A stretch of 64,000 bases of DNA from Perkinsela sp. CCAP 1560/9 (Eukaryota > Protista > Euglenozoa: Kinetoplastea), in contig CBFFSA010000001.1 of assembly GCA_965644495.1 (NCBI GenBank), forward strand, positions 620,001-684,000. Reading direction: 5' to 3'. Each line of letters begins with the position of its first letter. The stretch's first letter is position 1. Shown here piece after piece: positions 1 to 64,000 of this stretch. The notes below the pieces were generated by a model, which was not told where the DNA came from, searched no databases, and saw only the letters and a program-made list of their open reading frames with translations. The position numbers and the translations under genes were made by a program.

Positions 1-289
1 TTAATCCAAGAGCACTCTATTAGATTAATTTAATCTAATAGATTTAATCTGATTAAATTCAGTGGCCAGATATCGCTACACACTACTAACGAGGAACTAT
101 TAAAATATAATTAAAAAGTGGAAATCCGTCGCTAATGTATAAGACGGGATGCGGGTCACGGGTAAGCTAAATTTTACAAGTTTGGCAGACCTTTACCGTC
201 ACCTTCGTAAAATACAAGAAGCTAAAAGGTTCAGGATTGATAAATATGCATTATAGCACTAAAGCTCCCATTCTTCGTCTAAGAGCAGA

Positions 290-2758
290 TTAACGGCGAG
301 ACGCCCTGTCTACCTTCCGGTAGTGATCGAGTTTGTACCAGTACTGTGCATGTCCCTTTGTAAGGCGTCGCAGTCGCGCTGAATACTGAGTCAAATTTCG
401 CATCGCCACAATCGCCTCCACGGTGTCCCCGTTCTCTTGCTCAAGAACGGAAACGGCACCCATCTGTGTGAGATCCTTCATGACGTCCCCGAGGTAGCCA
501 ATGTCGGCTAAAAGCACTTCTAGAAGCATGTAGGGTTCAACAAGAATCATCTCACGTTTACGTAAGAGCGTAGAGACGAAGCGACCCACGGCGGTCTCGA
601 TTTCACCGGGTGACACGCTTGCTGTGGTCAGAGGGATCACCCTGGTGAATGTGAGCCGCGCCCCCACCAACTCGACATGGAGTCGCGGGCTATTGGCCAG
701 AGCGTGCCGCGCCGCACGCGTGAGCGACGGCAGCACCGCCTGCAGCTGCGCCAGCCCTCTCTCCACCGCCTTCGTGGCCTCAAACCGATCCATTTGCCTC
801 ATCTTCTCCCGCACCATCGCCTCCCGGTCAATCTCAATCTCAATCTCACACGCCCTCGCCTCAATCTCCCCCTCCCTCCCCTCCCTCCTCCTCGGCTCCA
901 ACCGCGCCCCCAGCTCCACCACCCCCTGCCCCCTCTCCGCCTCCACCACCACCTCCCCCCCCACCTCCACCCCCTCCCCCGGGCTCTCCCGCAGCTCCAC
1001 CCTCGCGGGCAGCGCCCGACACCCCACCCCGAACCCCCGCCGCACCCGCGCCAGCCCCACCTCCACGTGCAGCTCCCCCATCCCCTGCAGCACCACCTCC
1101 CCCGCCGCGGTCTCGTTCACCCGCAGACTCGGGTCCTCGCGGCACAGCACGCGCAGGGCGTGCAGCAGCCGCGGGACCTCCCCGGCGTCCGCGGGCTCCA
1201 CCGCGACCCCCACCACGGGGGCCGGGACCGCGACCCCGGGGAGGGTGAACGGGTCGTGTTGGGCGAACGGGGCCGAGACCCAGGTGTCGCCGGTGTGGGC
1301 GGTGGTGGAGTAGGCGGCCCCGAGGGCGCCGGGGGGGATGGCGCCCACGGGGGTGAGCGCGTCGGCGTGGATGCGGAAGACCCGGGGGAGGGTCTCGGGG
1401 GCGTGCCGTGTGGTGTTGTGGTAGGGGGTGCGGGGGCGGAGGGTGCCGGTGTAGACCCGGAAGAGGGCGAGGAGGGGGGAGGGGGTGCGGGGGGAGGGGG
1501 TCCCGGGGGAGGGGGTCCCGGGGGAGGGGGTCCGGTAAATGACTTTGAAGACGAGGGCGACGGTGGGGGGGGGACGAGAGGGGGGTGGGGGTGTAGGGGG
1601 GAGGGGGGAGAGGGTAAGGGATTTGCCGTGGGAGGTGAGGACGGTGAGGGGGGGTTTGTCGAGGGGACTGGGGAGGTAGTGGACAATGGCGTCGAGGAGG
1701 GGTTGGATACCTTGATCGCGGCGAGCGGCGCCGACGAGGAGGGGGAGGTATTGGGGGAGGGAGGGGTCTTTGGGGAGGTTTTGGCATTGTGCTCGGATGG
1801 CCTTGATAATGGGTTCCACGGGGAAGGAAAGTTTACAATCTTCCTCGGACTGTGAGGAGGTCTCAATGTAGGCGAGAAATTCCTCAAGTAGCGTGGAATC
1901 GCGTTGAAGCAACTCATTCAGCAAAGCGGATCGCCCCGCCTTGGCGCGTTGCTGCACCTCGTCCCCTTCTTTCCAGATCGATTCTTTCTGCATGACAGTG
2001 CCTCGAGGATCCTTCCACCGTATGGTCTGTAATTCTAAGAAATCAATAACCCCCTCAAACCCCGCGTAGCCATCGCTGAGAGGACACTGCAATGGCGCGG
2101 GACACACCGCAAGCTTTTTCTCAATACTCGAAACGGCTTTAATAAAGTCCGAATTCGGCTTGTCCATTTTGTTAATAAACGCAACCACGGGTATCCCATA
2201 TTTCCGTGCCTGTCGTAACACCGTGTGGCTTTGTCCCTGCACCCCGACGGCGCCATCAAAGACTGCTACAACCCCATCGAGAACGCGAAGGCTGCGCTCT
2301 ACCTCCACCGTAAAGTCCACGTGTCCCGGGGTATCGATGACATTGATTGTGTGGTCTTTCCAGGGGAGAGTAACCGCCGCAGCGGTGATCGTAATCCCTC
2401 GCTCCGCCTCCTCCTCGAGGTAATCTGTCGTGGTACTTCCCTTGTCCACCTCACCGATGCGCTGTTGCACGCCGGAGTAGTATAACATGCGCTCCGTGGC
2501 GGTCGTCTTCCCTGCATCGATGTGCGCTACAACCCCAATGTTGCGGACACGACGAATATCATACGCGGGTGACTTTGTAGACTTTTGTAGCAGTGGAGCG
2601 CGGGTAGTGCTGAATCGACGCCTGCTGAACGGCCAAGCCGTGAGAAAGTGACGTGCGCGAAATGTTGTGGAGATGTGAGAGGTGCGTATTCCCGTGTGCA
2701 GAAAGAAATCAAGATATTCCTTAGGACTTGTATGAACTCGAGTACATGCCTGCCGCAT
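290..2758 (-). CDS. GFM2: Mitochondrial elongation factor G2 / ribosome-releasing factor 2
   Basis: GTPase motifs AHIDAGKTT, ERGITI, DTPGHVDF, NKMD; EDPSL..GMGELH and C-terminal LVEPYM. Arg/Ser-rich N-terminus. First ATG at 2758 (ORF track starts at a GTG). EF-G2 rather than EF-G1 is judged from divergence. Confidence 0.85.
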   Translation of the reverse strand: MRQACTRVHTSPKEYLDFFLHTGIRTSHISTTFRARHFLTAWPFSRRRFSTTRAPLLQKSTKSPAYDIRRVRNIGVVAHIDAGKTTATERMLYYSGVQQRIGEVDKGSTTTDYLEEEAERGITITAAAVTLPWKDHTINVIDTPGHVDFTVEVERSLRVLDGVVAVFDGAVGVQGQSHTVLRQARKYGIPVVAFINKMDKPNSDFIKAVSSIEKKLAVCPAPLQCPLSDGYAGFEGVIDFLELQTIRWKDPRGTVMQKESIWKEGDEVQQRAKAGRSALLNELLQRDSTLLEEFLAYIETSSQSEEDCKLSFPVEPIIKAIRAQCQNLPKDPSLPQYLPLLVGAARRDQGIQPLLDAIVHYLPSPLDKPPLTVLTSHGKSLTLSPLPPTPPPPSRPPPTVALVFKVIYRTPSPGTPSPGTPSPRTPSPLLALFRVYTGTLRPRTPYHNTTRHAPETLPRVFRIHADALTPVGAIPPGALGAAYSTTAHTGDTWVSAPFAQHDPFTLPGVAVPAPVVGVAVEPADAGEVPRLLHALRVLCREDPSLRVNETAAGEVVLQGMGELHVEVGLARVRRGFGVGCRALPARVELRESPGEGVEVGGEVVVEAERGQGVVELGARLEPRRREGREGEIEARACEIEIEIDREAMVREKMRQMDRFEATKAVERGLAQLQAVLPSLTRAARHALANSPRLHVELVGARLTFTRVIPLTTASVSPGEIETAVGRFVSTLLRKREMILVEPYMLLEVLLADIGYLGDVMKDLTQMGAVSVLEQENGDTVEAIVAMRNLTQYSARLRRLTKGHAQYWYKLDHYRKVDRASRR

Positions 2759-2884
2759 GCGACTAAAGCTTTCGCTTTCCACCTTTATCCATACTTGACC
2801 GTATATTCATAGAAATAAACTCTAGCGACCGCTTCTCATTAGTTTCCTCCACAACAAAGCTAAGCTTTAGTGTAAGTTTGATTA

Positions 2885-3980
2885 CTCCCCCCTTCATTAA
2901 TTTCTATAAATGCCTTACCGAAGTTTTAGAAGAAAAAATTATAGATTTGTGAAAATTTATATTTTTGCTCGGAAGTCAACTTTTGCGACAGTTCTTTTCG
3001 GAACTATGTCTATCTTGGATCAAGACGAGGACGAAGCTCATGAAACTTTCGCTCCGCAAAGTGCTGATCAACCTTTTGCACTCTGAAATTATAACCAGTG
3101 CACATCTGTTTCACAGCAGCGGTTTTTTGTTTGTCGTATCCACCACCCAAGCCAAAAATTATTCGCTAAAATTCATTCAATTAATCGCTAAAGGGATTCA
3201 ATTAATCGCTGAAATTCATGGCACAAAAATTATTGCATTTTTAATTAAAAGTTGTCAAGTTTTTTAGAAACATTTTTTTATTTGTTTGGTCAATTTTTAA
3301 ATTTCTCATGAGGTCTGATCTTGGCAACCACGTTTTAGAGAAGAGTGTCTTAGAGAAGATTTTACACAAGAATTCTAATTTTATGAGAGGATTTGACGCA
3401 GGAGGAGCGAGATTGGTTTTATGTCAACACCCGGTCGTGAGATCATGCGAGATCACACCCGCATCCCATCGCTTAATGACCACTTAATAACCTGCCCTTC
3501 GCAACGCATTTGACAAGAGTAGAGAGATGCAAACCACCGTCCGGGTTATACCTAGGGACACCTATTGTACTTTCTAAGGATAATAATTTTTTGGTAAAAA
3601 GCAACTTTCTTCCCCGTGAAAATTCTTGAATCTTTTTGGGAGGAAAAAAACCCTTTTGACCTAATTTTGGGGTTTTCCGCCCCTCTACTAACAAATTCTA
3701 TTGTTTGTCGATATGTACAAATTTCTACGAAAATTATTGGCACAAAAATTATTGATTTTTTAATTAAAAGTTGCAGAGCTTCGCCAATAATTAAAAACTC
3801 AATAATATTAGTCGGCAGCACCCGGGAGGCCCGCAAAAATATGTTCGAACGTCCACCCAGCAAAGTAACCGACCAAAGAGAATACCCCACTTCATTAATT
3901 TCTATAAATATAAATATACATGTATATAAATTTGATTTTTTGTTATAATTAATATTTATAGAAATTAATGGAGGGGGGAG
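2885..3980. mobile_element. Non-autonomous Tc1/mariner (Stowaway-like) element
   Basis: TIRs CTCCCCCCTTCATTAATTTCTATAAAT at 2885 and its near-perfect reverse complement ending 3980, both flanked by TA; an extra TIR-like copy at ~3885. Confidence 0.8.
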
Positions 3981-4754
3981 TAATCTAATGTGATTTGTAA
4001 TTACTTTTCTAGACGTTTCGTTAAACGCGGTGGTTCTTCCCAACTTTCTCTTTTTTTCTTTTCTTGCAAATCCATTACTTCTTTTCTTATTAGCACATCT
4101 ACACCTGTAGCCACATACTCAACTTTTTCGTCGTTTCCCCCGCACGATGTACAGGAAAAGTTGAAGTTGGCTACGATGTTCCTCCGAGTAAATTGATTAA
4201 ACAAACGACTCTCCAAGTTAACCAGTTCCACGGTGATAAGTGTATGCCGATCGCCATGCGAGGTCTCCATCGATCTTAATATCCTCATTGAGACTCTGGT
4301 TCTCATCTCAAAGCACCGATCTGAATGTGGCCGATCTGAAAACGAACACCAACATGGCTGAGGGAGCATGGTACACTGCTCCGTCCGGACGGTTACATTA
4401 AACTTCATAATGGGGCAGAGTTCCTCGTCTAGCTTACAGTTCCATTGGGAAGAGAATGCGGAGAACGCTCATCGAAGAAAATCCGAGTACAACGTCTTTT
4501 TACATACACGGCGACAGGAAAACCCGGATACCTACATAACAGTCTTTGAAATACGTGCCCCGGGATTTCCCAATGGGTCATGCAAGTACATCAACGACAT
4601 CTTTAAAGGCGATCATATTTTGGCCACAAAGTGTCGTCAGGGGGAGTTATACAGTATACTCTGGACTCATCGAAATGAGAAGACATGGTCGGAAGAGGAA
4701 ACGTATTGGCAAGGGGACAACCCCATTGAATGCGGGTCATACCTCCGATTTATT

Positions 4755-5039
4755 CTACTGAAAAGTATGAAAAAATATGAGGCTCTGGGTAGTCACCCCC
4801 ATGGCCATCAAAAAGTGGGAGAGACATCCGTTCTCGTCGGACGCGCGGGTCCGGGCCACCTTGTTCAGGAAGTTCAAGGCCTCTGGGCCCGACACCCCAT
4901 AAGTGGTGAAGGCCAGGGGGTAGAAGTCCATCCCTCTGACGGGCGCCATCTCTTCTTGAGAGCACCATTTATTGACCTCCACCACTCTTAGCGTGTGGGA
5001 TGGCGCCGCTACCTCCTTGTTCACATAAGATGGGGCCAT
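4755..5039 (-). pseudogene. Relic of the restriction-like endonuclease C-terminus of a CRE/SLACS-type non-LTR retrotransposon
   Basis: APSY...AA...K...FYPLAFTTYGVSGPEALNFLNKVA resembles the CRE-clade RLE tail (F-x-P-x-x-x-x-T-x-G-x-x-G-x-x-A-x-x-F-L). Confidence 0.55.
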
Positions 5040-6012
5040 TGAAGGATATAATTTCTTCGTCTAGAGCGCATTCTCCGTACCCACGTTTGGAAAATAAAGA
5101 TTTTTTTTGCGCTACGCGTAGCACTATCGCAGTCGTTTGGCGTCAGGTTGATGATTTGCCGGCGCGTGATTGCCGGATTATCTGGGAATGACGTGGAGAT
5201 CGTTACAAAAGAAGCGCTTATGCAGTTTACTATTAAACTGAAGTTGCGGTGGTTGTATAACCGCTCTACCCTCGATTATTGAAAAAAAGTGAACAAAAAC
5301 AGTGAAAATATAAAGAGGAACACAGTAATATAATAGAAGAAAGAAATATAAAGGGGGCTCCCGTGGTCCAAAATTAAAAAAAATTAAAAAAAATGGGGGG
5401 TCTAGGGGGGGGGTCTAGGGGGGGGGTCTAGGGGGGCATACGTCGGGATTTTTTTTCTCGAATTTTTTGCTTTTCAAAATCGAGCGCAGGGAAGTGGTAG
5501 AGTAGGCCGCGGCGATAATTTTCCACCCCCCCTAGTACGCGCAGGAGGGGTCCGACAAGGTCAAAATTTCCGAAATTTTTGGGGTGACCAAAATTTTTTT
5601 TTGACCCAAAAAAAAGAAAAAATAATATTTTTCCAAAATCGACTCCTAAAATGTATTTTAAGAGTTTGGGATCTTGGCTACCATTCTGCGACGTTTTTTT
5701 CGACAGATTCGCCTCTACTGGTAAGGCATCAAAAATGGACCAAATTCGGGTTGAAATTTCGAAATGTTCGCTTACAAATCGGGCTTTTCTACCTGAAAAA
5801 ATAGGCTATTCGTGATCTTTTGGCAATTTTTCTTTCTTAGTCTCTTCGTTAAACGCGGTGGTATTTTTAAGCGCCGAGATACACGTGCGTAGAATATCTC
5901 CTTTTGTACTTACAAGAAGATTATATTTGCAATAAGATGCAATTGCACAAATGTTTAATTGAAATTACTTTAATTCAACAACATTTGTACTCTGGTATTG
6001 AAAATGGTTGAG

Positions 6013-6618
6013 CTAAGCAGGAAGGTCCGCTTTGCGAAAGGCTCCCTCGAGTTCATCGTTGAAACTAAGGTCTAGCATGTTCAGGGTAAGTGGCAAATCT
6101 TCGAAATGGAGTGTCTCAGAAAATTCATTCTTGTCAAGCCAAAGCTCAGTCATACCTCTCGGAAGAAAAGCGAAATCTAAACACCCGGAAAGCAGATTAG
6201 AAGATACGCTGAAGGTCGTCAGAGTTTGGGGCGCACGTTCAAATTCAAGTTTACCACTAAAATGATTGTGATTCAAATATGCATCACACAACCCTGGGGG
6301 TAATTGTTGAAGCGGAACAGTTCCCGTTAGGAAGTTATCTTGAAGATAGAGATACTGCAGGGTGACTGGAAGATACGTCCATTGCAGTGTCCCATGAAGC
6401 GACTGTCGTCCCAATGCAATGGAATACACATCGTCATCCTTCGTACATCGGACGTACATCATATCACATAGGGGGTCAGTCACGGACCATTTGAATGTAT
6501 TCGACGTAATGTTCTGAAGAAAGCGATCAAACAAAAGCTCTGGTGACATGGAGGCCATACTGATCCTGCCTCGTCGCGTCAAAGAATCTGCAGCCACGAA
6601 GGCTCGTGAAGGAATCAT
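6013..6618 (-). CDS. Leucine-rich repeat protein (short)
   Basis: Repeats LPxxLxxLxLxxNxLTGxxxxxxLP; same family as 18279..20606. Confidence 0.85.
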   Translation of the reverse strand: MIPSRAFVAADSLTRRGRISMASMSPELLFDRFLQNITSNTFKWSVTDPLCDMMYVRCTKDDDVYSIALGRQSLHGTLQWTYLPVTLQYLYLQDNFLTGTVPLQQLPPGLCDAYLNHNHFSGKLEFERAPQTLTTFSVSSNLLSGCLDFAFLPRGMTELWLDKNEFSETLHFEDLPLTLNMLDLSFNDELEGAFRKADLPA

Positions 6619-6727
6619 TACAAAAAAGTGATTCGGTAGGTATTTACAAATGAAGAAATTGGAGAGTATTAGAACAAGAATATTAAGAAAGTATTAAGAC
6701 GATCTGAAGCAGGGTTAATACCATGTA

Positions 6728-7477
6728 CACTAGCAATCAGCTATAAGTCCCCCCCCCCTCGAATTTTGAAAAACTGATCTGTTTTTTATCATCTTTTTTT
6801 GGAACGTGTAGAGAATTTTACTTGGGTGCGTTTCCCGCCGTTTAAATATGTTTTTCGCGACTCATTAGGATCGAATTACTTTTTGAAAAAAATAGGCCGA
6901 ACAAATAATTGTTTTATAAAACTGTTCCATTTTTTGATATATTTGCCGTGTAAAAACCCGTAAATACAATAACCGCAGGAAAATGAGATTACACGAAGAC
7001 AAGCTTAATATCCAATATTCCACCCCCGCTCTCCAACACCTTGTTCATACGTTTTAAGTACTCTGAACACATTTTTTTCTCATCATACATTTTACCCATT
7101 TTCGTACCATTTTTTTCATCAACTTATATTTTTTAGAGATGGAAGTGGTGGAAGCATCGCATTTTCGTTCAATAACAAACGAAATGCGCATTGCGAACGT
7201 CGTACGCTGCGAGTTGAGGTAACTCGGCCTGTGGTTCCTCACCATGGGTATAAAACGGATAGTGTCAATCAGAAAAAGAGGGAGAATTTGACCGTACATT
7301 GGAAAATCTCATTTTTGACCAATATTTTGAGTGCTAAAAGCGTATATTAAGTTCTTACAAGAAACGAAGACCGGCAAAGATAGGCTAGGGATCAAGATCT
7401 CTCGTTGGCCGTTGGAATTAGGTCAAACGGACGAGCGACCCAAAAATAAGGGGGGGACTCATAGCTGAACGATAGTG
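6728..7477. mobile_element. Non-autonomous Tc1/mariner-type element
   Basis: Imperfect 28-bp TIRs CACTAGCAATCAGCTATAAGTCCCCCCC / CACTATCGTTCAGCTATGAGTCCCCCCC, TA on both sides; second partial copy at 37833. Confidence 0.8.
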
Positions 7478-7535
7478 TAGATATGCACTGCGAACATCAA
7501 AAAGTTATTTGTACCGGTTCACTTGGTTCTTTCGC

Positions 7536-8558
7536 TTAACAGCTAGGTTTTACCAGTGGAATCATCCGAATACATGTATGGAAATAGGGATGACTGTCAC
7601 TGTCTTGCTCCACAGATTCATTCTTCTTGTCAGTCACTTGAGAAGTGGGTGACTTTTGGCTCGCCTGCACCTCCTTCCCTTTATGGTATTTTCGGGAGGA
7701 TTGTTTCTCTTTGTCTTCTTGATCTGAGGCAAAAGTAACAGGAATTTGTGCAGGATGTTTTTCAAATATTTTCTCACATGTGCTCCATCGCACCCTCACA
7801 TCATTTAGCGGAAATCCCACCAAGGGGTGCACGAGGCTCTTAAGAAATTTCTGTGTCACCGGATCCGCTGGGTAGCCACTTCCGACAGGGACACCATATT
7901 TTTGTTCCAGTTCCCCAATCTTACGATCGCGGGTAACTTTTGCCAGAATACTCGCTGCACTCACTACGGCATATTTCGCATCCGCCTTGGAACACACAAC
8001 CACGTGTGAGGCAGGAAAATGCCTTTTAATTTTATCTCGGTACTTCTCCGGAGGTCCCACAGTATCGACATAAATCGCAGACAATACCAGCCCTTTATCA
8101 TGGAGACGTTGCAGAATGCCCAACGCGGAGTCATGGGAAACCGTGTTGAGTGAGTAGACTCCACCCCTGCTGGACATGGCCACCGAGATACGCTCCGGGG
8201 AGATCACATCGAGATCGGAAGCGAAATCCCTTGGGTTTGAACACTGCAGCGCAGTGAGTTGGTCAAAGAACAAATCCCGCTTCGCAGGGGAGAGTTGTTT
8301 ACTATCTTGTACGCCTAGTTGCTGTACCTGGGAGGCGCGTTGCAGGGAGGCTGCAAAGCCACAGTAGACCATGGGCCCCAGTGCGGGGCCTCGGCCTGCC
8401 TCATCAATGCCCACTACATGCCCGGTGGGGTCCCATCGATGAAGGCTGATAAGCGAATCCAAATCGTAGGACTCTATTGCTTCGGCCTCGGATCTGAGTT
8501 GGGGAGGAGGCAAGAGGCTTGATGTATTTGTCGAGTCTTTCGTCTGTGTACGTTTCAT
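7536..8558 (-). CDS. RNASEH2A: Ribonuclease H2 catalytic subunit A
   Basis: GIDEAGRGP, DSKQL, YVDTVG, KADAKYAVVSAASILAKVTRD, GSGYPADP motifs; ATG at 8558. Confidence 0.95.
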   Translation of the reverse strand: MKRTQTKDSTNTSSLLPPPQLRSEAEAIESYDLDSLISLHRWDPTGHVVGIDEAGRGPALGPMVYCGFAASLQRASQVQQLGVQDSKQLSPAKRDLFFDQLTALQCSNPRDFASDLDVISPERISVAMSSRGGVYSLNTVSHDSALGILQRLHDKGLVLSAIYVDTVGPPEKYRDKIKRHFPASHVVVCSKADAKYAVVSAASILAKVTRDRKIGELEQKYGVPVGSGYPADPVTQKFLKSLVHPLVGFPLNDVRVRWSTCEKIFEKHPAQIPVTFASDQEDKEKQSSRKYHKGKEVQASQKSPTSQVTDKKNESVEQDSDSHPYFHTCIRMIPLVKPSC

Positions 8559-8920
8559 TGCAATGAGAATAAGAAAAGATGAACAGTTAATAAACACTTT
8601 ACTGGCAAACGATGTAGATCATACGACACGGTTTACTTAGTTGTACCTCTCCATTCAGATTGACCTCATTCTATTGAAGTCACATTGCTTTTTAGCATCA
8701 TCTTTTTAGGAATCATTTTTCTAAAGCATTAAATCCCCCGTTTGGAATTCCCTCGATGGTGATGTGCCCTGTGTCACCGCACTTACCACACCTTTTCTTA
8801 TTCCCTCATCGGTGGTGATAAACACACGCTGAAACAGTGCTGTGGGGAGTGTAGCCCCGGGTGCCATTGGAACAACAGCGCGTGAAGAGGAATTCTCTGA
8901 TCCTTCTACAGACTCGCTGC

Positions 8921-9301
8921 TTAATGGAATAAACACTGGAGTCCCGATGCAGGGCTGTGTGGCGGAGTACTTCCCGGTGCCATGTTCCGCTGGTTGACCC
9001 GATCCTCCACCCAGCTACCCTCCATCCAGTGGTCACCTACTTTCATCAAGATCGGGTTACACCGCATCGGGGGAGTAACGCAGGGAGACTCGCTCGCGGT
9101 GTTGTGGGACCCCGACAGTGGAATCTCGGATCCGTAGAGTCCGGGAAAGACAATTTTCATGTTGCGTAGATCCACATGCTGCCCGCCGTCGGCGAGCCAT
9201 TGTGGGAAATGAAACAACGCATCAATGTATTCAAAGGCCTCTTCTTCGTGTTGTTCCTCGTCTTCTACGCGTTCGGTAGACGGTTCATCAATATTTGCCA
9301 T
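8921..9301 (-). CDS. Small acidic protein, possibly TFIIIC triple-barrel subunit (GTF3C6/Tfc7-like)
   Basis: EEEAFEYI...KIVFPGL...NPILMKVGDHWMEGSWVEDRV resembles the triple-barrel pattern; may continue by frameshift into 8721..8936. Confidence 0.4.
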   Translation of the reverse strand: MANIDEPSTERVEDEEQHEEEAFEYIDALFHFPQWLADGGQHVDLRNMKIVFPGLYGSEIPLSGSHNTASESPCVTPPMRCNPILMKVGDHWMEGSWVEDRVNQRNMAPGSTPPHSPASGLQCLFH

Positions 9302-9362
9302 GGAAAGAGACAATTTACAAAGCGAAGAATAACTTTTTGGTAACTAAAATTTTGGGGAAAAT

Positions 9363-9687
9363 ACTGTGACTCCCTTTAAACTTCGCCCAGTTTCAGTAAG
9401 AGAATGGATTTTGGATCGATATGGCCAAATCTCTCTTACTAGGGGGGGGGTATGCTTTTTTGGCCAGTTTCCTCTTTTCTCCCAACTTTTTTGACTATTT
9501 TTCTTCTGAAAACGTATTAAAACGCTTCTTTGGGTTACCCCCGAGGCCCCCAACACGCAGACACTCACCCCCTACCCCCTATATGCCTCCTATTGGGGTC
9601 GCAAGCCGAATCTCTCTTACTGGGGGTCAGCCCAAAAAGGGCCAAATCTCTCTTACTGGGGGGTACCTTACTGGGGGGTATACGGTA
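9363..9687. repeat. MITE-like fragment with repeated AATCTCTCTTACT(A/G)GGGG motifs
   Basis: Three copies at ~9428, ~9609, ~9645 plus a terminal CTTACTGGGGGGTATACGG-TA. Confidence 0.45.
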
Positions 9688-10550
9688 GTGTCTGAAATAC
9701 TCCCCTTTCGAAACAAAATGCGCCTCACGCGGAGGAATCTTTCGACCACCTGTTCTGTTGTCACTACACCAATGTACGTTCGAGTTGTGTTCTAGGGACG
9801 GACTATACCCCCCCTGCTTTTGAGTTCCCCGATTACCCTTTAAAATGATACTACACCTTGCAGCCCCATGCGGCTTTTCCCGTTTTTATCCTGCGCCGCG
9901 GTTTTTGATAAAACGGCACTGTAAGCGCTTTGGGACTTCGACGAAAATACGACAGTTGGTGGAAGAGGAACGACGTTTGTGTTTCGCACATCGAGAAGAC
10001 CCGCTAAGAAAACTGTCAAAGTTTCCTTATCGTTAGTTTCAGCTACCTTTGGCCGGCTCCCTACAGGAGCCAGGGAATTTCCTTGGATTTCACCGTCCAC
10101 CAGGACAGCGGCTTCGTCGCCGATTATTATTTATTGGTTGAGGAGAATCGGGCGTTTCTTTGGGGACAATCGGAGACGATGAATTGCGCAAGGACGAAGC
10201 AACCTCTCCAAGGCAAGGAACTGGCGCTAAGAATTTCACCCACTTAGTGAGCGATCCAGAACAGGCTGACATAGAGTAGATTAGAATTTTCTGAAAATTT
10301 GTTAAGTGCCAAAAAAATAACCGCTTCGCGAAAAGTGGGCACCCCACCACTCACCTTAGAAATAGAACTCATAAGCGTACCAGAATTGGGGGAACTCATA
10401 AGCAGGGAGGGTATAGTATTTAAAAGCGGAGAGCATTGCAGCGTCTTGTGTGCGTGGAAAATCAACCGATCTGGAAAAGGGGGTCCGGGTCTGACACATG
10501 AAGTATAAAGGCGCAAAGTACCTTGAAATTGATTCTGTTCTTTCTTTATG

Positions 10551-11951
10551 CTATTCTTTGATATCCTCTGTCTGCACGCAAAAATCCAGAGATTGTTTTT
10601 GCTTTAGTAACGTTTGTGCGTTTCCGTTCCAGCGCATAAAGCGACCCTGCACGGTTCTCGTATCTTGATTTTTCACATCGTTGCATATGCACAAAACGCA
10701 TTGGGCGCAGAGAGCACTTTCGCAACTCCCGCATTCCATAAAGTCGCGACGGGTGCCTATCTGGTACGAACACTCCGAACACTTCTTGATTGGGGTGGAT
10801 AAGAGAGTTTTGTGACGGTACCTCTTCCTTGAATTGATCCTTTTTAAAACTTTAACGTACTTTCTATTTTTAGAAAAAACGGACACCATGGGATATATGC
10901 AGCTCAGACAATACAGAGTGTGCAGTCGACTTATGTAACGAAAACCAGCGATTGATTCACCGAAATTGGGTTCTGCATTTAATTCTGCATCGTCGAAATC
11001 CGTCGCAACGTTTTCATTACGAAGACCAGAAAATATCAATGCCCAACTGTTGCTCATAAGATCTTCAGTCGGTTCTTCTGACTTTGGTTCTAGTGGAAGC
11101 AGATGATATCTTTCTCGGAGAATTTGGTATGGTTGGGCAGCGTCATCACATGACTTCTGCTTGGCTGTGCGCTGTGTTCTCCACCGAAGTTTCCAAGATG
11201 TCCAAAAATTACGAAATTCACCCCATTCTGAGTGGGAAGGAACATTTGCGCCTCCGTTATCAATAAGTCGATAGAGAAGAGCACAACAGAAATCTTCTGG
11301 ACATGTGAGGTCGTTTGTATTAAATGATTTGTCACCTTTGGATCCTATTGTCAAGTCTTTACAATGTTCATGCAGACTCCTAAGATCTGTCATGCCCTTG
11401 AAATAATCAGACACATCAGGAAAAGGGAACCGTGAATGCCACATGTGATACACAGATAAACCAAGTGCCCAGAAATCACGAATATATAAATGCTGAAGAG
11501 ATTCCGTGCTGTCCGATTCATATTTGTTCTCTGAGTGCGAAAAAGCAGATTTGGGCGCAATACAAGTACTGGGTACAAAGGCTAATGAAATCCGAAAAGG
11601 AGAACAGGAATGCGCGAATATCTCGTTGTCTTCAGGATACACCGCATGTGTATCGCGTACGCATGAATTCCCACTTTCCTTCTCAGTTTTGTGTGATAAC
11701 GCAAGCTCGTGATGCAAAGAGTTATCCCCACCTTCTACAAGAGAGGTTATATTAGGTATTCTGTCCACTTGAGCATCCCTCCGAACAACGTCAACACTTT
11801 CAATCAAAATAGCATCTGGGGTGATCCGTCCGTGTGTTGCTCCAAGACCATGTAAGGTCTGCAACTGCTTGGTGGCCTCAAAGAGAATTTCTATGGCTTC
11901 AACTGTACCGAGAACATTAATAGAAGGAACCGCATTACACTTTTCCTGCAT
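10551..11951 (-). CDS. Pseudokinase-like protein with C-terminal Cys-rich zinc-binding module
   Basis: LQTLHGLGATHGRITPDAILI (degenerate HRD loop), RDFWALG (DxWxxG); C-terminal CSEC..CGSC..CAQC. Confidence 0.6.
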   Translation of the reverse strand: MQEKCNAVPSINVLGTVEAIEILFEATKQLQTLHGLGATHGRITPDAILIESVDVVRRDAQVDRIPNITSLVEGGDNSLHHELALSHKTEKESGNSCVRDTHAVYPEDNEIFAHSCSPFRISLAFVPSTCIAPKSAFSHSENKYESDSTESLQHLYIRDFWALGLSVYHMWHSRFPFPDVSDYFKGMTDLRSLHEHCKDLTIGSKGDKSFNTNDLTCPEDFCCALLYRLIDNGGANVPSHSEWGEFRNFWTSWKLRWRTQRTAKQKSCDDAAQPYQILRERYHLLPLEPKSEEPTEDLMSNSWALIFSGLRNENVATDFDDAELNAEPNFGESIAGFRYISRLHTLYCLSCIYPMVSVFSKNRKYVKVLKRINSRKRYRHKTLLSTPIKKCSECSYQIGTRRDFMECGSCESALCAQCVLCICNDVKNQDTRTVQGRFMRWNGNAQTLLKQKQSLDFCVQTEDIKE

Positions 11952-12305
11952 TCTTGAACAGATAGACGTTATAAAAATTATTAGTTTATGATAAGGCTTT
12001 GTACGTTACCCACGCAAAGTAATTTGACGGAATTTGCTTACAAGAACGTATCAAATCAAGAATTTGTTGTGCAAAGTCAAAACCACAACAAATCGCGCAT
12101 TGCACTTTAATCAGATCCCTTCAAAATAATAATATACTACGGTCAGAAAAATTTTTTGATTCGTATTGCATACACATTTGTAGGCTCTCCAATCACACCG
12201 GGTTAACATTTCGTCCAGATTTTACATCTTCCCTTTATACGTCACACCCTTTCCCACACCTTCTTTTTCCCTCCCCTCTTCCCCCTCTTTTTCTTCCCCT
12301 CTTTC

Positions 12306-13142
12306 TTACCACCTCCCGGACTCCCGTTGTGACCGGTTCTCCACCCTCCCACACAGGTGCTCCCGCCTGCACACGTACCCCTCCCCCTCCCCCTCCCCCC
12401 TGCGTTCCATCATGTCACGCGCCCGGAGCTTGTGGTGCACCGCGCACACCACACGGTCCGTGACCCGACACGTGGAACCGGCGGTACACGTCCAGGACTG
12501 GGACGACCCGTCCTGGACCATGTACCGTGCATTGCGCCATATCCCGTGAAGGGAACATTTAACTTTAAGATTCACATATTGACTATTATTATTATTACTA
12601 TTACTATTAATCGTTATATTCGTGTTGGCGACTCGCCTCCCTCGGTCCATCGTTTTGGTATAGGAGGAGAGGGTGGTGCAGTCGTCGTAGGGGACGCAGA
12701 CGAGTTCCTTTGTGGTGTCGTCCACACGGAGACAGGAGATGTAGCGACGACGACCGTGTGTGGAACACACCGCGAATTGGGAGGAGCTGGTGGGAGGGGA
12801 AGATTGGGCTTCTGTTGTTGCTGTTGTTGTTGTTTTGGCTTCTAGGTTAGATTCTTTGGTTATGGGGAGCTCATTCTTTTCTATTGAATTTTCATGATGC
12901 ATTTTTGAACTTTCGTTTGCGTTGGACGTGTGACAGTAGCGAAAAGCGTGATGGTGAAAAGGTGGGGGTAGAAACGAGAGGGGAATGGGGGAAAAACGTG
13001 AAAAAGGGGTTGAGGGTGAGCGAGAAAGCGTTGAATGGAAGGGGTTGGTATTCTTATGGGGGAGGAAGGGGTTGGAAGGTGGAGTATGCGTGTTGCATGT
13101 TACCCTGAGGAGACGTGTGATGTTCTTGAACGGAGAAAACAT
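12306..13142 (-). CDS. Protein with 3 C-x2-H-x3-R..C-x5-C repeats, putative mitochondrial presequence
   Basis: CSTHGRRR..LVCVPYDDC, CSLHGIWR..WTCTAGSTC, CAVHHKLR..YVCRREHLC; N-terminus MFSPFKNITRLLRV lacks acidic residues. Confidence 0.75.
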   Translation of the reverse strand: MFSPFKNITRLLRVTCNTHTPPSNPFLPHKNTNPFHSTLSRSPSTPFSRFSPIPLSFLPPPFHHHAFRYCHTSNANESSKMHHENSIEKNELPITKESNLEAKTTTTATTEAQSSPPTSSSQFAVCSTHGRRRYISCLRVDDTTKELVCVPYDDCTTLSSYTKTMDRGRRVANTNITINSNSNNNNSQYVNLKVKCSLHGIWRNARYMVQDGSSQSWTCTAGSTCRVTDRVVCAVHHKLRARDMMERRGEGEGEGYVCRREHLCGRVENRSQRESGRW

Positions 13143-13360
13143 TCGTCTTTGTCGGTGGAATTAAAAATAGGGCAATAGAAAACCGCGAAGTTGTAAAGAA
13201 ATAGGCGTACAGGTAGTTTATCAAATGGATAAATAATCCAACAAATGTAAGAAAATTTGAGCTTCTATTGACATTATACTATAATGTCAAAAAGTGAGAC
13301 TCCTATAATGATTATAGGAGTCAAGGAATGTTTAGAAAAAATATTTAAGAGAAGAAAATT

Positions 13361-16300
13361 TTAGGCTTCCTTCGTGACTTTTATGAGACTTCTAGGGGGC
13401 GTTACCATTTTCAGTGCGCTGCTTAAACCGGATATGAATTCCTGACATTCAATCGTCCACTTTGTGTCGTAAAGTACTTGAAGCAGTACAGAAATACTGC
13501 TTTGAACAATGCAAAGCTCCGAATGCATCAGCATCTTAGAGCCCTCTCTAGTAGAACTTTCGCTCAGACGGGAGGTCGACTCACATAGGCTTATCATTTG
13601 CTTGAGAAATTCACTAATCATCGAACCTGAATTGCACAAAATGGAGCATCGCTCTATCCACTCCGGTTTCTCAAAGATTGGGGAATTTTGTGTAAAAGAC
13701 CACTTTTTTAGAAGCGCGTCAACGAGTTTCTCCAATAGTGCCACTAACAGAAGAGTTACTCCTTTTCCCTCGACAAGACGATTCAGAATAGGGATTCTTG
13801 CCGAGGTTTGCAGAATCTGACAGGCGACCTGCACAAACGGAGTTACAGACTCCCCCGTTGGTGTTGCCTTTTCGAGAAAATCGAATGTGCGATCAATGAA
13901 ATGAAATACATGAGCCAAAATACGCTCCACAAGAACTTGGTGCTTTGCGACATCCTTTTTGCACACCATACGAAGAGCGAGATGGTAGATATGCATGAGA
14001 TGGACTTGTTCGTGCGAGAACCCGTATGTGCTGGAGAGTTCACCTAAAAGATTGGCGTGAAACTTTGGAGACGCAAGAAGCTGTCGCCACAAGTGTATTG
14101 CAAGGGGAACACTACGAGGAGAGCACAACAGCGGGATGCTGTACCCGACAAATGTGGTCGAAAAAGGTGAAAATCGATCACATTCACGCAACATACCACT
14201 GGCAAGCCAGGAGAGTATGTACCGCATCCATTTACTGGGAGTGCTTAGCGAAATTTTTTGCAGCGTCGCGTGGCACATCATGCGACTATCTTTTTGCAAA
14301 CACTGCAGCCCGAGGACAAGAAGGCCTAACCAGAAGAGTGAACTTGAGTTTGCAAGACTGTGAGTTGTGTGTTTTATGTGACGCAGAGAGGCATACAAGC
14401 AGGGGTGCACAGTACGAAGGTCTAGTACGGTAGAGTTGATATCCCTTTTTCCGAACCGCGTAGCACTTGGTTTGCAGCCCGAAGAGGTAAAAGAGGGAAA
14501 TGAGATAGGCCGTGTCAACCACTGCAAAGCGAGATCGTACTGGTGTAACGTTTTCTCTAGAATAGAATTTCCCCATAGAAAGGAAATTCGATCTGTGAAA
14601 GAGATGTGATCGAAAGAATTGAGTTGTATGGAAGCAACAAGGGCACATAGGATGCTTATAGTGCTGGCTTGGCTGCAGTCCTTTTGGTGCTCCATGTCGC
14701 TGAAATGTGGCTTGGGCTCGATACAGTTTGAGGATAAAGAACTTACCAGAAAGGGTTCGCTGGTAACTTTTTCCAGACACTTCAACGTAAGCAGATCGAG
14801 AGGAGACGTAGAAAACGAGTAGGAGCTGCCAAGCCACTGTGATAGTACTCCAATACTTTGGATATATAGAGTCGTGTGAGAATCGGACGGAGCTTGTTGC
14901 GCTTCAGATGCAAAGGCATCTTTTACGTACTTGATAAGTAGTTCAAGACAGTCTTCTACCAATAGTAAGAAAGAAAACCGTAGGCCCCACTCTAGTGATA
15001 TACTTTCTATGTCATCGGAGGGCAAGAGGGCATGCGGACCTCGCTGAATAAAGCTATTCGGAAATGTGGGAAGAGACAAGTTGACTCCTGCATGGGCTTG
15101 CGGGATTGATAAGGATAAATTCTTTACCAGGCACATGGCCACGCTCCTCAATACTTTCTTTGAAGACCTCGTTGATAACTGACTTACAGTATGAAAAAGC
15201 ACGTATATCATCCGTCGTAGAGTTAATATTGTCGCAACTTCATCAAGAGGCAGCTCGAGAACTTTTTCACAGAAGAGAGTTTCCAGTTCTTGACCAAGAC
15301 ATGAACTTTTTTCTACCGCACTAATATCCCAAAAATCATCAAGTACGTCAGACACGAAATACTCAAACACCTTTTGTGAATTCCAACACGCGTCATACAA
15401 TGGCTTCCATGGTACTGAATTTTCTGTCTTTGTTGCTCTTTCTTGAAAACAAGACGGGATGGTAACGGGTTCAAGATTCAAAGGGTCACCACTGATTGCA
15501 CCGCTATCATTCTTAGTCTTCAATTCGGTATCCATAGTTACATTATGCATGTGTGTTGTCTTTCCCAATTTCATGCTGCGCAAAAACATGGTGAATGCTT
15601 CTTCAGAAGTGTATGCACGTTTATGCTTCAGCGCATACCTTCCTGTTGCATATAAGACACCTTTCTCCCACGTATAATTTCGTTTGGCGTTCAAGTTCTC
15701 CAAAGAAAATAAATTTTCTGATGTAAAGAGTTCCTTAAGCAGTGCAGAGACAAGTGTTGGAACTTTTTCATTCAAAAACAACGGTGCCAGTTGTTTTGCT
15801 TCTCGAATAGATAGTTTCAGGCTTCCTTGAAATGCGCTACCCGCTATTAACATTTCACAGCTCTGTGATGCGACTGCAGCATGGCCCTCAAGAGTCCGGA
15901 GGAAAGAGAAAATGTGTACCAAAAAGATCTCCAAAACATCTTCAGGCAGCTTTGCGGCCTTGCACATGAAATGCGATGAGGTAATTGTATTCGCATGAAT
16001 GACAAAATTTGGGCTACTCATAACCAAACCAACCAGTCGTCTAAGCACAGAACTTGGGACGTCTGAAGTTTGGGTCATCAGAACATCGAGATCCTTAACG
16101 TATGAGTATAGCGCTCCTCCGTAACACTCTTCAAGAAGGTCACATGAGGAGAGAAGGAATTCGTACTCGAACTGTGTCCTTTCTTTGTCATCCGTGGAAA
16201 CATCATGTGAACACAGTGTTTTAAGCAATTGACTTCGATGAGATATTAAGGAAGAGGAAGAAGGAAGCCAAGCAAGTGCATGCCTGCGTAGCAACAATGA

Positions 16301-17641
16301 GAACCGTCTCGAAATAGTGTTATTGTTACAGAAGTATTCTTCTACTTTACTGATTCTTTTTGACACAATCGTCAAAAGATTTAAAATGCCCAATCGAGTG
16401 AGGGAGATACTTTCTTTGTTCATAGGGTCAATCGAGTCCTTCCGGTCAATAAGTAGAGCGTTCAGTGCATGCTTTAGATCAGCTCCCAGAGTGGCCGTTA
16501 GCAGGTCTTTTACCGTGTAGGATGCTAAACGTTCAGGAATTTTACCAATCTGATATATCCGCCCCAAAGCGTGAAGGAGTAAGAAAATAGTATCCTGATG
16601 AGTTGAGTGAATATCTTGCCAGTCTCCAAAATTAGTTTTCTCTCTCCAAATATGAATTCTTCGCACTACTTTATTGATCGCTATGAGAAAAGAAGCATGA
16701 TCCAAGCTGACGATGTACTCAAGTAAATGAAGGTGATGTAATGAGCGCCATGGTGCAAGGAGTTCTACCATGCCCTGTAGAAAAACACGGATAGGTGTGA
16801 CGTTACCGAATTCAACCTGACTTTGTAAAGTTACATAGTGAAGAAGCTCCCATAAAAATCCTGTAAATTCATAGTGTTTTTCTGCCGCAAACGAGAGTCC
16901 ACCCAAAGCGCTGGAGAGAAAAGTCAATTTGTCATGCAAGTTAAACTCTGAATTGCTAAAAATAAGATCTCGTAGAGTACCTAGTACTGAGTCCCTGCTC
17001 TCGCTTGTGTCTTTGTGCACGAATTGACAAAGCAGCTTAGGTAGAGAGGGGCAGAGCCTAAAACCAAAATGCCTGACGTCATTGTGCGGAGCTTGCAGAT
17101 AACTTAAAAGAAATTGAACACACCTTTTTCGAAGCAATCTCCTACAACGAGATTTATCTTTTACGGGATCTGTGTTGCACCATGTTCTGTTGTCGAAAGG
17201 AAGTATTAACCGATGAAGCAAACTGGAACCATTTATTCGGTTTAAAACCGTAAGCAGCAGCAACGTGACACTAAGAAAAGAAATCTGAGAATCATTGATT
17301 CCCGAATCCGAAAGATCAAGTGCGTCTTTGAAAACAAGACGAAGACGAGAAACCACGTGCGGTACAATCAGCCATGTTCTGTTCCATTCGGCGTGTAGTA
17401 AAACAGCGCCCAGACCTTCAAACACAAGAGATAAAAAAGCGAACCGTTCAGGTTCCAACTTAGCCAAAGTACCACTTTGATAAGAAACGAGGTCTAGTAC
17501 GCAATTCAACTCCGGGTCTTGCGAAATATACTCATCGGCAAAGTAAGGTTCTTGAGCTGATTTATTTATCAATATGTCAAGTCCACTACGTGTGGTCGCC
17601 AAATGCTCGCTCTGTAAATATCCCACAAGAGAGCTTGCCAT
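13361..17641 (-). CDS. Nucleolar pre-ribosomal-associated protein 1 (URB1/Npa1)-like
   Basis: 1426-aa helical protein; RKRCVQFLLSYL..KDTSESRDSVLGTL..K and C-terminal LGLLVLGLQC..DSRMMC..L resemble Npa1 and NopRA1 domains. Confidence 0.6.
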   Translation of the reverse strand: MASSLVGYLQSEHLATTRSGLDILINKSAQEPYFADEYISQDPELNCVLDLVSYQSGTLAKLEPERFAFLSLVFEGLGAVLLHAEWNRTWLIVPHVVSRLRLVFKDALDLSDSGINDSQISFLSVTLLLLTVLNRINGSSLLHRLILPFDNRTWCNTDPVKDKSRCRRLLRKRCVQFLLSYLQAPHNDVRHFGFRLCPSLPKLLCQFVHKDTSESRDSVLGTLRDLIFSNSEFNLHDKLTFLSSALGGLSFAAEKHYEFTGFLWELLHYVTLQSQVEFGNVTPIRVFLQGMVELLAPWRSLHHLHLLEYIVSLDHASFLIAINKVVRRIHIWREKTNFGDWQDIHSTHQDTIFLLLHALGRIYQIGKIPERLASYTVKDLLTATLGADLKHALNALLIDRKDSIDPMNKESISLTRLGILNLLTIVSKRISKVEEYFCNNNTISRRFSLLLRRHALAWLPSSSSLISHRSQLLKTLCSHDVSTDDKERTQFEYEFLLSSCDLLEECYGGALYSYVKDLDVLMTQTSDVPSSVLRRLVGLVMSSPNFVIHANTITSSHFMCKAAKLPEDVLEIFLVHIFSFLRTLEGHAAVASQSCEMLIAGSAFQGSLKLSIREAKQLAPLFLNEKVPTLVSALLKELFTSENLFSLENLNAKRNYTWEKGVLYATGRYALKHKRAYTSEEAFTMFLRSMKLGKTTHMHNVTMDTELKTKNDSGAISGDPLNLEPVTIPSCFQERATKTENSVPWKPLYDACWNSQKVFEYFVSDVLDDFWDISAVEKSSCLGQELETLFCEKVLELPLDEVATILTLRRMIYVLFHTVSQLSTRSSKKVLRSVAMCLVKNLSLSIPQAHAGVNLSLPTFPNSFIQRGPHALLPSDDIESISLEWGLRFSFLLLVEDCLELLIKYVKDAFASEAQQAPSDSHTTLYIQSIGVLSQWLGSSYSFSTSPLDLLTLKCLEKVTSEPFLVSSLSSNCIEPKPHFSDMEHQKDCSQASTISILCALVASIQLNSFDHISFTDRISFLWGNSILEKTLHQYDLALQWLTRPISFPSFTSSGCKPSATRFGKRDINSTVLDLRTVHPCLYASLRHIKHTTHSLANSSSLFWLGLLVLGLQCLQKDSRMMCHATLQKISLSTPSKWMRYILSWLASGMLRECDRFSPFSTTFVGYSIPLLCSPRSVPLAIHLWRQLLASPKFHANLLGELSSTYGFSHEQVHLMHIYHLALRMVCKKDVAKHQVLVERILAHVFHFIDRTFDFLEKATPTGESVTPFVQVACQILQTSARIPILNRLVEGKGVTLLLVALLEKLVDALLKKWSFTQNSPIFEKPEWIERCSILCNSGSMISEFLKQMISLCESTSRLSESSTREGSKMLMHSELCIVQSSISVLLQVLYDTKWTIECQEFISGLSSALKMVTPPRSLIKVTKEA

Positions 17642-18278
17642 TAGACCAAATCAGATGAACGTTTACAGTGGGCTTTGTGTTTTGCACTTACAGAAAGATT
17701 TCTGTTTTAGTTAACGTGGGAAGAAAGTAATGCATGACATAGCGATGCTAAGAAAAAGTCAGTGATGAAAGGGCTTTCCTATTGTAAAGTTTGTAAAACC
17801 TTGTAGTGCATAATAACTTGGTTGAAAAACGCTTGATTGTTCACGAACGTGAACCAATCCGAAGAAAAAATATGTAGAACAATATAATAAAAATTTATAA
17901 TAAATTTTTCGTTTTGGATATTTTTCGTTTTGTATGTTCCTATAATACTATAGTTTCCATTATAACTCAATTCACATATAGTTCGATTCTACATATAATT
18001 CGAATTACTAATGCACGCTTCCGGGAGTCTGTATGCATAGGTAAAAAAATACATTAAAAGAGACAAACTGAAATACTTGCATATCGGCACTACGTTTGTC
18101 GAATATGCATGCCCGTAATACCCCGCGAGTGAAACGTTTCTCGTCTACCACGCGCTTGGATCTTACAGGATACACAAAATCTACATAAAGCATGTTGTGG
18201 TTCCCCAAGAGACACAGTGGAGTATCAATGTGCTAGATCAATGTGCAAGATTGGTTTATAATGCGTTATCATGATAGA

Positions 18279-20606
18279 TCAAACCAAAATTGTTTTGTTC
18301 TGACCTATCTGTGCCTCAATATCATTTCCCCTCAAATCTATCTCATGAAGTGTCTGAGGAATCGAAAGAAAAGTTGGCATGCTTGAAAGCTTGTTATGGC
18401 TCAAAGTTAAGTTCTCTAGTTTAGGGGGTAAAGTAATTTCTTTGGAGATGTCAGAAATTCGATTGTGATCCAGCTCAATGACCTGCATGTCGGTGGGCAT
18501 TGCGTCCCAATTTGAGATGGTATCGAGATGGTTGTGACTTGCACGGAGTTCCTTTAGATTTCTCGGCAGGTTAGAAAAGTCAAGACTTCTAGAAAATGAA
18601 TTGTGAGAAAGAGTAAGATTGCTTAGCGATAAAGAAAGGTTGGAAGTTTCAAGAACGCCGGAAAACTGATTGTTCGCCAGATTCAAGGTTCGTAAAAGTG
18701 AAGGAAGATGAGCTAATGTAACAGGACCAGTGAAGTTGTTGCGTTGCACTAATAGTTCTGTCAAACGGCTGGCGTATGGAATGCTGTGAAGATGTACTTC
18801 ATCTATAAACTGGTTTCCGCTGAGATTTAAGTTTGTTAGAGTAATCGGGAGGTTAGAAAAAGAAAGCTTCCCACCAAGTCGATTGTTATGAAGCTGCAGA
18901 AATATAATTTCCGTCGGCAGTTGCGAGAAATCAAGCGTCCCCGTAAATAAATTATCGTTTAAGTGCACGTACTTCAAACTTCGTGGAAGCTGTTCCAGGG
19001 AAAGGGCATCTGAAAGTTCATTCAAGCCTAACGATAAGTAGTAAATATTGTTTGGGAGTGCAGATAGGTCTACGGAACCATTGAACCTATTTCTACTCAG
19101 TCGAAGCTTGCGTAGCGTAGGTGTCAAACAATGAAACTTAAGCTGTCCAGTAAATGAGTTATTGGCTAGATCCAAATATTCAAGATTAGGAAGTTTAAAC
19201 TCGAGTCGGACGTCACCAATCAAGTTATTATCTTGCAAGTAAAGGCTCTTCAGTGTGTTCGGAAGTTGGGAAAGATAGATATTAGAATCAAAGCAGTTTT
19301 CGCCAAGGTCTACGTCTTCAATGCCATGAGGAAGATGAGACAAATGAATGGATCCAGAAAAGCGATTTGCTGACAAGTTCAGAATAATCAAAGACTGCGG
19401 TAGCATCGTAAGATCCACGTTCCCGCTAAATTTGTTATCATTTAGATAGAGATATAGCAAGGAATCGGGAAGTGTTGTCAGATCCCAGTTTCCAGTGAAT
19501 GTGTTGTTATCAAGACCAATCTCAACGAAGCCGGAATACGGATGCACAACTCCAATCATCTCAGAAAACGTATTGTTCGAGAGTCGTAAAATTTCCAAAT
19601 TTTGGAAAGGGGGATTAAAATCAATTGAACCCGTAAATCGATTGGTGGATAAATCAATTGCCTTGACTGTAGGAGGGAAGTTAGCACCAAGTTGCAACGA
19701 ACCAGACAATGCATTATCTGAGAGCATCAGATGGTGTAAATCAGGTGGGAGATTTGCGACGTGCAGGTCACCATAAAAATGATTGTGCCCCGCTTCAATG
19801 CCCCTTAGATGAGGGGACAGTGTATCAAGTTGAATCTTTCCAGAAAGTTTATTATGGGACACATCAATAGCATGAAGACCAAGAGGGAGATGAGGAAAAT
19901 CTGCTTCACCTTCAAACAAATTTTTTCTTGCCCTAAATTGACGTAAACTTGATGGAAGGGCGTCAAACGGCAGTGTACCAGAAAATAAATTTTTTTGAAT
20001 GAAAAGATTCTGAAGCGACGACGGTAAAGCATGAAAATCAAGTGTTCCATTCAGATTGTTGCTGTTAAGCTGAAGAGTATGCAAATGAATCCACGTGTTT
20101 GGAAATGTAATTTCACCGGAGAAATTGTTGCAGGACACGTTTATAAACACCATGCTGGCAGGAGCGGCTTCAAGGTATAGTGAACCACCAAAACAGTTGT
20201 TTGGTATATTCAAGTGCGTGATGGACGGAGGTAGGTTGTTGAGAGGGAAATTCCCTGACAATCGATTTCCAGACAGATCGAGTTCTTGAAGACCGATGGG
20301 AAGATACTCTGTTTGAAGTGTACCACTTAGGCCCATCCCGGGCCACTTAATATCAAGTACGTTGACGTTCCCCCCACATACCACTCCTTGCCACTGAGAA
20401 AGAGAAATATGTGTGCTCCACGACTCATGTCTTTGGGAGACGTTCTTAAGAAGTCGGTCGAGATCATATTCCTCAGGAAGGCGCTGCCCTCCGATTCGTC
20501 CATGAGGTGATGTGAATCGTAGCGCATTAGAAGAGTTTGTACGTGCCGTTCTACGCCTCTTATGAGGCGGTGCGGTACCTTCATCAAGTAGATGAGACAA
20601 TTGCAT
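18279..20606 (-). CDS. Leucine-rich repeat protein (long)
   Basis: More than 20 tandem ~23-aa LRRs (LPxxLxxLxLxxNxFSG) after a WxGVxC cap. Confidence 0.92.
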   Translation of the reverse strand: MQLSHLLDEGTAPPHKRRRTARTNSSNALRFTSPHGRIGGQRLPEEYDLDRLLKNVSQRHESWSTHISLSQWQGVVCGGNVNVLDIKWPGMGLSGTLQTEYLPIGLQELDLSGNRLSGNFPLNNLPPSITHLNIPNNCFGGSLYLEAAPASMVFINVSCNNFSGEITFPNTWIHLHTLQLNSNNLNGTLDFHALPSSLQNLFIQKNLFSGTLPFDALPSSLRQFRARKNLFEGEADFPHLPLGLHAIDVSHNKLSGKIQLDTLSPHLRGIEAGHNHFYGDLHVANLPPDLHHLMLSDNALSGSLQLGANFPPTVKAIDLSTNRFTGSIDFNPPFQNLEILRLSNNTFSEMIGVVHPYSGFVEIGLDNNTFTGNWDLTTLPDSLLYLYLNDNKFSGNVDLTMLPQSLIILNLSANRFSGSIHLSHLPHGIEDVDLGENCFDSNIYLSQLPNTLKSLYLQDNNLIGDVRLEFKLPNLEYLDLANNSFTGQLKFHCLTPTLRKLRLSRNRFNGSVDLSALPNNIYYLSLGLNELSDALSLEQLPRSLKYVHLNDNLFTGTLDFSQLPTEIIFLQLHNNRLGGKLSFSNLPITLTNLNLSGNQFIDEVHLHSIPYASRLTELLVQRNNFTGPVTLAHLPSLLRTLNLANNQFSGVLETSNLSLSLSNLTLSHNSFSRSLDFSNLPRNLKELRASHNHLDTISNWDAMPTDMQVIELDHNRISDISKEITLPPKLENLTLSHNKLSSMPTFLSIPQTLHEIDLRGNDIEAQIGQNKTILV

Positions 20607-20935
20607 AGAGCTCGGAATCTATTAGGAGATGGATTGAAGAATGATCCTGATACAAAAATCAAGAGAGGGTGAGTAGGGATTGATTCAATGTACATAGTCA
20701 ATACAATGTACATAAAGATTCGTATCTTATACTCAATGCACACACTTAGAAGTCTGCCCACCCAACGAGAGGTTCCTTCTAGGTAGGACTCGCCTAGCTA
20801 GCAAGGTAGCTAGTCACCACATGATGATTACAGCGGTTCGTGCCGTTTTCCTCCACAAATGTAGACGACATGCCGCAGTTTAATCTTTTTTCCTATCACC
20901 GTTTCCCCCATCGTCGTCCCCTTATTCAGATCTCC

Positions 20936-21694
20936 TCATTCCCCATTTTCACTTTTTTGCAACACCGTTTCCTGTTTTTCGCGGGTCCCGTTCTCTTCCT
21001 TCCCCCCCACTGGGGCGGGCTTTCGTCGTAACCTACGACTTCGTTTCTCCAGCTCCCGGGCATCCGCGGCCTCTCGTTCCTCCGCGGTAGGCACCACTCG
21101 TGCGTTGTGTGTAACCGTGGCGACCTCTCCGAAATCCGCCCTTTTCTGTTGCTGTCGTCGCTCTACTGCACTCTCCACGGTAGTCAGTTTCGCCTCCCGA
21201 CTTTGCCGTATCGAGGCGTCTTGTATGGGTTCAGGAAACCACGGGTAGGCGAGATAAACCACCGAACAAGATTGTAATTGTGGTGAATGGACCACCCTTT
21301 CGTCTCTATCCCGTAGCCCCGAACGACTCCCGACTTCACCCTCCATCGCCATGGCAAGCAGTTTGTTTTTCACCAATCCATTCTCCACAGTGCGTAGACG
21401 CCAGCGCATGGTAACTTGAGGCTCGAGCTTTTCCTTTTGATTTTCTATATTTCTATTGTTTATTTGTTTCGTTTTTGAATCTAATGTTTTTGAATCTAAT
21501 GTTTTAATATTTACTTGTGTGTTGTATTCAGCGATGGGATGCGAATCGTTGAGAAGTTCAAGGGTAGGGGGGGACCGGGAGGGGAAGGAGAGACGCAGGG
21601 GAGGGGAGGGATGGGGTGGAGGTCCGTCGTCGTCCATAAAGGCCACCAGAGCGTTGGGGTTGTGTAGGAAAAGGAGAGGGGAGGGAGAGGCCAT
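20936..21694 (-). CDS. Hypothetical protein
   Basis: 252-aa ATG-initiated ORF on the cluster strand behind a long pyrimidine tract; charged C-terminus; no recognised domain. Confidence 0.6.
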   Translation of the reverse strand: MASPSPLLFLHNPNALVAFMDDDGPPPHPSPPLRLSFPSRSPPTLELLNDSHPIAEYNTQVNIKTLDSKTLDSKTKQINNRNIENQKEKLEPQVTMRWRLRTVENGLVKNKLLAMAMEGEVGSRSGLRDRDERVVHSPQLQSCSVVYLAYPWFPEPIQDASIRQSREAKLTTVESAVERRQQQKRADFGEVATVTHNARVVPTAEEREAADARELEKRSRRLRRKPAPVGGKEENGTREKQETVLQKSENGE

Positions 21695-22012
21695 GAGAGG
21701 GGGGAAGGGGAGACGAAGAATACAGGAAAGGAAGGAGGATAAAATGGAGAGAAAGGGTGTGAGAGGGCGTGGAAGATTGAGAGAAGAAGAGAGGAGAGAT
21801 GAGGGAACTTGGGGATAAAAAAGGAAGTGTGGGTCACTAAGCTAAAAACGCAAGATGAGAAGCTAAGATAAAAAGAAATGGGGATCGTTGTTCGTTTTCC
21901 TATAGTGTCTGATACAGACGTGTTTTTTTGACTGAGATGGAAACCTTTTTTCCTTTTTTCTGAAGTCTATTTTCGTATACAGTGTATTCAGTATCTTTTG
22001 CGATGCCGTACA

Positions 22013-23992
22013 CTATTTTGGCAACTCACTACAGCAAGAATCGGACGTGCACCGATACCTCCAGTTGAACTTTGGATCTCGACGAAGACAAGCCACGGGG
22101 CGCTTTATCATGTGAATACAACACTGGCCGACGTTCGGCCGCCGATGTTCCGACTTACGTTCCATATTCAAGGAGGACGATGTCAGAGGGACTTTTGCGT
22201 CTTTCGTGGCTTCCCTCTCAGTTTCACACGATTTACTGCAGCAAGCATCGGAAGTGCACCGGTACCTCCAGTTCAACTCTGGGTCTCGACGAAGAGAAGA
22301 CACAGGGCGCTTTATCTTATGAATAAAACATTGGCCGACGTTCGGACGCGGATGTTCCGATTTACGTTCACTCGTCGAGGGGGATGATGATAAAGAGCTA
22401 TTCGCTTCTTTCGCAGTATTAGTCTCAGTCTCGCCCGCCTCCTGAGTAGTTCGATGTTCACGTGAGGTGCAGGTCTGACCCTTCCGACACCTGAAGAGGA
22501 GCTTCTCACCCTTTTTAAGGGTTTCTTCCGTTTTTCCCCACATAGTAGTCAAATATTCAACACGTCTCAATCGTTTGTGTACAAAACACAGTTCCCTTTC
22601 GCATTCGTTCTTTTTCAATTGAGATTCTGTCTCTTGGCGATGTGCCGATTTAGGTTCGCTCTTCAAAGAGGGTGATGAAGAAAATGAGATATCCACTTCT
22701 TTCGTGTTTTTTTTCTCAGTTTCGCACGATTTACTGCAGCAAGCGTCGGACGTGCACCGGTACCTCCAGTTCAACTCTGGGTCTCGACGAAGAGAAGACA
22801 CGGGGCGCTTTATCTTATGAATAAAACATTGGCCGACATTCGGACGCGGATGTTCCGATTTACGTTCACTCGTCAAAGAGGACGATGAAGCAGGGATATT
22901 AGCTTCCTTCGCACTATTCGTCTCAGTCTCGCCCGCCTCCCGGGTAGTTCGATGTTCACGTGAGGTGCAGGTCTGACCCTTCCGACACCTGAAGAGGAGT
23001 TTCTCACCTTTTTTAAGGGTTTCTTCCGTTTTTCCCCACATAGTGGTCAAATATTCAACACGTCTCAATCGTTTGTGTACAAAACACAGTTCCCTTTCAC
23101 ATTCGTTCTTTTTCAATTGAGGTTGAGTCTCTATACGACTCGGTGCCTCTACACGATTTGGTGTCAGGAGGTTAGTCTCCCTGTCCAGCCCAGTACAGTT
23201 GAATCCCTTTCGACACCTCATGTCATATTTCTTCCTTAATGTGCCACTTGCCTTGTCATCGTGTGGGGTAAAACGAATGAAGCATTCCACGTCCATTTCA
23301 TCTTGTGATGAGGAATCTTTCGGTGCGGTAGTGCTTTTCTGAATAGCCCCGTTTTGAGAACATGCTTTGTCGATCTCATAGTGTCCCTTCTGACTATTTT
23401 TGCAAACATCGTTCCTTTCTATGCTTTGTGGCCTATTTTGAGGAAAGTCGGAAGAAGAATTCTCCTCCTTTCGTACTTCTTTACCATTCGGCAGGGATAT
23501 CTCATCGAAACTTACATCTGTACGCTCTGCACGGTTCCACTCCTTTTCTCTTTGATTTACTTCTGGGCCAATCACAGGTCCGTTTTTTTCGTTAATTCTA
23601 TATTTATGTTTCGCCTCTATGTTGGAGATAAACCGTCGAGAGGAGTGAGTAGGAGAGGGAGGCGCACGGATGTTATGATTCGTGTGATACGCGCAGGGCT
23701 GATCTGGACTGCAGCAGTGCACGTTCGCCAGTACCCGATGCAGGGCATGATGCATCGAGCCGTGAATAATACACCACTGGCTGATGCCTGTAGTGTAGAG
23801 CAGAGGCATATAGCGTGGGGCGATGGAGGTGAAGGGACTGAGTATTTTGGTTCTCCCGGAGCGGTAGGCATGGGCCGCTTGAGAGTAGCGGGCTCGAGTA
23901 GACTCCAGTGTTCTTCTGGAGGTTAGGAAAAGGTTATCCACGATTTGTAGGCCTCTGCTGGGTGCGCTTCGTGTAACGGAAAAGTTGGACAT
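22013..23992 (-). CDS. Protein with 5 clear C-x2-H-x3-R..C-x5-C repeats, internally duplicated
   Basis: CFVHKRLR..FRCRKGQTC x2, CFIHKIKR..YRCTSDACC x2, CCIHMIKR..YRCTSDSCC; Arg/Ser-rich N-terminus. Confidence 0.75.
   Translation of the reverse strand: MSNFSVTRSAPSRGLQIVDNLFLTSRRTLESTRARYSQAAHAYRSGRTKILSPFTSIAPRYMPLLYTTGISQWCIIHGSMHHALHRVLANVHCCSPDQPCAYHTNHNIRAPPSPTHSSRRFISNIEAKHKYRINEKNGPVIGPEVNQREKEWNRAERTDVSFDEISLPNGKEVRKEENSSSDFPQNRPQSIERNDVCKNSQKGHYEIDKACSQNGAIQKSTTAPKDSSSQDEMDVECFIRFTPHDDKASGTLRKKYDMRCRKGFNCTGLDRETNLLTPNRVEAPSRIETQPQLKKNECERELCFVHKRLRRVEYLTTMWGKTEETLKKGEKLLFRCRKGQTCTSREHRTTREAGETETNSAKEANIPASSSSLTSERKSEHPRPNVGQCFIHKIKRPVSSLRRDPELNWRYRCTSDACCSKSCETEKKNTKEVDISFSSSPSLKSEPKSAHRQETESQLKKNECERELCFVHKRLRRVEYLTTMWGKTEETLKKGEKLLFRCRKGQTCTSREHRTTQEAGETETNTAKEANSSLSSSPSTSERKSEHPRPNVGQCFIHKIKRPVSSLRRDPELNWRYRCTSDACCSKSCETEREATKDAKVPLTSSSLNMERKSEHRRPNVGQCCIHMIKRPVACLRRDPKFNWRYRCTSDSCCSELPK
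22215..23121. repeat. Intragenic direct duplication (~410 bp, 498-bp period)
   Basis: 22215..22623 is nearly identical to 22713..23121; a further partial copy at ~22030..22170. Confidence 0.9.
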
Positions 23993-24358
23993 CGGTTAGA
24001 GAAGGAGAACCTATATTATAGTACAGGATTGAGTGTGTGGCAACCTTCAACCAATTCGTGAGCTAAAAAGTGATCCACAGAAATACACATTGTACATTGG
24101 AGAGAGTTCCTACAGTCTGCCTAAGATAAAATGTAACAGTTGTTTAGTATGCAAGGTTTGGTTTATGTATAACGCAGTTGTAGTGTAAAGTTACATCATT
24201 CCAAAAGATTTAATGAAAGCTAATCCCGCAATGTGTTGAACTCATACATCTACTGTAGAAGTAATCCTTTTTATATGTAAATGATCTACATGTGCAAAAG
24301 ATCTTGTACGGAGGCGCTCGCAGAAGTTTGTACGAAGCGTTCACAACACCACATGTGT

Positions 24359-25276
24359 TTATTCCGGTCGCAACAGCTCGCGTAGCCGAATAATCTTATC
24401 TCTTTTCTCTGATGGTATTTGCTGTAGCTGTGCGTCCGTTAGTGACTGAATCTTTTCCCGTTGTTTTGGGGTCATCCCCTTCAGGAGAGCACGTTCAGCA
24501 CTATTTGTGTGATCGGGTGGATGAACTAACTTCTCCTTTTTCATAGGAGGGGGTCCAGTTCCTTTTTCACTTTCTGCCCGTTCTCTCCCCTCACTGGTGT
24601 GCATCGTAACAGTTGTACTCAGTACAAGATTCTCTCTTTTATCTCGATTCTGTTCCCTCTCCCTCCCGGCTGTGTTTCCTACCGAGAGTTGCACAAACGC
24701 TTCTTCCGGCCACCCATTTTCCGGAACGCTCGAGGGGTGCATATTTTCCATCACACACAGCACAGCATAAGCAAGTGCCGGATTCTCCTGAAATAAGGAA
24801 GTCGCTAATTGCGGCTGTTCTCTGGCCAGACTCCTTAGCTGTGCAACGCTCTCCAGCACTTGCTCTTGTGGAAGTTGTGATAAACATTGGAGAATGGGAT
24901 CAATTTTATTTGAATTAATTTTATTCGATGGAGATGCAAATCCTTTGAGCGGTCTACCCCACAGAGAGGGAAGGGAAGCAGAAGAATAAGAAGACGATCG
25001 ACGGGAGGCTAACGAAGAACGATGTGAGATTTCCACACGAAGAGGCTTGCCGTTAATCACTCGATTTTGAAGTCCCTGCTGCGCGCAGGCCGCAGAGGTT
25101 CCGTCGGTGTACTCACAAAATCCGTACCCGAGCAACTCGCCGTCGGGGTTCTTTTTAAGGTGAAGCCGTTTGACGGGTCCGAATTCCTGGAAGGCACGGA
25201 GAAGTAGAGATTCCGGGGTGGAGGGGGTGAAGTTGTTAAAGAAGAGAGTGGCAGGGGAGGAAGAGGGTGTGTCCAT
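24359..25276 (-). CDS. CSTF2: Cleavage stimulation factor 64 kDa subunit (CstF-64/Rna15)
   Basis: N-terminal RRM (GYGFCEY), hinge (LATSLFQENPALAYAVL), C-terminal LTDAQLQQIPSEKRDKIIRLRE. Confidence 0.85.
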   Translation of the reverse strand: MDTPSSSPATLFFNNFTPSTPESLLLRAFQEFGPVKRLHLKKNPDGELLGYGFCEYTDGTSAACAQQGLQNRVINGKPLRVEISHRSSLASRRSSSYSSASLPSLWGRPLKGFASPSNKINSNKIDPILQCLSQLPQEQVLESVAQLRSLAREQPQLATSLFQENPALAYAVLCVMENMHPSSVPENGWPEEAFVQLSVGNTAGREREQNRDKRENLVLSTTVTMHTSEGRERAESEKGTGPPPMKKEKLVHPPDHTNSAERALLKGMTPKQREKIQSLTDAQLQQIPSEKRDKIIRLRELLRPE

Positions 25277-25653
25277 GGGGGAGATTACAGGAAATAAGGT
25301 AGGAATGAGACTCAGTGATTTTGTCTTCTAACGAAAATAATTCGGAGGCACACAACGAAAAGCCGAAAAGTAAATCATTTTTTCTCCTTACAATGTTTTT
25401 CCCTTGTCTTCTGATAAATTTTTCTTTAACGTGGATCTCGTATGATGTATCGCCTGTGTTTCTACATAACGTACAAGGAAAGAAAAAGGAATGATTTGGG
25501 ATAATCAATGTGCATTTTTTTCGTTTTGTTGCATCATTAGTCAGTGGTTCATCGAGACTAACTCTTAAGCTGAAAATAGTAACGCACAGCATCATAAAAA
25601 GAAAATGCAATAAGGACAGCGCGCACAGGTGCATGTAATCTTCTTTTCAACAA

Positions 25654-26673
25654 CTATGAAAGCTCATAGTGGTACCCGAACATCTTTTTCATGCCCTCCC
25701 AGAAAACGTTCATCCACCCTTGTGAGATCCTTTCTTTTTCCATGAACGGAAATTCACTGTGTTCGAATTCCATCACAGTTTTCCCTTCCTCCCCCTCCTT
25801 CTCCTTTAACCTAATATGGACCATTGAATCCGGTGAGATCGGGTCCCAGGATTTCATACGGAGTTGCATTTTCACATTACACGGGGAGGTTGCCTCTATG
25901 ATTTTACCGGTCATCGCGCCATCCAGAAGAGACACCTCACCCCCGGGCTGGGGATCAATACGACAAGGCGCTCGGGTATAGGCACTCACTCTGCGCTGCT
26001 CCGTGAGACATTCATAAACCTCTGTCGGGCTACATTGCCACACTAAATGCATTTTGAGTGAAGTAGAATTTGGGAGCTTCTCCTCTTTCGATGGTTCGCC
26101 TCCTTTAGCTTCACTGGTCGTTGATTTTGCGGCTTCGCACGTTGCACGATTCGTCGACGACCGTGTTGGTAGATTTTGCACACCCATTAGATCGTTACGA
26201 ATGATCTGTTTCAGCATTTCGCGCAGACAAGGGACGGCTTCTTTTCGTACAAAGGAAAGGATGTCGTCTTCTGCGTCTCCACCAGAGGATTCCGCTTTCG
26301 TGACGCGGATTTCGTGTTCCTCTTCAAAATTTTGTGTGTCGCAATCGACAATTTTGAATCTACCCTTCAAGAGTTCATTGTCGTCTGATTTCGATTTTAC
26401 ACTCCAGCTGAGTTCAAAATTCATTTCAAAGAAACAAATTGGCTTTCCTTTCCGGCTCGCGACCGTAACCTCACCGTTAAATGCGGTTAACTCATGAGCC
26501 TGTACCACATAGCTATCCGACGCACAGAGCTCCCTATCTTTGAACTGTTGAGCGAGGTGTTCCTTCCAGTGCATTGTCTTGTCACGTTGCTCCCAGTGCC
26601 ACTCATTTACGTTGGCGCCATCCGTTCGGTCAGCAACAATCCAGCGAGGGTCTGCGTCACCCAGGCGTGCCAT
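25654..26673 (-). CDS. AHA1: Activator of Hsp90 ATPase AHA1
   Basis: MARLGDADPRWIVADRTDGANVNEWHW, RKGK, C-terminal AHSA1/START-like domain; ATG at 26673. Confidence 0.95.
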   Translation of the reverse strand: MARLGDADPRWIVADRTDGANVNEWHWEQRDKTMHWKEHLAQQFKDRELCASDSYVVQAHELTAFNGEVTVASRKGKPICFFEMNFELSWSVKSKSDDNELLKGRFKIVDCDTQNFEEEHEIRVTKAESSGGDAEDDILSFVRKEAVPCLREMLKQIIRNDLMGVQNLPTRSSTNRATCEAAKSTTSEAKGGEPSKEEKLPNSTSLKMHLVWQCSPTEVYECLTEQRRVSAYTRAPCRIDPQPGGEVSLLDGAMTGKIIEATSPCNVKMQLRMKSWDPISPDSMVHIRLKEKEGEEGKTVMEFEHSEFPFMEKERISQGWMNVFWEGMKKMFGYHYELS

Positions 26674-26953
26674 CGAAGGAACTAAGAAAACAGAAATATG
26701 CACTTGATCAGAAAATTGGTACACCGTGTATTAAAGCCGTAGTTTTACTTGAGAAGAAAAATTGCTATTGGTGAACGTAAAACTGGTAAAATGAAAAACA
26801 AAAAAATAGTCTATACCAAAGCGAAAAGCGTTGACCCGGATCTTACTCATTTTTTAGCTTTAGTTTACATGATTTTGTAGCACTCTATCTGTACTTAATA
26901 TTAGCTTCACTCCATTGTGCGTACAAAAAGAGTGCAACCCCGGTTTATTCCCT

Positions 26954-28171
26954 TTACTCCCCCTCCTGTTCTTCCACTCTAGAAGTCTGACACTCCACCC
27001 CTGGCCGGCACCTCCACCCGGTCTCCCTTTTTTCCAAATTATTCTCACTGCGCTCCTTCCCATGGACCACACAGACCTGTCGCACCGTAATCCGTGGATT
27101 CGAGACCTTACATTCCTGAGGAGCAACACAGTGCCACGTGTTACTCACCTCCTCATACCGTAAATAGTCCTTTCGTCGTTGTTTCTTGTGGGTCGTACAC
27201 AGCTCGGTGTCTTCTGCTTTGGTGAGGTCACTGGAGTGAGTCTTCCCCTCCCCGTTCCCCTCCCCCCCTCCTCCCCCCACCCCCGGGAGTCGACAGGTGA
27301 GCCCCTGCCGGCACACATAGGTGTTGGAATCCTCATCGAAGTTCAAGTGACTCACCCATCGTGATTTCCCGTGCACGGCACAGGTTTGCTTCACTTTGGC
27401 TAACCCGATCGGGTCGTGCTCTCTTTTGTTTTCCGCATTTCTTTGTTGCTGAAACACCAAACAGGCGTTTTCCGGTTTACAGTTCCATTGCTGCTTTTCG
27501 TTGTTAAACTCCAAGTAGTGTTCGTGTCGGATGCGGTCGTGGAGCGCACAGAGCTGCTGGGGGATGCGGGAGAGGCGTTTGTGGGGGGTATCGACCAGAC
27601 AGGCGTTCCCGGGTTTACATTTCCATGTGTTGGATACGGCACAGTGGGTCATTTTGTCCGCAATGCGCTCTTTGCCGTGGAGCGCGCAGACACGGCGGGA
27701 GATCGGGGGGGTGGGGTGGGGCATATTTTTTTGTGTATTTGATGATGAGGATGAGGATGCTGATTCTGTTATCGGAGATTCGGCGTCAGATTCGGCTAAA
27801 TTTGCATTTTCGTGTTCTTCTTCCTCTTCTTCTCCATTTTCGTATTCCTGTTCTTCATTTTCATCTTCTTGTGGCTGAGCAGCAGTGCGGGATGTGGCAT
27901 AAAAAGAATTTTGGGTGTGGAGAAGAGGAAAGGGGGTTGTGGTGAAATGAGCTCTGCGAGTAGCATTTGAAAAGAGAAGAAAGGATGAAATGGGGTAAAT
28001 GTTTCGGAGGGCATGAGGTGGAGAAATGGTCGGAGACTGTGTCGTAAGGAGAGCATGGTCTCGGACCAAAGCATTTACACTCAGGGAGCTATGTTTTGGA
28101 CAATGAACTCGTTTTGTGCAACGGGGGAGCCACGCTCTTGACGGAGGTGTGAAACGGCTGAGTAAAACCAT
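26954..28171 (-). CDS. Protein with 5 C-x2-H-x3-R..C-x5-C repeats, putative mitochondrial presequence
   Basis: CALHGKER..WKCKPGNAC, CALHDRIR..WNCKPENAC, CAVHGKSR..YVCRQGLTC, CTTHKKQR..WHCVAPQEC, CVVHGKER..WRCRPGVEC; N-terminus MVLLSRFTPPSRAWLPR, then an acidic linker. Confidence 0.8.
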   Translation of the reverse strand: MVLLSRFTPPSRAWLPRCTKRVHCPKHSSLSVNALVRDHALLTTQSPTISPPHALRNIYPISSFLLFSNATRRAHFTTTPFPLLHTQNSFYATSRTAAQPQEDENEEQEYENGEEEEEEHENANLAESDAESPITESASSSSSSNTQKNMPHPTPPISRRVCALHGKERIADKMTHCAVSNTWKCKPGNACLVDTPHKRLSRIPQQLCALHDRIRHEHYLEFNNEKQQWNCKPENACLVFQQQRNAENKREHDPIGLAKVKQTCAVHGKSRWVSHLNFDEDSNTYVCRQGLTCRLPGVGGGGGEGNGEGKTHSSDLTKAEDTELCTTHKKQRRKDYLRYEEVSNTWHCVAPQECKVSNPRITVRQVCVVHGKERSENNLEKRETGWRCRPGVECQTSRVEEQEGE

Positions 28172-28317
28172 GGGAAGAGTGAAAAAAAAGGATGTCAATG
28201 ATTTTAGAACGTCGTATAATAACGGGTGTTTACAATTTATGCTTGGCTTAGTATAATCATGTTCAATAATTCGATTGAAATTACGAACATCACGACTACA
28301 CTAAGAGTTCAAGATCC

Positions 28318-28647
28318 CTAGGACGGGTCTCTTACTTCCTCGTCGGTTGTGGAAGGTACCACTCGGTAATTTTTTCGACGAAACACAAGAGCGTTGCCCG
28401 TGTATGTTGTTCTCCATCGTGTAGGGGGAATGGCCGCTGGCCGTATTTCTGTTTCTATATCAGGTAAAGAGGTGAGAAAATTACACTCATCATTATATTC
28501 TACATCGGTGGGATCATAGCTTCGATCGAGACGGTATCGAAAATTCGTACCCTTCTGGCGGATTGTAGATTCAAACACCGGAGACGGATGAAAAGCACTG
28601 AGCAGAGTGGATGCACCGAGTGGACGGGTGTGAACAACTCTCCTCAT
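28318..28647 (-). CDS. Small hypothetical protein, likely mitochondrial
   Basis: ATG 28647, MRRVVHTRPLG presequence-like start, on the cluster strand. Confidence 0.55.
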   Translation of the reverse strand: MRRVVHTRPLGASTLLSAFHPSPVFESTIRQKGTNFRYRLDRSYDPTDVEYNDECNFLTSLPDIETEIRPAAIPPTRWRTTYTGNALVFRRKNYRVVPSTTDEEVRDPS

Positions 28648-28870
28648 TGACAGTATCACGTAAGAATGTGTATCTTAAAAACGAAATTAAAATGTTTTTT
28701 AAAGTAGGTAAACATATCGAAGCAAGAGCCCTCCTTTTAGAGACGACACCACGTTCGCTAATCTTACACTTTTTCTTTTTCAACAAAAATACCAGTATGT
28801 ACCGAGCATTCCGCGAAAAGTGCTCCAACTTCCCGCCAACTGAAACCCCCCCACCTGCCTCCCCACCCCC

Positions 28871-30361
28871 TCATTTCTTCTTCGTCCTCGCATCCAGCAC
28901 CCTCATCCTCAACCTCTCCACACTACTCTCCATCCCCGAGGTGTCCCCAAACACCGCCAGCGTCGGGGTGGCCTCAATCATCTCCCCGCACACGCCCCGA
29001 ATCCCCCCGAGCGTCACGGCGCGAACCCTCTCCGCCGCCTCCTCGAACCCCACCACCGAGGAGAACAGCAGCAGCCCGCGGCCGCACTCCTCCAGCTGCC
29101 CCAGCACCGTGTCGTTCACCAGGAACATCTGACTCAGCAGCAGCTGTTTCGCCATCTCCACGTGGTACTCACTGATGCGCTGGCCGACGGTGGCGAGTTG
29201 CTCCACCAGCACTCTTAGCAGGTGTTGGTTAAACGCGTGGGGGGCACTGCCGTAGAGCCCGAAGAGACCGGCGTCGGTGTAGGCCGCGGTGACGCACTCC
29301 ACCCCCGCGACCCAGGGCTCCCGGGCGACCACCTCGCGGTAGAGCTTCGTCAGCATCCCCTTCCCCGGGCCCCCGCTGCTGAAGCTCTGGCCCCCCCCGA
29401 GCAGGCACTGGGCGACGGCCAGGGTGAAGTAGCGGGGGTGGGCGTAGGTGGGGGCGGGGTAGAAGAGACCGAGGTGGGTGTGGCTCTTCTCGGCGAACTT
29501 GTCCACGGACTCCGGGGGGAGGGTGTTGTGGGCCATGGCAATGCCCCCGTGGTAGGGGGAGGGGGGGGGTGCGGCCGTTTTCGTGGCGTTCTCGCCTTTT
29601 TGAGCGGCCAAGGGAGAGAAAGACGCGGAGGTATCCCCGACCTCTCCCGCCTTCTCCCCCTTCCCCGTGGGCTCACCAAACACAAAACACTTCTCCACAT
29701 CCGCTACAAACGCGTTGTGGTCCGAGACCCCGGACCCGACCACGGTCATCCCCCCCGGGCTGACCCACTCCTTCGCAAAGTCGGCCAAAACGTTGGGGGT
29801 GATTTTCTCTAAGTCGCTGATTTCAAACAGCGCATTTCGCCCCAGCAGCTTCCCCCCAAACGCGGCCTGGTGCAACAGTTCAAAACACTGCCCGGTGGGG
29901 TCACGGGCGCGTGCGGGGATGGTTTGCGCGACGGACTGCTTGACATGTTCCAGAACCTCCGGGTCTTGGAAACTGGGAAAGACCAGGGCGCTGGAGAGGA
30001 GCTCAATCGCCTGGGGGGTGTAGTACCCCGGGCACTGCACGACGTAACTCACACACTCGCGGTGGTTGTTGATGGCGAGCGAGTTCCCCATAAAGCTGAG
30101 GTCCTCCGCGAGGTCGCCGGAGGGTATTTTGCGGTTCGAGTGGAAGAAGTATTTGTCGAAGAGGGCGCTGCACCCGGTGGTGGGGTCGCGCTCGCAGCGC
30201 ACCCCCATTTTGAGGAAGACCCCGACGGCGCTGAGGGCGCGGGTGTCGTCGTAGGAGAGCACGCGGAGGCCGTTGGGGAGGGTGGTGAGGGATTTGGGGA
30301 AGTGGGGAGGGGGGCGGGGAGGGGGTAGAGCACGGCGTAAAAAGGTGGAACGAAGGGACAT
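28871..30361 (-). CDS. PMPCA: Mitochondrial processing peptidase alpha subunit
   Basis: M16 fold start TTLPNGLRV; glycine-rich loop LGGGQSFSSGGPGKGM; no HXXEH. Confidence 0.93.
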   Translation of the reverse strand: MSLRSTFLRRALPPPRPPPHFPKSLTTLPNGLRVLSYDDTRALSAVGVFLKMGVRCERDPTTGCSALFDKYFFHSNRKIPSGDLAEDLSFMGNSLAINNHRECVSYVVQCPGYYTPQAIELLSSALVFPSFQDPEVLEHVKQSVAQTIPARARDPTGQCFELLHQAAFGGKLLGRNALFEISDLEKITPNVLADFAKEWVSPGGMTVVGSGVSDHNAFVADVEKCFVFGEPTGKGEKAGEVGDTSASFSPLAAQKGENATKTAAPPPSPYHGGIAMAHNTLPPESVDKFAEKSHTHLGLFYPAPTYAHPRYFTLAVAQCLLGGGQSFSSGGPGKGMLTKLYREVVAREPWVAGVECVTAAYTDAGLFGLYGSAPHAFNQHLLRVLVEQLATVGQRISEYHVEMAKQLLLSQMFLVNDTVLGQLEECGRGLLLFSSVVGFEEAAERVRAVTLGGIRGVCGEMIEATPTLAVFGDTSGMESSVERLRMRVLDARTKKK

Positions 30362-30804
30362 GGAGGGGGGAACGAAGGGGGAAATGTGATTTTTGGGGTG
30401 CTTTGGGGGGTAGAAAAGGGAAGAAGGGTGGGATAGGTGTTGTTGAAAGAAAACGAAGAGGACGGTTACACGGATTGATTAGAAAATGACACGCTCAACA
30501 TGTAGGATACATGTATAAAAGGTTTTGTGGAAGACTAAACCCCTCGACCTCGGAATGTAAAAAACAAATCGGCCCCATAACTCCTATTGGGTCATGAACT
30601 GCACCTTTCTAAAGCACCCTTGTGTTAAAACACACCCTGTCCTGTCTCTTCATCCAACCACACTCTATGTGGCAACAAAAAACGTTTTCAAAATTGACAA
30701 CTACCGTTATCGCACAGCAATGGACACCCAATTTGACAATGCACGCATTAAACGTAAAAAATTAAAATAACTTTCTTTTTATCCTCTCTACTCGATCCCC
30801 CCTT

Positions 30805-31494
30805 TCACTCCATCCTCCCTTCTCCTATCCCACTGGAAACCCTACACTGGGACGCGGGGTGACACCTCCAGCACTGCTCCGAGGCGAGATAGACCAAGTT
30901 CGCCTCACTCCGTACCTTACGGTGCAGTGCACACATAAACGACCGGCTCGGACCAGGAGGAGGAGGCGGAGGGTGCGCATGAGGTCCACGAGAACCCGAG
31001 GACCCATACCCCCCATAGGAGCTCGAATACGAGCCGGAGTACGAGCCCCCTGTACCCCCATAGGTACGCGGCCGGTACCCCCCCGTAGACTTACACACAC
31101 TCTCCGGGCGGCAGCGCCAGGTCCCGGCATAGTGGTCTTGTACCAAATTGCACACACTACGCTCTTTTCCGTGCAGGGAACACCTGAAGACCCCGTCCAT
31201 GGTGTAATCTTTTGCCTTCTTTTCCGTTTCATGACGACTTTCGTTATTCTTTTCATCGTTCTCCTCCTCATCGCCCTCTCGCCCGGTACTCGCGTGTCTC
31301 TTTCTTTGCTGTTCCCCCGGTGGGGTTTTACACAGGTGCTCCTCGGCACAGCGATACCCCCCGAGGTGGTGATCGAACCGAAGCACCTCGGGGTTACGGA
31401 CCTTGTCGTGAATCATGCAACGCTCTCGACGAAGGGAGGGGGGAGGGGAGACGGGGGACCAGGAGGTGTGGGGAGCGTCCGGGTGAGAGGACAT
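30805..31494 (-). CDS. Protein with 3 C-x2-H-x3-R..C-x5-C repeats and a Gly/Ser/Tyr-rich linker
   Basis: CMIHDKVR..YRCAEEHLC, CSLHGKER..WRCRPESVC, CALHRKVR..WRCHPASQC; YGGTGGSYSGSYSSSYGGYG linker. Confidence 0.75.
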   Translation of the reverse strand: MSSHPDAPHTSWSPVSPPPSLRRERCMIHDKVRNPEVLRFDHHLGGYRCAEEHLCKTPPGEQQRKRHASTGREGDEEENDEKNNESRHETEKKAKDYTMDGVFRCSLHGKERSVCNLVQDHYAGTWRCRPESVCKSTGGYRPRTYGGTGGSYSGSYSSSYGGYGSSGSRGPHAHPPPPPPGPSRSFMCALHRKVRSEANLVYLASEQCWRCHPASQCRVSSGIGEGRME

Positions 31495-31635
31495 GGGAAA
31501 ATAGAGGGGGTGAGGGGGTGGGGAGGGGAGGGAAGGGACTTAAGAAGAGAGAAAAGATGAGCCTGGGCGTTAAATTGGGTGAAGGAAGAGATAAAAAAGG
31601 AGGAGGTAAAATAAGGAAATACATTACGGAATATA

Positions 31636-32984
31636 AACCCCCCGTCACGATAAGTGACCATAGGCTAACTTTTGGTATATAAAGCCGTTTTAGCTAATTC
31701 TTGTTGCATTTTGCAGATCTCAGGCCCTAATATCTTGGGGTCACACACTTGGTACAAATTCTGAACACCTACACCTAGGGGGGGTCGCCTACCATTTTTT
31801 CACTTTTTCGCCATTTTTCTCAATACAAGCTTTCAGTCGCTTATTGAAGCTAAGAACCATATGATCCATAACCTCAGTAGGAATCTTGCTCCATGCATTC
31901 TTTACGCAATGGATAAGTGATTCGGTATTAGAAGGCAATTGCTCATCAACAAGTTCTTACATCATAGACCACACATTCTCTATGGGATTAAGGTCGGGTG
32001 AATTGTGGGGCCACGTTTCGATGAAGCTTATTCCTGAATTCAAAAAATACTGCTTAGTGGCCTTCGCTGTGTGAGCAGTGGCCCCATCTTGTTGAAAAAT
32101 ACGGTTAGAAGGTAGTGTTACACTTTTGAGCGTTTCTACGTAGGTTTTACTATTTATATTCGAAACAGGGAGGATGCGCAAGCATTTCCACCCGACCCCA
32201 ATCGCTCCCCAAACGTGAAACTTTTGGTGCCCAGCGTACTTTTTGTCTTGTGGATGGTTTTCCATTTGGACGTACCCACTGATTTCGCCTTGAGTCATTG
32301 GTGTCAAATATCTTTTCATCACTAAATATTACTTCTCCAGAGTGGCGCTTCCCTCTTAGCCATTTTTTACAAAACTTTACCCTTTTAATCATTTGTTTTT
32401 CAAATAAGCCTTGAGAAAGAGAACGCGCTTGGTAGTTCCATGCCAATTCTTTAAGATCCCTTTGCACAGTTCTTCTCCCCATTTTTATTCCTTTCCTGGC
32501 AAGTACAGCTACAATACGTCTGGGACTATTGTTCTTTGGTACCCCCCTTGCATCTGTATCCTGCAAGGCATTCTCAATTTCACATCTTCGTTTTTTCACC
32601 TCCGGACTTTCAGATTTCGGGGTGGAAGCCTCATAAGTCACAATTGGTTCTGCCAAGTAAGATCTCACAATTCGGCGACTAACATTAAATTCTTTTGCTA
32701 GTTTTCGCTTAGAAACACCGTCTTCGTGACGCAAACGAAGTATAAGCTTCCCTGCTTGCGTTAAACCCCCTTTAGGTAGGGAGAGTTTTCTTCTTCTCAT
32801 AAAAAAACTGTTTTTCAAGAAATCGATATTTTCAATTTTTTTAAAAATTTAGTTTCTCTAGGACAGAAAATAATAGCGGGAAACTGCAGAACGCGAAATT
32901 CTACACGAAACTATGGTATGTATACCCCCATACCCCACTCAACACAGATTTTAGCCTATGGTCACTTATTCGTGACGGGGGGTT
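31636..32984 (-). mobile_element. Full-length Tc1-family DNA transposon with inactivated transposase
   Basis: TIRs AACCCCCCGTCACGA(A)TAAGTGACCATAGGCTAA flanked by TA; HTH plus FSDEK / QQDGA / DLNPIENVW; frameshift near 32219 and premature stop at ~31957 (frame resumes to ~31789). Confidence 0.92.
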
Positions 32985-33326
32985 TATTATAGGAACTGTC
33001 CCTCGTTTGTACTGAAGCAGGGGAAGCGTTTCACCCCCTTCACCCCTTCCCGACTCACTCCCCTGGAGCAAGAGTGTTTCCACCTCTCAGCTTTTCTTCT
33101 ACAATGATTACCTTTCCGAGCAGGCCATGCTTCACGATGGCCTCTCTTGAGAACCACTCGACGTGTCCGTTGCTACTGGCATTCCCGGCTCTCTGCAGCG
33201 ACCTGGCGGTCACCCGACTCTGTCGCAGCTCTCTCCACCCGTTTACCACCAACAAGCCCAAACCCTCTCGTATTCAATCTCCTCGCAAACAAAAGTGCAT
33301 GGTGAAACCCTCCCCTCTTCACCCTT

Positions 33327-34877
33327 TCACCCCTCCCTCCCCCCTCCCCTCCCCAGCAACGCCCCCAGTGCCCCCAAATACCCATTATGCCGCGCGAAAC
33401 ACGCCCGTACCCCACTCCCCTCCCCCCAGTACGCCATCCCCTGACTCAGCCCCTGCCACACCACCACGTTGTTATGCACGAAACCCCCGGTGAAGTACAC
33501 ATTATCGATTTTCTCCAACCGACTGTGTAAATACGCCAGCTGCGTAATGTTCCCACACACCATCGTGAGCAGACTACGGACGTAGTCCGAGCGTGTGGGG
33601 GAGGAACCGGGGGAAGAGCCCGCTACCCCCTCCCCCATCTCCCCCCTCCACCTGCTCCCCACAGCAATCTTACCAAAGCTCGAGGCTAAGGTATGGGGTT
33701 TTAAATTCCCGGGAAGACTCCAGGGGGATTCATCATGGTTCCTCTTCTTATCCTCATGGTTCCTCTTCTTATCCTCATGGTTCCTATTCTTATCCCCATG
33801 ATTCCTCTTCTTATCCCCATAATTCCTCTTCTTATCCTCAGGGTTCTTCTTCCCATCCCCACGAGGCCGCTCCCCCCAGCCGTAGATATCCCCGACGGCC
33901 AGGTCCACCCTCGCGGGCTCCGCGGGGGCCCGGTCCCCGTCGTTCTGCAGGTCGAGCTGGTCCCAGGTGCGGGCCCCGGTGAGCAGCTGGCACAGCCCCC
34001 AGAACGTGCCGCCCCCGATCGCGGACCCGGAGAGGCGGGCGAAGTCCCCGTGGGCCGCGGAGGCGCATTTGAGAATGGAGACCCCGGAGCCGATGTGGAT
34101 GAGGAGGTAGGGCCAGGGGGAGGACGGGGAGGATGAAGAGTACGCTCTACCCGAAGAAGAAGAGTACGCTCTACCCGAAGAAGAAGAAGAAGAAGAGTAT
34201 GCTCTACTCGAAGGAGAGTACGCTCTACTCGAAGAAGAAGAGTACTCCCTACTCGAGGAAGAAGAGGAAGAAGAGGAAGCGTTCAAACTTTGAAGGGAAA
34301 AGGTTTTGGAGAAGGGGTTTGAATCCACAGGGGACGCCGAGGGGGAAGCCGGGGGGGAATCTTTAGGGGGGTGATGGGATGTACGCTGTGTTGGGGGGGG
34401 TACGGTGTAGTGAAAGATCTCCCCGGGAAAGGTTTTGAGTAAAAAATTAAGACCGCGGAGGATCGAGTGCATTTCGGGGTGGAGCTGGAGTGTGATGGAG
34501 AGGGTGTTGTGGATGAGGGGGGCGTATTTGTAGGCCCCGCCTCCCGTGCCGGGGATGTGGGAGACGTCGTGGAATTTTTCTTGTACATTGGAGTTCTTGA
34601 TAAAGGAGATAAACGCGGGCACTTTTTCTACAGGAAATTTAATAAACCGCAGATAGCCCGTAAAATTTTCGCGTGTGGTAGGAAAGTTCACCAGTTCGGC
34701 CGGCACAAAGAAATGAAGTTTCCGCCCAAGTTCAAAGCCAACAGTGGAGACATTTTCGGTGGTGCAGTACTCAGGTAGTTTCGGTGCGTTGGGTGGCTGA
34801 AAGAATACCATCTTACAACATGAACCACCGATATCGACAGCGCACGGAGCGCAAAACTTTTCGGAAGAAGTCTCCAC
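33327..34877 (-). CDS. PANK: Type II (fumble) pantothenate kinase
   Basis: VDIGGS, TGGGAYKY, PYLLIHIGSGVSILK, GGGTFWGL, LASSFGK, RHNGYLGALGA; start codon is GTG (see findings). Confidence 0.92.
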   Translation of the reverse strand: METSSEKFCAPCAVDIGGSCCKMVFFQPPNAPKLPEYCTTENVSTVGFELGRKLHFFVPAELVNFPTTRENFTGYLRFIKFPVEKVPAFISFIKNSNVQEKFHDVSHIPGTGGGAYKYAPLIHNTLSITLQLHPEMHSILRGLNFLLKTFPGEIFHYTVPPPTQRTSHHPPKDSPPASPSASPVDSNPFSKTFSLQSLNASSSSSSSSSREYSSSSSRAYSPSSRAYSSSSSSSGRAYSSSSGRAYSSSSPSSPWPYLLIHIGSGVSILKCASAAHGDFARLSGSAIGGGTFWGLCQLLTGARTWDQLDLQNDGDRAPAEPARVDLAVGDIYGWGERPRGDGKKNPEDKKRNYGDKKRNHGDKNRNHEDKKRNHEDKKRNHDESPWSLPGNLKPHTLASSFGKIAVGSRWRGEMGEGVAGSSPGSSPTRSDYVRSLLTMVCGNITQLAYLHSRLEKIDNVYFTGGFVHNNVVVWQGLSQGMAYWGEGSGVRACFARHNGYLGALGALLGRGGGREG

Positions 34878-35243
34878 TGAATCAGGTCGCGGAGCACTAC
34901 CCCTCTACAAGATTCTCAACGCACTACGGCGATAATGATATAGAAAACAAACGTAAAATTAACTACTCGAATGGTTTGCGTTCGCTGTTTTTTTAAAGGA
35001 AAAGGAAAACTTGTCTATGCAATAAAAGGATCTGTACCTCCTCCACACGTTACGTACGTATATGTACCCTTGTAGAACCCTTTTATGTTCATTAGCAAAC
35101 AGGGTAGAACAGTTCAGCACTACTGTTGCAGTGCTACTGTAACATACAAGTAAAAAACACGGCATACTATTCTTTGCCATGGCAAGTTCTGTACGTTAGA
35201 ATTATGGTTCTGTTAGGAGGTTCATTAAGATTTATCTCAGTGT

Positions 35244-36383
35244 TTACATTAGGATTTGTGGTTCTGACACAGATTGCGCCACACATTTATGCGGGAGAAT
35301 AACACAACCATTCAGGTAAAGCTCATCTTTCACTGTAACATCCGCAGCAAAGACACACCCAGAAACCAGTCGGCACCATCGTCCTACGTTGTTCTCCCAG
35401 CCAATAATGCTGGAAGACACGTAAGAACAATCACCAATGTGAGCGTTTCGGAAAATTGCAGACGACTCAATACGAACCCCTTTTCCAATGTTACATCCGG
35501 CCGCAATGGTAACATAGGGACCTATCACACTGTCCTCACCAATAGATACCGACGAGTCAATGAAACAAGGCGGAATAATTGTGTAGGGGTCCTTCTGCGA
35601 GCTGCGTACTCTGGAAAGAGGCTCACAGTGCTCCGTGATATGCCCCACGTTTTGAGTCTCATTTTGAACGTAGTCCAGGTACATTTTCATACCACACAAA
35701 TAGTCCGTTGGCTTCCCAATATCCATCCAAAACCCAGCCAATGGAAATGAATACAACCTTCCTTCGCGTGCTATCTCAGGAAACGTTTCTCTCTCTATGG
35801 ATGTATTTTTAATGGGAATGCGATCTACAACCCCTCCTTGAAGCAAGTATATGCCCGCATTGATTTCATTACCCACGAACTCTGTTGGCTTTTCTACAAA
35901 CCGCTTAACTTTACCCGACCCCGGTTCATTGACCACAACTCCGTATTGATTCCAGTTCTCAACCCGCTTCACTAGAATCGTCGCCTCAGCTTTGCGGTTA
36001 TAGTGGAAGCTTAGCATTTCTCTTAGTGGAAATTTGCATATCACGTCACTGTTCAGAACAAAAATGGGCTCCTTGCCGTCAGTACAAAGAAACCCATGAA
36101 ACTTTGCTAGCGCCAATGGACCTGCCGTACCCATAGGATACTTTTCTACAGAAAAAATAATTTGCACATTCAGTCGCTCAGACCAGACACCAATCGTCTT
36201 CTCAATTTCATCGGATTGGTAGGATAAAGCAAGAATGATCACGGTGACTCCTGCATCACGTAATGCAATCATTTGGTGAACCAGAATTGGAAGATTGCAA
36301 AAAGGTACGAGCGGCTTAGCCAGAGTTAATGTCAAGGGACGTAGTCGAGTGCCGTACCCTCCAACCAGTATTAATGCTTTCAT
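35244..36383 (-). CDS. GMPPB: Mannose-1-phosphate guanylyltransferase (GDP-mannose pyrophosphorylase)
   Basis: MKALILVGGYGTRLRPLT, LNSDVIC, FVEKP, FWMDIGKP, hexapeptide-repeat C-terminus. Confidence 0.96.
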   Translation of the reverse strand: MKALILVGGYGTRLRPLTLTLAKPLVPFCNLPILVHQMIALRDAGVTVIILALSYQSDEIEKTIGVWSERLNVQIIFSVEKYPMGTAGPLALAKFHGFLCTDGKEPIFVLNSDVICKFPLREMLSFHYNRKAEATILVKRVENWNQYGVVVNEPGSGKVKRFVEKPTEFVGNEINAGIYLLQGGVVDRIPIKNTSIERETFPEIAREGRLYSFPLAGFWMDIGKPTDYLCGMKMYLDYVQNETQNVGHITEHCEPLSRVRSSQKDPYTIIPPCFIDSSVSIGEDSVIGPYVTIAAGCNIGKGVRIESSAIFRNAHIGDCSYVSSSIIGWENNVGRWCRLVSGCVFAADVTVKDELYLNGCVILPHKCVAQSVSEPQILM

Positions 36384-36635
36384 CCAAAAAAGAACTAGAC
36401 AAACAACTTTAAAACTAAAAGCAAGAAAAGTAGTACCGTGCATAACACGCCTTACTTCGGTAACTACGTTTGCGTTGTCTATTATCGCGGTGGTTGTACC
36501 CCTCTAGCTTCGAGTCGAGGGCTTTGATTATTGAAAGAAAGTAGCGAACATAATGAAAAGCAAAAGAGTAACACGCTACAACTCCCAAAAATAAAACGAA
36601 AATAGATTTTGACTGATCTTTTCCCTTTTTTGCCC

Positions 36636-37090
36636 TTTCTGCGCATAAGAGAGCGTCCAGATTTCGTCAACACTCTCACCAGGCATGGATATTGGGAGCG
36701 CGACTTGAATGGAGGAGCACAACATAGCGGCTATTTGCTCAGTTCAGTGGAGGAAAAAAAAGCCGCTGTGTAATTCTTCGGAAGTTGGGGGACAAGAAAT
36801 TGGCAATTGTAGTCGAGGAGGTCACTTGTGCTCTGCAACGGTTCCAAGCTTTCAGCATCACGTACGACAATGGAACCGAGTTCGCGAAACACGAGCTAGT
36901 GAAGACAGCCCCTTCGTTGGGCTGTCAATCATTCTTTTGCAAGCCCTACGCAAATTGGGAGAAAGGCGGCGTTGAACATTTCAATGGTCTTGTCCGTGAT
37001 TTCTACTTTAAGCGAACAGTTTTCACCCACATCACGCGAACTGCGCTTGATGCGACATCTTCAGCCATCAACGAACGATCTGGAAAGCAG
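36636..37090 (+). pseudogene. IS30-family transposase relic
   Basis: IRERPDFV..GYWERD.., frameshift in an A-run at ~36755, then KSRCVILRKL..SITYDNGTEF..FFCKPYANWEKGGVEHFNGLVR. Confidence 0.8.
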
Positions 37091-37409
37091 TTCGCCCGTG
37101 GAATTGATCGCAATCATCAAGGCTCTCGCCCCCTCGATGTTTCGTCCTTCTATTCTGATGGACAGCTCTCAGGATTCGCATTAGATTTTTAGAGAAAAAG
37201 TGGTACCTCAAAACGGGCCGCAACAAATACAGAAGAGAAGCGGAGTGGGCACAACGGATGTGCTCAATCACGAGCGGTGGAAGATTATTCGAAGAGCAAC
37301 AAGCAAGGATATAACCAGCTGAAACAGCATTTGTAGAATACCAAGGTGAAAAGGGAATATTTTTGTACCAACTCTTCCGACTGACTGAACACGATTTTTC
37401 AGTTTGAAA

Positions 37410-37830
37410 ACCGAAAACCCATTCTCGCTTGATTATGAATGCAAAAGATGTCAGTGTGCTTGCACGGAGACCTCCAGATATTGCATTACCCACGAAGGAA
37501 CAAATTCATAGGGAAATACTAGGTCTAGCGTGCTACATCACGGCAGATCTCAGGCACCGGTTTTACCAGTTGCCCATCTTTGATGCTTTTTCTAGAACTA
37601 TGAATCTGTGGTTGGAGAATTCAGCCTAGGTACCAACCGTTTTGCCGATGGGACATTCTTGGTCTGCTTCAATTGCACACCGCATGTGTTGGAGTGTCGT
37701 TTATTTAAAACGGGATGTAGACAGGTTAAGCCTAGGGGAAAAAACGAACGCAACCGGATGATCCCAATATAATGCATTTGAAGGATACCAATGGAAGAAT
37801 CACAGGTCTCATTATAGTATACTACGACAA
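37410..37830 (+). pseudogene. Degenerate reverse transcriptase of DIRS/TATE/VIPER-like type
   Basis: RLIMNA, ADLRHRFYQLP, VLPMGHSWS and IVYYDN occur in RT motif order, interrupted by stops and shifts. Confidence 0.6.
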
Positions 37831-37832
37831 TA

Positions 37833-37968
37833 CACTAGCAATCAGCTATAAGTCCCCCCCTCGAAATTTGAAAAACTGTTCTGTTTTTTATCATCTTTTT
37901 TTTGAACGTGTAGAGAATTTTACATAGGTGCGTTTCCGGCTGTTTAAACTGGTTTTTCTCGACTCATT
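37833..37968 (+). mobile_element. Truncated copy of the 6728..7477 element
   Basis: TA-CACTAGCAATCAGCTATAAGTCCCCCCC and the following ~110 bp match 6728 onward; sits at the YYDN motif of the RT relic. Confidence 0.85.
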
Positions 37969-38126
37969 GGACACTGTGCAAGTTTACCCTCTGTGGATGG
38001 CACAGGATGGCACGAAATGGCACAGGATGGCACGGCGAGTCTAGTTTTAGGAATCTTCATCCTCCTAAGTAGATCTTTAGAAAACAAAATATAGAATGTA
38101 ACATGAAGCTATTGCATTGGTGTTTG

Positions 38127-38178
38127 TCTTGCCACTCCGCCACCTCCGCTCTAGAGCGGAGGTGGCGGAGTGGCAAGA
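38127..38178. repeat. Perfect 52-bp palindrome
   Basis: TCTTGCCACTCCGCCACCTCCGCTCT|AGAGCGGAGGTGGCGGAGTGGCAAGA, no spacer. Confidence 0.95.
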
Positions 38179-38646
38179 ATTCAAAGTTTGAAGCACATGG
38201 TGCTCAGACGGCGAGTTCAAACCCGCTCATCGCAATATTCCCGGCGGCCTCACTCTAAGAGGCTGGGCTGATAACCGACTAGGCCCAGTACTCGGAGGAC
38301 CGTCCCGGACCCTCCCCTCGGGGAACCAGCTCCCTTACCCGGCTTACACCTCTTGGGTAAGCCGTGTTGACGTACAGTTCGTCGACGCAGTGTGTTGGTA
38401 ACAGCACGTTGGTGCCGCCTTGGACAAGCGGAAACTGGTAGAGCGGCCTCGGAACTTCCAAATCTGTCTGTGAAGGGTCTGGCTTGCCAGTGACCATCCG
38501 GAGCAATCCGGAATGATTTGGATTTTTTTTATTGGTGTTTGTAAATTGTTTCTACTGAGTATGAATGGCTTCTTCGTTTATAAGCGCGTTTTAAACTGAG
38601 ATTTTAAAAATGAGGGTAGTAGGTTTCATTTCTTCAAAACATTGAC

Positions 38647-39438
38647 ATGGCTGAAAGCGTTCGGGCTGGAGGTGACGTTATCCCTGCTCTGTTCTGCGTT
38701 CAATGTGAAAAGGTTACACCGTTCACGCTATGTTCTCCACGACGGTGCTTGTATTGCGAAACACCGATTCAGAGTAACACTGAATCAAGTGTGGAAGTAG
38801 AGCAATGTGCCAACTGCGATTATGCAAACGTGCCGATTCTGGCCAAAATATGTCCTCGCTGCTCCTCGTCGAAAGACCTCGAGCAAATGTCACGATCACA
38901 GAAAGAAAAACTTGTTTCCTGTGGGACGGATCCAGCCAAAGCGCAATACGTATGTTGCTTGTACGTTAAGCACACTTTCCTAGGGAGGCGTCTTGTCGCC
39001 AAAGACATTGTGCAAATTCTTGTTCAAATAAATGCCTGCTCTCGAAACGACGAGTACGAAAAATTTATGCGCTCCGCACGTCTTCTTTCAACTCAATACT
39101 TCAAGGTGGCATTACATCCCAAAGACGTACGCCCCACTGGTATACTTCTGCGGAACATGTGGGCCTCCTACACGCGCTCAAGTATTGATCAACGTAAGGA
39201 CGAGCGCGACAGACTCTATAAGGTCTTGACAGAGAAGGTTCATTTTGCCAACCCGCATGCAAGCACCCGCAAACGCTCCCTCGGAAAGCTGAGCTCCATT
39301 GACTACGACGTCGATGATCTGAATCCAGAAGAGACCTGGGAAAAACTTGTGGAACTCGGAGTAGCTTCGATCAAGGCAAATTTTGTTGTTCAGGTAAAGC
39401 GGTCTCGAGAACCGAACCTCGTTGAAATCATTGAATGA
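38647..39438 (+). CDS. Zinc-ribbon protein, probable accessory ORF of the adjacent transposon
   Basis: Four CxxC pairs (CVQC, CLYC, CANC, CPRC); opposite strand to host genes and directly upstream of the transposase. Confidence 0.55.
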   Translation: MAESVRAGGDVIPALFCVQCEKVTPFTLCSPRRCLYCETPIQSNTESSVEVEQCANCDYANVPILAKICPRCSSSKDLEQMSRSQKEKLVSCGTDPAKAQYVCCLYVKHTFLGRRLVAKDIVQILVQINACSRNDEYEKFMRSARLLSTQYFKVALHPKDVRPTGILLRNMWASYTRSSIDQRKDERDRLYKVLTEKVHFANPHASTRKRSLGKLSSIDYDVDDLNPEETWEKLVELGVASIKANFVVQVKRSREPNLVEIIE

Positions 39439-39652
39439 GAAGTGTTTAGTATGCAGGCCAAAGTGGCTCATGTAAAGTAAAAGTTCAAGTAAAAGTATTT
39501 CGTGCAAGTCAAAGTTAATTGTATTACTCTATTTCTCATACGCAACAAATATACATGTATGATATTAAACTATTAAAGATCAACTACTAACGTTGCAACA
39601 TTGCTACTTAATGGTATTTAGCAATTTTATCAAATACGACTAGTACGTCTTA

Positions 39653-40793
39653 ATGTCATCTAACCTTGGGGAGTTGACTGACTGTGGGCTCACACTTGCT
39701 TCGTTTCACCATTTAATTTATCAATGCGGTTTCGATCGCGATGTAGTAGACGCCTCGTTTACGTGGTTCTACAACGGTGCTAGATGGTCTTCTGCCGCCA
39801 AGTTTATGTCAAAAAGGGGTTGGTCGATCCGATCCTGTAAGGATACAATTCCCAATTTTTTTTATGAACTTTACACAAAGCTGAGTGAGAAATGGCTTCT
39901 GAACCCCAGCGACGAGATGTTAAACCATCCGAACAATACAACCTTTGGTTTCTGGCCGCCGGATGTAAAGGTGTTGATAGACACTGTTCCCATCTACATG
40001 TATGTGGATGCAAGACCTGGGTGTTATAACCCAAAGTACCGAGGAACACGTACTCAAAGCTATGGTAGGGCGCACGTTGACAGGGTACGTTTGTTTTTTT
40101 GGGGATGGCTTGTATTGTGGCGCTTCATCTGATTCTGTCATTCAGGATTGTGGTGTACTTCGCTTTGTTTCTTCTCGCGGAATTAGAGCTTTGGCAGATG
40201 GAGGATTTTACGAATGTCAAAGAATCATAACTCCACACGCCAAAACGCATATATGGCCTTCTTTGCAGGCGAACAAGCCTATTTCTGATTACGTTCGCGA
40301 AGCAGATGTAAAACTTGCGTACAATGAGTCCTTATCTCATTTTCGCGCTCGTGTCGAGAATATTTTCAGCCGCTCTTGCACAGGCAGGTGGTTAGCATTC
40401 CGAAATTGGACTAAATTTTCAGATTCTCTTTTGTACTATAGTTTTGCATATCGTTTGATAATTCATAATCTGGAGGTGTATTTACGTCAAGAGTGGGGAG
40501 GTAAATATTCTCCTTTTACACCGGAACGAGTCCGAATTCTAGAATGTAAAGTAAAGGAGCATAAAGCACAATCTTCCCGCTACTCTAATCCTCTCATGCA
40601 AAAAAAGCGAGGTCGTAGTGATGAAGAATTGAAACAAACTAACTTAGACCGTTTCATTGTTTATGATAAGAATTGTGCGGAAATAACGGCTTCTTCTGAT
40701 TCTCTTCAACAGACAATCCTCGAGTCAGATCCAATATATGAACTCCCATTATTGAACTTCCCATTACCCCTCCCCGGCTCACTCTTTAAGTGA
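39653..40793 (+). mobile_element. PIF/Harbinger (ISL2EU-like) DDE transposase with one frameshift
   Basis: LIDTVPI..YNPKYRG / HVLK..GASSD..LADGGF..YNESLSHFRARVENIF; one extra base at ~40045 joins ORFs 39653..40132 and 40002..40793. Confidence 0.8.
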
Positions 40794-41251
40794 GCTTTTT
40801 TCCCTTGAGACTTCCCCTTGAGTACCGCTGTGCGTGACTCTGCCTCGTGTTATCGTTCCAAATGCCCCTTGGTGCGACATCCGTTGTGGGCGGATCATGT
40901 GCCGATGATATCGACCGTCGCATTAAGGGGAATATCTCTGCGCCAATGAGCGTATGATAAACAAGGTCCACCCGTGAGGGTGTTCATGCATATATTGGAT
41001 TTGCACAAATTTTCCACGATTGCTGGCCTGATTATAGGTGTCGTTGAGATCTTTGTAGGAGGCATTGACCGGGATTGCGGATGACCGAGAAGATTAGTTG
41101 ATATATTGTGTGATGTGTTAGGATGGGTGCAGATTTAAATTGCGGTGCCGCAGATTTTCAGACGTTAATGAACATGCCATCCTGCCTATTTATCGGTGGA
41201 GTCCGATTTTGCGAGTCAGACTGCCTGGTGACAGAGTTATTGTAACGCAAA

Positions 41252-41356
41252 TAAGCCCCAGTTCCCTTCTCGGGAACCGGGGCCTTCAAGCGAACTTAGA
41301 GTTCGAAGCTTCTCATACCAACAAGGTACAGAAACTGTATCTTTATCGTTAAAGTT
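41252..41356 (-). ncRNA. Spliced leader RNA gene, copy 1
   Basis: AACTTTAACGATAAAGATACAGTTTCTGTACCTTGTTG|GTATGAGAAGCT carries the kinetoplastid SL core CAGTTTCTGTAC and donor TTG/GTATG; exon 41356..41319; two downstream hairpins; 3' end estimated. Confidence 0.95.
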
Positions 41357-41449
41357 AACAAGGGCTTTACCAACCACCAGAGCTCATTGTTCGCTTTTGT
41401 CAAACTGATGAACTTGTTGTTCCACGAGTCTTAGCCCAAAATGCAACCT

Positions 41450-41530
41450 GGAAACTTGTCTAGTGGCAGGGCGTGCTTTTCTGAGACTGACGAACCAAAC
41501 TCCTGGTTCGATTCCCGCCCCGTCAATTTT
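41450..41530 (+). promoter_or_regulatory. tRNA-like Pol III A-box/B-box module, divergent from SL copy 1
   Basis: A box TTGTCTAGTGG 41456..41466, B box GGTTCGATTCC 41505..41515, T4 at ~41527; no cloverleaf pairing. Confidence 0.7.
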
Positions 41531-41548
41531 CGCTTATTGTAACGCAAA

Positions 41549-41653
41549 TAAGCCCCAGTTCCCTTCTCGGGAACCGGGGCCTTCAAGCGAACTTAGAGTT
41601 CGAAGCTTCTCATACCAACAAGGTACAGAAACTGTATCTTTATCGTTAAAGTT
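41549..41653 (-). ncRNA. Spliced leader RNA gene, copy 2
   Basis: Identical to copy 1; exon 41653..41616. Confidence 0.95.
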
Positions 41654-41746
41654 AACAAGGGCTTTACCAACCACCAGAGCTCATTGTTCGCTTTTGTCAA
41701 ACTGATGAACTTGTTGTTCCACGAGTCTTAGCCCAAAATGCAACCT

Positions 41747-41827
41747 GGAAACTTGTCTAGTGGCAGGGCGTGCTTTTCTGAGACTGACGAACCAAACTCC
41801 TGGTTCGATTCCCGCCCCGTCAATTTT
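41747..41827 (+). promoter_or_regulatory. tRNA-like Pol III A-box/B-box module, divergent from SL copy 2
   Basis: A box 41753..41763, B box 41802..41812. Confidence 0.7.
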
Positions 41828-41830
41828 CGC

Positions 41831-41910
41831 AACACGTGGCAAACTGTAGCCATGTGCTGAATGTCAAAACACTTGCACGGAGGTTCGATCCTCAGCCCGT
41901 GTGACCTTTT
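41831..41910 (+). other. Second type of tRNA-like element
   Basis: D-like arm TGGC..GCCA, arm GTGC..GCAC with oversized loop, T-like arm GAGG-TTCGAT-CCTC, then T4; acceptor stem poor. Confidence 0.5.
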
Positions 41911-42042
41911 CGAATGATAAAAACCCCGGAAGCCACTGCGCTAGCGTAAACATGGTGAGTAGCGCCTCTGTGGGACACTCAGGATGAGGCAGATTGTCGT
42001 GGAAAATATTTCTTTCATAGTGGGGATTTCACAAGTCACGCC

Positions 42043-42161
42043 GGGTACGACCATACTACGGTGAAAACACCACATCCCGTTCGCTTTGTGAAGTTAAGCA
42101 CCGTCAGGCTCAGTTAGTACTGAGGTGAGCGATCGCTCGGGAACCCTGAGTGTTGTACTCT
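42043..42161 (+). rRNA. 5S rRNA
   Basis: GGGTACGACCATAC...TTTGTGAAGTTAAGC...GTTAGTAC...GTGTTGTACTCT, 119 nt, trypanosome-like ends, T5 run at the 3' end. Confidence 0.97.
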
Positions 42162-42769
42162 TTTTAAATGCAAGAGGAATCAGGTGGTGAGGTTTCGACG
42201 ACCTTTCACGACGTTTCACGAGATTTTCTTCAATGTCGTCTTTGCCTCTCTCACCTCAAGGGCCTAGTTGCGTTTCGAATCGGCATTGACTCCTCGGGAC
42301 GCTGTGATTTTTACGTACGGCTTTATAATACAGGGCGCATAGATGCCTTTGTATGTATGAATGTATGTAAAACAGGCGGTTACCCTTGTTCAATGATGTC
42401 GCCTCCCCTGAGAAAGCAGGGAAACTTGGAGGAAAGTGCCTGGTCGCTGAACGGTCGATACTCTGTGGAGTATCGATATGGCATAGGTGCCTTTACATCC
42501 CCATACTCCCCGTCAGGAAGTGCGGTGCCACGCTACTGGAGCAGGTGGTGGGATGGATGTAACGTCTGCAAACCAAGGAAGCGGAATCCTCTGGCATCGA
42601 GAGGTGTCACCTTGCTGCTGCGGTGTATCGAACAGATAGCCTAACACACGTAAGCTCCCATCTAAGGAAGATTTCCGTTTACTGATCGACCCACAACGCA
42701 TTCGGAGGTTTTCCCCCGCAGACAAAGGTGTGGTCAGAAGCGTTCCGCGTATTCGAAGCCGGGGCACCC

Positions 42770-43705
42770 GCACCCTTATCTGTCATAGAAACTCGCACCC
42801 TTATCTGTCATAATGCACCCTTATCTGTCATACTGCACCCTTATCTGTCATAATGCACCCTTATCTGTCATACTGCACCCTTATCTGTCATAATGCACCC
42901 TTATCTGTCATACTGCACCCTTATCTGTCATATAAGCCGCACCCTTATCTGTCATACTGCACCCTTATCTGTCATAATACATTTTTTGTTAATTTTCTGT
43001 GAATGACGGTGGAAGGTAGAGTCAGCACACGCATCGACTCAACTCATCGGTCGCATATCGCATTGTTATATCTCTGTCATTCTTTTTCGCGTCTACAGCT
43101 CCGGTTTTTTCTCTCTTTATGATATCTAGACCTTGTCGTATCTGGGATTTCCGTGGTTTGTCTCGGTGTCGCCCAATACAACTGAGCATCACCTAGGGCT
43201 TCGCAAATTGCTTCCCACGAACTCAGCGTCACACTTTGACGTGACTCATTGGCCCGGCCGGCCCCTCCGTGCGTTCGGCCTCTCATTTCCCCCAAAACAA
43301 CTACCACCTTCCCCCCATTTATCAGGGGTCGCTCGCGCGACCGCAGCTAAATAGGGGGGGAAGGTGGTAGTTGTGGGGTATGGAGGCCTCTCGCAACTCC
43401 GGGGCCTCACCGGGACCACAATTGAGGCTACCTATTTTTTACGTTAACTGTGTAGCAAAATTGTAAATTTTTGGAAGGGGTTGAATTTTTTTTTAGGGGT
43501 TGAAATCATTTTTAGGCCTTGAAATTTTTTTTAAGGGGTCGACTTTTTTTAATCGGTTTATGGCAGATAAGGGTGCGGCTTATATGACAGATAAGGGTGC
43601 GGCTTATATGACAGATAAGGGTGCAGTATGACAGATAAGGGTGCAGTATGACAGATAAGGGTGCATTATGACAGATAAGGGTGCATTTATGACAGATAAG
43701 GGTGC
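42770..43705. mobile_element. Foldback-like element bounded by inverted tandem arrays
   Basis: 10 copies of GCACCCTTATCTGTCATA (42770..42976) and 7 inverted copies (43559..43705) around ~580 bp with no convincing ORF. Confidence 0.75.
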
Positions 43706-43752
43706 GAGTGGGCGGTCGTACGCATCGGTGAAATATTCCGAGCCTTCGGCCC

Positions 43753-45730
43753 CTGGCAAACGCCTTCGGTTCCGTCCCACATGAAATAATTATCACAGTA
43801 CTAAAAAGGGCTCATATCGACCCAGTTATTATCCATTACCTCCGAAAGCTCTATGAGAATGCAGAAATACAGCTCAAGCTGGAATCCGGACTTACAGAAC
43901 CAATCAACGTACATATTGGAGTACTCCAGGGCGACACGCTTTCACCAATTTTATTTAACCTTGTGATGGAAACCATAATACGTTACGTTCGCAAGGCACG
44001 CCCCACTTTCGGGTACCATGACGGCCAGGACTCTCATTTCTGCAAAGCGTTTGCCGACGACGTGACTTTCCTTACGCAAACTCCGACGCAAGCACAAGAA
44101 GTCTCTGAAATCTTCGAAACTGCGCTCTCTTCCCTACTTATGAAGCCTAACACCTCAAAATGTCGCGTCTACTGCTTGGGACAAAGCACACACCGTGGAT
44201 TCACTACGCTCTCTCCTAAGCTTGTCCTTCGTAGCGAGGAGATCCCGCATATAGCTCACAAGGGTACGAAGTTCTTGGGTATGATATTGTCAACCGGAAG
44301 AAGCACACCCCGAGTGGTCTTTGATGAAATGCGGAAAAGGTTACGTACAATGATGACCCGCATCGACCAGAGCAAGCACGCGATACATGCACGTATGTGG
44401 ATGTACGAAAATGCGGTGTTATCCAGAATGCGCTATCTTCTCACTGTACATGACGGGCTTACACTCAATCTCATCAAAAGACTACAGAAAACGTGCAGCC
44501 GCTTCCTGCGAAAATGGGTCAACCTTGCAGCATACGCACACCCCGACCAGCTCTACATCAAAAATGGGGGATGGGGACTAACATCAATGACCCAACTCTG
44601 GCGCGAATGCACCGTCTCCTGTCTTGCGACTCTCCAGTCTTCTTCGGATATAGTCACACAACACGTATTAGAAGGGCGCATGGAATGGGAGAAAACTCTT
44701 GACTCCGCACACCACCACAGACCCGCTATCCTCGCAGCCGACCGACTTCATGACAAACAGAGCACCAGAGCTTGGGTCCGCCGATACACCGAAAACGAGC
44801 TGATAGCTGAGTATCGTCGCCGCGCTCCCGTCGCAGCTAAATGGTTTAGTGAGGAGACAGATGCTGAGTTAGCTGAGGATTTTGCGCGAGCTCTGCACAA
44901 TATACATGGAAAAGAACTCTCTCGGTTTACCTCGATGGTCATGACCAGTTACGCCCCGCCGAGCCTATCTAACTCACGTGCATGGGGGAAGGCTGATGGA
45001 CACGTCATCTGTCCGATCTGTCGTGAAAGGAAGCAAACCTTACGACATGTCCTAACCAGCTGTACAACATCTCTCTTACAAGGCCGTTATACATACCGAC
45101 ACAATATGATTTTGAAGGTCCTACTAGACACGCTTCGAAGTTGTGGTCACATACGAGCAATGTCTTTTGATCTACCTGGCAACCCCTCCGAGGAGCACCC
45201 ACCATCATGGCTAGCAAACTTTAGCACACTACGACCAGATGGGTGGATTCTCCTAGAAGATGGCTCAGAATACATCATTGAACTCACCTCCCCGTGGGAA
45301 GAAAATTTTGATCAAGCCCGCGAACGAAAGCGCGCAAAGTACGAGGAGATTTTGCGCTACCGACAGGCAACAAACGTACGCACGAGCCTCATAACATTTG
45401 AGGTCGGAGCTCGGGGCAAACTTAGCGATAGTACGCTCGATCTTTCCTGGGTATTCCCAAAAGATCATAAACACCACGTTCGCAAAATGCGTGAAAACTT
45501 TGCCCTTACTGCACTTCAGGCTTCATTTAGGCTATATACTATGCGACAGAACCCCACCTGGAACCCACCACAAACAGCTTGAGTAGGAAAATCTCTTTCG
45601 GAACAAGATCCTGATCTTTGCGAGGACTATCCGGAGTGAAAATCTCTAGTGTACAGGGACCTGGTGAGCGGGTCCGTTAGCTCACGGACCGGGCTTGCTT
45701 GGCGCATGGAAAATGAAAATCAAAAAAAAA
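43753..45730 (+). mobile_element. 5'-truncated non-LTR retrotransposon with RT, CCHC knuckle and restriction-like endonuclease (HERO/NeSL-like)
   Basis: Frame opens at LANAFGSVPH (43753), GVLQGDTLSP, FADD, KFLG, CPIC..H..C, QGRYTYRHN, RPD..IELT.PWEE..K..KY; stop 45582; 3' UTR ending in an A-run at ~45730. Confidence 0.92.
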
Positions 45731-45746
45731 TCTTGGGTGTTCCACA

Positions 45747-45960
45747 AAAGTCCTTGACTTGTGCAAAAGTCCTTGACTTGTGCAAGTCCTTGACTTACAA
45801 ACGGAAGCAAAAATCGTGCAATTATTGTACGTGTGCTTCTCTCTAGATACGTGGGAAGCAATTTGCGAAGCCCAACTACCTTGATAACAAATTCTAGTAC
45901 CCATTCGTGGGAAGCAATTTGCGAAGCCCAACTACCTTGATAACAAATTTTAGTACCCAT
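45747..45960. repeat. Short tandem repeats
   Basis: AAGTCCTTGACTT core x3, then a ~57-bp unit CGTGGGAAGCAATTTGCGAAGCCCAACTACC.. x2. Confidence 0.85.
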
Positions 45961-47918
45961 TTTGGCCGCGCGGAGACCCCCGCGTGAGCGGGGGTGCGCG
46001 CGGCCGCGAAACGGCGAGGGCCCGCGTGAGCGGGCCTGAGCCGTACCCCGCGTAGGATTCCCCTGTTTTTTTTTGATATCTTTAAGAACGTTGAGTATGT
46101 TTTCATATCATGTTTACTTGGGTTTTTTCCGCTCATTCTTAAGGTTGGCCTTGTTTTTCCCTCATGTAAACATACGTAAACGAATTTTTACGAATTTCGT
46201 AAAAATCATTGGAATAATAATTAACGGAATATTTCCTTCCCAAAAAAATATTCCGTTAATTATTATTATTGCTAATAAGTACTTTCACGGTAATAACAAT
46301 AATAATAAAAACAAGCAATCCAGACCCAATCCATTCGCGCGTTCCGGACCGGGTCTTTCGACCTCTCCTTTTTCTTTCGACCTCTCCTTTTTTTTTTTGA
46401 ATTATTTGTTCACTGTTGAACTCGTAGTAGTTACGAATACGTCACAAATAATAAGTTTTTTTTAAACGTACCACAATAATATGAAATAGGCCTTCAATAA
46501 ATCCGGATAATATAATGTTGTATAATGTAGAAAGTACAAAGTGAAAGGGGTATACCCTTCCATGCCCCGCAGCCACCAACCCGCTCACACGTCATACATA
46601 CCCGAACACTGGTTCCTGGACAATATCCTGCTCAAATTCACCTCCACTAAAACTTTTTTTTTCCAATAAATAGGGGTGGAGAAGTATAAAACGCGGCATT
46701 GCCTCTATATTTTTACCCAGTAGACGAACCAAGTAGGTCCATTGGGGGGGGTATATGATTTGTAAACAAGCAATCAAATTAGCAATTTCACATGTTGTAG
46801 CCCAAAACTAGTAATTCAACCTGCCTTAAGTTATTTATGATTTTGATAACAATAATAATAAAAAGAAGCAATTCATGCCCAATCCATTCGCGCGTTCCGG
46901 ACCGGGTCTTTCGACCACTCCTCGGCCTGACTTGTGAACCCTTCCCTTGTTATATGGGAGGGCGCAGGCGCGGGCTTGTGCCGACAGCGGCACGGTCGCG
47001 AAACAGGGTGCTGGCCGACGGGGAGGAAGTTTTAGTTCCCGACCCATGTCCTACCTCACTTGGAGTACCTAGCCCGTGAGGGCTAGGCGTGAGCATAGAC
47101 CCTGTCGGCATCGACCAGCATCCAGGCCAGCCATCTATGAGGGCGCAAACGTGGGTCTGTGCTGACTGCCGTCCGGTCAGGAAACTCGTTTACTCCCCCA
47201 AGCAAGAAAACAAGGGAGAAGGCGTTTAACCATCATGCGGGCCTGAAGGCGCATGAGGGTCACGTTTAACTCCGTGAAGATTCTGCTCGTCGCCCCCCCT
47301 TCTGTCAATAACCCGCACGAGGCATGGGCACGTCGCCGAGAACTGTTTTCTCATTTTGCGGAAGACAAGAAAGAAGATTCCGAAGACGAAGAAACTTTTG
47401 AAAACATTCCAGAAGATTTAGACAATCAATTATCTATTGGATTTGACGCTTTCTGCTATTCTTAAGTATTTCTTAATTTGATCCAAAATATGTGATTTAA
47501 TTCCATATCAGCGGGCTACAATTCGTTCTTTCAATACAATCATGTATAAACCCAAGTTATGCATGGTACGCAGTTTGTGCTGACTCTAAGAAGTGTAATT
47601 GAGTCGTTAAGCCTTTATTATTGCTCCATTACAAAGATAGAGAATTGAACTTAATAATACGTCTTGAAGCATAGTTTTATTGTTTTTTCTCCCCCTACAA
47701 AACAAAGCAATGGTAAAACTTCGATCACAAGCGCGATCTCAGTCGTCACAGGATGGATGGTCACTCTCGGAAAGGAATGCTGGACTGCGGTAGACAGAAG
47801 CTACACTAGGTCATTAATAATGATAATGATAACAACAATCTCAAAAAAAATATCAATCTTGAGGATTATCATTATCATTATTAATGACAGGGGGAGTATT
47901 GAGCGGTCTGTTATTATT

Positions 47919-48236
47919 CTAAATTCCATGATGAAGCAATTCCCATATTCCTTGATCTAATGGGCACCTGTTACTCGAGGATAACCAACGATTTATACAA
48001 TGCGCATGGAAAACGTGGTTACATTTTCCCCACGCTGGCACGCAGCGCGAGGTGAAGTCTATATTCGGTTTACAAATTGGACAAAGCTCATAAATCTCAG
48101 TCTTGCATATGCAGCATTCTTCGTATTCATTGCACCATTCCCACAAGGCTACTGGGGAACACCCTAAAAGCTGTACATCTGTGAAGCATAATGAAGTCTG
48201 TACCTTACATGACAGAGCCCCCTCTGCAACGACCAT
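47919..48236 (-). CDS. RBX1: RING-box protein (RBX1/ROC1)
   Basis: VALWEW..CCIC..CPIC..AWGKCNHVFHAHCINRWL..RCPLD. Confidence 0.88.
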   Translation of the reverse strand: MVVAEGALSCKVQTSLCFTDVQLLGCSPVALWEWCNEYEECCICKTEIYELCPICKPNIDFTSRCVPAWGKCNHVFHAHCINRWLSSSNRCPLDQGIWELLHHGI

Positions 48237-49833
48237 GCAAAAAATAAATACGATGTCTTAAAGCAATTCGTAAAATTAAGGAAATGCTGACTTATTACAG
48301 TCTAGATATTGGTTTTCCCCCAGGCCACAGAGGAATTTGTAGCCATAGGAAGGAATTTGTATAATACCCCCCCTATCCTACCGTTGCCCCGGTAGCCCCC
48401 ACCCTATTAGCGTTGCTTTTGAAGAGAATGAATCCTGCGAAGAGGCAATTTTTTTTCATAATTTTAATTGAATTTTTGTGGTATCATATTCATAAATTCA
48501 AATAGGAAATTATCATCCTCGAAACCCAGGCTAAAGTGGACGAGGGAGATACCAGTAGTACATGTGCGGCAGTTTCCCACAGGAAAAACGGCATCTACAC
48601 CTCTGTATGCGCCTGTATGTTCCCATGCCATAAGGGAGATACAGTTTACAAAATCTCACATGTTTTTATATTTCGAATGTCCTCCAAGGGTTACTGCCTT
48701 GACAGAGGATCTGCTGCATTTTGATCTCCAGGTTTGATCTCCAGGTATTTTGATCCACCAGAGATCCAATGAAAAACCATATAGCATCTTCAGATTTCAA
48801 ATTCGTTTAATTATATTACGCGCCTCCAAAGAACTGCTGTATCCGTTGATTACTGAGGTTTTCGCTGGCGAGCAATCCGTTGCAACAACAAACTTTGCGA
48901 CCTCATCCATTCTCTTATCTTCTGTGGGTTTCCTTCGTCTTCCTTGGTGCAGAGTAGGACCGCGCGCTCAAAACGCCACGGGAAGTCCTCTGAAGACTTT
49001 TTACGAATTTTAGCACCGCCGCAGATGAAAGTTACCTTTATAATAGCTCCCCTTTACAATACTCCCCTTTATAATACATGTAGCTCTGTAAGTACATATC
49101 CTCCAATTGAGGTCATATAATTTTTAGAATGTTACCGTTTTCTGCTGTTTCTTATTAGCGGGACATACCACATCCGTGCTCTTGTGCCCCACGTTTCCAC
49201 CTCTTTCGTAACAATACGTCTTGTTTTTGCACTCGGTTTTCTAGCACTTCCCTGCGCTCTATTTTGAAAAATAGAAAAAATGAAAGAAAAATAGCGCGTA
49301 CTGTGAACACCCTTCAATACGGACAGATTTTTGGACTGTCCGTATTAAAGGGGGGAGTGCTAAGGATGAGAAAATGACTCTATTTTTACGAAAAAAACGA
49401 AAACAAAATTGGCACCGCTTCGCGGAGCCTGTTTCTTTTGATGAAATTGTTGAAAGGGGGTGATTTGTAGTGGAGACAAAAATCACATGCACAATAAAAA
49501 GAACTGCAGGATAAAGAAACGTTTCCTTCAGGAAGTGAGAGCGACTTTTGTTTGCGAAAAACTGTGTAGTTCTTCTAGATCTGTTGAATTTCGAAGGAAT
49601 TAGGTCAAAAGCTCACACGGTGTGCTCTGGAGCCTGGGGGGCCAAGAGCTGGACTGTACACCCGCATCAGGTGTTAAAACACGAAAATCAAGTTGTGGGC
49701 AAACATTCCCAACTTTCTTGCTCTTATTCTGCCCGATTTAGCGTTTTGTAGTAAAACAATATTAAGAGTCGTTCCGTTTCTTGTTAAATGTGATAGTTGT
49801 GTGCTTTTTCTGACGCATGCACGATGTTTGATG

Positions 49834-51288
49834 CTACCCTGTAAGCTGGACATTAGATATCACACGTTCAGTGCCGTACGCTGCTAGCAAAGTAAATATG
49901 AGGATGCATCCCACGCTGAGTACTATGCTGGGTACTATAATCGTGTGCTCAGCATTAATTTCCTTCCATTCATGGATATTTAACTCCCCGAATATTTGCT
50001 CGAAAGCAGAGGTAGCCATTCCGAAATCTAGAGCGTCGCTTCGGTGTTCCAAGCGCGGTTTGAACAGCACAGCAGTTGTAATGCAAACAGTGTTTTGGAG
50101 ATCAGTGTATGTGCACAGGAAGCTCGCGGAGGTCATATTACTCGAAGCTGTATAACCCCATATAACTGTCTCAGGTAGGAATGGACACTGTTCAATGAGA
50201 TCTTGCTCATAAGCAAGCTTGCACAGCTCCTTTGGGGAATAGTATACAATCCCTAGTCCCTGAGCATTTTGTCCAATGGCAGAGAAGGCTTCGTGCGTAC
50301 TATATGTTTCTACGGGATGGCGCATCCGGAGGCCGTCAGTAAAAATATGCGACGTGTCGTCAACGAAAAGTCCCCTCACCAGTCGCGATAAGTCTAGAAC
50401 TGAAGAAAACAGCATACCCTCTGCAAATATCGCAGGATGTACAGGAGATATTTCTGTGCCGTCAAAAGCTACATCGCGTACTCTACGTGTAGTGTACGCC
50501 CATTCCTTCGCAAATTCTCCGCTAGGAGCTACAAAAAATGTTTCTTTCATCCCCATAGAATCAAGAACGATGTGCTGTACATAACCTTTTAATCCAGGAT
50601 CAGTTATACCGAAGTTATACGTTTTGGATTTCTCACGAATGAATTGATCCAGGTAGTAGGCTAATAGCGCAGTGTTTATTCTTGCGCGGTGGTACATTCC
50701 TCGATAATCTGGATTCCAGATCTCGTTCTTCAAAGATTTGCTCCACCATGACTTGAATAAATAACTGGTCATAAAGTCGTAAAAATTCACGTGCAATGAT
50801 TCAGACTGATTAGCCTTGCCTATCCATGCTGCTTGATCAAATGACTCATGTTCAATGAATCCCGATGTGTGTTGCATCAGATGTTGAGCGGATATTGCAC
50901 TTAGCTCGTTGCATCTCCGTGGAACGTATTTCGGATCGAGGGATCCAGTTATATTAAGATGTCCTTCAGCATGCAGGCGGCAAGCTACAGTACAAACTAA
51001 TATCTCTGATATAGAATTAACTCGGAGTGCATGATCAATGCTGAGTTCAATGTTTTCATGTTCTGGTATGGATCCAGTTGAGCATGTATATTCCCACACC
51101 GTTCCACCTTTATCTTGGACATGAATCGCTGAAGCAGATAAATCAGTATGTCGTTGGGATAGTCGCTCGAATGTCTTGTAAAAGTGACTATTCGCACTAA
51201 CTGCTTTGATGTCCGAAAGAGCACCGAGAAAATTAAACCAGAAAATTAAGCCCGCTAACTTTCGAAACGTGTACCTATGATCGCACAT
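49834..51288 (-). CDS. Beta-lactamase/serine-hydrolase-fold type I membrane protein, probably inactive
   Basis: Signal peptide; LRVNSISE (SxxK changed to SxxE), LMQHTSG, GMLFSSVLDLSR; C-terminal TM helix. Confidence 0.65.
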   Translation of the reverse strand: MCDHRYTFRKLAGLIFWFNFLGALSDIKAVSANSHFYKTFERLSQRHTDLSASAIHVQDKGGTVWEYTCSTGSIPEHENIELSIDHALRVNSISEILVCTVACRLHAEGHLNITGSLDPKYVPRRCNELSAISAQHLMQHTSGFIEHESFDQAAWIGKANQSESLHVNFYDFMTSYLFKSWWSKSLKNEIWNPDYRGMYHRARINTALLAYYLDQFIREKSKTYNFGITDPGLKGYVQHIVLDSMGMKETFFVAPSGEFAKEWAYTTRRVRDVAFDGTEISPVHPAIFAEGMLFSSVLDLSRLVRGLFVDDTSHIFTDGLRMRHPVETYSTHEAFSAIGQNAQGLGIVYYSPKELCKLAYEQDLIEQCPFLPETVIWGYTASSNMTSASFLCTYTDLQNTVCITTAVLFKPRLEHRSDALDFGMATSAFEQIFGELNIHEWKEINAEHTIIVPSIVLSVGCILIFTLLAAYGTERVISNVQLTG

Positions 51289-51736
51289 TGTAAGAAAATC
51301 GTAGAAAATGTCGTAGAGCCTACTAAAAGAATCGATCAGGGCATGTTGTTATCATGCCATGATAAAATACTATAGCATAATACATGGCATGGACTATACT
51401 ACCCGTACAATGCACAAGCTATCATACTCCAAATCTTTCCACTTACTTTCCTTACTGCCTAATGTTAATTTTTCGAGGGAATAAGAGATATTTTTAATTG
51501 CTTTAGATAGAACTGGAAACTATTTGGGGGCCAAAGTCCACGCAAGCGATTCGCGAACTTTCCGAGGGATTCATCTTTGGAGGTCGGTTCTAAGCTATAG
51601 AATCTAAAGATATAGAATCTAAAGAATCTATAGTATGTCTTTGGAGGGTGGTTCTAAGACCACAATGATAACAAATTATTGGCAATACATTATTCGAAAA
51701 CCCATAGTTCACCATTCGCAACCTGCATTTTTACCA

Positions 51737-54700
51737 CTATAGCCATGGCATCCACCAAAAATACATTTTGGAGAGATTATCAACATTGCATGAACTTCCT
51801 ATCAACTTTTGAACGACCCCTTCAACATTGAGTGAGTGAGTACATGCTTCACCATACAGATCTGGATAGCCCATAAACCTTCTGTCGACACGACGCAACA
51901 TATGACGTGAATCCATTCGATCGTGTGAATGTTTCACTGCTCGAGACCACTCTACAAGAGGGTCGTGTATGAAGGACTCCAGGATGCCCATAAGAGTATC
52001 TCGATTGTCCTGCTGCAACCGCAATGTGAGTTCACATGATCTCCTAAACACGCCCTCGACACCTGTGATTCCCATCGCGTCTACCATATTGGGAGTGAGT
52101 CGAAATCGCACTCTCTCCGGCACCTCCAGCGTCTCACCTTTGTCGAACAGGCATGCAAAGTCAACATGCAAACATTCCCCTGTTACCTGATCAAGCATCA
52201 AATTCTCACCATGTCGGTCGCCCAGTCCCACAATATGACCAACCATCGAAAACGTGGCTGCGCATCGTGTAAACGCAAGTCGAGCAGAGAACCAGTGACC
52301 AGGGTCCAAAAAAGTCAGCATAAACCACTTGTGTAATAAGGGCGGAAAGTTTGGTAGAACGTCCTCCGTGTATAATCGATACACGGAACGGGATGCAGAT
52401 TCCGCTCTATCTTTAAGAGCCTTTAACTGGTTTGTCGAGAGTCCTAACCCCTCTCTTTGATACATGGCATCCGCAGCAGCACGGAGGGTAACAAGCTTAT
52501 TCACCCACTCTATAATACCACAATCGTCGCTCACAGGTAAAACTGCGAACGTACGTACGTGAATTCGTCGGCGACGTAATTGAGCATTCTTTTTTGTCAA
52601 CCTATTTATCATGCTGCTGTACTCCATCATTCTAGAATCTTTTCGGGTTTCATCTCGAGCCTTACATAGAAAATGATATGTATACCCATTGCTCCCCTTC
52701 AAAGCAATTCGCTTCGGCTTTTGTAGAGACATTATTACTTGAATATCTTCGCATATTCCTTGTATCGTCACTTCCTGCGGAAAACATTCTATGCAGGTAA
52801 TGTTTTCTTGTACCTGCTGTTTCCGGTCATATGAAGAATATGAATTTCTAGACGGAGTGCCAAAGTCAGTAATAGTTGTTGGTAATCTTATACTCAACAT
52901 TTCTTGTGTGGGAAGGAGTACCTCAGTTGGGAATTTTACATTGAAGCCTGATATCTTCCGAAGCGGAACCGTCCGCTCAGCGCGACCGGAAATAGGCTGT
53001 GAAGCTATTGATATGAGCCCTCGCACAAGTTCACCCATTTTTCCTATAAGTCCCTTCAAAGCAATACTTTTTCTGGATACTTCATCAAGGACCTCTCGCA
53101 CAACTTTCGCGCGCTTAAGTCCCTCGGAGCCATTGGTAGAGTTCGTGACAAAATAAATATACCACAAGGAGGGTCTCGGATATGCCATCAAGCAATGCAT
53201 TAAAATTTGTTTTATTCGAAGCACAGAGTCCGCATTTCGATGACCAACTCGCGAAACAAGTTGCGAAATGGCAGTCATAAAGACGTAGGGCGGGACGCTG
53301 GCTATGATAGCGTCTACTTCTTTATGTAACACGAGCAAGATTTTCTCAGCTAAGGCAGCGTTCCTCTTTTGGTTCGTTCCAAGGCGGGAAACGTGCATGT
53401 CTAGTAATGACGTCGCATCTAGCCACCTTGACAAAAATTTTGGCAGTGTGCGATACACTGTGGAATGTCCACAGCCGAGAGCCTGACCGTATACAGATAA
53501 AATCCGAGGTAGAAATTTTTCTATGAGGAGAAGATGACTCTTTTCAACTTCCTCTATTGATGCTCCAGAAACACTGTGCTTGGCTTCAAGCTGTGCGCGT
53601 GCATTCGCGTATATATTCTCAAGAAAGTCTCCCAATTCGGCGTATGACTTCTCAGTGGCGCTATGTTCGATCAAGTTGTCGAAAAGAGATTGAATTTCAG
53701 AAGGTGTCTTTTGATTAGTCAAAATGTTCCATTGAAGAGTTTTTAACATCCACTTAGATTTTAATTCAGATGAGACGTTTGGGTCCGGTGAATGCTTCCT
53801 TGTTGTATTTTCTAGGAGGGAAAGGGCTCTCAGCTGCTCACCTTGGTGAAATAGTATTTTGGCGTGCAATAGAGAAAATCGTTCTTTGTTTTTTAGTGAG
53901 GAAAATTCTGCCTGCATTATCGCAGCCAATGCGGATGGGCACATATCGAATTTTCTTAGGACTTGCGAATACTCAGCCCACGTGTCCGCAGCATCCTCGT
54001 ATCGCGCCAACATGTTACATATAGTGCGATGAAGCGAAGACACAACTTCTAGAGAAGGGGGTGTCGGGTCTACGGTGTTTCTCCCAATAGCAAAATAATT
54101 AATCAAAATATCACTTCTTACATCTCTTTTGCCTAAAGAGGCTTCCTTTATTTCGTGAGCAACGAATTCCAAATCACCAAGAGAATGTAACTGTAGAAGT
54201 AGGGGATAGCTTCTTTCATAGGATTCGTTTGATGCAGCAGCTAGGGACGGTATCAGCTCTTTCCGAGTTCTATTAACTTCCGAGTGCACAGAATTTAGAA
54301 AACATTGTTTTTCTTGCGTTTGTTGAGATCGAAGGGAGAGGTGCATGGATGATAAGACTTTCCCTACTCCAATGTCATACGTATGCGCAGAATTATCGAT
54401 GGGAATACACTCCCATTGTGAAAGCCTCCAAGCTCCTTGCACCGAATAATCTTTAATTAAAGTATTGTTTCTTGAATCGTGAGAAGATCGAGAAAATGAT
54501 TCTGCAAGTGATCTCATGATCTGTAATTGGCCCAAGTTCTTCAGACTTTTTAATACTGATAGTTGATATTCGGGGTTAGTAGGATCCTGTTGCAAGCAAA
54601 GTTCGCTATTTCGTAAGGATTCATTCCAAAGACCCTGCGTCTCATTGTCTAAAATGTTATCTTTTTCGTAAATCAACTCCTTCAGTACTGTCACTCCCGA

Positions 54701-57700
54701 AGCACTGTCGGGCTCCGACAATTCTGCGTATATACTTTGCAGCAGAACCAAGTCTTCCGGTGCACACACGCCACTGCCGAATATGGGAAATAAAGAAGTA
54801 TTATCCAAAGCTAAAGGTTTCGAAACCTCGTTTCTTGTGTGCAATTCGGCATACCGGAGGGAGCGGGCAAAAGCTCCCACAGTATATGCAGCTTTGATGC
54901 AAAGTTTCATTGGGATACATTTTCTAAAATCTGACACACGTCTCAGATGCACATTTGTTGTATTAGTAGTGGCGGAGTCTTCCGGACCCTTACTACGACG
55001 AGATTCTGCTCTAATGTATCCGCGCTGCTGATCACACCACTTATCGAGTCCATCTAGCAATGAAAAAACAAATTGTGTATGCTCCGCAGCAATCCTCGAA
55101 TTTTCCAAAATGGCAAGTATCTCAGTTGCTATTCCTGATCTGTCTTCATCAGTTCCCAATAAAAGGAGGCAATGAACGACATATGGAATAGCAAAAGCGC
55201 TTAATTTTACGTCGCGTTTGGCCACGTTTCTTAAGGCTTGAAACACACCCGCCTGAAGATTTTCAGCTCTCGAACTGATGTTCGTGTACCATAATCTTAC
55301 CCAATTACTGTAGCTCATATCCCTAGTATATTCCGGAACTTTGCGGTCTCGAATTAGCATGACCTTAACCTCATAGCTGGTGTGTACAAAACCCTGTATT
55401 ACTTCCTTTACATGAGTCGGCAACGTGTTCCACCAGGCGCTCTTGCCCTCGTGAAGATCCTTCAAAAGTATTTTTCGATCCTCGCAGCACGTACGAATTA
55501 ATGTTTGAATCGCAAAGGCAGCCCTATCGTGCATTTTCGTATCTGAAACTGTATGTAGCGAGCAAATCAAAAAATGTTCGATCGTATAGGCAGCGAACAC
55601 TTTCCAGCTCAATAAATTTTCTATGATAGTCGCTTTCTCTTCCCCTAAATGCGGGGACAAAAGGCTGGGAGCGATGGCTCCAATATATCCAAGACACGCG
55701 GCAGCGTGCTGTGCTATGGACGTGTGATCCCGGACAGCCACGAGAAGCTCTCGCTGAAAGCCTTCTAATTTTGAAGGAGAAATTTTTCGTATCGCACCAA
55801 TGTGCATAGATAAAAACAACCTCATTTTTTTGATGTACAGAAAACGGCATTTGAGTGAATCGCTTTTGAGTGCTTCTGTGCAGAATCTAAATCGTCGCTG
55901 AAGGCTCACCGGGTCAAGTGATTCAGGTGAACTTTTTTTCTCATGTAAATTTGTCTTGCGAAAAGCATCGTATTCAGGAAAAAAGTCCTCTGTTTCGCGC
56001 AAAATATCTGCATTCCTTTCCGACAAAATGGATTGGAGGATCTCAAGTAGATTTTTTCTATAGGGCGCGTCTTCTAAACATGTTCTGGCTCCAGCAAATT
56101 CGAACGTCTCCACCAAAAGTTCGCGCCAATGTATTTTCATGTAGCTTTCGGGTAGAGTTCGCATGAAATCTCTCCAAAATACAACAAGCTCAGGATAAAA
56201 ACTTTCCAAGAATTCGGAAGGATTCAAAAGGCGAATCTTTTGTGCAACAATAACGATTCGCTCTCCTAGTATATGTATTAATATTCGAAGAGCATTGATC
56301 CCGCTTCTTAAATCATATGTACTATGTCCTTCGCGAAGAACTTCTGTATTTTCTTTACCGACCTGAAGCCTCCCACAAACAATGTCGAGCAAACCGAAAA
56401 TATGACTTGCGACAAATTCACGAATTGAGAGAGAAACGGTCTCTGTATCCCCGATAGGATTCCATCGAGATTCCAAACGTTTTATGTTCATGTCACATGT
56501 CTTGAGTTTGAGCAGCTTTGCAATACTAAGTGTAGTAGTGCGCAGTGTAGTCTTAAGTTCTTGATCATGTATTTCCGAAGATGACATAAGAATTTTTTGG
56601 GTGATCTGTTTCTCGTTTCTCTCAAAATAATGTGAACCTGTTCTACCTTTCAGAATGTCTTCAACAAAAAACGCGAGCATGCTCGCATTTTTGGCATAAT
56701 CAGAAAATTCACTTACCAGCAGAGCAGCAGCTATCGCAGCGAACTCTTTTTCGCAAATTTCTGATACAGGAATGTTTATGCGCTTGCAAAAGTAATCCAG
56801 CAACTCTACGTCCCTTTGTGAAATTAATATCGGAATCAAAGCATGGGCGGACTCAGCAAGCAACTCTGGTAAGTCTTTCTCTAAAACTGTCTCTAAAACG
56901 TATTCTACATCCGTAGACTGCTTGTCTTTCCACGAATCACGTAAAAGCGACAATAAACCTTGCGGAGACCGCATGCATAAGTGAAATATTGAAGATTTGT
57001 GCTGTTCAGCAATCGAACGGAGCGCCTCGAAGCTCTTAAACCGCGGCACCCCGCATGTGCGAGCAGCAAGACGAATGAAATAATCTATAACTGAGGAAGT
57101 AGATCTCCTGCTCTGTCCAGCTGCACATTTGACTAGCAATGGGAATAAAAAGCTTCGTTCTTCGCATTGCCCAGCAACAGAAAAAATGTCTTCCAACACA
57201 TTTTCAAAGTCTATATCATGTGATTCCATGCACATAATACACGATACTGCTGCGTCACGAATTTTTTTATCAGCGTGCTTCAGGAACGGGAATACAGATG
57301 CGTACGATGACCAAAACTTACTACCCCACTTCCTGTACAAACGTTTCGCAAAGTTTAAGAAACACTCTATTATAGTTAAGTCTTCGTACTCTATTTCACT
57401 CGCAATTGAAATAAAAAATCTCGCCAAGTTACAATCATGCTCTTCTGACTCCCCATAGCTCATACTGATCGATGAATATTCAGTTGCTTTTCTGCAGGTA
57501 TTCAACTGAGCGTCCTCGGCAGCCTTACTTCCATCAGTGGTAAAGAAATTTATTGAACACGTCGGGCATCCTACACATTGCACCAAACTTTGGAGGAAAT
57601 CCACTTTCACATCGACAACTTGAATTTTGTACCATTTCGTAAATGCGTCGGTCGAAAGTAATTTATGGCGAAGGGCACTCACTAGGAATCTAATATTCCT

Positions 57701-60289
57701 TCTGGGATGCTCAAAACAAAAATTAAGAATTCGTGAGACATCCTTTTTTTGCTTTAGAGTAATACATGTACTCACTCTTATCCCTTGAATTACCATCCAA
57801 TTATTCTCGTCTGCTGTCGATTTTTCGATTTCGCACAAAGAAAGCAAGAAATTGATCATATCTAATGCGAAATTAGAGCATGTGCTCGCATTTTCCCCTG
57901 ATCGTATACGTTTGTGCGGAGATTTTCCATAAAATGGTTTTTCTCGTGCGAGCAAAATCTCACAAAAATACCAAGCTGCGTCAAACAATCGATATCCGTC
58001 GGAGTGAGTAATAAACATTTGAAGATGCTTCATAATATGGTTTAAGGGAACAGTGGAATCCTCCGGAAAGTTTTCCGGCTCCGATTGCATGCATATACTT
58101 GCATAAGTAGCGAATGAACCCAAGAGTACGGGAATACATGACTCGTCATTTGATAACTCCGAGTTTTTCCATGATTCGCCTCTCTGAAGAATTGTCCGTA
58201 TGGTGGCTCGCATTTCTTCATCATCTGTCAGGGATCGCATGTAGCACCACTGATGCGCATGAAAAAAACAGTGCAGATAGCAATCAAAGAGGGATTTAGA
58301 GGTTCTCCATACAACCTCGACCGACGGCATGTGCACCAGTGATGTGAGAAGGACTCTGCAAAAAAAATAATTGTTGCGAGGCGAATTGTCGAATTTTGCA
58401 CCAGATAATAAGCTAAACGTTTCACAGTTCCCATGACCACTAGGTAATACAAGCATGAAAATTTCTTCAAGAAGAGGAGCTGTGTAAGCTAATATGCTCT
58501 CAGAGAACAAGACTGACCAATACCCTTCATGGGTATGAATCCATTCTAAAAAATCCAGCAAACATGCACTTTGACGGTTAGTCGAATCGGACACTGACTC
58601 AGAACTCCTATGCTGAAATATTGAGGTTCTCGTCTTTTCAAACAATGAAACCAGCAACTGTACATTGGCTTTGATGAAATCACTGTAGAAAATATTATTC
58701 GATTCCGCTGGAGTACGCTTTATTTCTGCGCCAGGCTCTTGGATACAACTTTTCACTGAATCGTGGTCCGCAGTATCTCTTTCAATCGAGATAGACGAAG
58801 AAAACGAGGTTTCACTTATCGCGCAGCGAATCGAAGAAAGAGTTGCTTGTACAATTTCCAGAAAGTGTGAGACGCAAATCACATGCTTTTGGAGGCAGCA
58901 GTCAATTATTGAAGCTGCTGCGCTTTCGGTCTGCAAGAGCTTTAATAAAATTGAGATCATTTCTGCAGGACACAAAATCAAAATGCCTCTTTCAATAGAT
59001 TCTTCTACAATATTTTTAATCAACTCAAATCTTGATTTTCTCTCCTCCACGAAACGCTCGTTCCTAAGGCACAATAGGCTTGTTCGTCGAATTTGGGCAT
59101 CCAGGTAAGCCTGTTGATATACGCCTTCGAGATAGTTCGGAATATATTTTCGAAAGAAAGTCGAGGTTATCTCCAAGGAACGCTCATTGGTTCGTAACAA
59201 GATCTCGACAACGACGGAAACTAGAGTTTCTTGATAACGACGCTGATTTAAAAAAGATTGAGGTAGGCTTAACAAGGCCTCCAACAAGTGGTAAATTTCC
59301 GTGCTACCCAGCCGAACAAAAAGAATTCCTGTGTGTGGTGCGGTAAGAAGTGATCGCAAAAGTCTAAGAACTATGTAAGCATGTTGTGGTGTTTTGGAAC
59401 AGCATTCGCTTCCCCATGCCGGCCTTACATTCCGAAGCATGTCGATGATTTCTTCTCTAGAAACAACAGGAATCTTTGTGGGTTTTGCGAGTCGTTCATT
59501 CCATTGCTCTATGGTTTTCATTACTGAAAAAAGAAAGTCGGGTAGATGCTCTTTGTTCCTTGAGCGCTCCCCGATATAAATTGAAGCATTTCGCGAAACA
59601 GGTTTAGCTATCACGTCTTTAGATGGGCGGGAAGTATGCTGATAGTCCTTGTCCTGTTTGCTTATTTGGCTTGCGTTGTTCTCTGTAGTTGGGTACATCT
59701 GCTTTGCTACGATATTTTGATCTGGAGACAAGGCTCCGACACGAGGGACCAGGGGCACAACGGGATCAAGTTCATCTTCTTGTGGGCTCTTCGAGTAAAT
59801 ATCAGACGCCCTATTTCGTTTCTTATCTATGCTGCCGACCGTCTCCTGCATATCAGAATTAAAGGAATCCCGTCCAGTAGTCGATATTAGCCTTGTATTC
59901 CTGGATGGGTTATGTATCACAGGTGCAGCTGATAATGCACTGCCAGTATTCTCGTAGGTTGCTTTTCGAGCTATAGTCTTTCTTGACTCATAAGTGGAAG
60001 CAGTGTCTTTCTTTCCCTCGCTGGTTGGATAAGGATGCTTGAATGAAACGATAGGTTGACAGGGGTGGTTTACATTCGTAGTGGAAAATACATTACGCGG
60101 TTGCGCCATGCTTGAGGTCTCCTTGCGGGATTTTAAGGAAGAGTTGTGAGCTGGAATATTTGCTGCACCTGGGACCAGTTTGGGTGCATGGGATTTTTCT
60201 GAAATATTTTTCACTGAGTCATCCGCCCAGAGTTTAGGGAAATCGTTTGGCAGCGCAGCTCTGGGTGCAGGCGTATGTGATTTAGACAT
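51737..60289 (-). CDS. ATR: ATR-type PIKK kinase
   Basis: HEAT region, FAT, SLQKPKRI, KDSRMME, GHIVGLGDRHGEN, HVDFACLF, PERVRFRLT, FATC ending WWMPWL; exact start uncertain. Confidence 0.93.
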   Translation of the reverse strand: MSKSHTPAPRAALPNDFPKLWADDSVKNISEKSHAPKLVPGAANIPAHNSSLKSRKETSSMAQPRNVFSTTNVNHPCQPIVSFKHPYPTSEGKKDTASTYESRKTIARKATYENTGSALSAAPVIHNPSRNTRLISTTGRDSFNSDMQETVGSIDKKRNRASDIYSKSPQEDELDPVVPLVPRVGALSPDQNIVAKQMYPTTENNASQISKQDKDYQHTSRPSKDVIAKPVSRNASIYIGERSRNKEHLPDFLFSVMKTIEQWNERLAKPTKIPVVSREEIIDMLRNVRPAWGSECCSKTPQHAYIVLRLLRSLLTAPHTGILFVRLGSTEIYHLLEALLSLPQSFLNQRRYQETLVSVVVEILLRTNERSLEITSTFFRKYIPNYLEGVYQQAYLDAQIRRTSLLCLRNERFVEERKSRFELIKNIVEESIERGILILCPAEMISILLKLLQTESAAASIIDCCLQKHVICVSHFLEIVQATLSSIRCAISETSFSSSISIERDTADHDSVKSCIQEPGAEIKRTPAESNNIFYSDFIKANVQLLVSLFEKTRTSIFQHRSSESVSDSTNRQSACLLDFLEWIHTHEGYWSVLFSESILAYTAPLLEEIFMLVLPSGHGNCETFSLLSGAKFDNSPRNNYFFCRVLLTSLVHMPSVEVVWRTSKSLFDCYLHCFFHAHQWCYMRSLTDDEEMRATIRTILQRGESWKNSELSNDESCIPVLLGSFATYASICMQSEPENFPEDSTVPLNHIMKHLQMFITHSDGYRLFDAAWYFCEILLAREKPFYGKSPHKRIRSGENASTCSNFALDMINFLLSLCEIEKSTADENNWMVIQGIRVSTCITLKQKKDVSRILNFCFEHPRRNIRFLVSALRHKLLSTDAFTKWYKIQVVDVKVDFLQSLVQCVGCPTCSINFFTTDGSKAAEDAQLNTCRKATEYSSISMSYGESEEHDCNLARFFISIASEIEYEDLTIIECFLNFAKRLYRKWGSKFWSSYASVFPFLKHADKKIRDAAVSCIMCMESHDIDFENVLEDIFSVAGQCEERSFLFPLLVKCAAGQSRRSTSSVIDYFIRLAARTCGVPRFKSFEALRSIAEQHKSSIFHLCMRSPQGLLSLLRDSWKDKQSTDVEYVLETVLEKDLPELLAESAHALIPILISQRDVELLDYFCKRINIPVSEICEKEFAAIAAALLVSEFSDYAKNASMLAFFVEDILKGRTGSHYFERNEKQITQKILMSSSEIHDQELKTTLRTTTLSIAKLLKLKTCDMNIKRLESRWNPIGDTETVSLSIREFVASHIFGLLDIVCGRLQVGKENTEVLREGHSTYDLRSGINALRILIHILGERIVIVAQKIRLLNPSEFLESFYPELVVFWRDFMRTLPESYMKIHWRELLVETFEFAGARTCLEDAPYRKNLLEILQSILSERNADILRETEDFFPEYDAFRKTNLHEKKSSPESLDPVSLQRRFRFCTEALKSDSLKCRFLYIKKMRLFLSMHIGAIRKISPSKLEGFQRELLVAVRDHTSIAQHAAACLGYIGAIAPSLLSPHLGEEKATIIENLLSWKVFAAYTIEHFLICSLHTVSDTKMHDRAAFAIQTLIRTCCEDRKILLKDLHEGKSAWWNTLPTHVKEVIQGFVHTSYEVKVMLIRDRKVPEYTRDMSYSNWVRLWYTNISSRAENLQAGVFQALRNVAKRDVKLSAFAIPYVVHCLLLLGTDEDRSGIATEILAILENSRIAAEHTQFVFSLLDGLDKWCDQQRGYIRAESRRSKGPEDSATTNTTNVHLRRVSDFRKCIPMKLCIKAAYTVGAFARSLRYAELHTRNEVSKPLALDNTSLFPIFGSGVCAPEDLVLLQSIYAELSEPDSASGVTVLKELIYEKDNILDNETQGLWNESLRNSELCLQQDPTNPEYQLSVLKSLKNLGQLQIMRSLAESFSRSSHDSRNNTLIKDYSVQGAWRLSQWECIPIDNSAHTYDIGVGKVLSSMHLSLRSQQTQEKQCFLNSVHSEVNRTRKELIPSLAAASNESYERSYPLLLQLHSLGDLEFVAHEIKEASLGKRDVRSDILINYFAIGRNTVDPTPPSLEVVSSLHRTICNMLARYEDAADTWAEYSQVLRKFDMCPSALAAIMQAEFSSLKNKERFSLLHAKILFHQGEQLRALSLLENTTRKHSPDPNVSSELKSKWMLKTLQWNILTNQKTPSEIQSLFDNLIEHSATEKSYAELGDFLENIYANARAQLEAKHSVSGASIEEVEKSHLLLIEKFLPRILSVYGQALGCGHSTVYRTLPKFLSRWLDATSLLDMHVSRLGTNQKRNAALAEKILLVLHKEVDAIIASVPPYVFMTAISQLVSRVGHRNADSVLRIKQILMHCLMAYPRPSLWYIYFVTNSTNGSEGLKRAKVVREVLDEVSRKSIALKGLIGKMGELVRGLISIASQPISGRAERTVPLRKISGFNVKFPTEVLLPTQEMLSIRLPTTITDFGTPSRNSYSSYDRKQQVQENITCIECFPQEVTIQGICEDIQVIMSLQKPKRIALKGSNGYTYHFLCKARDETRKDSRMMEYSSMINRLTKKNAQLRRRRIHVRTFAVLPVSDDCGIIEWVNKLVTLRAAADAMYQREGLGLSTNQLKALKDRAESASRSVYRLYTEDVLPNFPPLLHKWFMLTFLDPGHWFSARLAFTRCAATFSMVGHIVGLGDRHGENLMLDQVTGECLHVDFACLFDKGETLEVPERVRFRLTPNMVDAMGITGVEGVFRRSCELTLRLQQDNRDTLMGILESFIHDPLVEWSRAVKHSHDRMDSRHMLRRVDRRFMGYPDLYGEACTHSLNVEGVVQKLIGSSCNVDNLSKMYFWWMPWL

Positions 60290-61180
60290 AATCTAACAAA
60301 AAGATATAGTATAAATTTGTTGTGCTAGGCACTTTAATGCTATACGTTTATGCTGGTATACTGATGACATCAAGTGCATGAAGTTTCCTTTACTCTGTTT
60401 ATGTAAGCCACATTTCCGGTTAGTTATATACCCCCCCCGGTGTGTTATCAAGATATACAATGTAGGTACTATACCCCCCCTACTTAGAGGGTTGAAACCT
60501 ATGAAAGGCAAAAGCTGGCAAAACCCGCATATTCCTCATTGAGGTGGCGAAGATAGTACTTTGTCAAAATTAGTGAAGAACATACTTGGTCTTCATCGTG
60601 CGCTGCAAAACATTTTTTGCGCCACAAAAAATGAAAATTGTGAAAAAAATATTTTTCTAAATAAACCCCCAGAAAGGGTAGCCGAGGTCTTGGCGCACAT
60701 TTTCCACCCGCGTACTCGGGGACGACTCCCCCTGGTATCAACAGGACGGGGCCGCCAAGTTCGGTTTTTTCTGAAAAGAAAATTGAAAAAGTCAACTTGG
60801 TGAAAAACTTGGCTTAAAAAACAGTTTTTCAAAATCATATCACTTGTAGTAGTTTGAGAGTTTGAGACTTATACAGTCAGCAAAAAAACTTATATATAGT
60901 CAGCAAAAAAACCGTTCGAATGTTTCGTTTTTATTTCTTTTGTATAGAGCTATTGATTAAATATCACCGTTGCGCTGGTAATGTGTGCTAGTAGTGTAGG
61001 CATGAGTGTCACCTAATAGTACCCGTAGATAGCTCACCTCAGTTCGTTCTACCAAAGAAATAAGAATGAATATAAAAAAGTTTAGCATTCGAAAGGTTTT
61101 TTTGCTACCTATTATAGAGAAAATCTTGTCCCAAAAAATAGATGAAACGTAATCGCCCAAGAGAGATTATGCCCCTAAAA

Positions 61181-62190
61181 TTAGTATTTAGTATTCCCCC
61201 CACGAGCCTTCAGCACTGCCTTCATACGGGCAGGCATACTGTCCACCTGGGCACACATACTGAGGGTGGTATGTTCGCCCATTCCATTTTTACCCTCTCC
61301 CACAACTCTCGGACCCCGCTTGGTGGATCATCGTGCGCTGCAAGGCGCCGCTTGAGTTCCCCCCAAACGTTTTCGATTGGATTTAAGTCAGGGGACTGCG
61401 GGGGCCACCGCATGACTTCAAACCCGGTACCCCGGAGGTGCCGTTGCGCACAATGGCTTGTGTGCTTGGGGTCATTATCTTGTTGGAAGATGACCATTGG
61501 GGGGTCTAGACCCATAGTTTCGATGGAGGGGGCAAGATTCTCTTCAAGAATCTCGACGTACTGTGTGGCGTTCAGGTTCCCTTGAACTAGACGCACATGC
61601 CCCACACCGCTTCGGGACATGCACGCCCAAATCATGATGTGCCCCCCTCCGTACTTTACCGTGGGAATTACCCCTTTTTCACCCAGTTCCTCCCCCGGGG
61701 TCCCCCATGTCCAAAGAATTCCCCCCGTTTCAAAGCGCGAGATCTTCGTCTCGTCCGACCATACAACTGGAGCCCAGTCGTGCACTGTCCAGTGCTCATG
61801 GGCCGTGGCAAAGTCCATCCGAAGCTTGCGATGGCGCTTGGACAGGTAGGGCTTGCGGACACGCTTTCTACCTTTGTGTCCGAAGCGGTGCATCGAAACT
61901 CGGATAGACTGAGGAACAACATCAGCAACGCCCTTGCGGCGCAGCTGAGATGATACCTCTCGCGCAGAATTTCCGGAGAACACAAGTCGTCGCACACGGC
62001 GTGTGCACGGCTCGGAAAGCTTTCGAGGGCGTCCACCCTGCATCCTGAGAGTATCAGGCCTTTCTTTCTTTAATATCATAGAAATTGTTGAGATACTTAA
62101 ATTTACAGTATCAGAGATGGACCTCATAGACACACCGCTGTCGTAGAGCTCTGCAATTTGTTTCCTTACGTAACGTGGTGTGGGCCTCAT
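61181..62190 (-). mobile_element. Tc1-family transposase with frameshift near the C-terminus
   Basis: HTH, GRPRK, WSDETK, FQQDNDPKH, SPDLNPIENVW; tail VDSMPARMKAVLKARGGNTKY is in another frame from ~61250. Confidence 0.93.
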
Positions 62191-63305
62191 ATAGAGTGCA
62201 AAATGTAACAGTGTAAGATAAACAATGTAATAGTGTAAGATAAACTCTATAACCTAAAATTCTTCTTACCTAAAATTCTTATTTTCTATGAGGCCCACAC
62301 CACGCTGAGTTCTGGCGGATGACTCAGTGTACTAGCTTTCTACGACGTTGTTTTCACAAGATACCCCTTCTTGAAGCCGTGACACGTCTCCCAAAATGAC
62401 GCCCCCAAAAGTAGGTGTCCTGGCAAAACCTGGCAAAACCCGGCAAAAATTAACAGGTTTCAACCCTCTTAATTGTCACCGCTTTTTGGAGAAAAGGGGC
62501 AAATAACTAGGGGGGTTGGATGTGTGACGAAAAACTAGGGGGGGGCGTTCGGTAGATGACAAATAACTAGGGGGTTGGTGTCGTTGGGCGCGATCAAAAT
62601 ATAAACATTTTGGGTGCAGACAAAATACTTTCTTTGGACCAGTTTTCTGAATAATACCCTCGTTTCCTCTTGTACATTCGAAAAATAGAGAGCCTAACTG
62701 CGCAGTCCCTTTCAAAACTTTGTGTATTCAATCCTTCTGCGACGTACGAAGAGTGACTCATTTCCCTTGTGTGGTATACCTGGTGGGTATACCTTGAGAC
62801 TTCCCCTTGAGGACCACTGGGTGTGGCTCTGCCTCGTCTTATCGCGAGGCAGCGGTCGGTTGCAGTGCGCCCGTCCGGCTCCATAAAGAGAGGCGAGTTG
62901 CCTGGACCTCTCTACCGACAGAGTCCATGGGACAAAAAGCCGTGGGACGAGGGATGTATGTTACTGTAAGTGTTGCGGGCCAGAAGAACATACCCCCCGG
63001 TATGTTATCCAATGTATAGGTATGTTAACCGGGAATGTGGTTTATTATAGAAAAAATAATAGGAAAAATATTCTGCAATATTTGGGTTCGAGACCCGATC
63101 CTCGACGCTACTCTAGAAGGGGGCATCTTTTTTGCAAATGTTTATTCTTCGAAATTCAGCCCAGGGAAGTAATAGACTGTTGCTGCGACGATTTTCCGCT
63201 CATCCAAGGAGAGGCTTTAATGTGCTATGGGATCACACGTCCGCTTCTGGTGAGGTTCAATAGTTCCGGAGTAGCCCCCATATCCGACAAATACCACCCT
63301 CCATA

Positions 63306-64000
63306 CAGTGATGGGCAACGATATGTACCCCCCCCTACAGGTCTTGTATTTTGTCCGGTTTTGGAGATATTTGGTGTACCACCGTTTTTCGACCCAATCG
63401 TTCCGAATCCGAGGTCCTTTTCACTCGTGGAAAGCTGGTTCATATCGAAACCTCGAAAAAATGAGGAAAAAAACATGATTTTTCCAGAACACCCATATTG
63501 GGTCATTTTTTTTCTTTTTTTCGCTTTTAGATGACGAAACGACATCGTCCCGCGTGTCTTCCTTCACAACGCGTACGTCGTGAGATGCGCACGGCTTTAA
63601 TAGTCGATTATCAGCGTCTAAAGACATACAAAGCGGTCGCTAGGCTACATAAACTTAGCCCACGGACGGTAAGATACTGGGTTACCCACTTTGAAAACAG
63701 AGGTCACGTCGAAACCCCTCCGAGAAAAAGTAGAAACCCTAAGCTTACCATTAGATACCGTAAAGCTTGCGTTGCTACATGCAAGCTAATAGAAAAAGAC
63801 ACTGATGAGGGGTGTCCTACCTTTACGGAGATACACCGACAGGTGTCTCAATCTCACAGTGTATCTTTGAGAACCATGCGACGAGCCCTTTTTCTAGAGG
63901 GCCATGGACGCCTGCGCAAGGCTAAAAACCTTGGTCTTACTCGACGCCACATCCAACTGCGTCTTGAATATGTAAACAACATGCTCATGTGGAGCGACGC
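63306..64000 (+). mobile_element. Tc1-family element, left end and transposase N-terminus (runs off window)
   Basis: TA-CAGTGATGGG terminus; open frame from ATG 63531: HTH..VSLRTMRRAL..LTRRHIQLRLEY..W. Confidence 0.8.

What the first reader, a model, noticed from the sequence alone, without database searches (positions are those of the whole stretch)
41237..41830. SL RNA genes with a Pol III snRNA-type promoter layout (divergent tRNA-like A/B boxes at about -100)
Seen: each 297-bp unit holds an SL RNA gene (minus strand, +1 at 41356/41653) and a head-to-head module with an A box at -100 to -110 and a B box GGTTCGATTCC near -150 that does not fold as a tRNA. Known: trypanosomatid SL RNA is made by Pol II from a SNAPc promoter, while their U snRNA and 7SL genes are Pol III genes driven by A/B boxes of a divergent tRNA or tRNA-like gene roughly 95-100 bp upstream. 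Inference: this lineage may transcribe SL RNA by Pol III, or by a TFIIIC-assisted hybrid promoter, which would need a different route to the mRNA cap. Caveat: the SL gene ends in TTATTT, not a clean T4-T5 terminator.
Basis: partly seen in the sequence, partly recalled or inferred. Interest (0 to 1): 0.9.

Follow-up and report, generated by a model that had tools for sequence, protein, structure and literature searches.

The report
Spliced-leader gene with tRNA-like promoter
In a distant relative of trypanosomes, the gene for the short leader RNA that such organisms splice onto their messenger RNAs sits head-to-head with a broken tRNA gene at the same 100-base spacing that the neighbouring 5S rRNA gene shows, so it is likely copied by RNA polymerase III rather than polymerase II, a switch that is still untested.

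Summary
Observation confirmed. The window is from a prokinetoplastid close to Perkinsela. Each SL RNA gene has a head-to-head tRNA-like module: A box at -100, B box at -149, broken cloverleaf. New: the adjacent 5S rRNA gene has its own, unrelated head-to-head module with its A box at exactly -100 too, giving SL<- mod1-><-mod2 5S->. These three are the only strict A+B pairs in the window. Read depth suggests a uniform multi-copy unit; the module is not a dispersed SINE. The 297-bp doubling was not bridged by any contig and adds no evidence. None of 31 SL gene copies from three other euglenozoan sources has the module. The layout matches the trypanosomatid Pol III snRNA promoter (A box at 104-106). 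TTATTT after the last hairpin fits a class of non-canonical Pol III terminators. Best reading: Pol III makes this SL RNA (0.55); polymerase not tested, no close relative's SL gene found. The scan earlier noted antisense B boxes at a Perkinsus-type SL gene and judged them passengers.

The parts
41249..41356 (-). SL RNA gene, copy 1 (exon 41356-41319, GT donor, stem-loops II and III, TTATTT at 41254-41249); the 3' end is inferred
   Evidence: loose ends at the exon end
41449..41530 (+). tRNA-like module 1, copy 1: A box 41456-41466 (-100 to -110), B box 41505-41515 (from -149), D stem intact, acceptor stem broken, internal T4 and trailing T4
41546..41653 (-). SL RNA gene, copy 2 (exon 41653-41616, TTATTT at 41551-41546)
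   Evidence: loose ends at 41653 and 41616
41746..41827 (+). tRNA-like module 1, copy 2: A box 41753-41763, B box 41802-41812
41866..41950 (-). tRNA-like module 2, head-to-head with the 5S gene: perfect A box 41943-41933 (-100 from 5S +1), 5-bp anticodon stem with CAT loop (41916-41914), B box GGATCGAACCT 41891-41881 (-152), acceptor stem broken (2 of 7), internal T5. Its B box also reads as a B box on the + strand (41882).
42043..42161 (+). 5S rRNA gene, followed by a canonical T5 run
   Evidence: Rfam RF00001, 99.2 bits
41237..41830 (.). Exact 2 x 297-bp tandem duplication (SL gene + module 1); junction not bridged in any of 4 runs
40757..42813 (.). Approximate extent of the apparently multi-copy SL-module-module-5S unit (right end not fixed)
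   Evidence: contigs and depth

Best explanation
The SL RNA gene of this prokinetoplastid has a decayed tRNA gene head-to-head 100 bp upstream, and this module likely acts as an extragenic A/B-box promoter that would make RNA polymerase III, not polymerase II, copy the SL RNA. Shown: the SL gene, the two boxes and their positions, the broken cloverleaf, a second unrelated module at the same -100 spacing in front of the 5S gene, and the presence of both in the majority contigs of four runs. Inferred: TFIIIC binds the boxes and places TFIIIB between the two heads, as proposed for trypanosomatid U snRNA genes; Pol III starts at the AACU +1 and stops at TTATTT just after stem-loop III; the RNA is then capped without Pol II, by a route like the one that caps Pol III-made U snRNAs in trypanosomes (recalled), and donates its 38-nt exon to mRNAs. 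The modules carry internal T4/T5 runs, so they are predicted to be promoter elements rather than sources of tRNA.
For: (1) Only three strict A+B pairs in 64 kb, all divergent and at exactly -100 from a small-RNA start; chance about 3e-5 per 11-bp slot. (2) One of the served genes is 5S rRNA, a Pol III gene; modules 1 and 2 are unrelated in sequence (62 of 500 shuffles score as well), so the shared spacing is not a copy of one element. (3) Boxes kept, acceptor stems lost (3 of 7 and 2 of 7 pairs). (4) Trypanosomatid U2: non-cloverleaf tRNA-like element, A box 104-106 bp and B box 150 bp upstream, A-B gap 30-44 nt, both boxes needed (PMC4950102); here -100/-149, gaps 38 and 41. (5) No differences listed between 41097 and 41964 in 4 of 4 runs, single contigs across both modules in 3 of 4. 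(6) The only T2VT3 motif in the first 300 nt is at +103 to +108, directly after stem-loop III; background about 5%; T2VT3 is among the most efficient non-canonical classes tested with human Pol III (PMC3141230). (7) 0 of 31 SL copies from three other euglenozoan sources have a divergent pair, and the window's -99..-1 region resembles none of five such upstream regions.
Against: No polymerase, factor-binding or transcript-end data. No T4 run until +751, whereas the 5S gene next door has T5. The A box is about 5 bp (half a helical turn) closer than in trypanosomatids and has one mismatch; an alternative register at -105 breaks the invariant A. In trypanosomatids SL RNA is the textbook Pol II gene with co-transcriptional capping (PMC6597758; PMC8311971), and TFIIIB/TFIIIC subunits show some occupancy at Pol II SL loci there, so boxes need not mean Pol III. 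T. brucei Tau95 was not found on 5S genes, so the 5S control is itself untested. Uniformity among copies can come from concerted evolution, and contigs drop rare variants. Lack of T4 inside the SL RNA is uninformative (72% of shuffles lack it). A SNAPc element at -60 would diverge too fast to be excluded. No relative within Prokinetoplastina was compared.
Confidence: 0.55

Rival explanations
1. Pol II still makes the SL RNA from a proximal SNAPc-type element; the tRNA-like module binds TFIIIC/TFIIIB and only helps, by keeping chromatin open, insulating the gene or sharing TBP.
For: Pol II/SNAPc is the tested state in trypanosomatids. An indirect chromatin role is one of the two models even for trypanosomatid snRNA genes. 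Brf1 and, weakly, Tau95 are found at Pol II SL loci. No canonical Pol III terminator. Cap formation is simplest with Pol II.
Against: An indirect helper would not obviously need the same base-exact spacing as the 5S module. Pol II SL genes in trypanosomatids end in oligo-dT tracts, as the metakinetoplastid-like array L137 does; this gene has none, so it fits the Pol II pattern no better. No similarity to five outgroup SL upstream regions (weak).
Confidence: 0.25
2. Both modules are decayed tRNA genes carried as passengers in a homogenised SL-5S repeat and do nothing for the SL gene.
For: SL, 5S and tRNA genes cluster often: L126 holds an SL gene amid intact tRNA genes with one co-directional upstream; Leishmania 5S genes are linked to tRNA genes. 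An earlier scan note reached this verdict for a Perkinsus-type SL repeat (unchecked). Concerted evolution explains uniform copies.
Against: Two unrelated passengers would have to land head-to-head at the same -100 position from two different gene starts, within 5 bp of the functional trypanosomatid spacing, and keep their boxes while losing their stems.
Confidence: 0.15
3. The module is a SINE head or the point of the locus is an assembly artefact; or this gene is a silent SL pseudogene and the active SL genes lie elsewhere.
For: The genome has a high-copy tRNA-like repeat at 38156-38530. The 297-bp doubling is unbridged. Perkinsela has hundreds of SL fragments. No RNA contig covering the SL intron was listed.
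Against: Depth over the modules equals that of the SL intron and 5S, on one unbranched contig in 3 of 4 runs; no similarity to the SINE head (241 and 169 of 500 shuffles) or to other window DNA. The exon of this very sequence is joined at its exact 3' end to other U-rich sequences in DNA runs and in run X12, and no second intron type following GT was listed among the loose ends shown.
Confidence: 0.05

Closest known systems
Trypanosomatid U snRNA / U3 / 7SL promoter (A and B boxes of a divergent tRNA or tRNA-like gene; L. major and T. brucei U2, PMC4950102; U3, PMC2784804)
   Same: Head-to-head tRNA-like element that does not fold as a cloverleaf; B box near -150; A-B gap within 30-44 nt; gene start about 92 bp from the tRNA-like start (93-105 bp reported for U3).
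   Different: Serves an SL RNA gene and a 5S gene instead of a U snRNA; A box at -100, not 104-106; no T tract at the SL 3' end; multi-copy; function not tested.
Trypanosomatid SL RNA gene (Pol II, SNAPc/TBP promoter, tandem array, oligo-dT terminator; PMC6597758)
   Same: AACU start, conserved exon core, GTATG donor, three stem-loops, many copies (by depth).
   Different: 38-nt exon, no U-rich Sm site, no dT tract, tRNA-like module upstream.
SL RNA-5S rRNA linked repeats of Euglenozoa (Euglena, PMC2784804; Papus, PMC7859406; L137 here)
   Same: SL and 5S genes in one repeated unit.
   Different: Here the genes are divergent with two tail-to-tail tRNA-like modules between them; in Euglena and L137 they are co-directional, and L137 has no A/B pair.
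Leishmania 5S rRNA genes linked to tRNA genes (PMC6562600)
   Same: 5S gene beside a tRNA-derived sequence in a lineage where TFIIIA has not been found (PMC10781861).
   Different: Here the partner is a decayed, Met(CAT)-like relic at fixed -100; the passages I read do not show that Leishmania 5S genes depend on their tRNA neighbours.
Perkinsela sp. CCAP 1560/4 SL RNA gene (PMC5601477)
   Same: Nearest named lineage; genome holds many exon-only SL relics, as the runs here suggest.
   Different: One intact gene assembled there, different exon ends; its upstream sequence was not visible to me (supplementary note PDF too large to read).

Membership tests
Kinetoplastid SL RNA gene | About 39-nt exon starting AACU with conserved core, followed by GT donor | tested here: met
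   38 nt; same core as SL arrays in L118-L138
Kinetoplastid SL RNA gene | Three stem-loop fold with donor in stem-loop I | tested here: met
   z = -6.19
Kinetoplastid SL RNA gene | Exon found joined to other sequences at the donor site | tested here: met
   loose ends at exactly 41319/41616 in X1, X3, X4 and X12; in DNA runs these are likely retroposed relics, X12 being RNA is a guess; no joint to a gene of this window was listed
Kinetoplastid SL RNA gene | U-rich Sm site between stem-loops II and III | tested here: not met
   5-nt linker UUGAA; Perkinsela lacks several Sm proteins
Trypanosomatid Pol II SL transcription unit | Proximal SNAPc element | tested here: inconclusive
   no similarity to five outgroup upstream regions, but such elements diverge and copies here are too alike to footprint
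Trypanosomatid Pol II SL transcription unit | Downstream oligo-dT tract | tested here: not met
   first T>=4 at +751
Trypanosomatid Pol III snRNA-type promoter | Divergent tRNA or tRNA-like sequence with A and B boxes | tested here: met
Trypanosomatid Pol III snRNA-type promoter | A box 104-106 bp upstream | tested here: inconclusive
   best register -100 (same as at the 5S gene); weaker register -105; literature value
Trypanosomatid Pol III snRNA-type promoter | A-B gap 30-44 nt | tested here: met
   38 and 41 nt
Trypanosomatid Pol III snRNA-type promoter | T>=4 terminator after the gene | tested here: not met
   only T2AT3 at +103, a non-canonical class in human Pol III
Trypanosomatid Pol III snRNA-type promoter | Boxes and an intragenic 5' element needed for transcription by Pol III | not testable with these tools
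   needs mutagenesis, run-on and ChIP
Functional tRNA gene | Cloverleaf with intact acceptor stem and no internal T4 | tested here: not met
tRNA-derived SINE | Dispersed copies away from SL genes | tested here: not met
   flat depth and unbranched contigs over the modules; no other window match; no whole genome was available

The most novel reading that the evidence does not exclude
This prokinetoplastid lineage has moved both its SL RNA gene and its 5S rRNA gene onto one extragenic tRNA-relic promoter type with a shared -100 spacing, so that every mRNA cap in the cell is first built on a Pol III transcript and the only discrete Pol II promoter known in kinetoplastids has been dropped.
Probability: 0.4. 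Interest if true: 0.9.

Novelty: new variant of a known kind. Interest (0 to 1): 0.72.

Why it matters
The SL gene holds the one discrete Pol II promoter of trypanosomatids and is the source of all mRNA caps. A lineage that makes it with Pol III would break the link between Pol II and mRNA capping, would show that the kinetoplastid Pol II-to-Pol III switch of U snRNAs can reach the SL RNA too, and would predict loss or relaxation of SL-specific Pol II factors. The mirror-image 5S module also offers a testable answer to how kinetoplastids make 5S rRNA when no TFIIIA has been found. My searches listed no paper describing either layout, but the library lacks most subscription and older papers.

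Tried and rejected
No whole genome is held, so other SL copies, U snRNA genes, SNAPc and capping enzymes could not be searched. The one metagenome scan used too short a pattern: 0 of 117 loci held an SL gene with exon plus GTATG donor (one flagged row, L049, is a chance match). The viral scan gave 1 locus, a chance match. Rfam found no SL or tRNA model in the region. ARAGORN at lowered thresholds calls both modules, but also 13 (ps85), 36 (ps80) and 217 (ps70) sites window-wide, so it is not evidence; the Met(CAT) label for module 2 rests on its 5-bp stem and loop, and the likeness of module 1 to a Glu-type and module 2 to an initiator tRNA is recalled, not tested. Folding of the modules and spacers was not significant (z -0.1 to -2.3). 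Absence of T4 in the SL RNA was rejected as evidence. A shared motif between SL and 5S spacers was not found (243 of 500 shuffles). No RNA holder of the stretch was listed; X12 showed no listed contig over the SL intron or modules; neither blank is evidence. The GMPPB search did not resolve the lineage. Earlier-findings look-ups by place returned nothing. PMC3101222, PMC3795323 and PMC4615557 passages said nothing on the polymerase of SL genes. The Perkinsela supplementary note on SL genes could not be read and may bear on novelty.

Full report
Organism. The window holds long intron-free ORFs mostly on one strand. The mitochondrial processing peptidase alpha at 28871-30361 has its best hits in an unnamed record (P0121, 57%), Perkinsela sp. 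CCAP 1560/4 (54%), two further unnamed records, and the PhM-4 and PhF-6 transcriptomes (50%), against about 36% for trypanosomatids. A tree of 28 rows (27 of the 95 hits, chosen by me, plus the window) puts it with P0121 (97/89), next to the Perkinsela clade (88/83, not starred), inside a Prokinetoplastina group of 8 rows (100/99). This is one gene; genus is not settled.

Observation. The two 297-bp units are identical. Each has an SL RNA gene on the minus strand with +1 at 41356 or 41653, a 38-nt exon and a GTATG donor. The 109-nt RNA folds far better than shuffles (z = -6.19, 0 of 200). Contigs from public runs leave the sequence exactly at the exon end (41319/41616) into U-rich sequence in X1, X3, X4 and X12, and at 41653 in X1 and X2, which supports both boundaries. 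In X12 (RNA is a guess) two exon-bearing contigs have depth 1448 and 1181 against 4-11 for five coding pieces. In the DNA-like runs such pieces are probably retroposed relics, as reported for Perkinsela (PMC5601477, passages; supplementary tables). On the opposite strand an A box lies at -100 to -110 and a B box from -149. The module keeps a 4 of 4 D stem but only 3 of 7 acceptor pairs and has an internal T4; neither ARAGORN at default nor Rfam calls a tRNA.

A 5S rRNA gene lies at 42043-42161 on the plus strand. It has its own head-to-head module on the minus strand: a perfect A box whose first base is at 41943, exactly -100 from the 5S start, a 5-bp stem with a CAT loop, and a B box at -152; acceptor 2 of 7, internal T5. 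The unit is therefore SL<- module 1-> <-module 2 5S->. The two modules are not related in sequence (62 of 500 shuffles score as well). With at most one mismatch in the A box and none in the B box, the 64 kb window has pairs only at these three modules; Markov sequences give 0.17 per 64-kb strand (30 trials). Relaxing the B box by one mismatch adds six other sites on the plus strand, against 2.8 expected per strand. The patterns are recalled consensus, fixed after I had seen the sequence, so the figures are guides.

Copies. In one search depth over 41656-42300 is 65 (X1), 580 (X3) and 1372 (X4), against 0-3, 0-19 (one outlier bin of 1802) and 13-53 over the coding bins 22400-31031 and 33688-37007. 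The tool warns that this is no copy number; I read it as tens of copies. Single contigs span both modules and the 5S gene in X1, X2 and X3 with two differences each, none in the boxes; X4 is in pieces; no difference is listed between 41097 and 41964. These four runs are one study and may include the source of the window. The modules show no extra depth or branching, so they are not a dispersed SINE; the high-copy tRNA-like repeat at 38156-38530 is unrelated. No contig bridges the junction of the two 297-bp units and the bin 41392-41465 is empty in 4 of 4 runs; contigs drop rare variants, so the doubling is either local or an artefact.

Outgroups. A scan of prokaryote genome contigs returned 21 loci from three assemblies that carry euglenozoan SL arrays, evidently misbinned. 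Two look diplonemid and one metakinetoplastid by exon sequence (recalled labels). Of 31 distinct SL copies (27, 1 and 3), none has a divergent A/B pair within the upstream sequence held (260 bp for 30 copies, 119 for one); five have a co-directional pair. In two sources, different copies stay alike only over about -65 to -1, the pattern of a proximal promoter. So the layout is not general to Euglenozoa. No prokinetoplastid SL gene was found, so conservation is untested.

Comparison with known promoters. In trypanosomatids all snRNAs are Pol III products driven by A and B boxes of a divergent tRNA or non-cloverleaf tRNA-like element, A box 104-106 bp and, for L. major U2, B box 150 bp upstream, gap 30-44 nt (PMC4950102, passages and Discussion; PMC2784804, passages). 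The window matches in orientation, decay pattern, B position and gap, and differs by about 5 bp at the A box. SL RNA there is Pol II/SNAPc, capped co-transcriptionally by Cet1/Cgm1, ending in oligo-dT (PMC6597758, PMC8311971, passages). TFIIIA has not been found, Tau95 binds U2's tRNA-like promoter but not 5S, and Tau95 and Brf1 show some signal at SL loci (PMC10781861, PMC7920299, passages). SL-5S linkage is known in Euglena and Papus and 5S-tRNA linkage in Leishmania (PMC6562600, passages). PMC11613528 (passages and supplement search) gave no SL promoter data.

Termination and cap. There is no T4 until +751, while the 5S gene ends in T5; this counts against Pol III, but equally against the trypanosomatid Pol II pattern. 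The single T2VT3 motif in the first 300 nt is at +103, right after stem-loop III (background about 5%). In human Pol III, T2VT3 is among the most efficient non-canonical classes tested, though sub-optimal (PMC3141230, passages); no kinetoplastid data were seen. That trypanosome Pol III-made U snRNAs carry guanosine-derived caps is recalled; I saw only reference titles pointing that way, and that m7G capping there does not need CTD phosphorylation.

Verdict. The feature is real and more ordered than first reported. I put Pol III transcription through the tRNA-relic promoter at 0.55, Pol II with TFIIIC help at 0.25, passenger relics at 0.15, SINE/artefact/pseudogene at 0.05. It works like the trypanosomatid snRNA promoter but fails its T-tract feature and is off by 5 bp, so I do not file it as a member. 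Searches listed no report of a Pol III-type SL promoter; most of those hits I saw only as listings, and older and subscription papers are missing. An earlier scan note on a Perkinsus-type SL repeat with antisense B boxes supplied the passenger rival; I did not test it. Interest 0.72; new variant of a known kind.

Noticed in passing
window 38156-38531 (+): High-copy tRNA-derived SINE-like element: A box at 38163, B-like box at 38214, T8 tail, with a perfect palindrome of about 25 bp per arm at its 5' end (about 38126-38177). Depth far above the SL unit in X1, X3, X4. A Pol III-type SINE in a kinetoplastid would be unusual (recalled). One X1 contig joins it to the end of module 1 (table 5c).
   Followed up: partly
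window 43800-45582 (+): Non-LTR retrotransposon remnant (RVT_1 hit) about 2 kb beyond the 5S gene; the C-terminal part looks by eye like a zinc knuckle plus restriction-like endonuclease.
   Followed up: no
window 42770-42978 and 43557-43706: 20-bp tandem repeats in inverted orientation around a 580-bp spacer, high depth in the runs; possibly a foldback-type element.
   Followed up: no
window 32150-32800, 40002-40793, 61222-62190: DNA-transposon ORFs (Tc1/mariner-like HTH and DDE_3; DDE_Tnp_4) in a kinetoplastid genome.
   Followed up: no
window 40757-40964: Short repeat family with many variant contigs at the left edge of the SL-5S unit; 40803-40855 matches 62792-62844.
   Followed up: no
L118-L138: Three bacterial genome assemblies contain euglenozoan SL RNA arrays with 5S, U1, U2, U5, U6, SRP RNA or tRNA genes: eukaryotic contamination. 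In L118-L136 the U2, U5, U6 and 5S genes tested have no divergent A/B pair either.
   Followed up: partly
L015, L017, L039, L047, L054, L056, L060, L066, L088: Metagenome contigs with kinetoplastid-type SL exon relics not followed by a GT donor.
   Followed up: no
window 41619-41653 region, runs X2, X3, X4, X12: The same SL exon piece (+6 to +38) with one shared foreign upstream flank appears in four runs: a genomic SL relic elsewhere in the genome.
   Followed up: no
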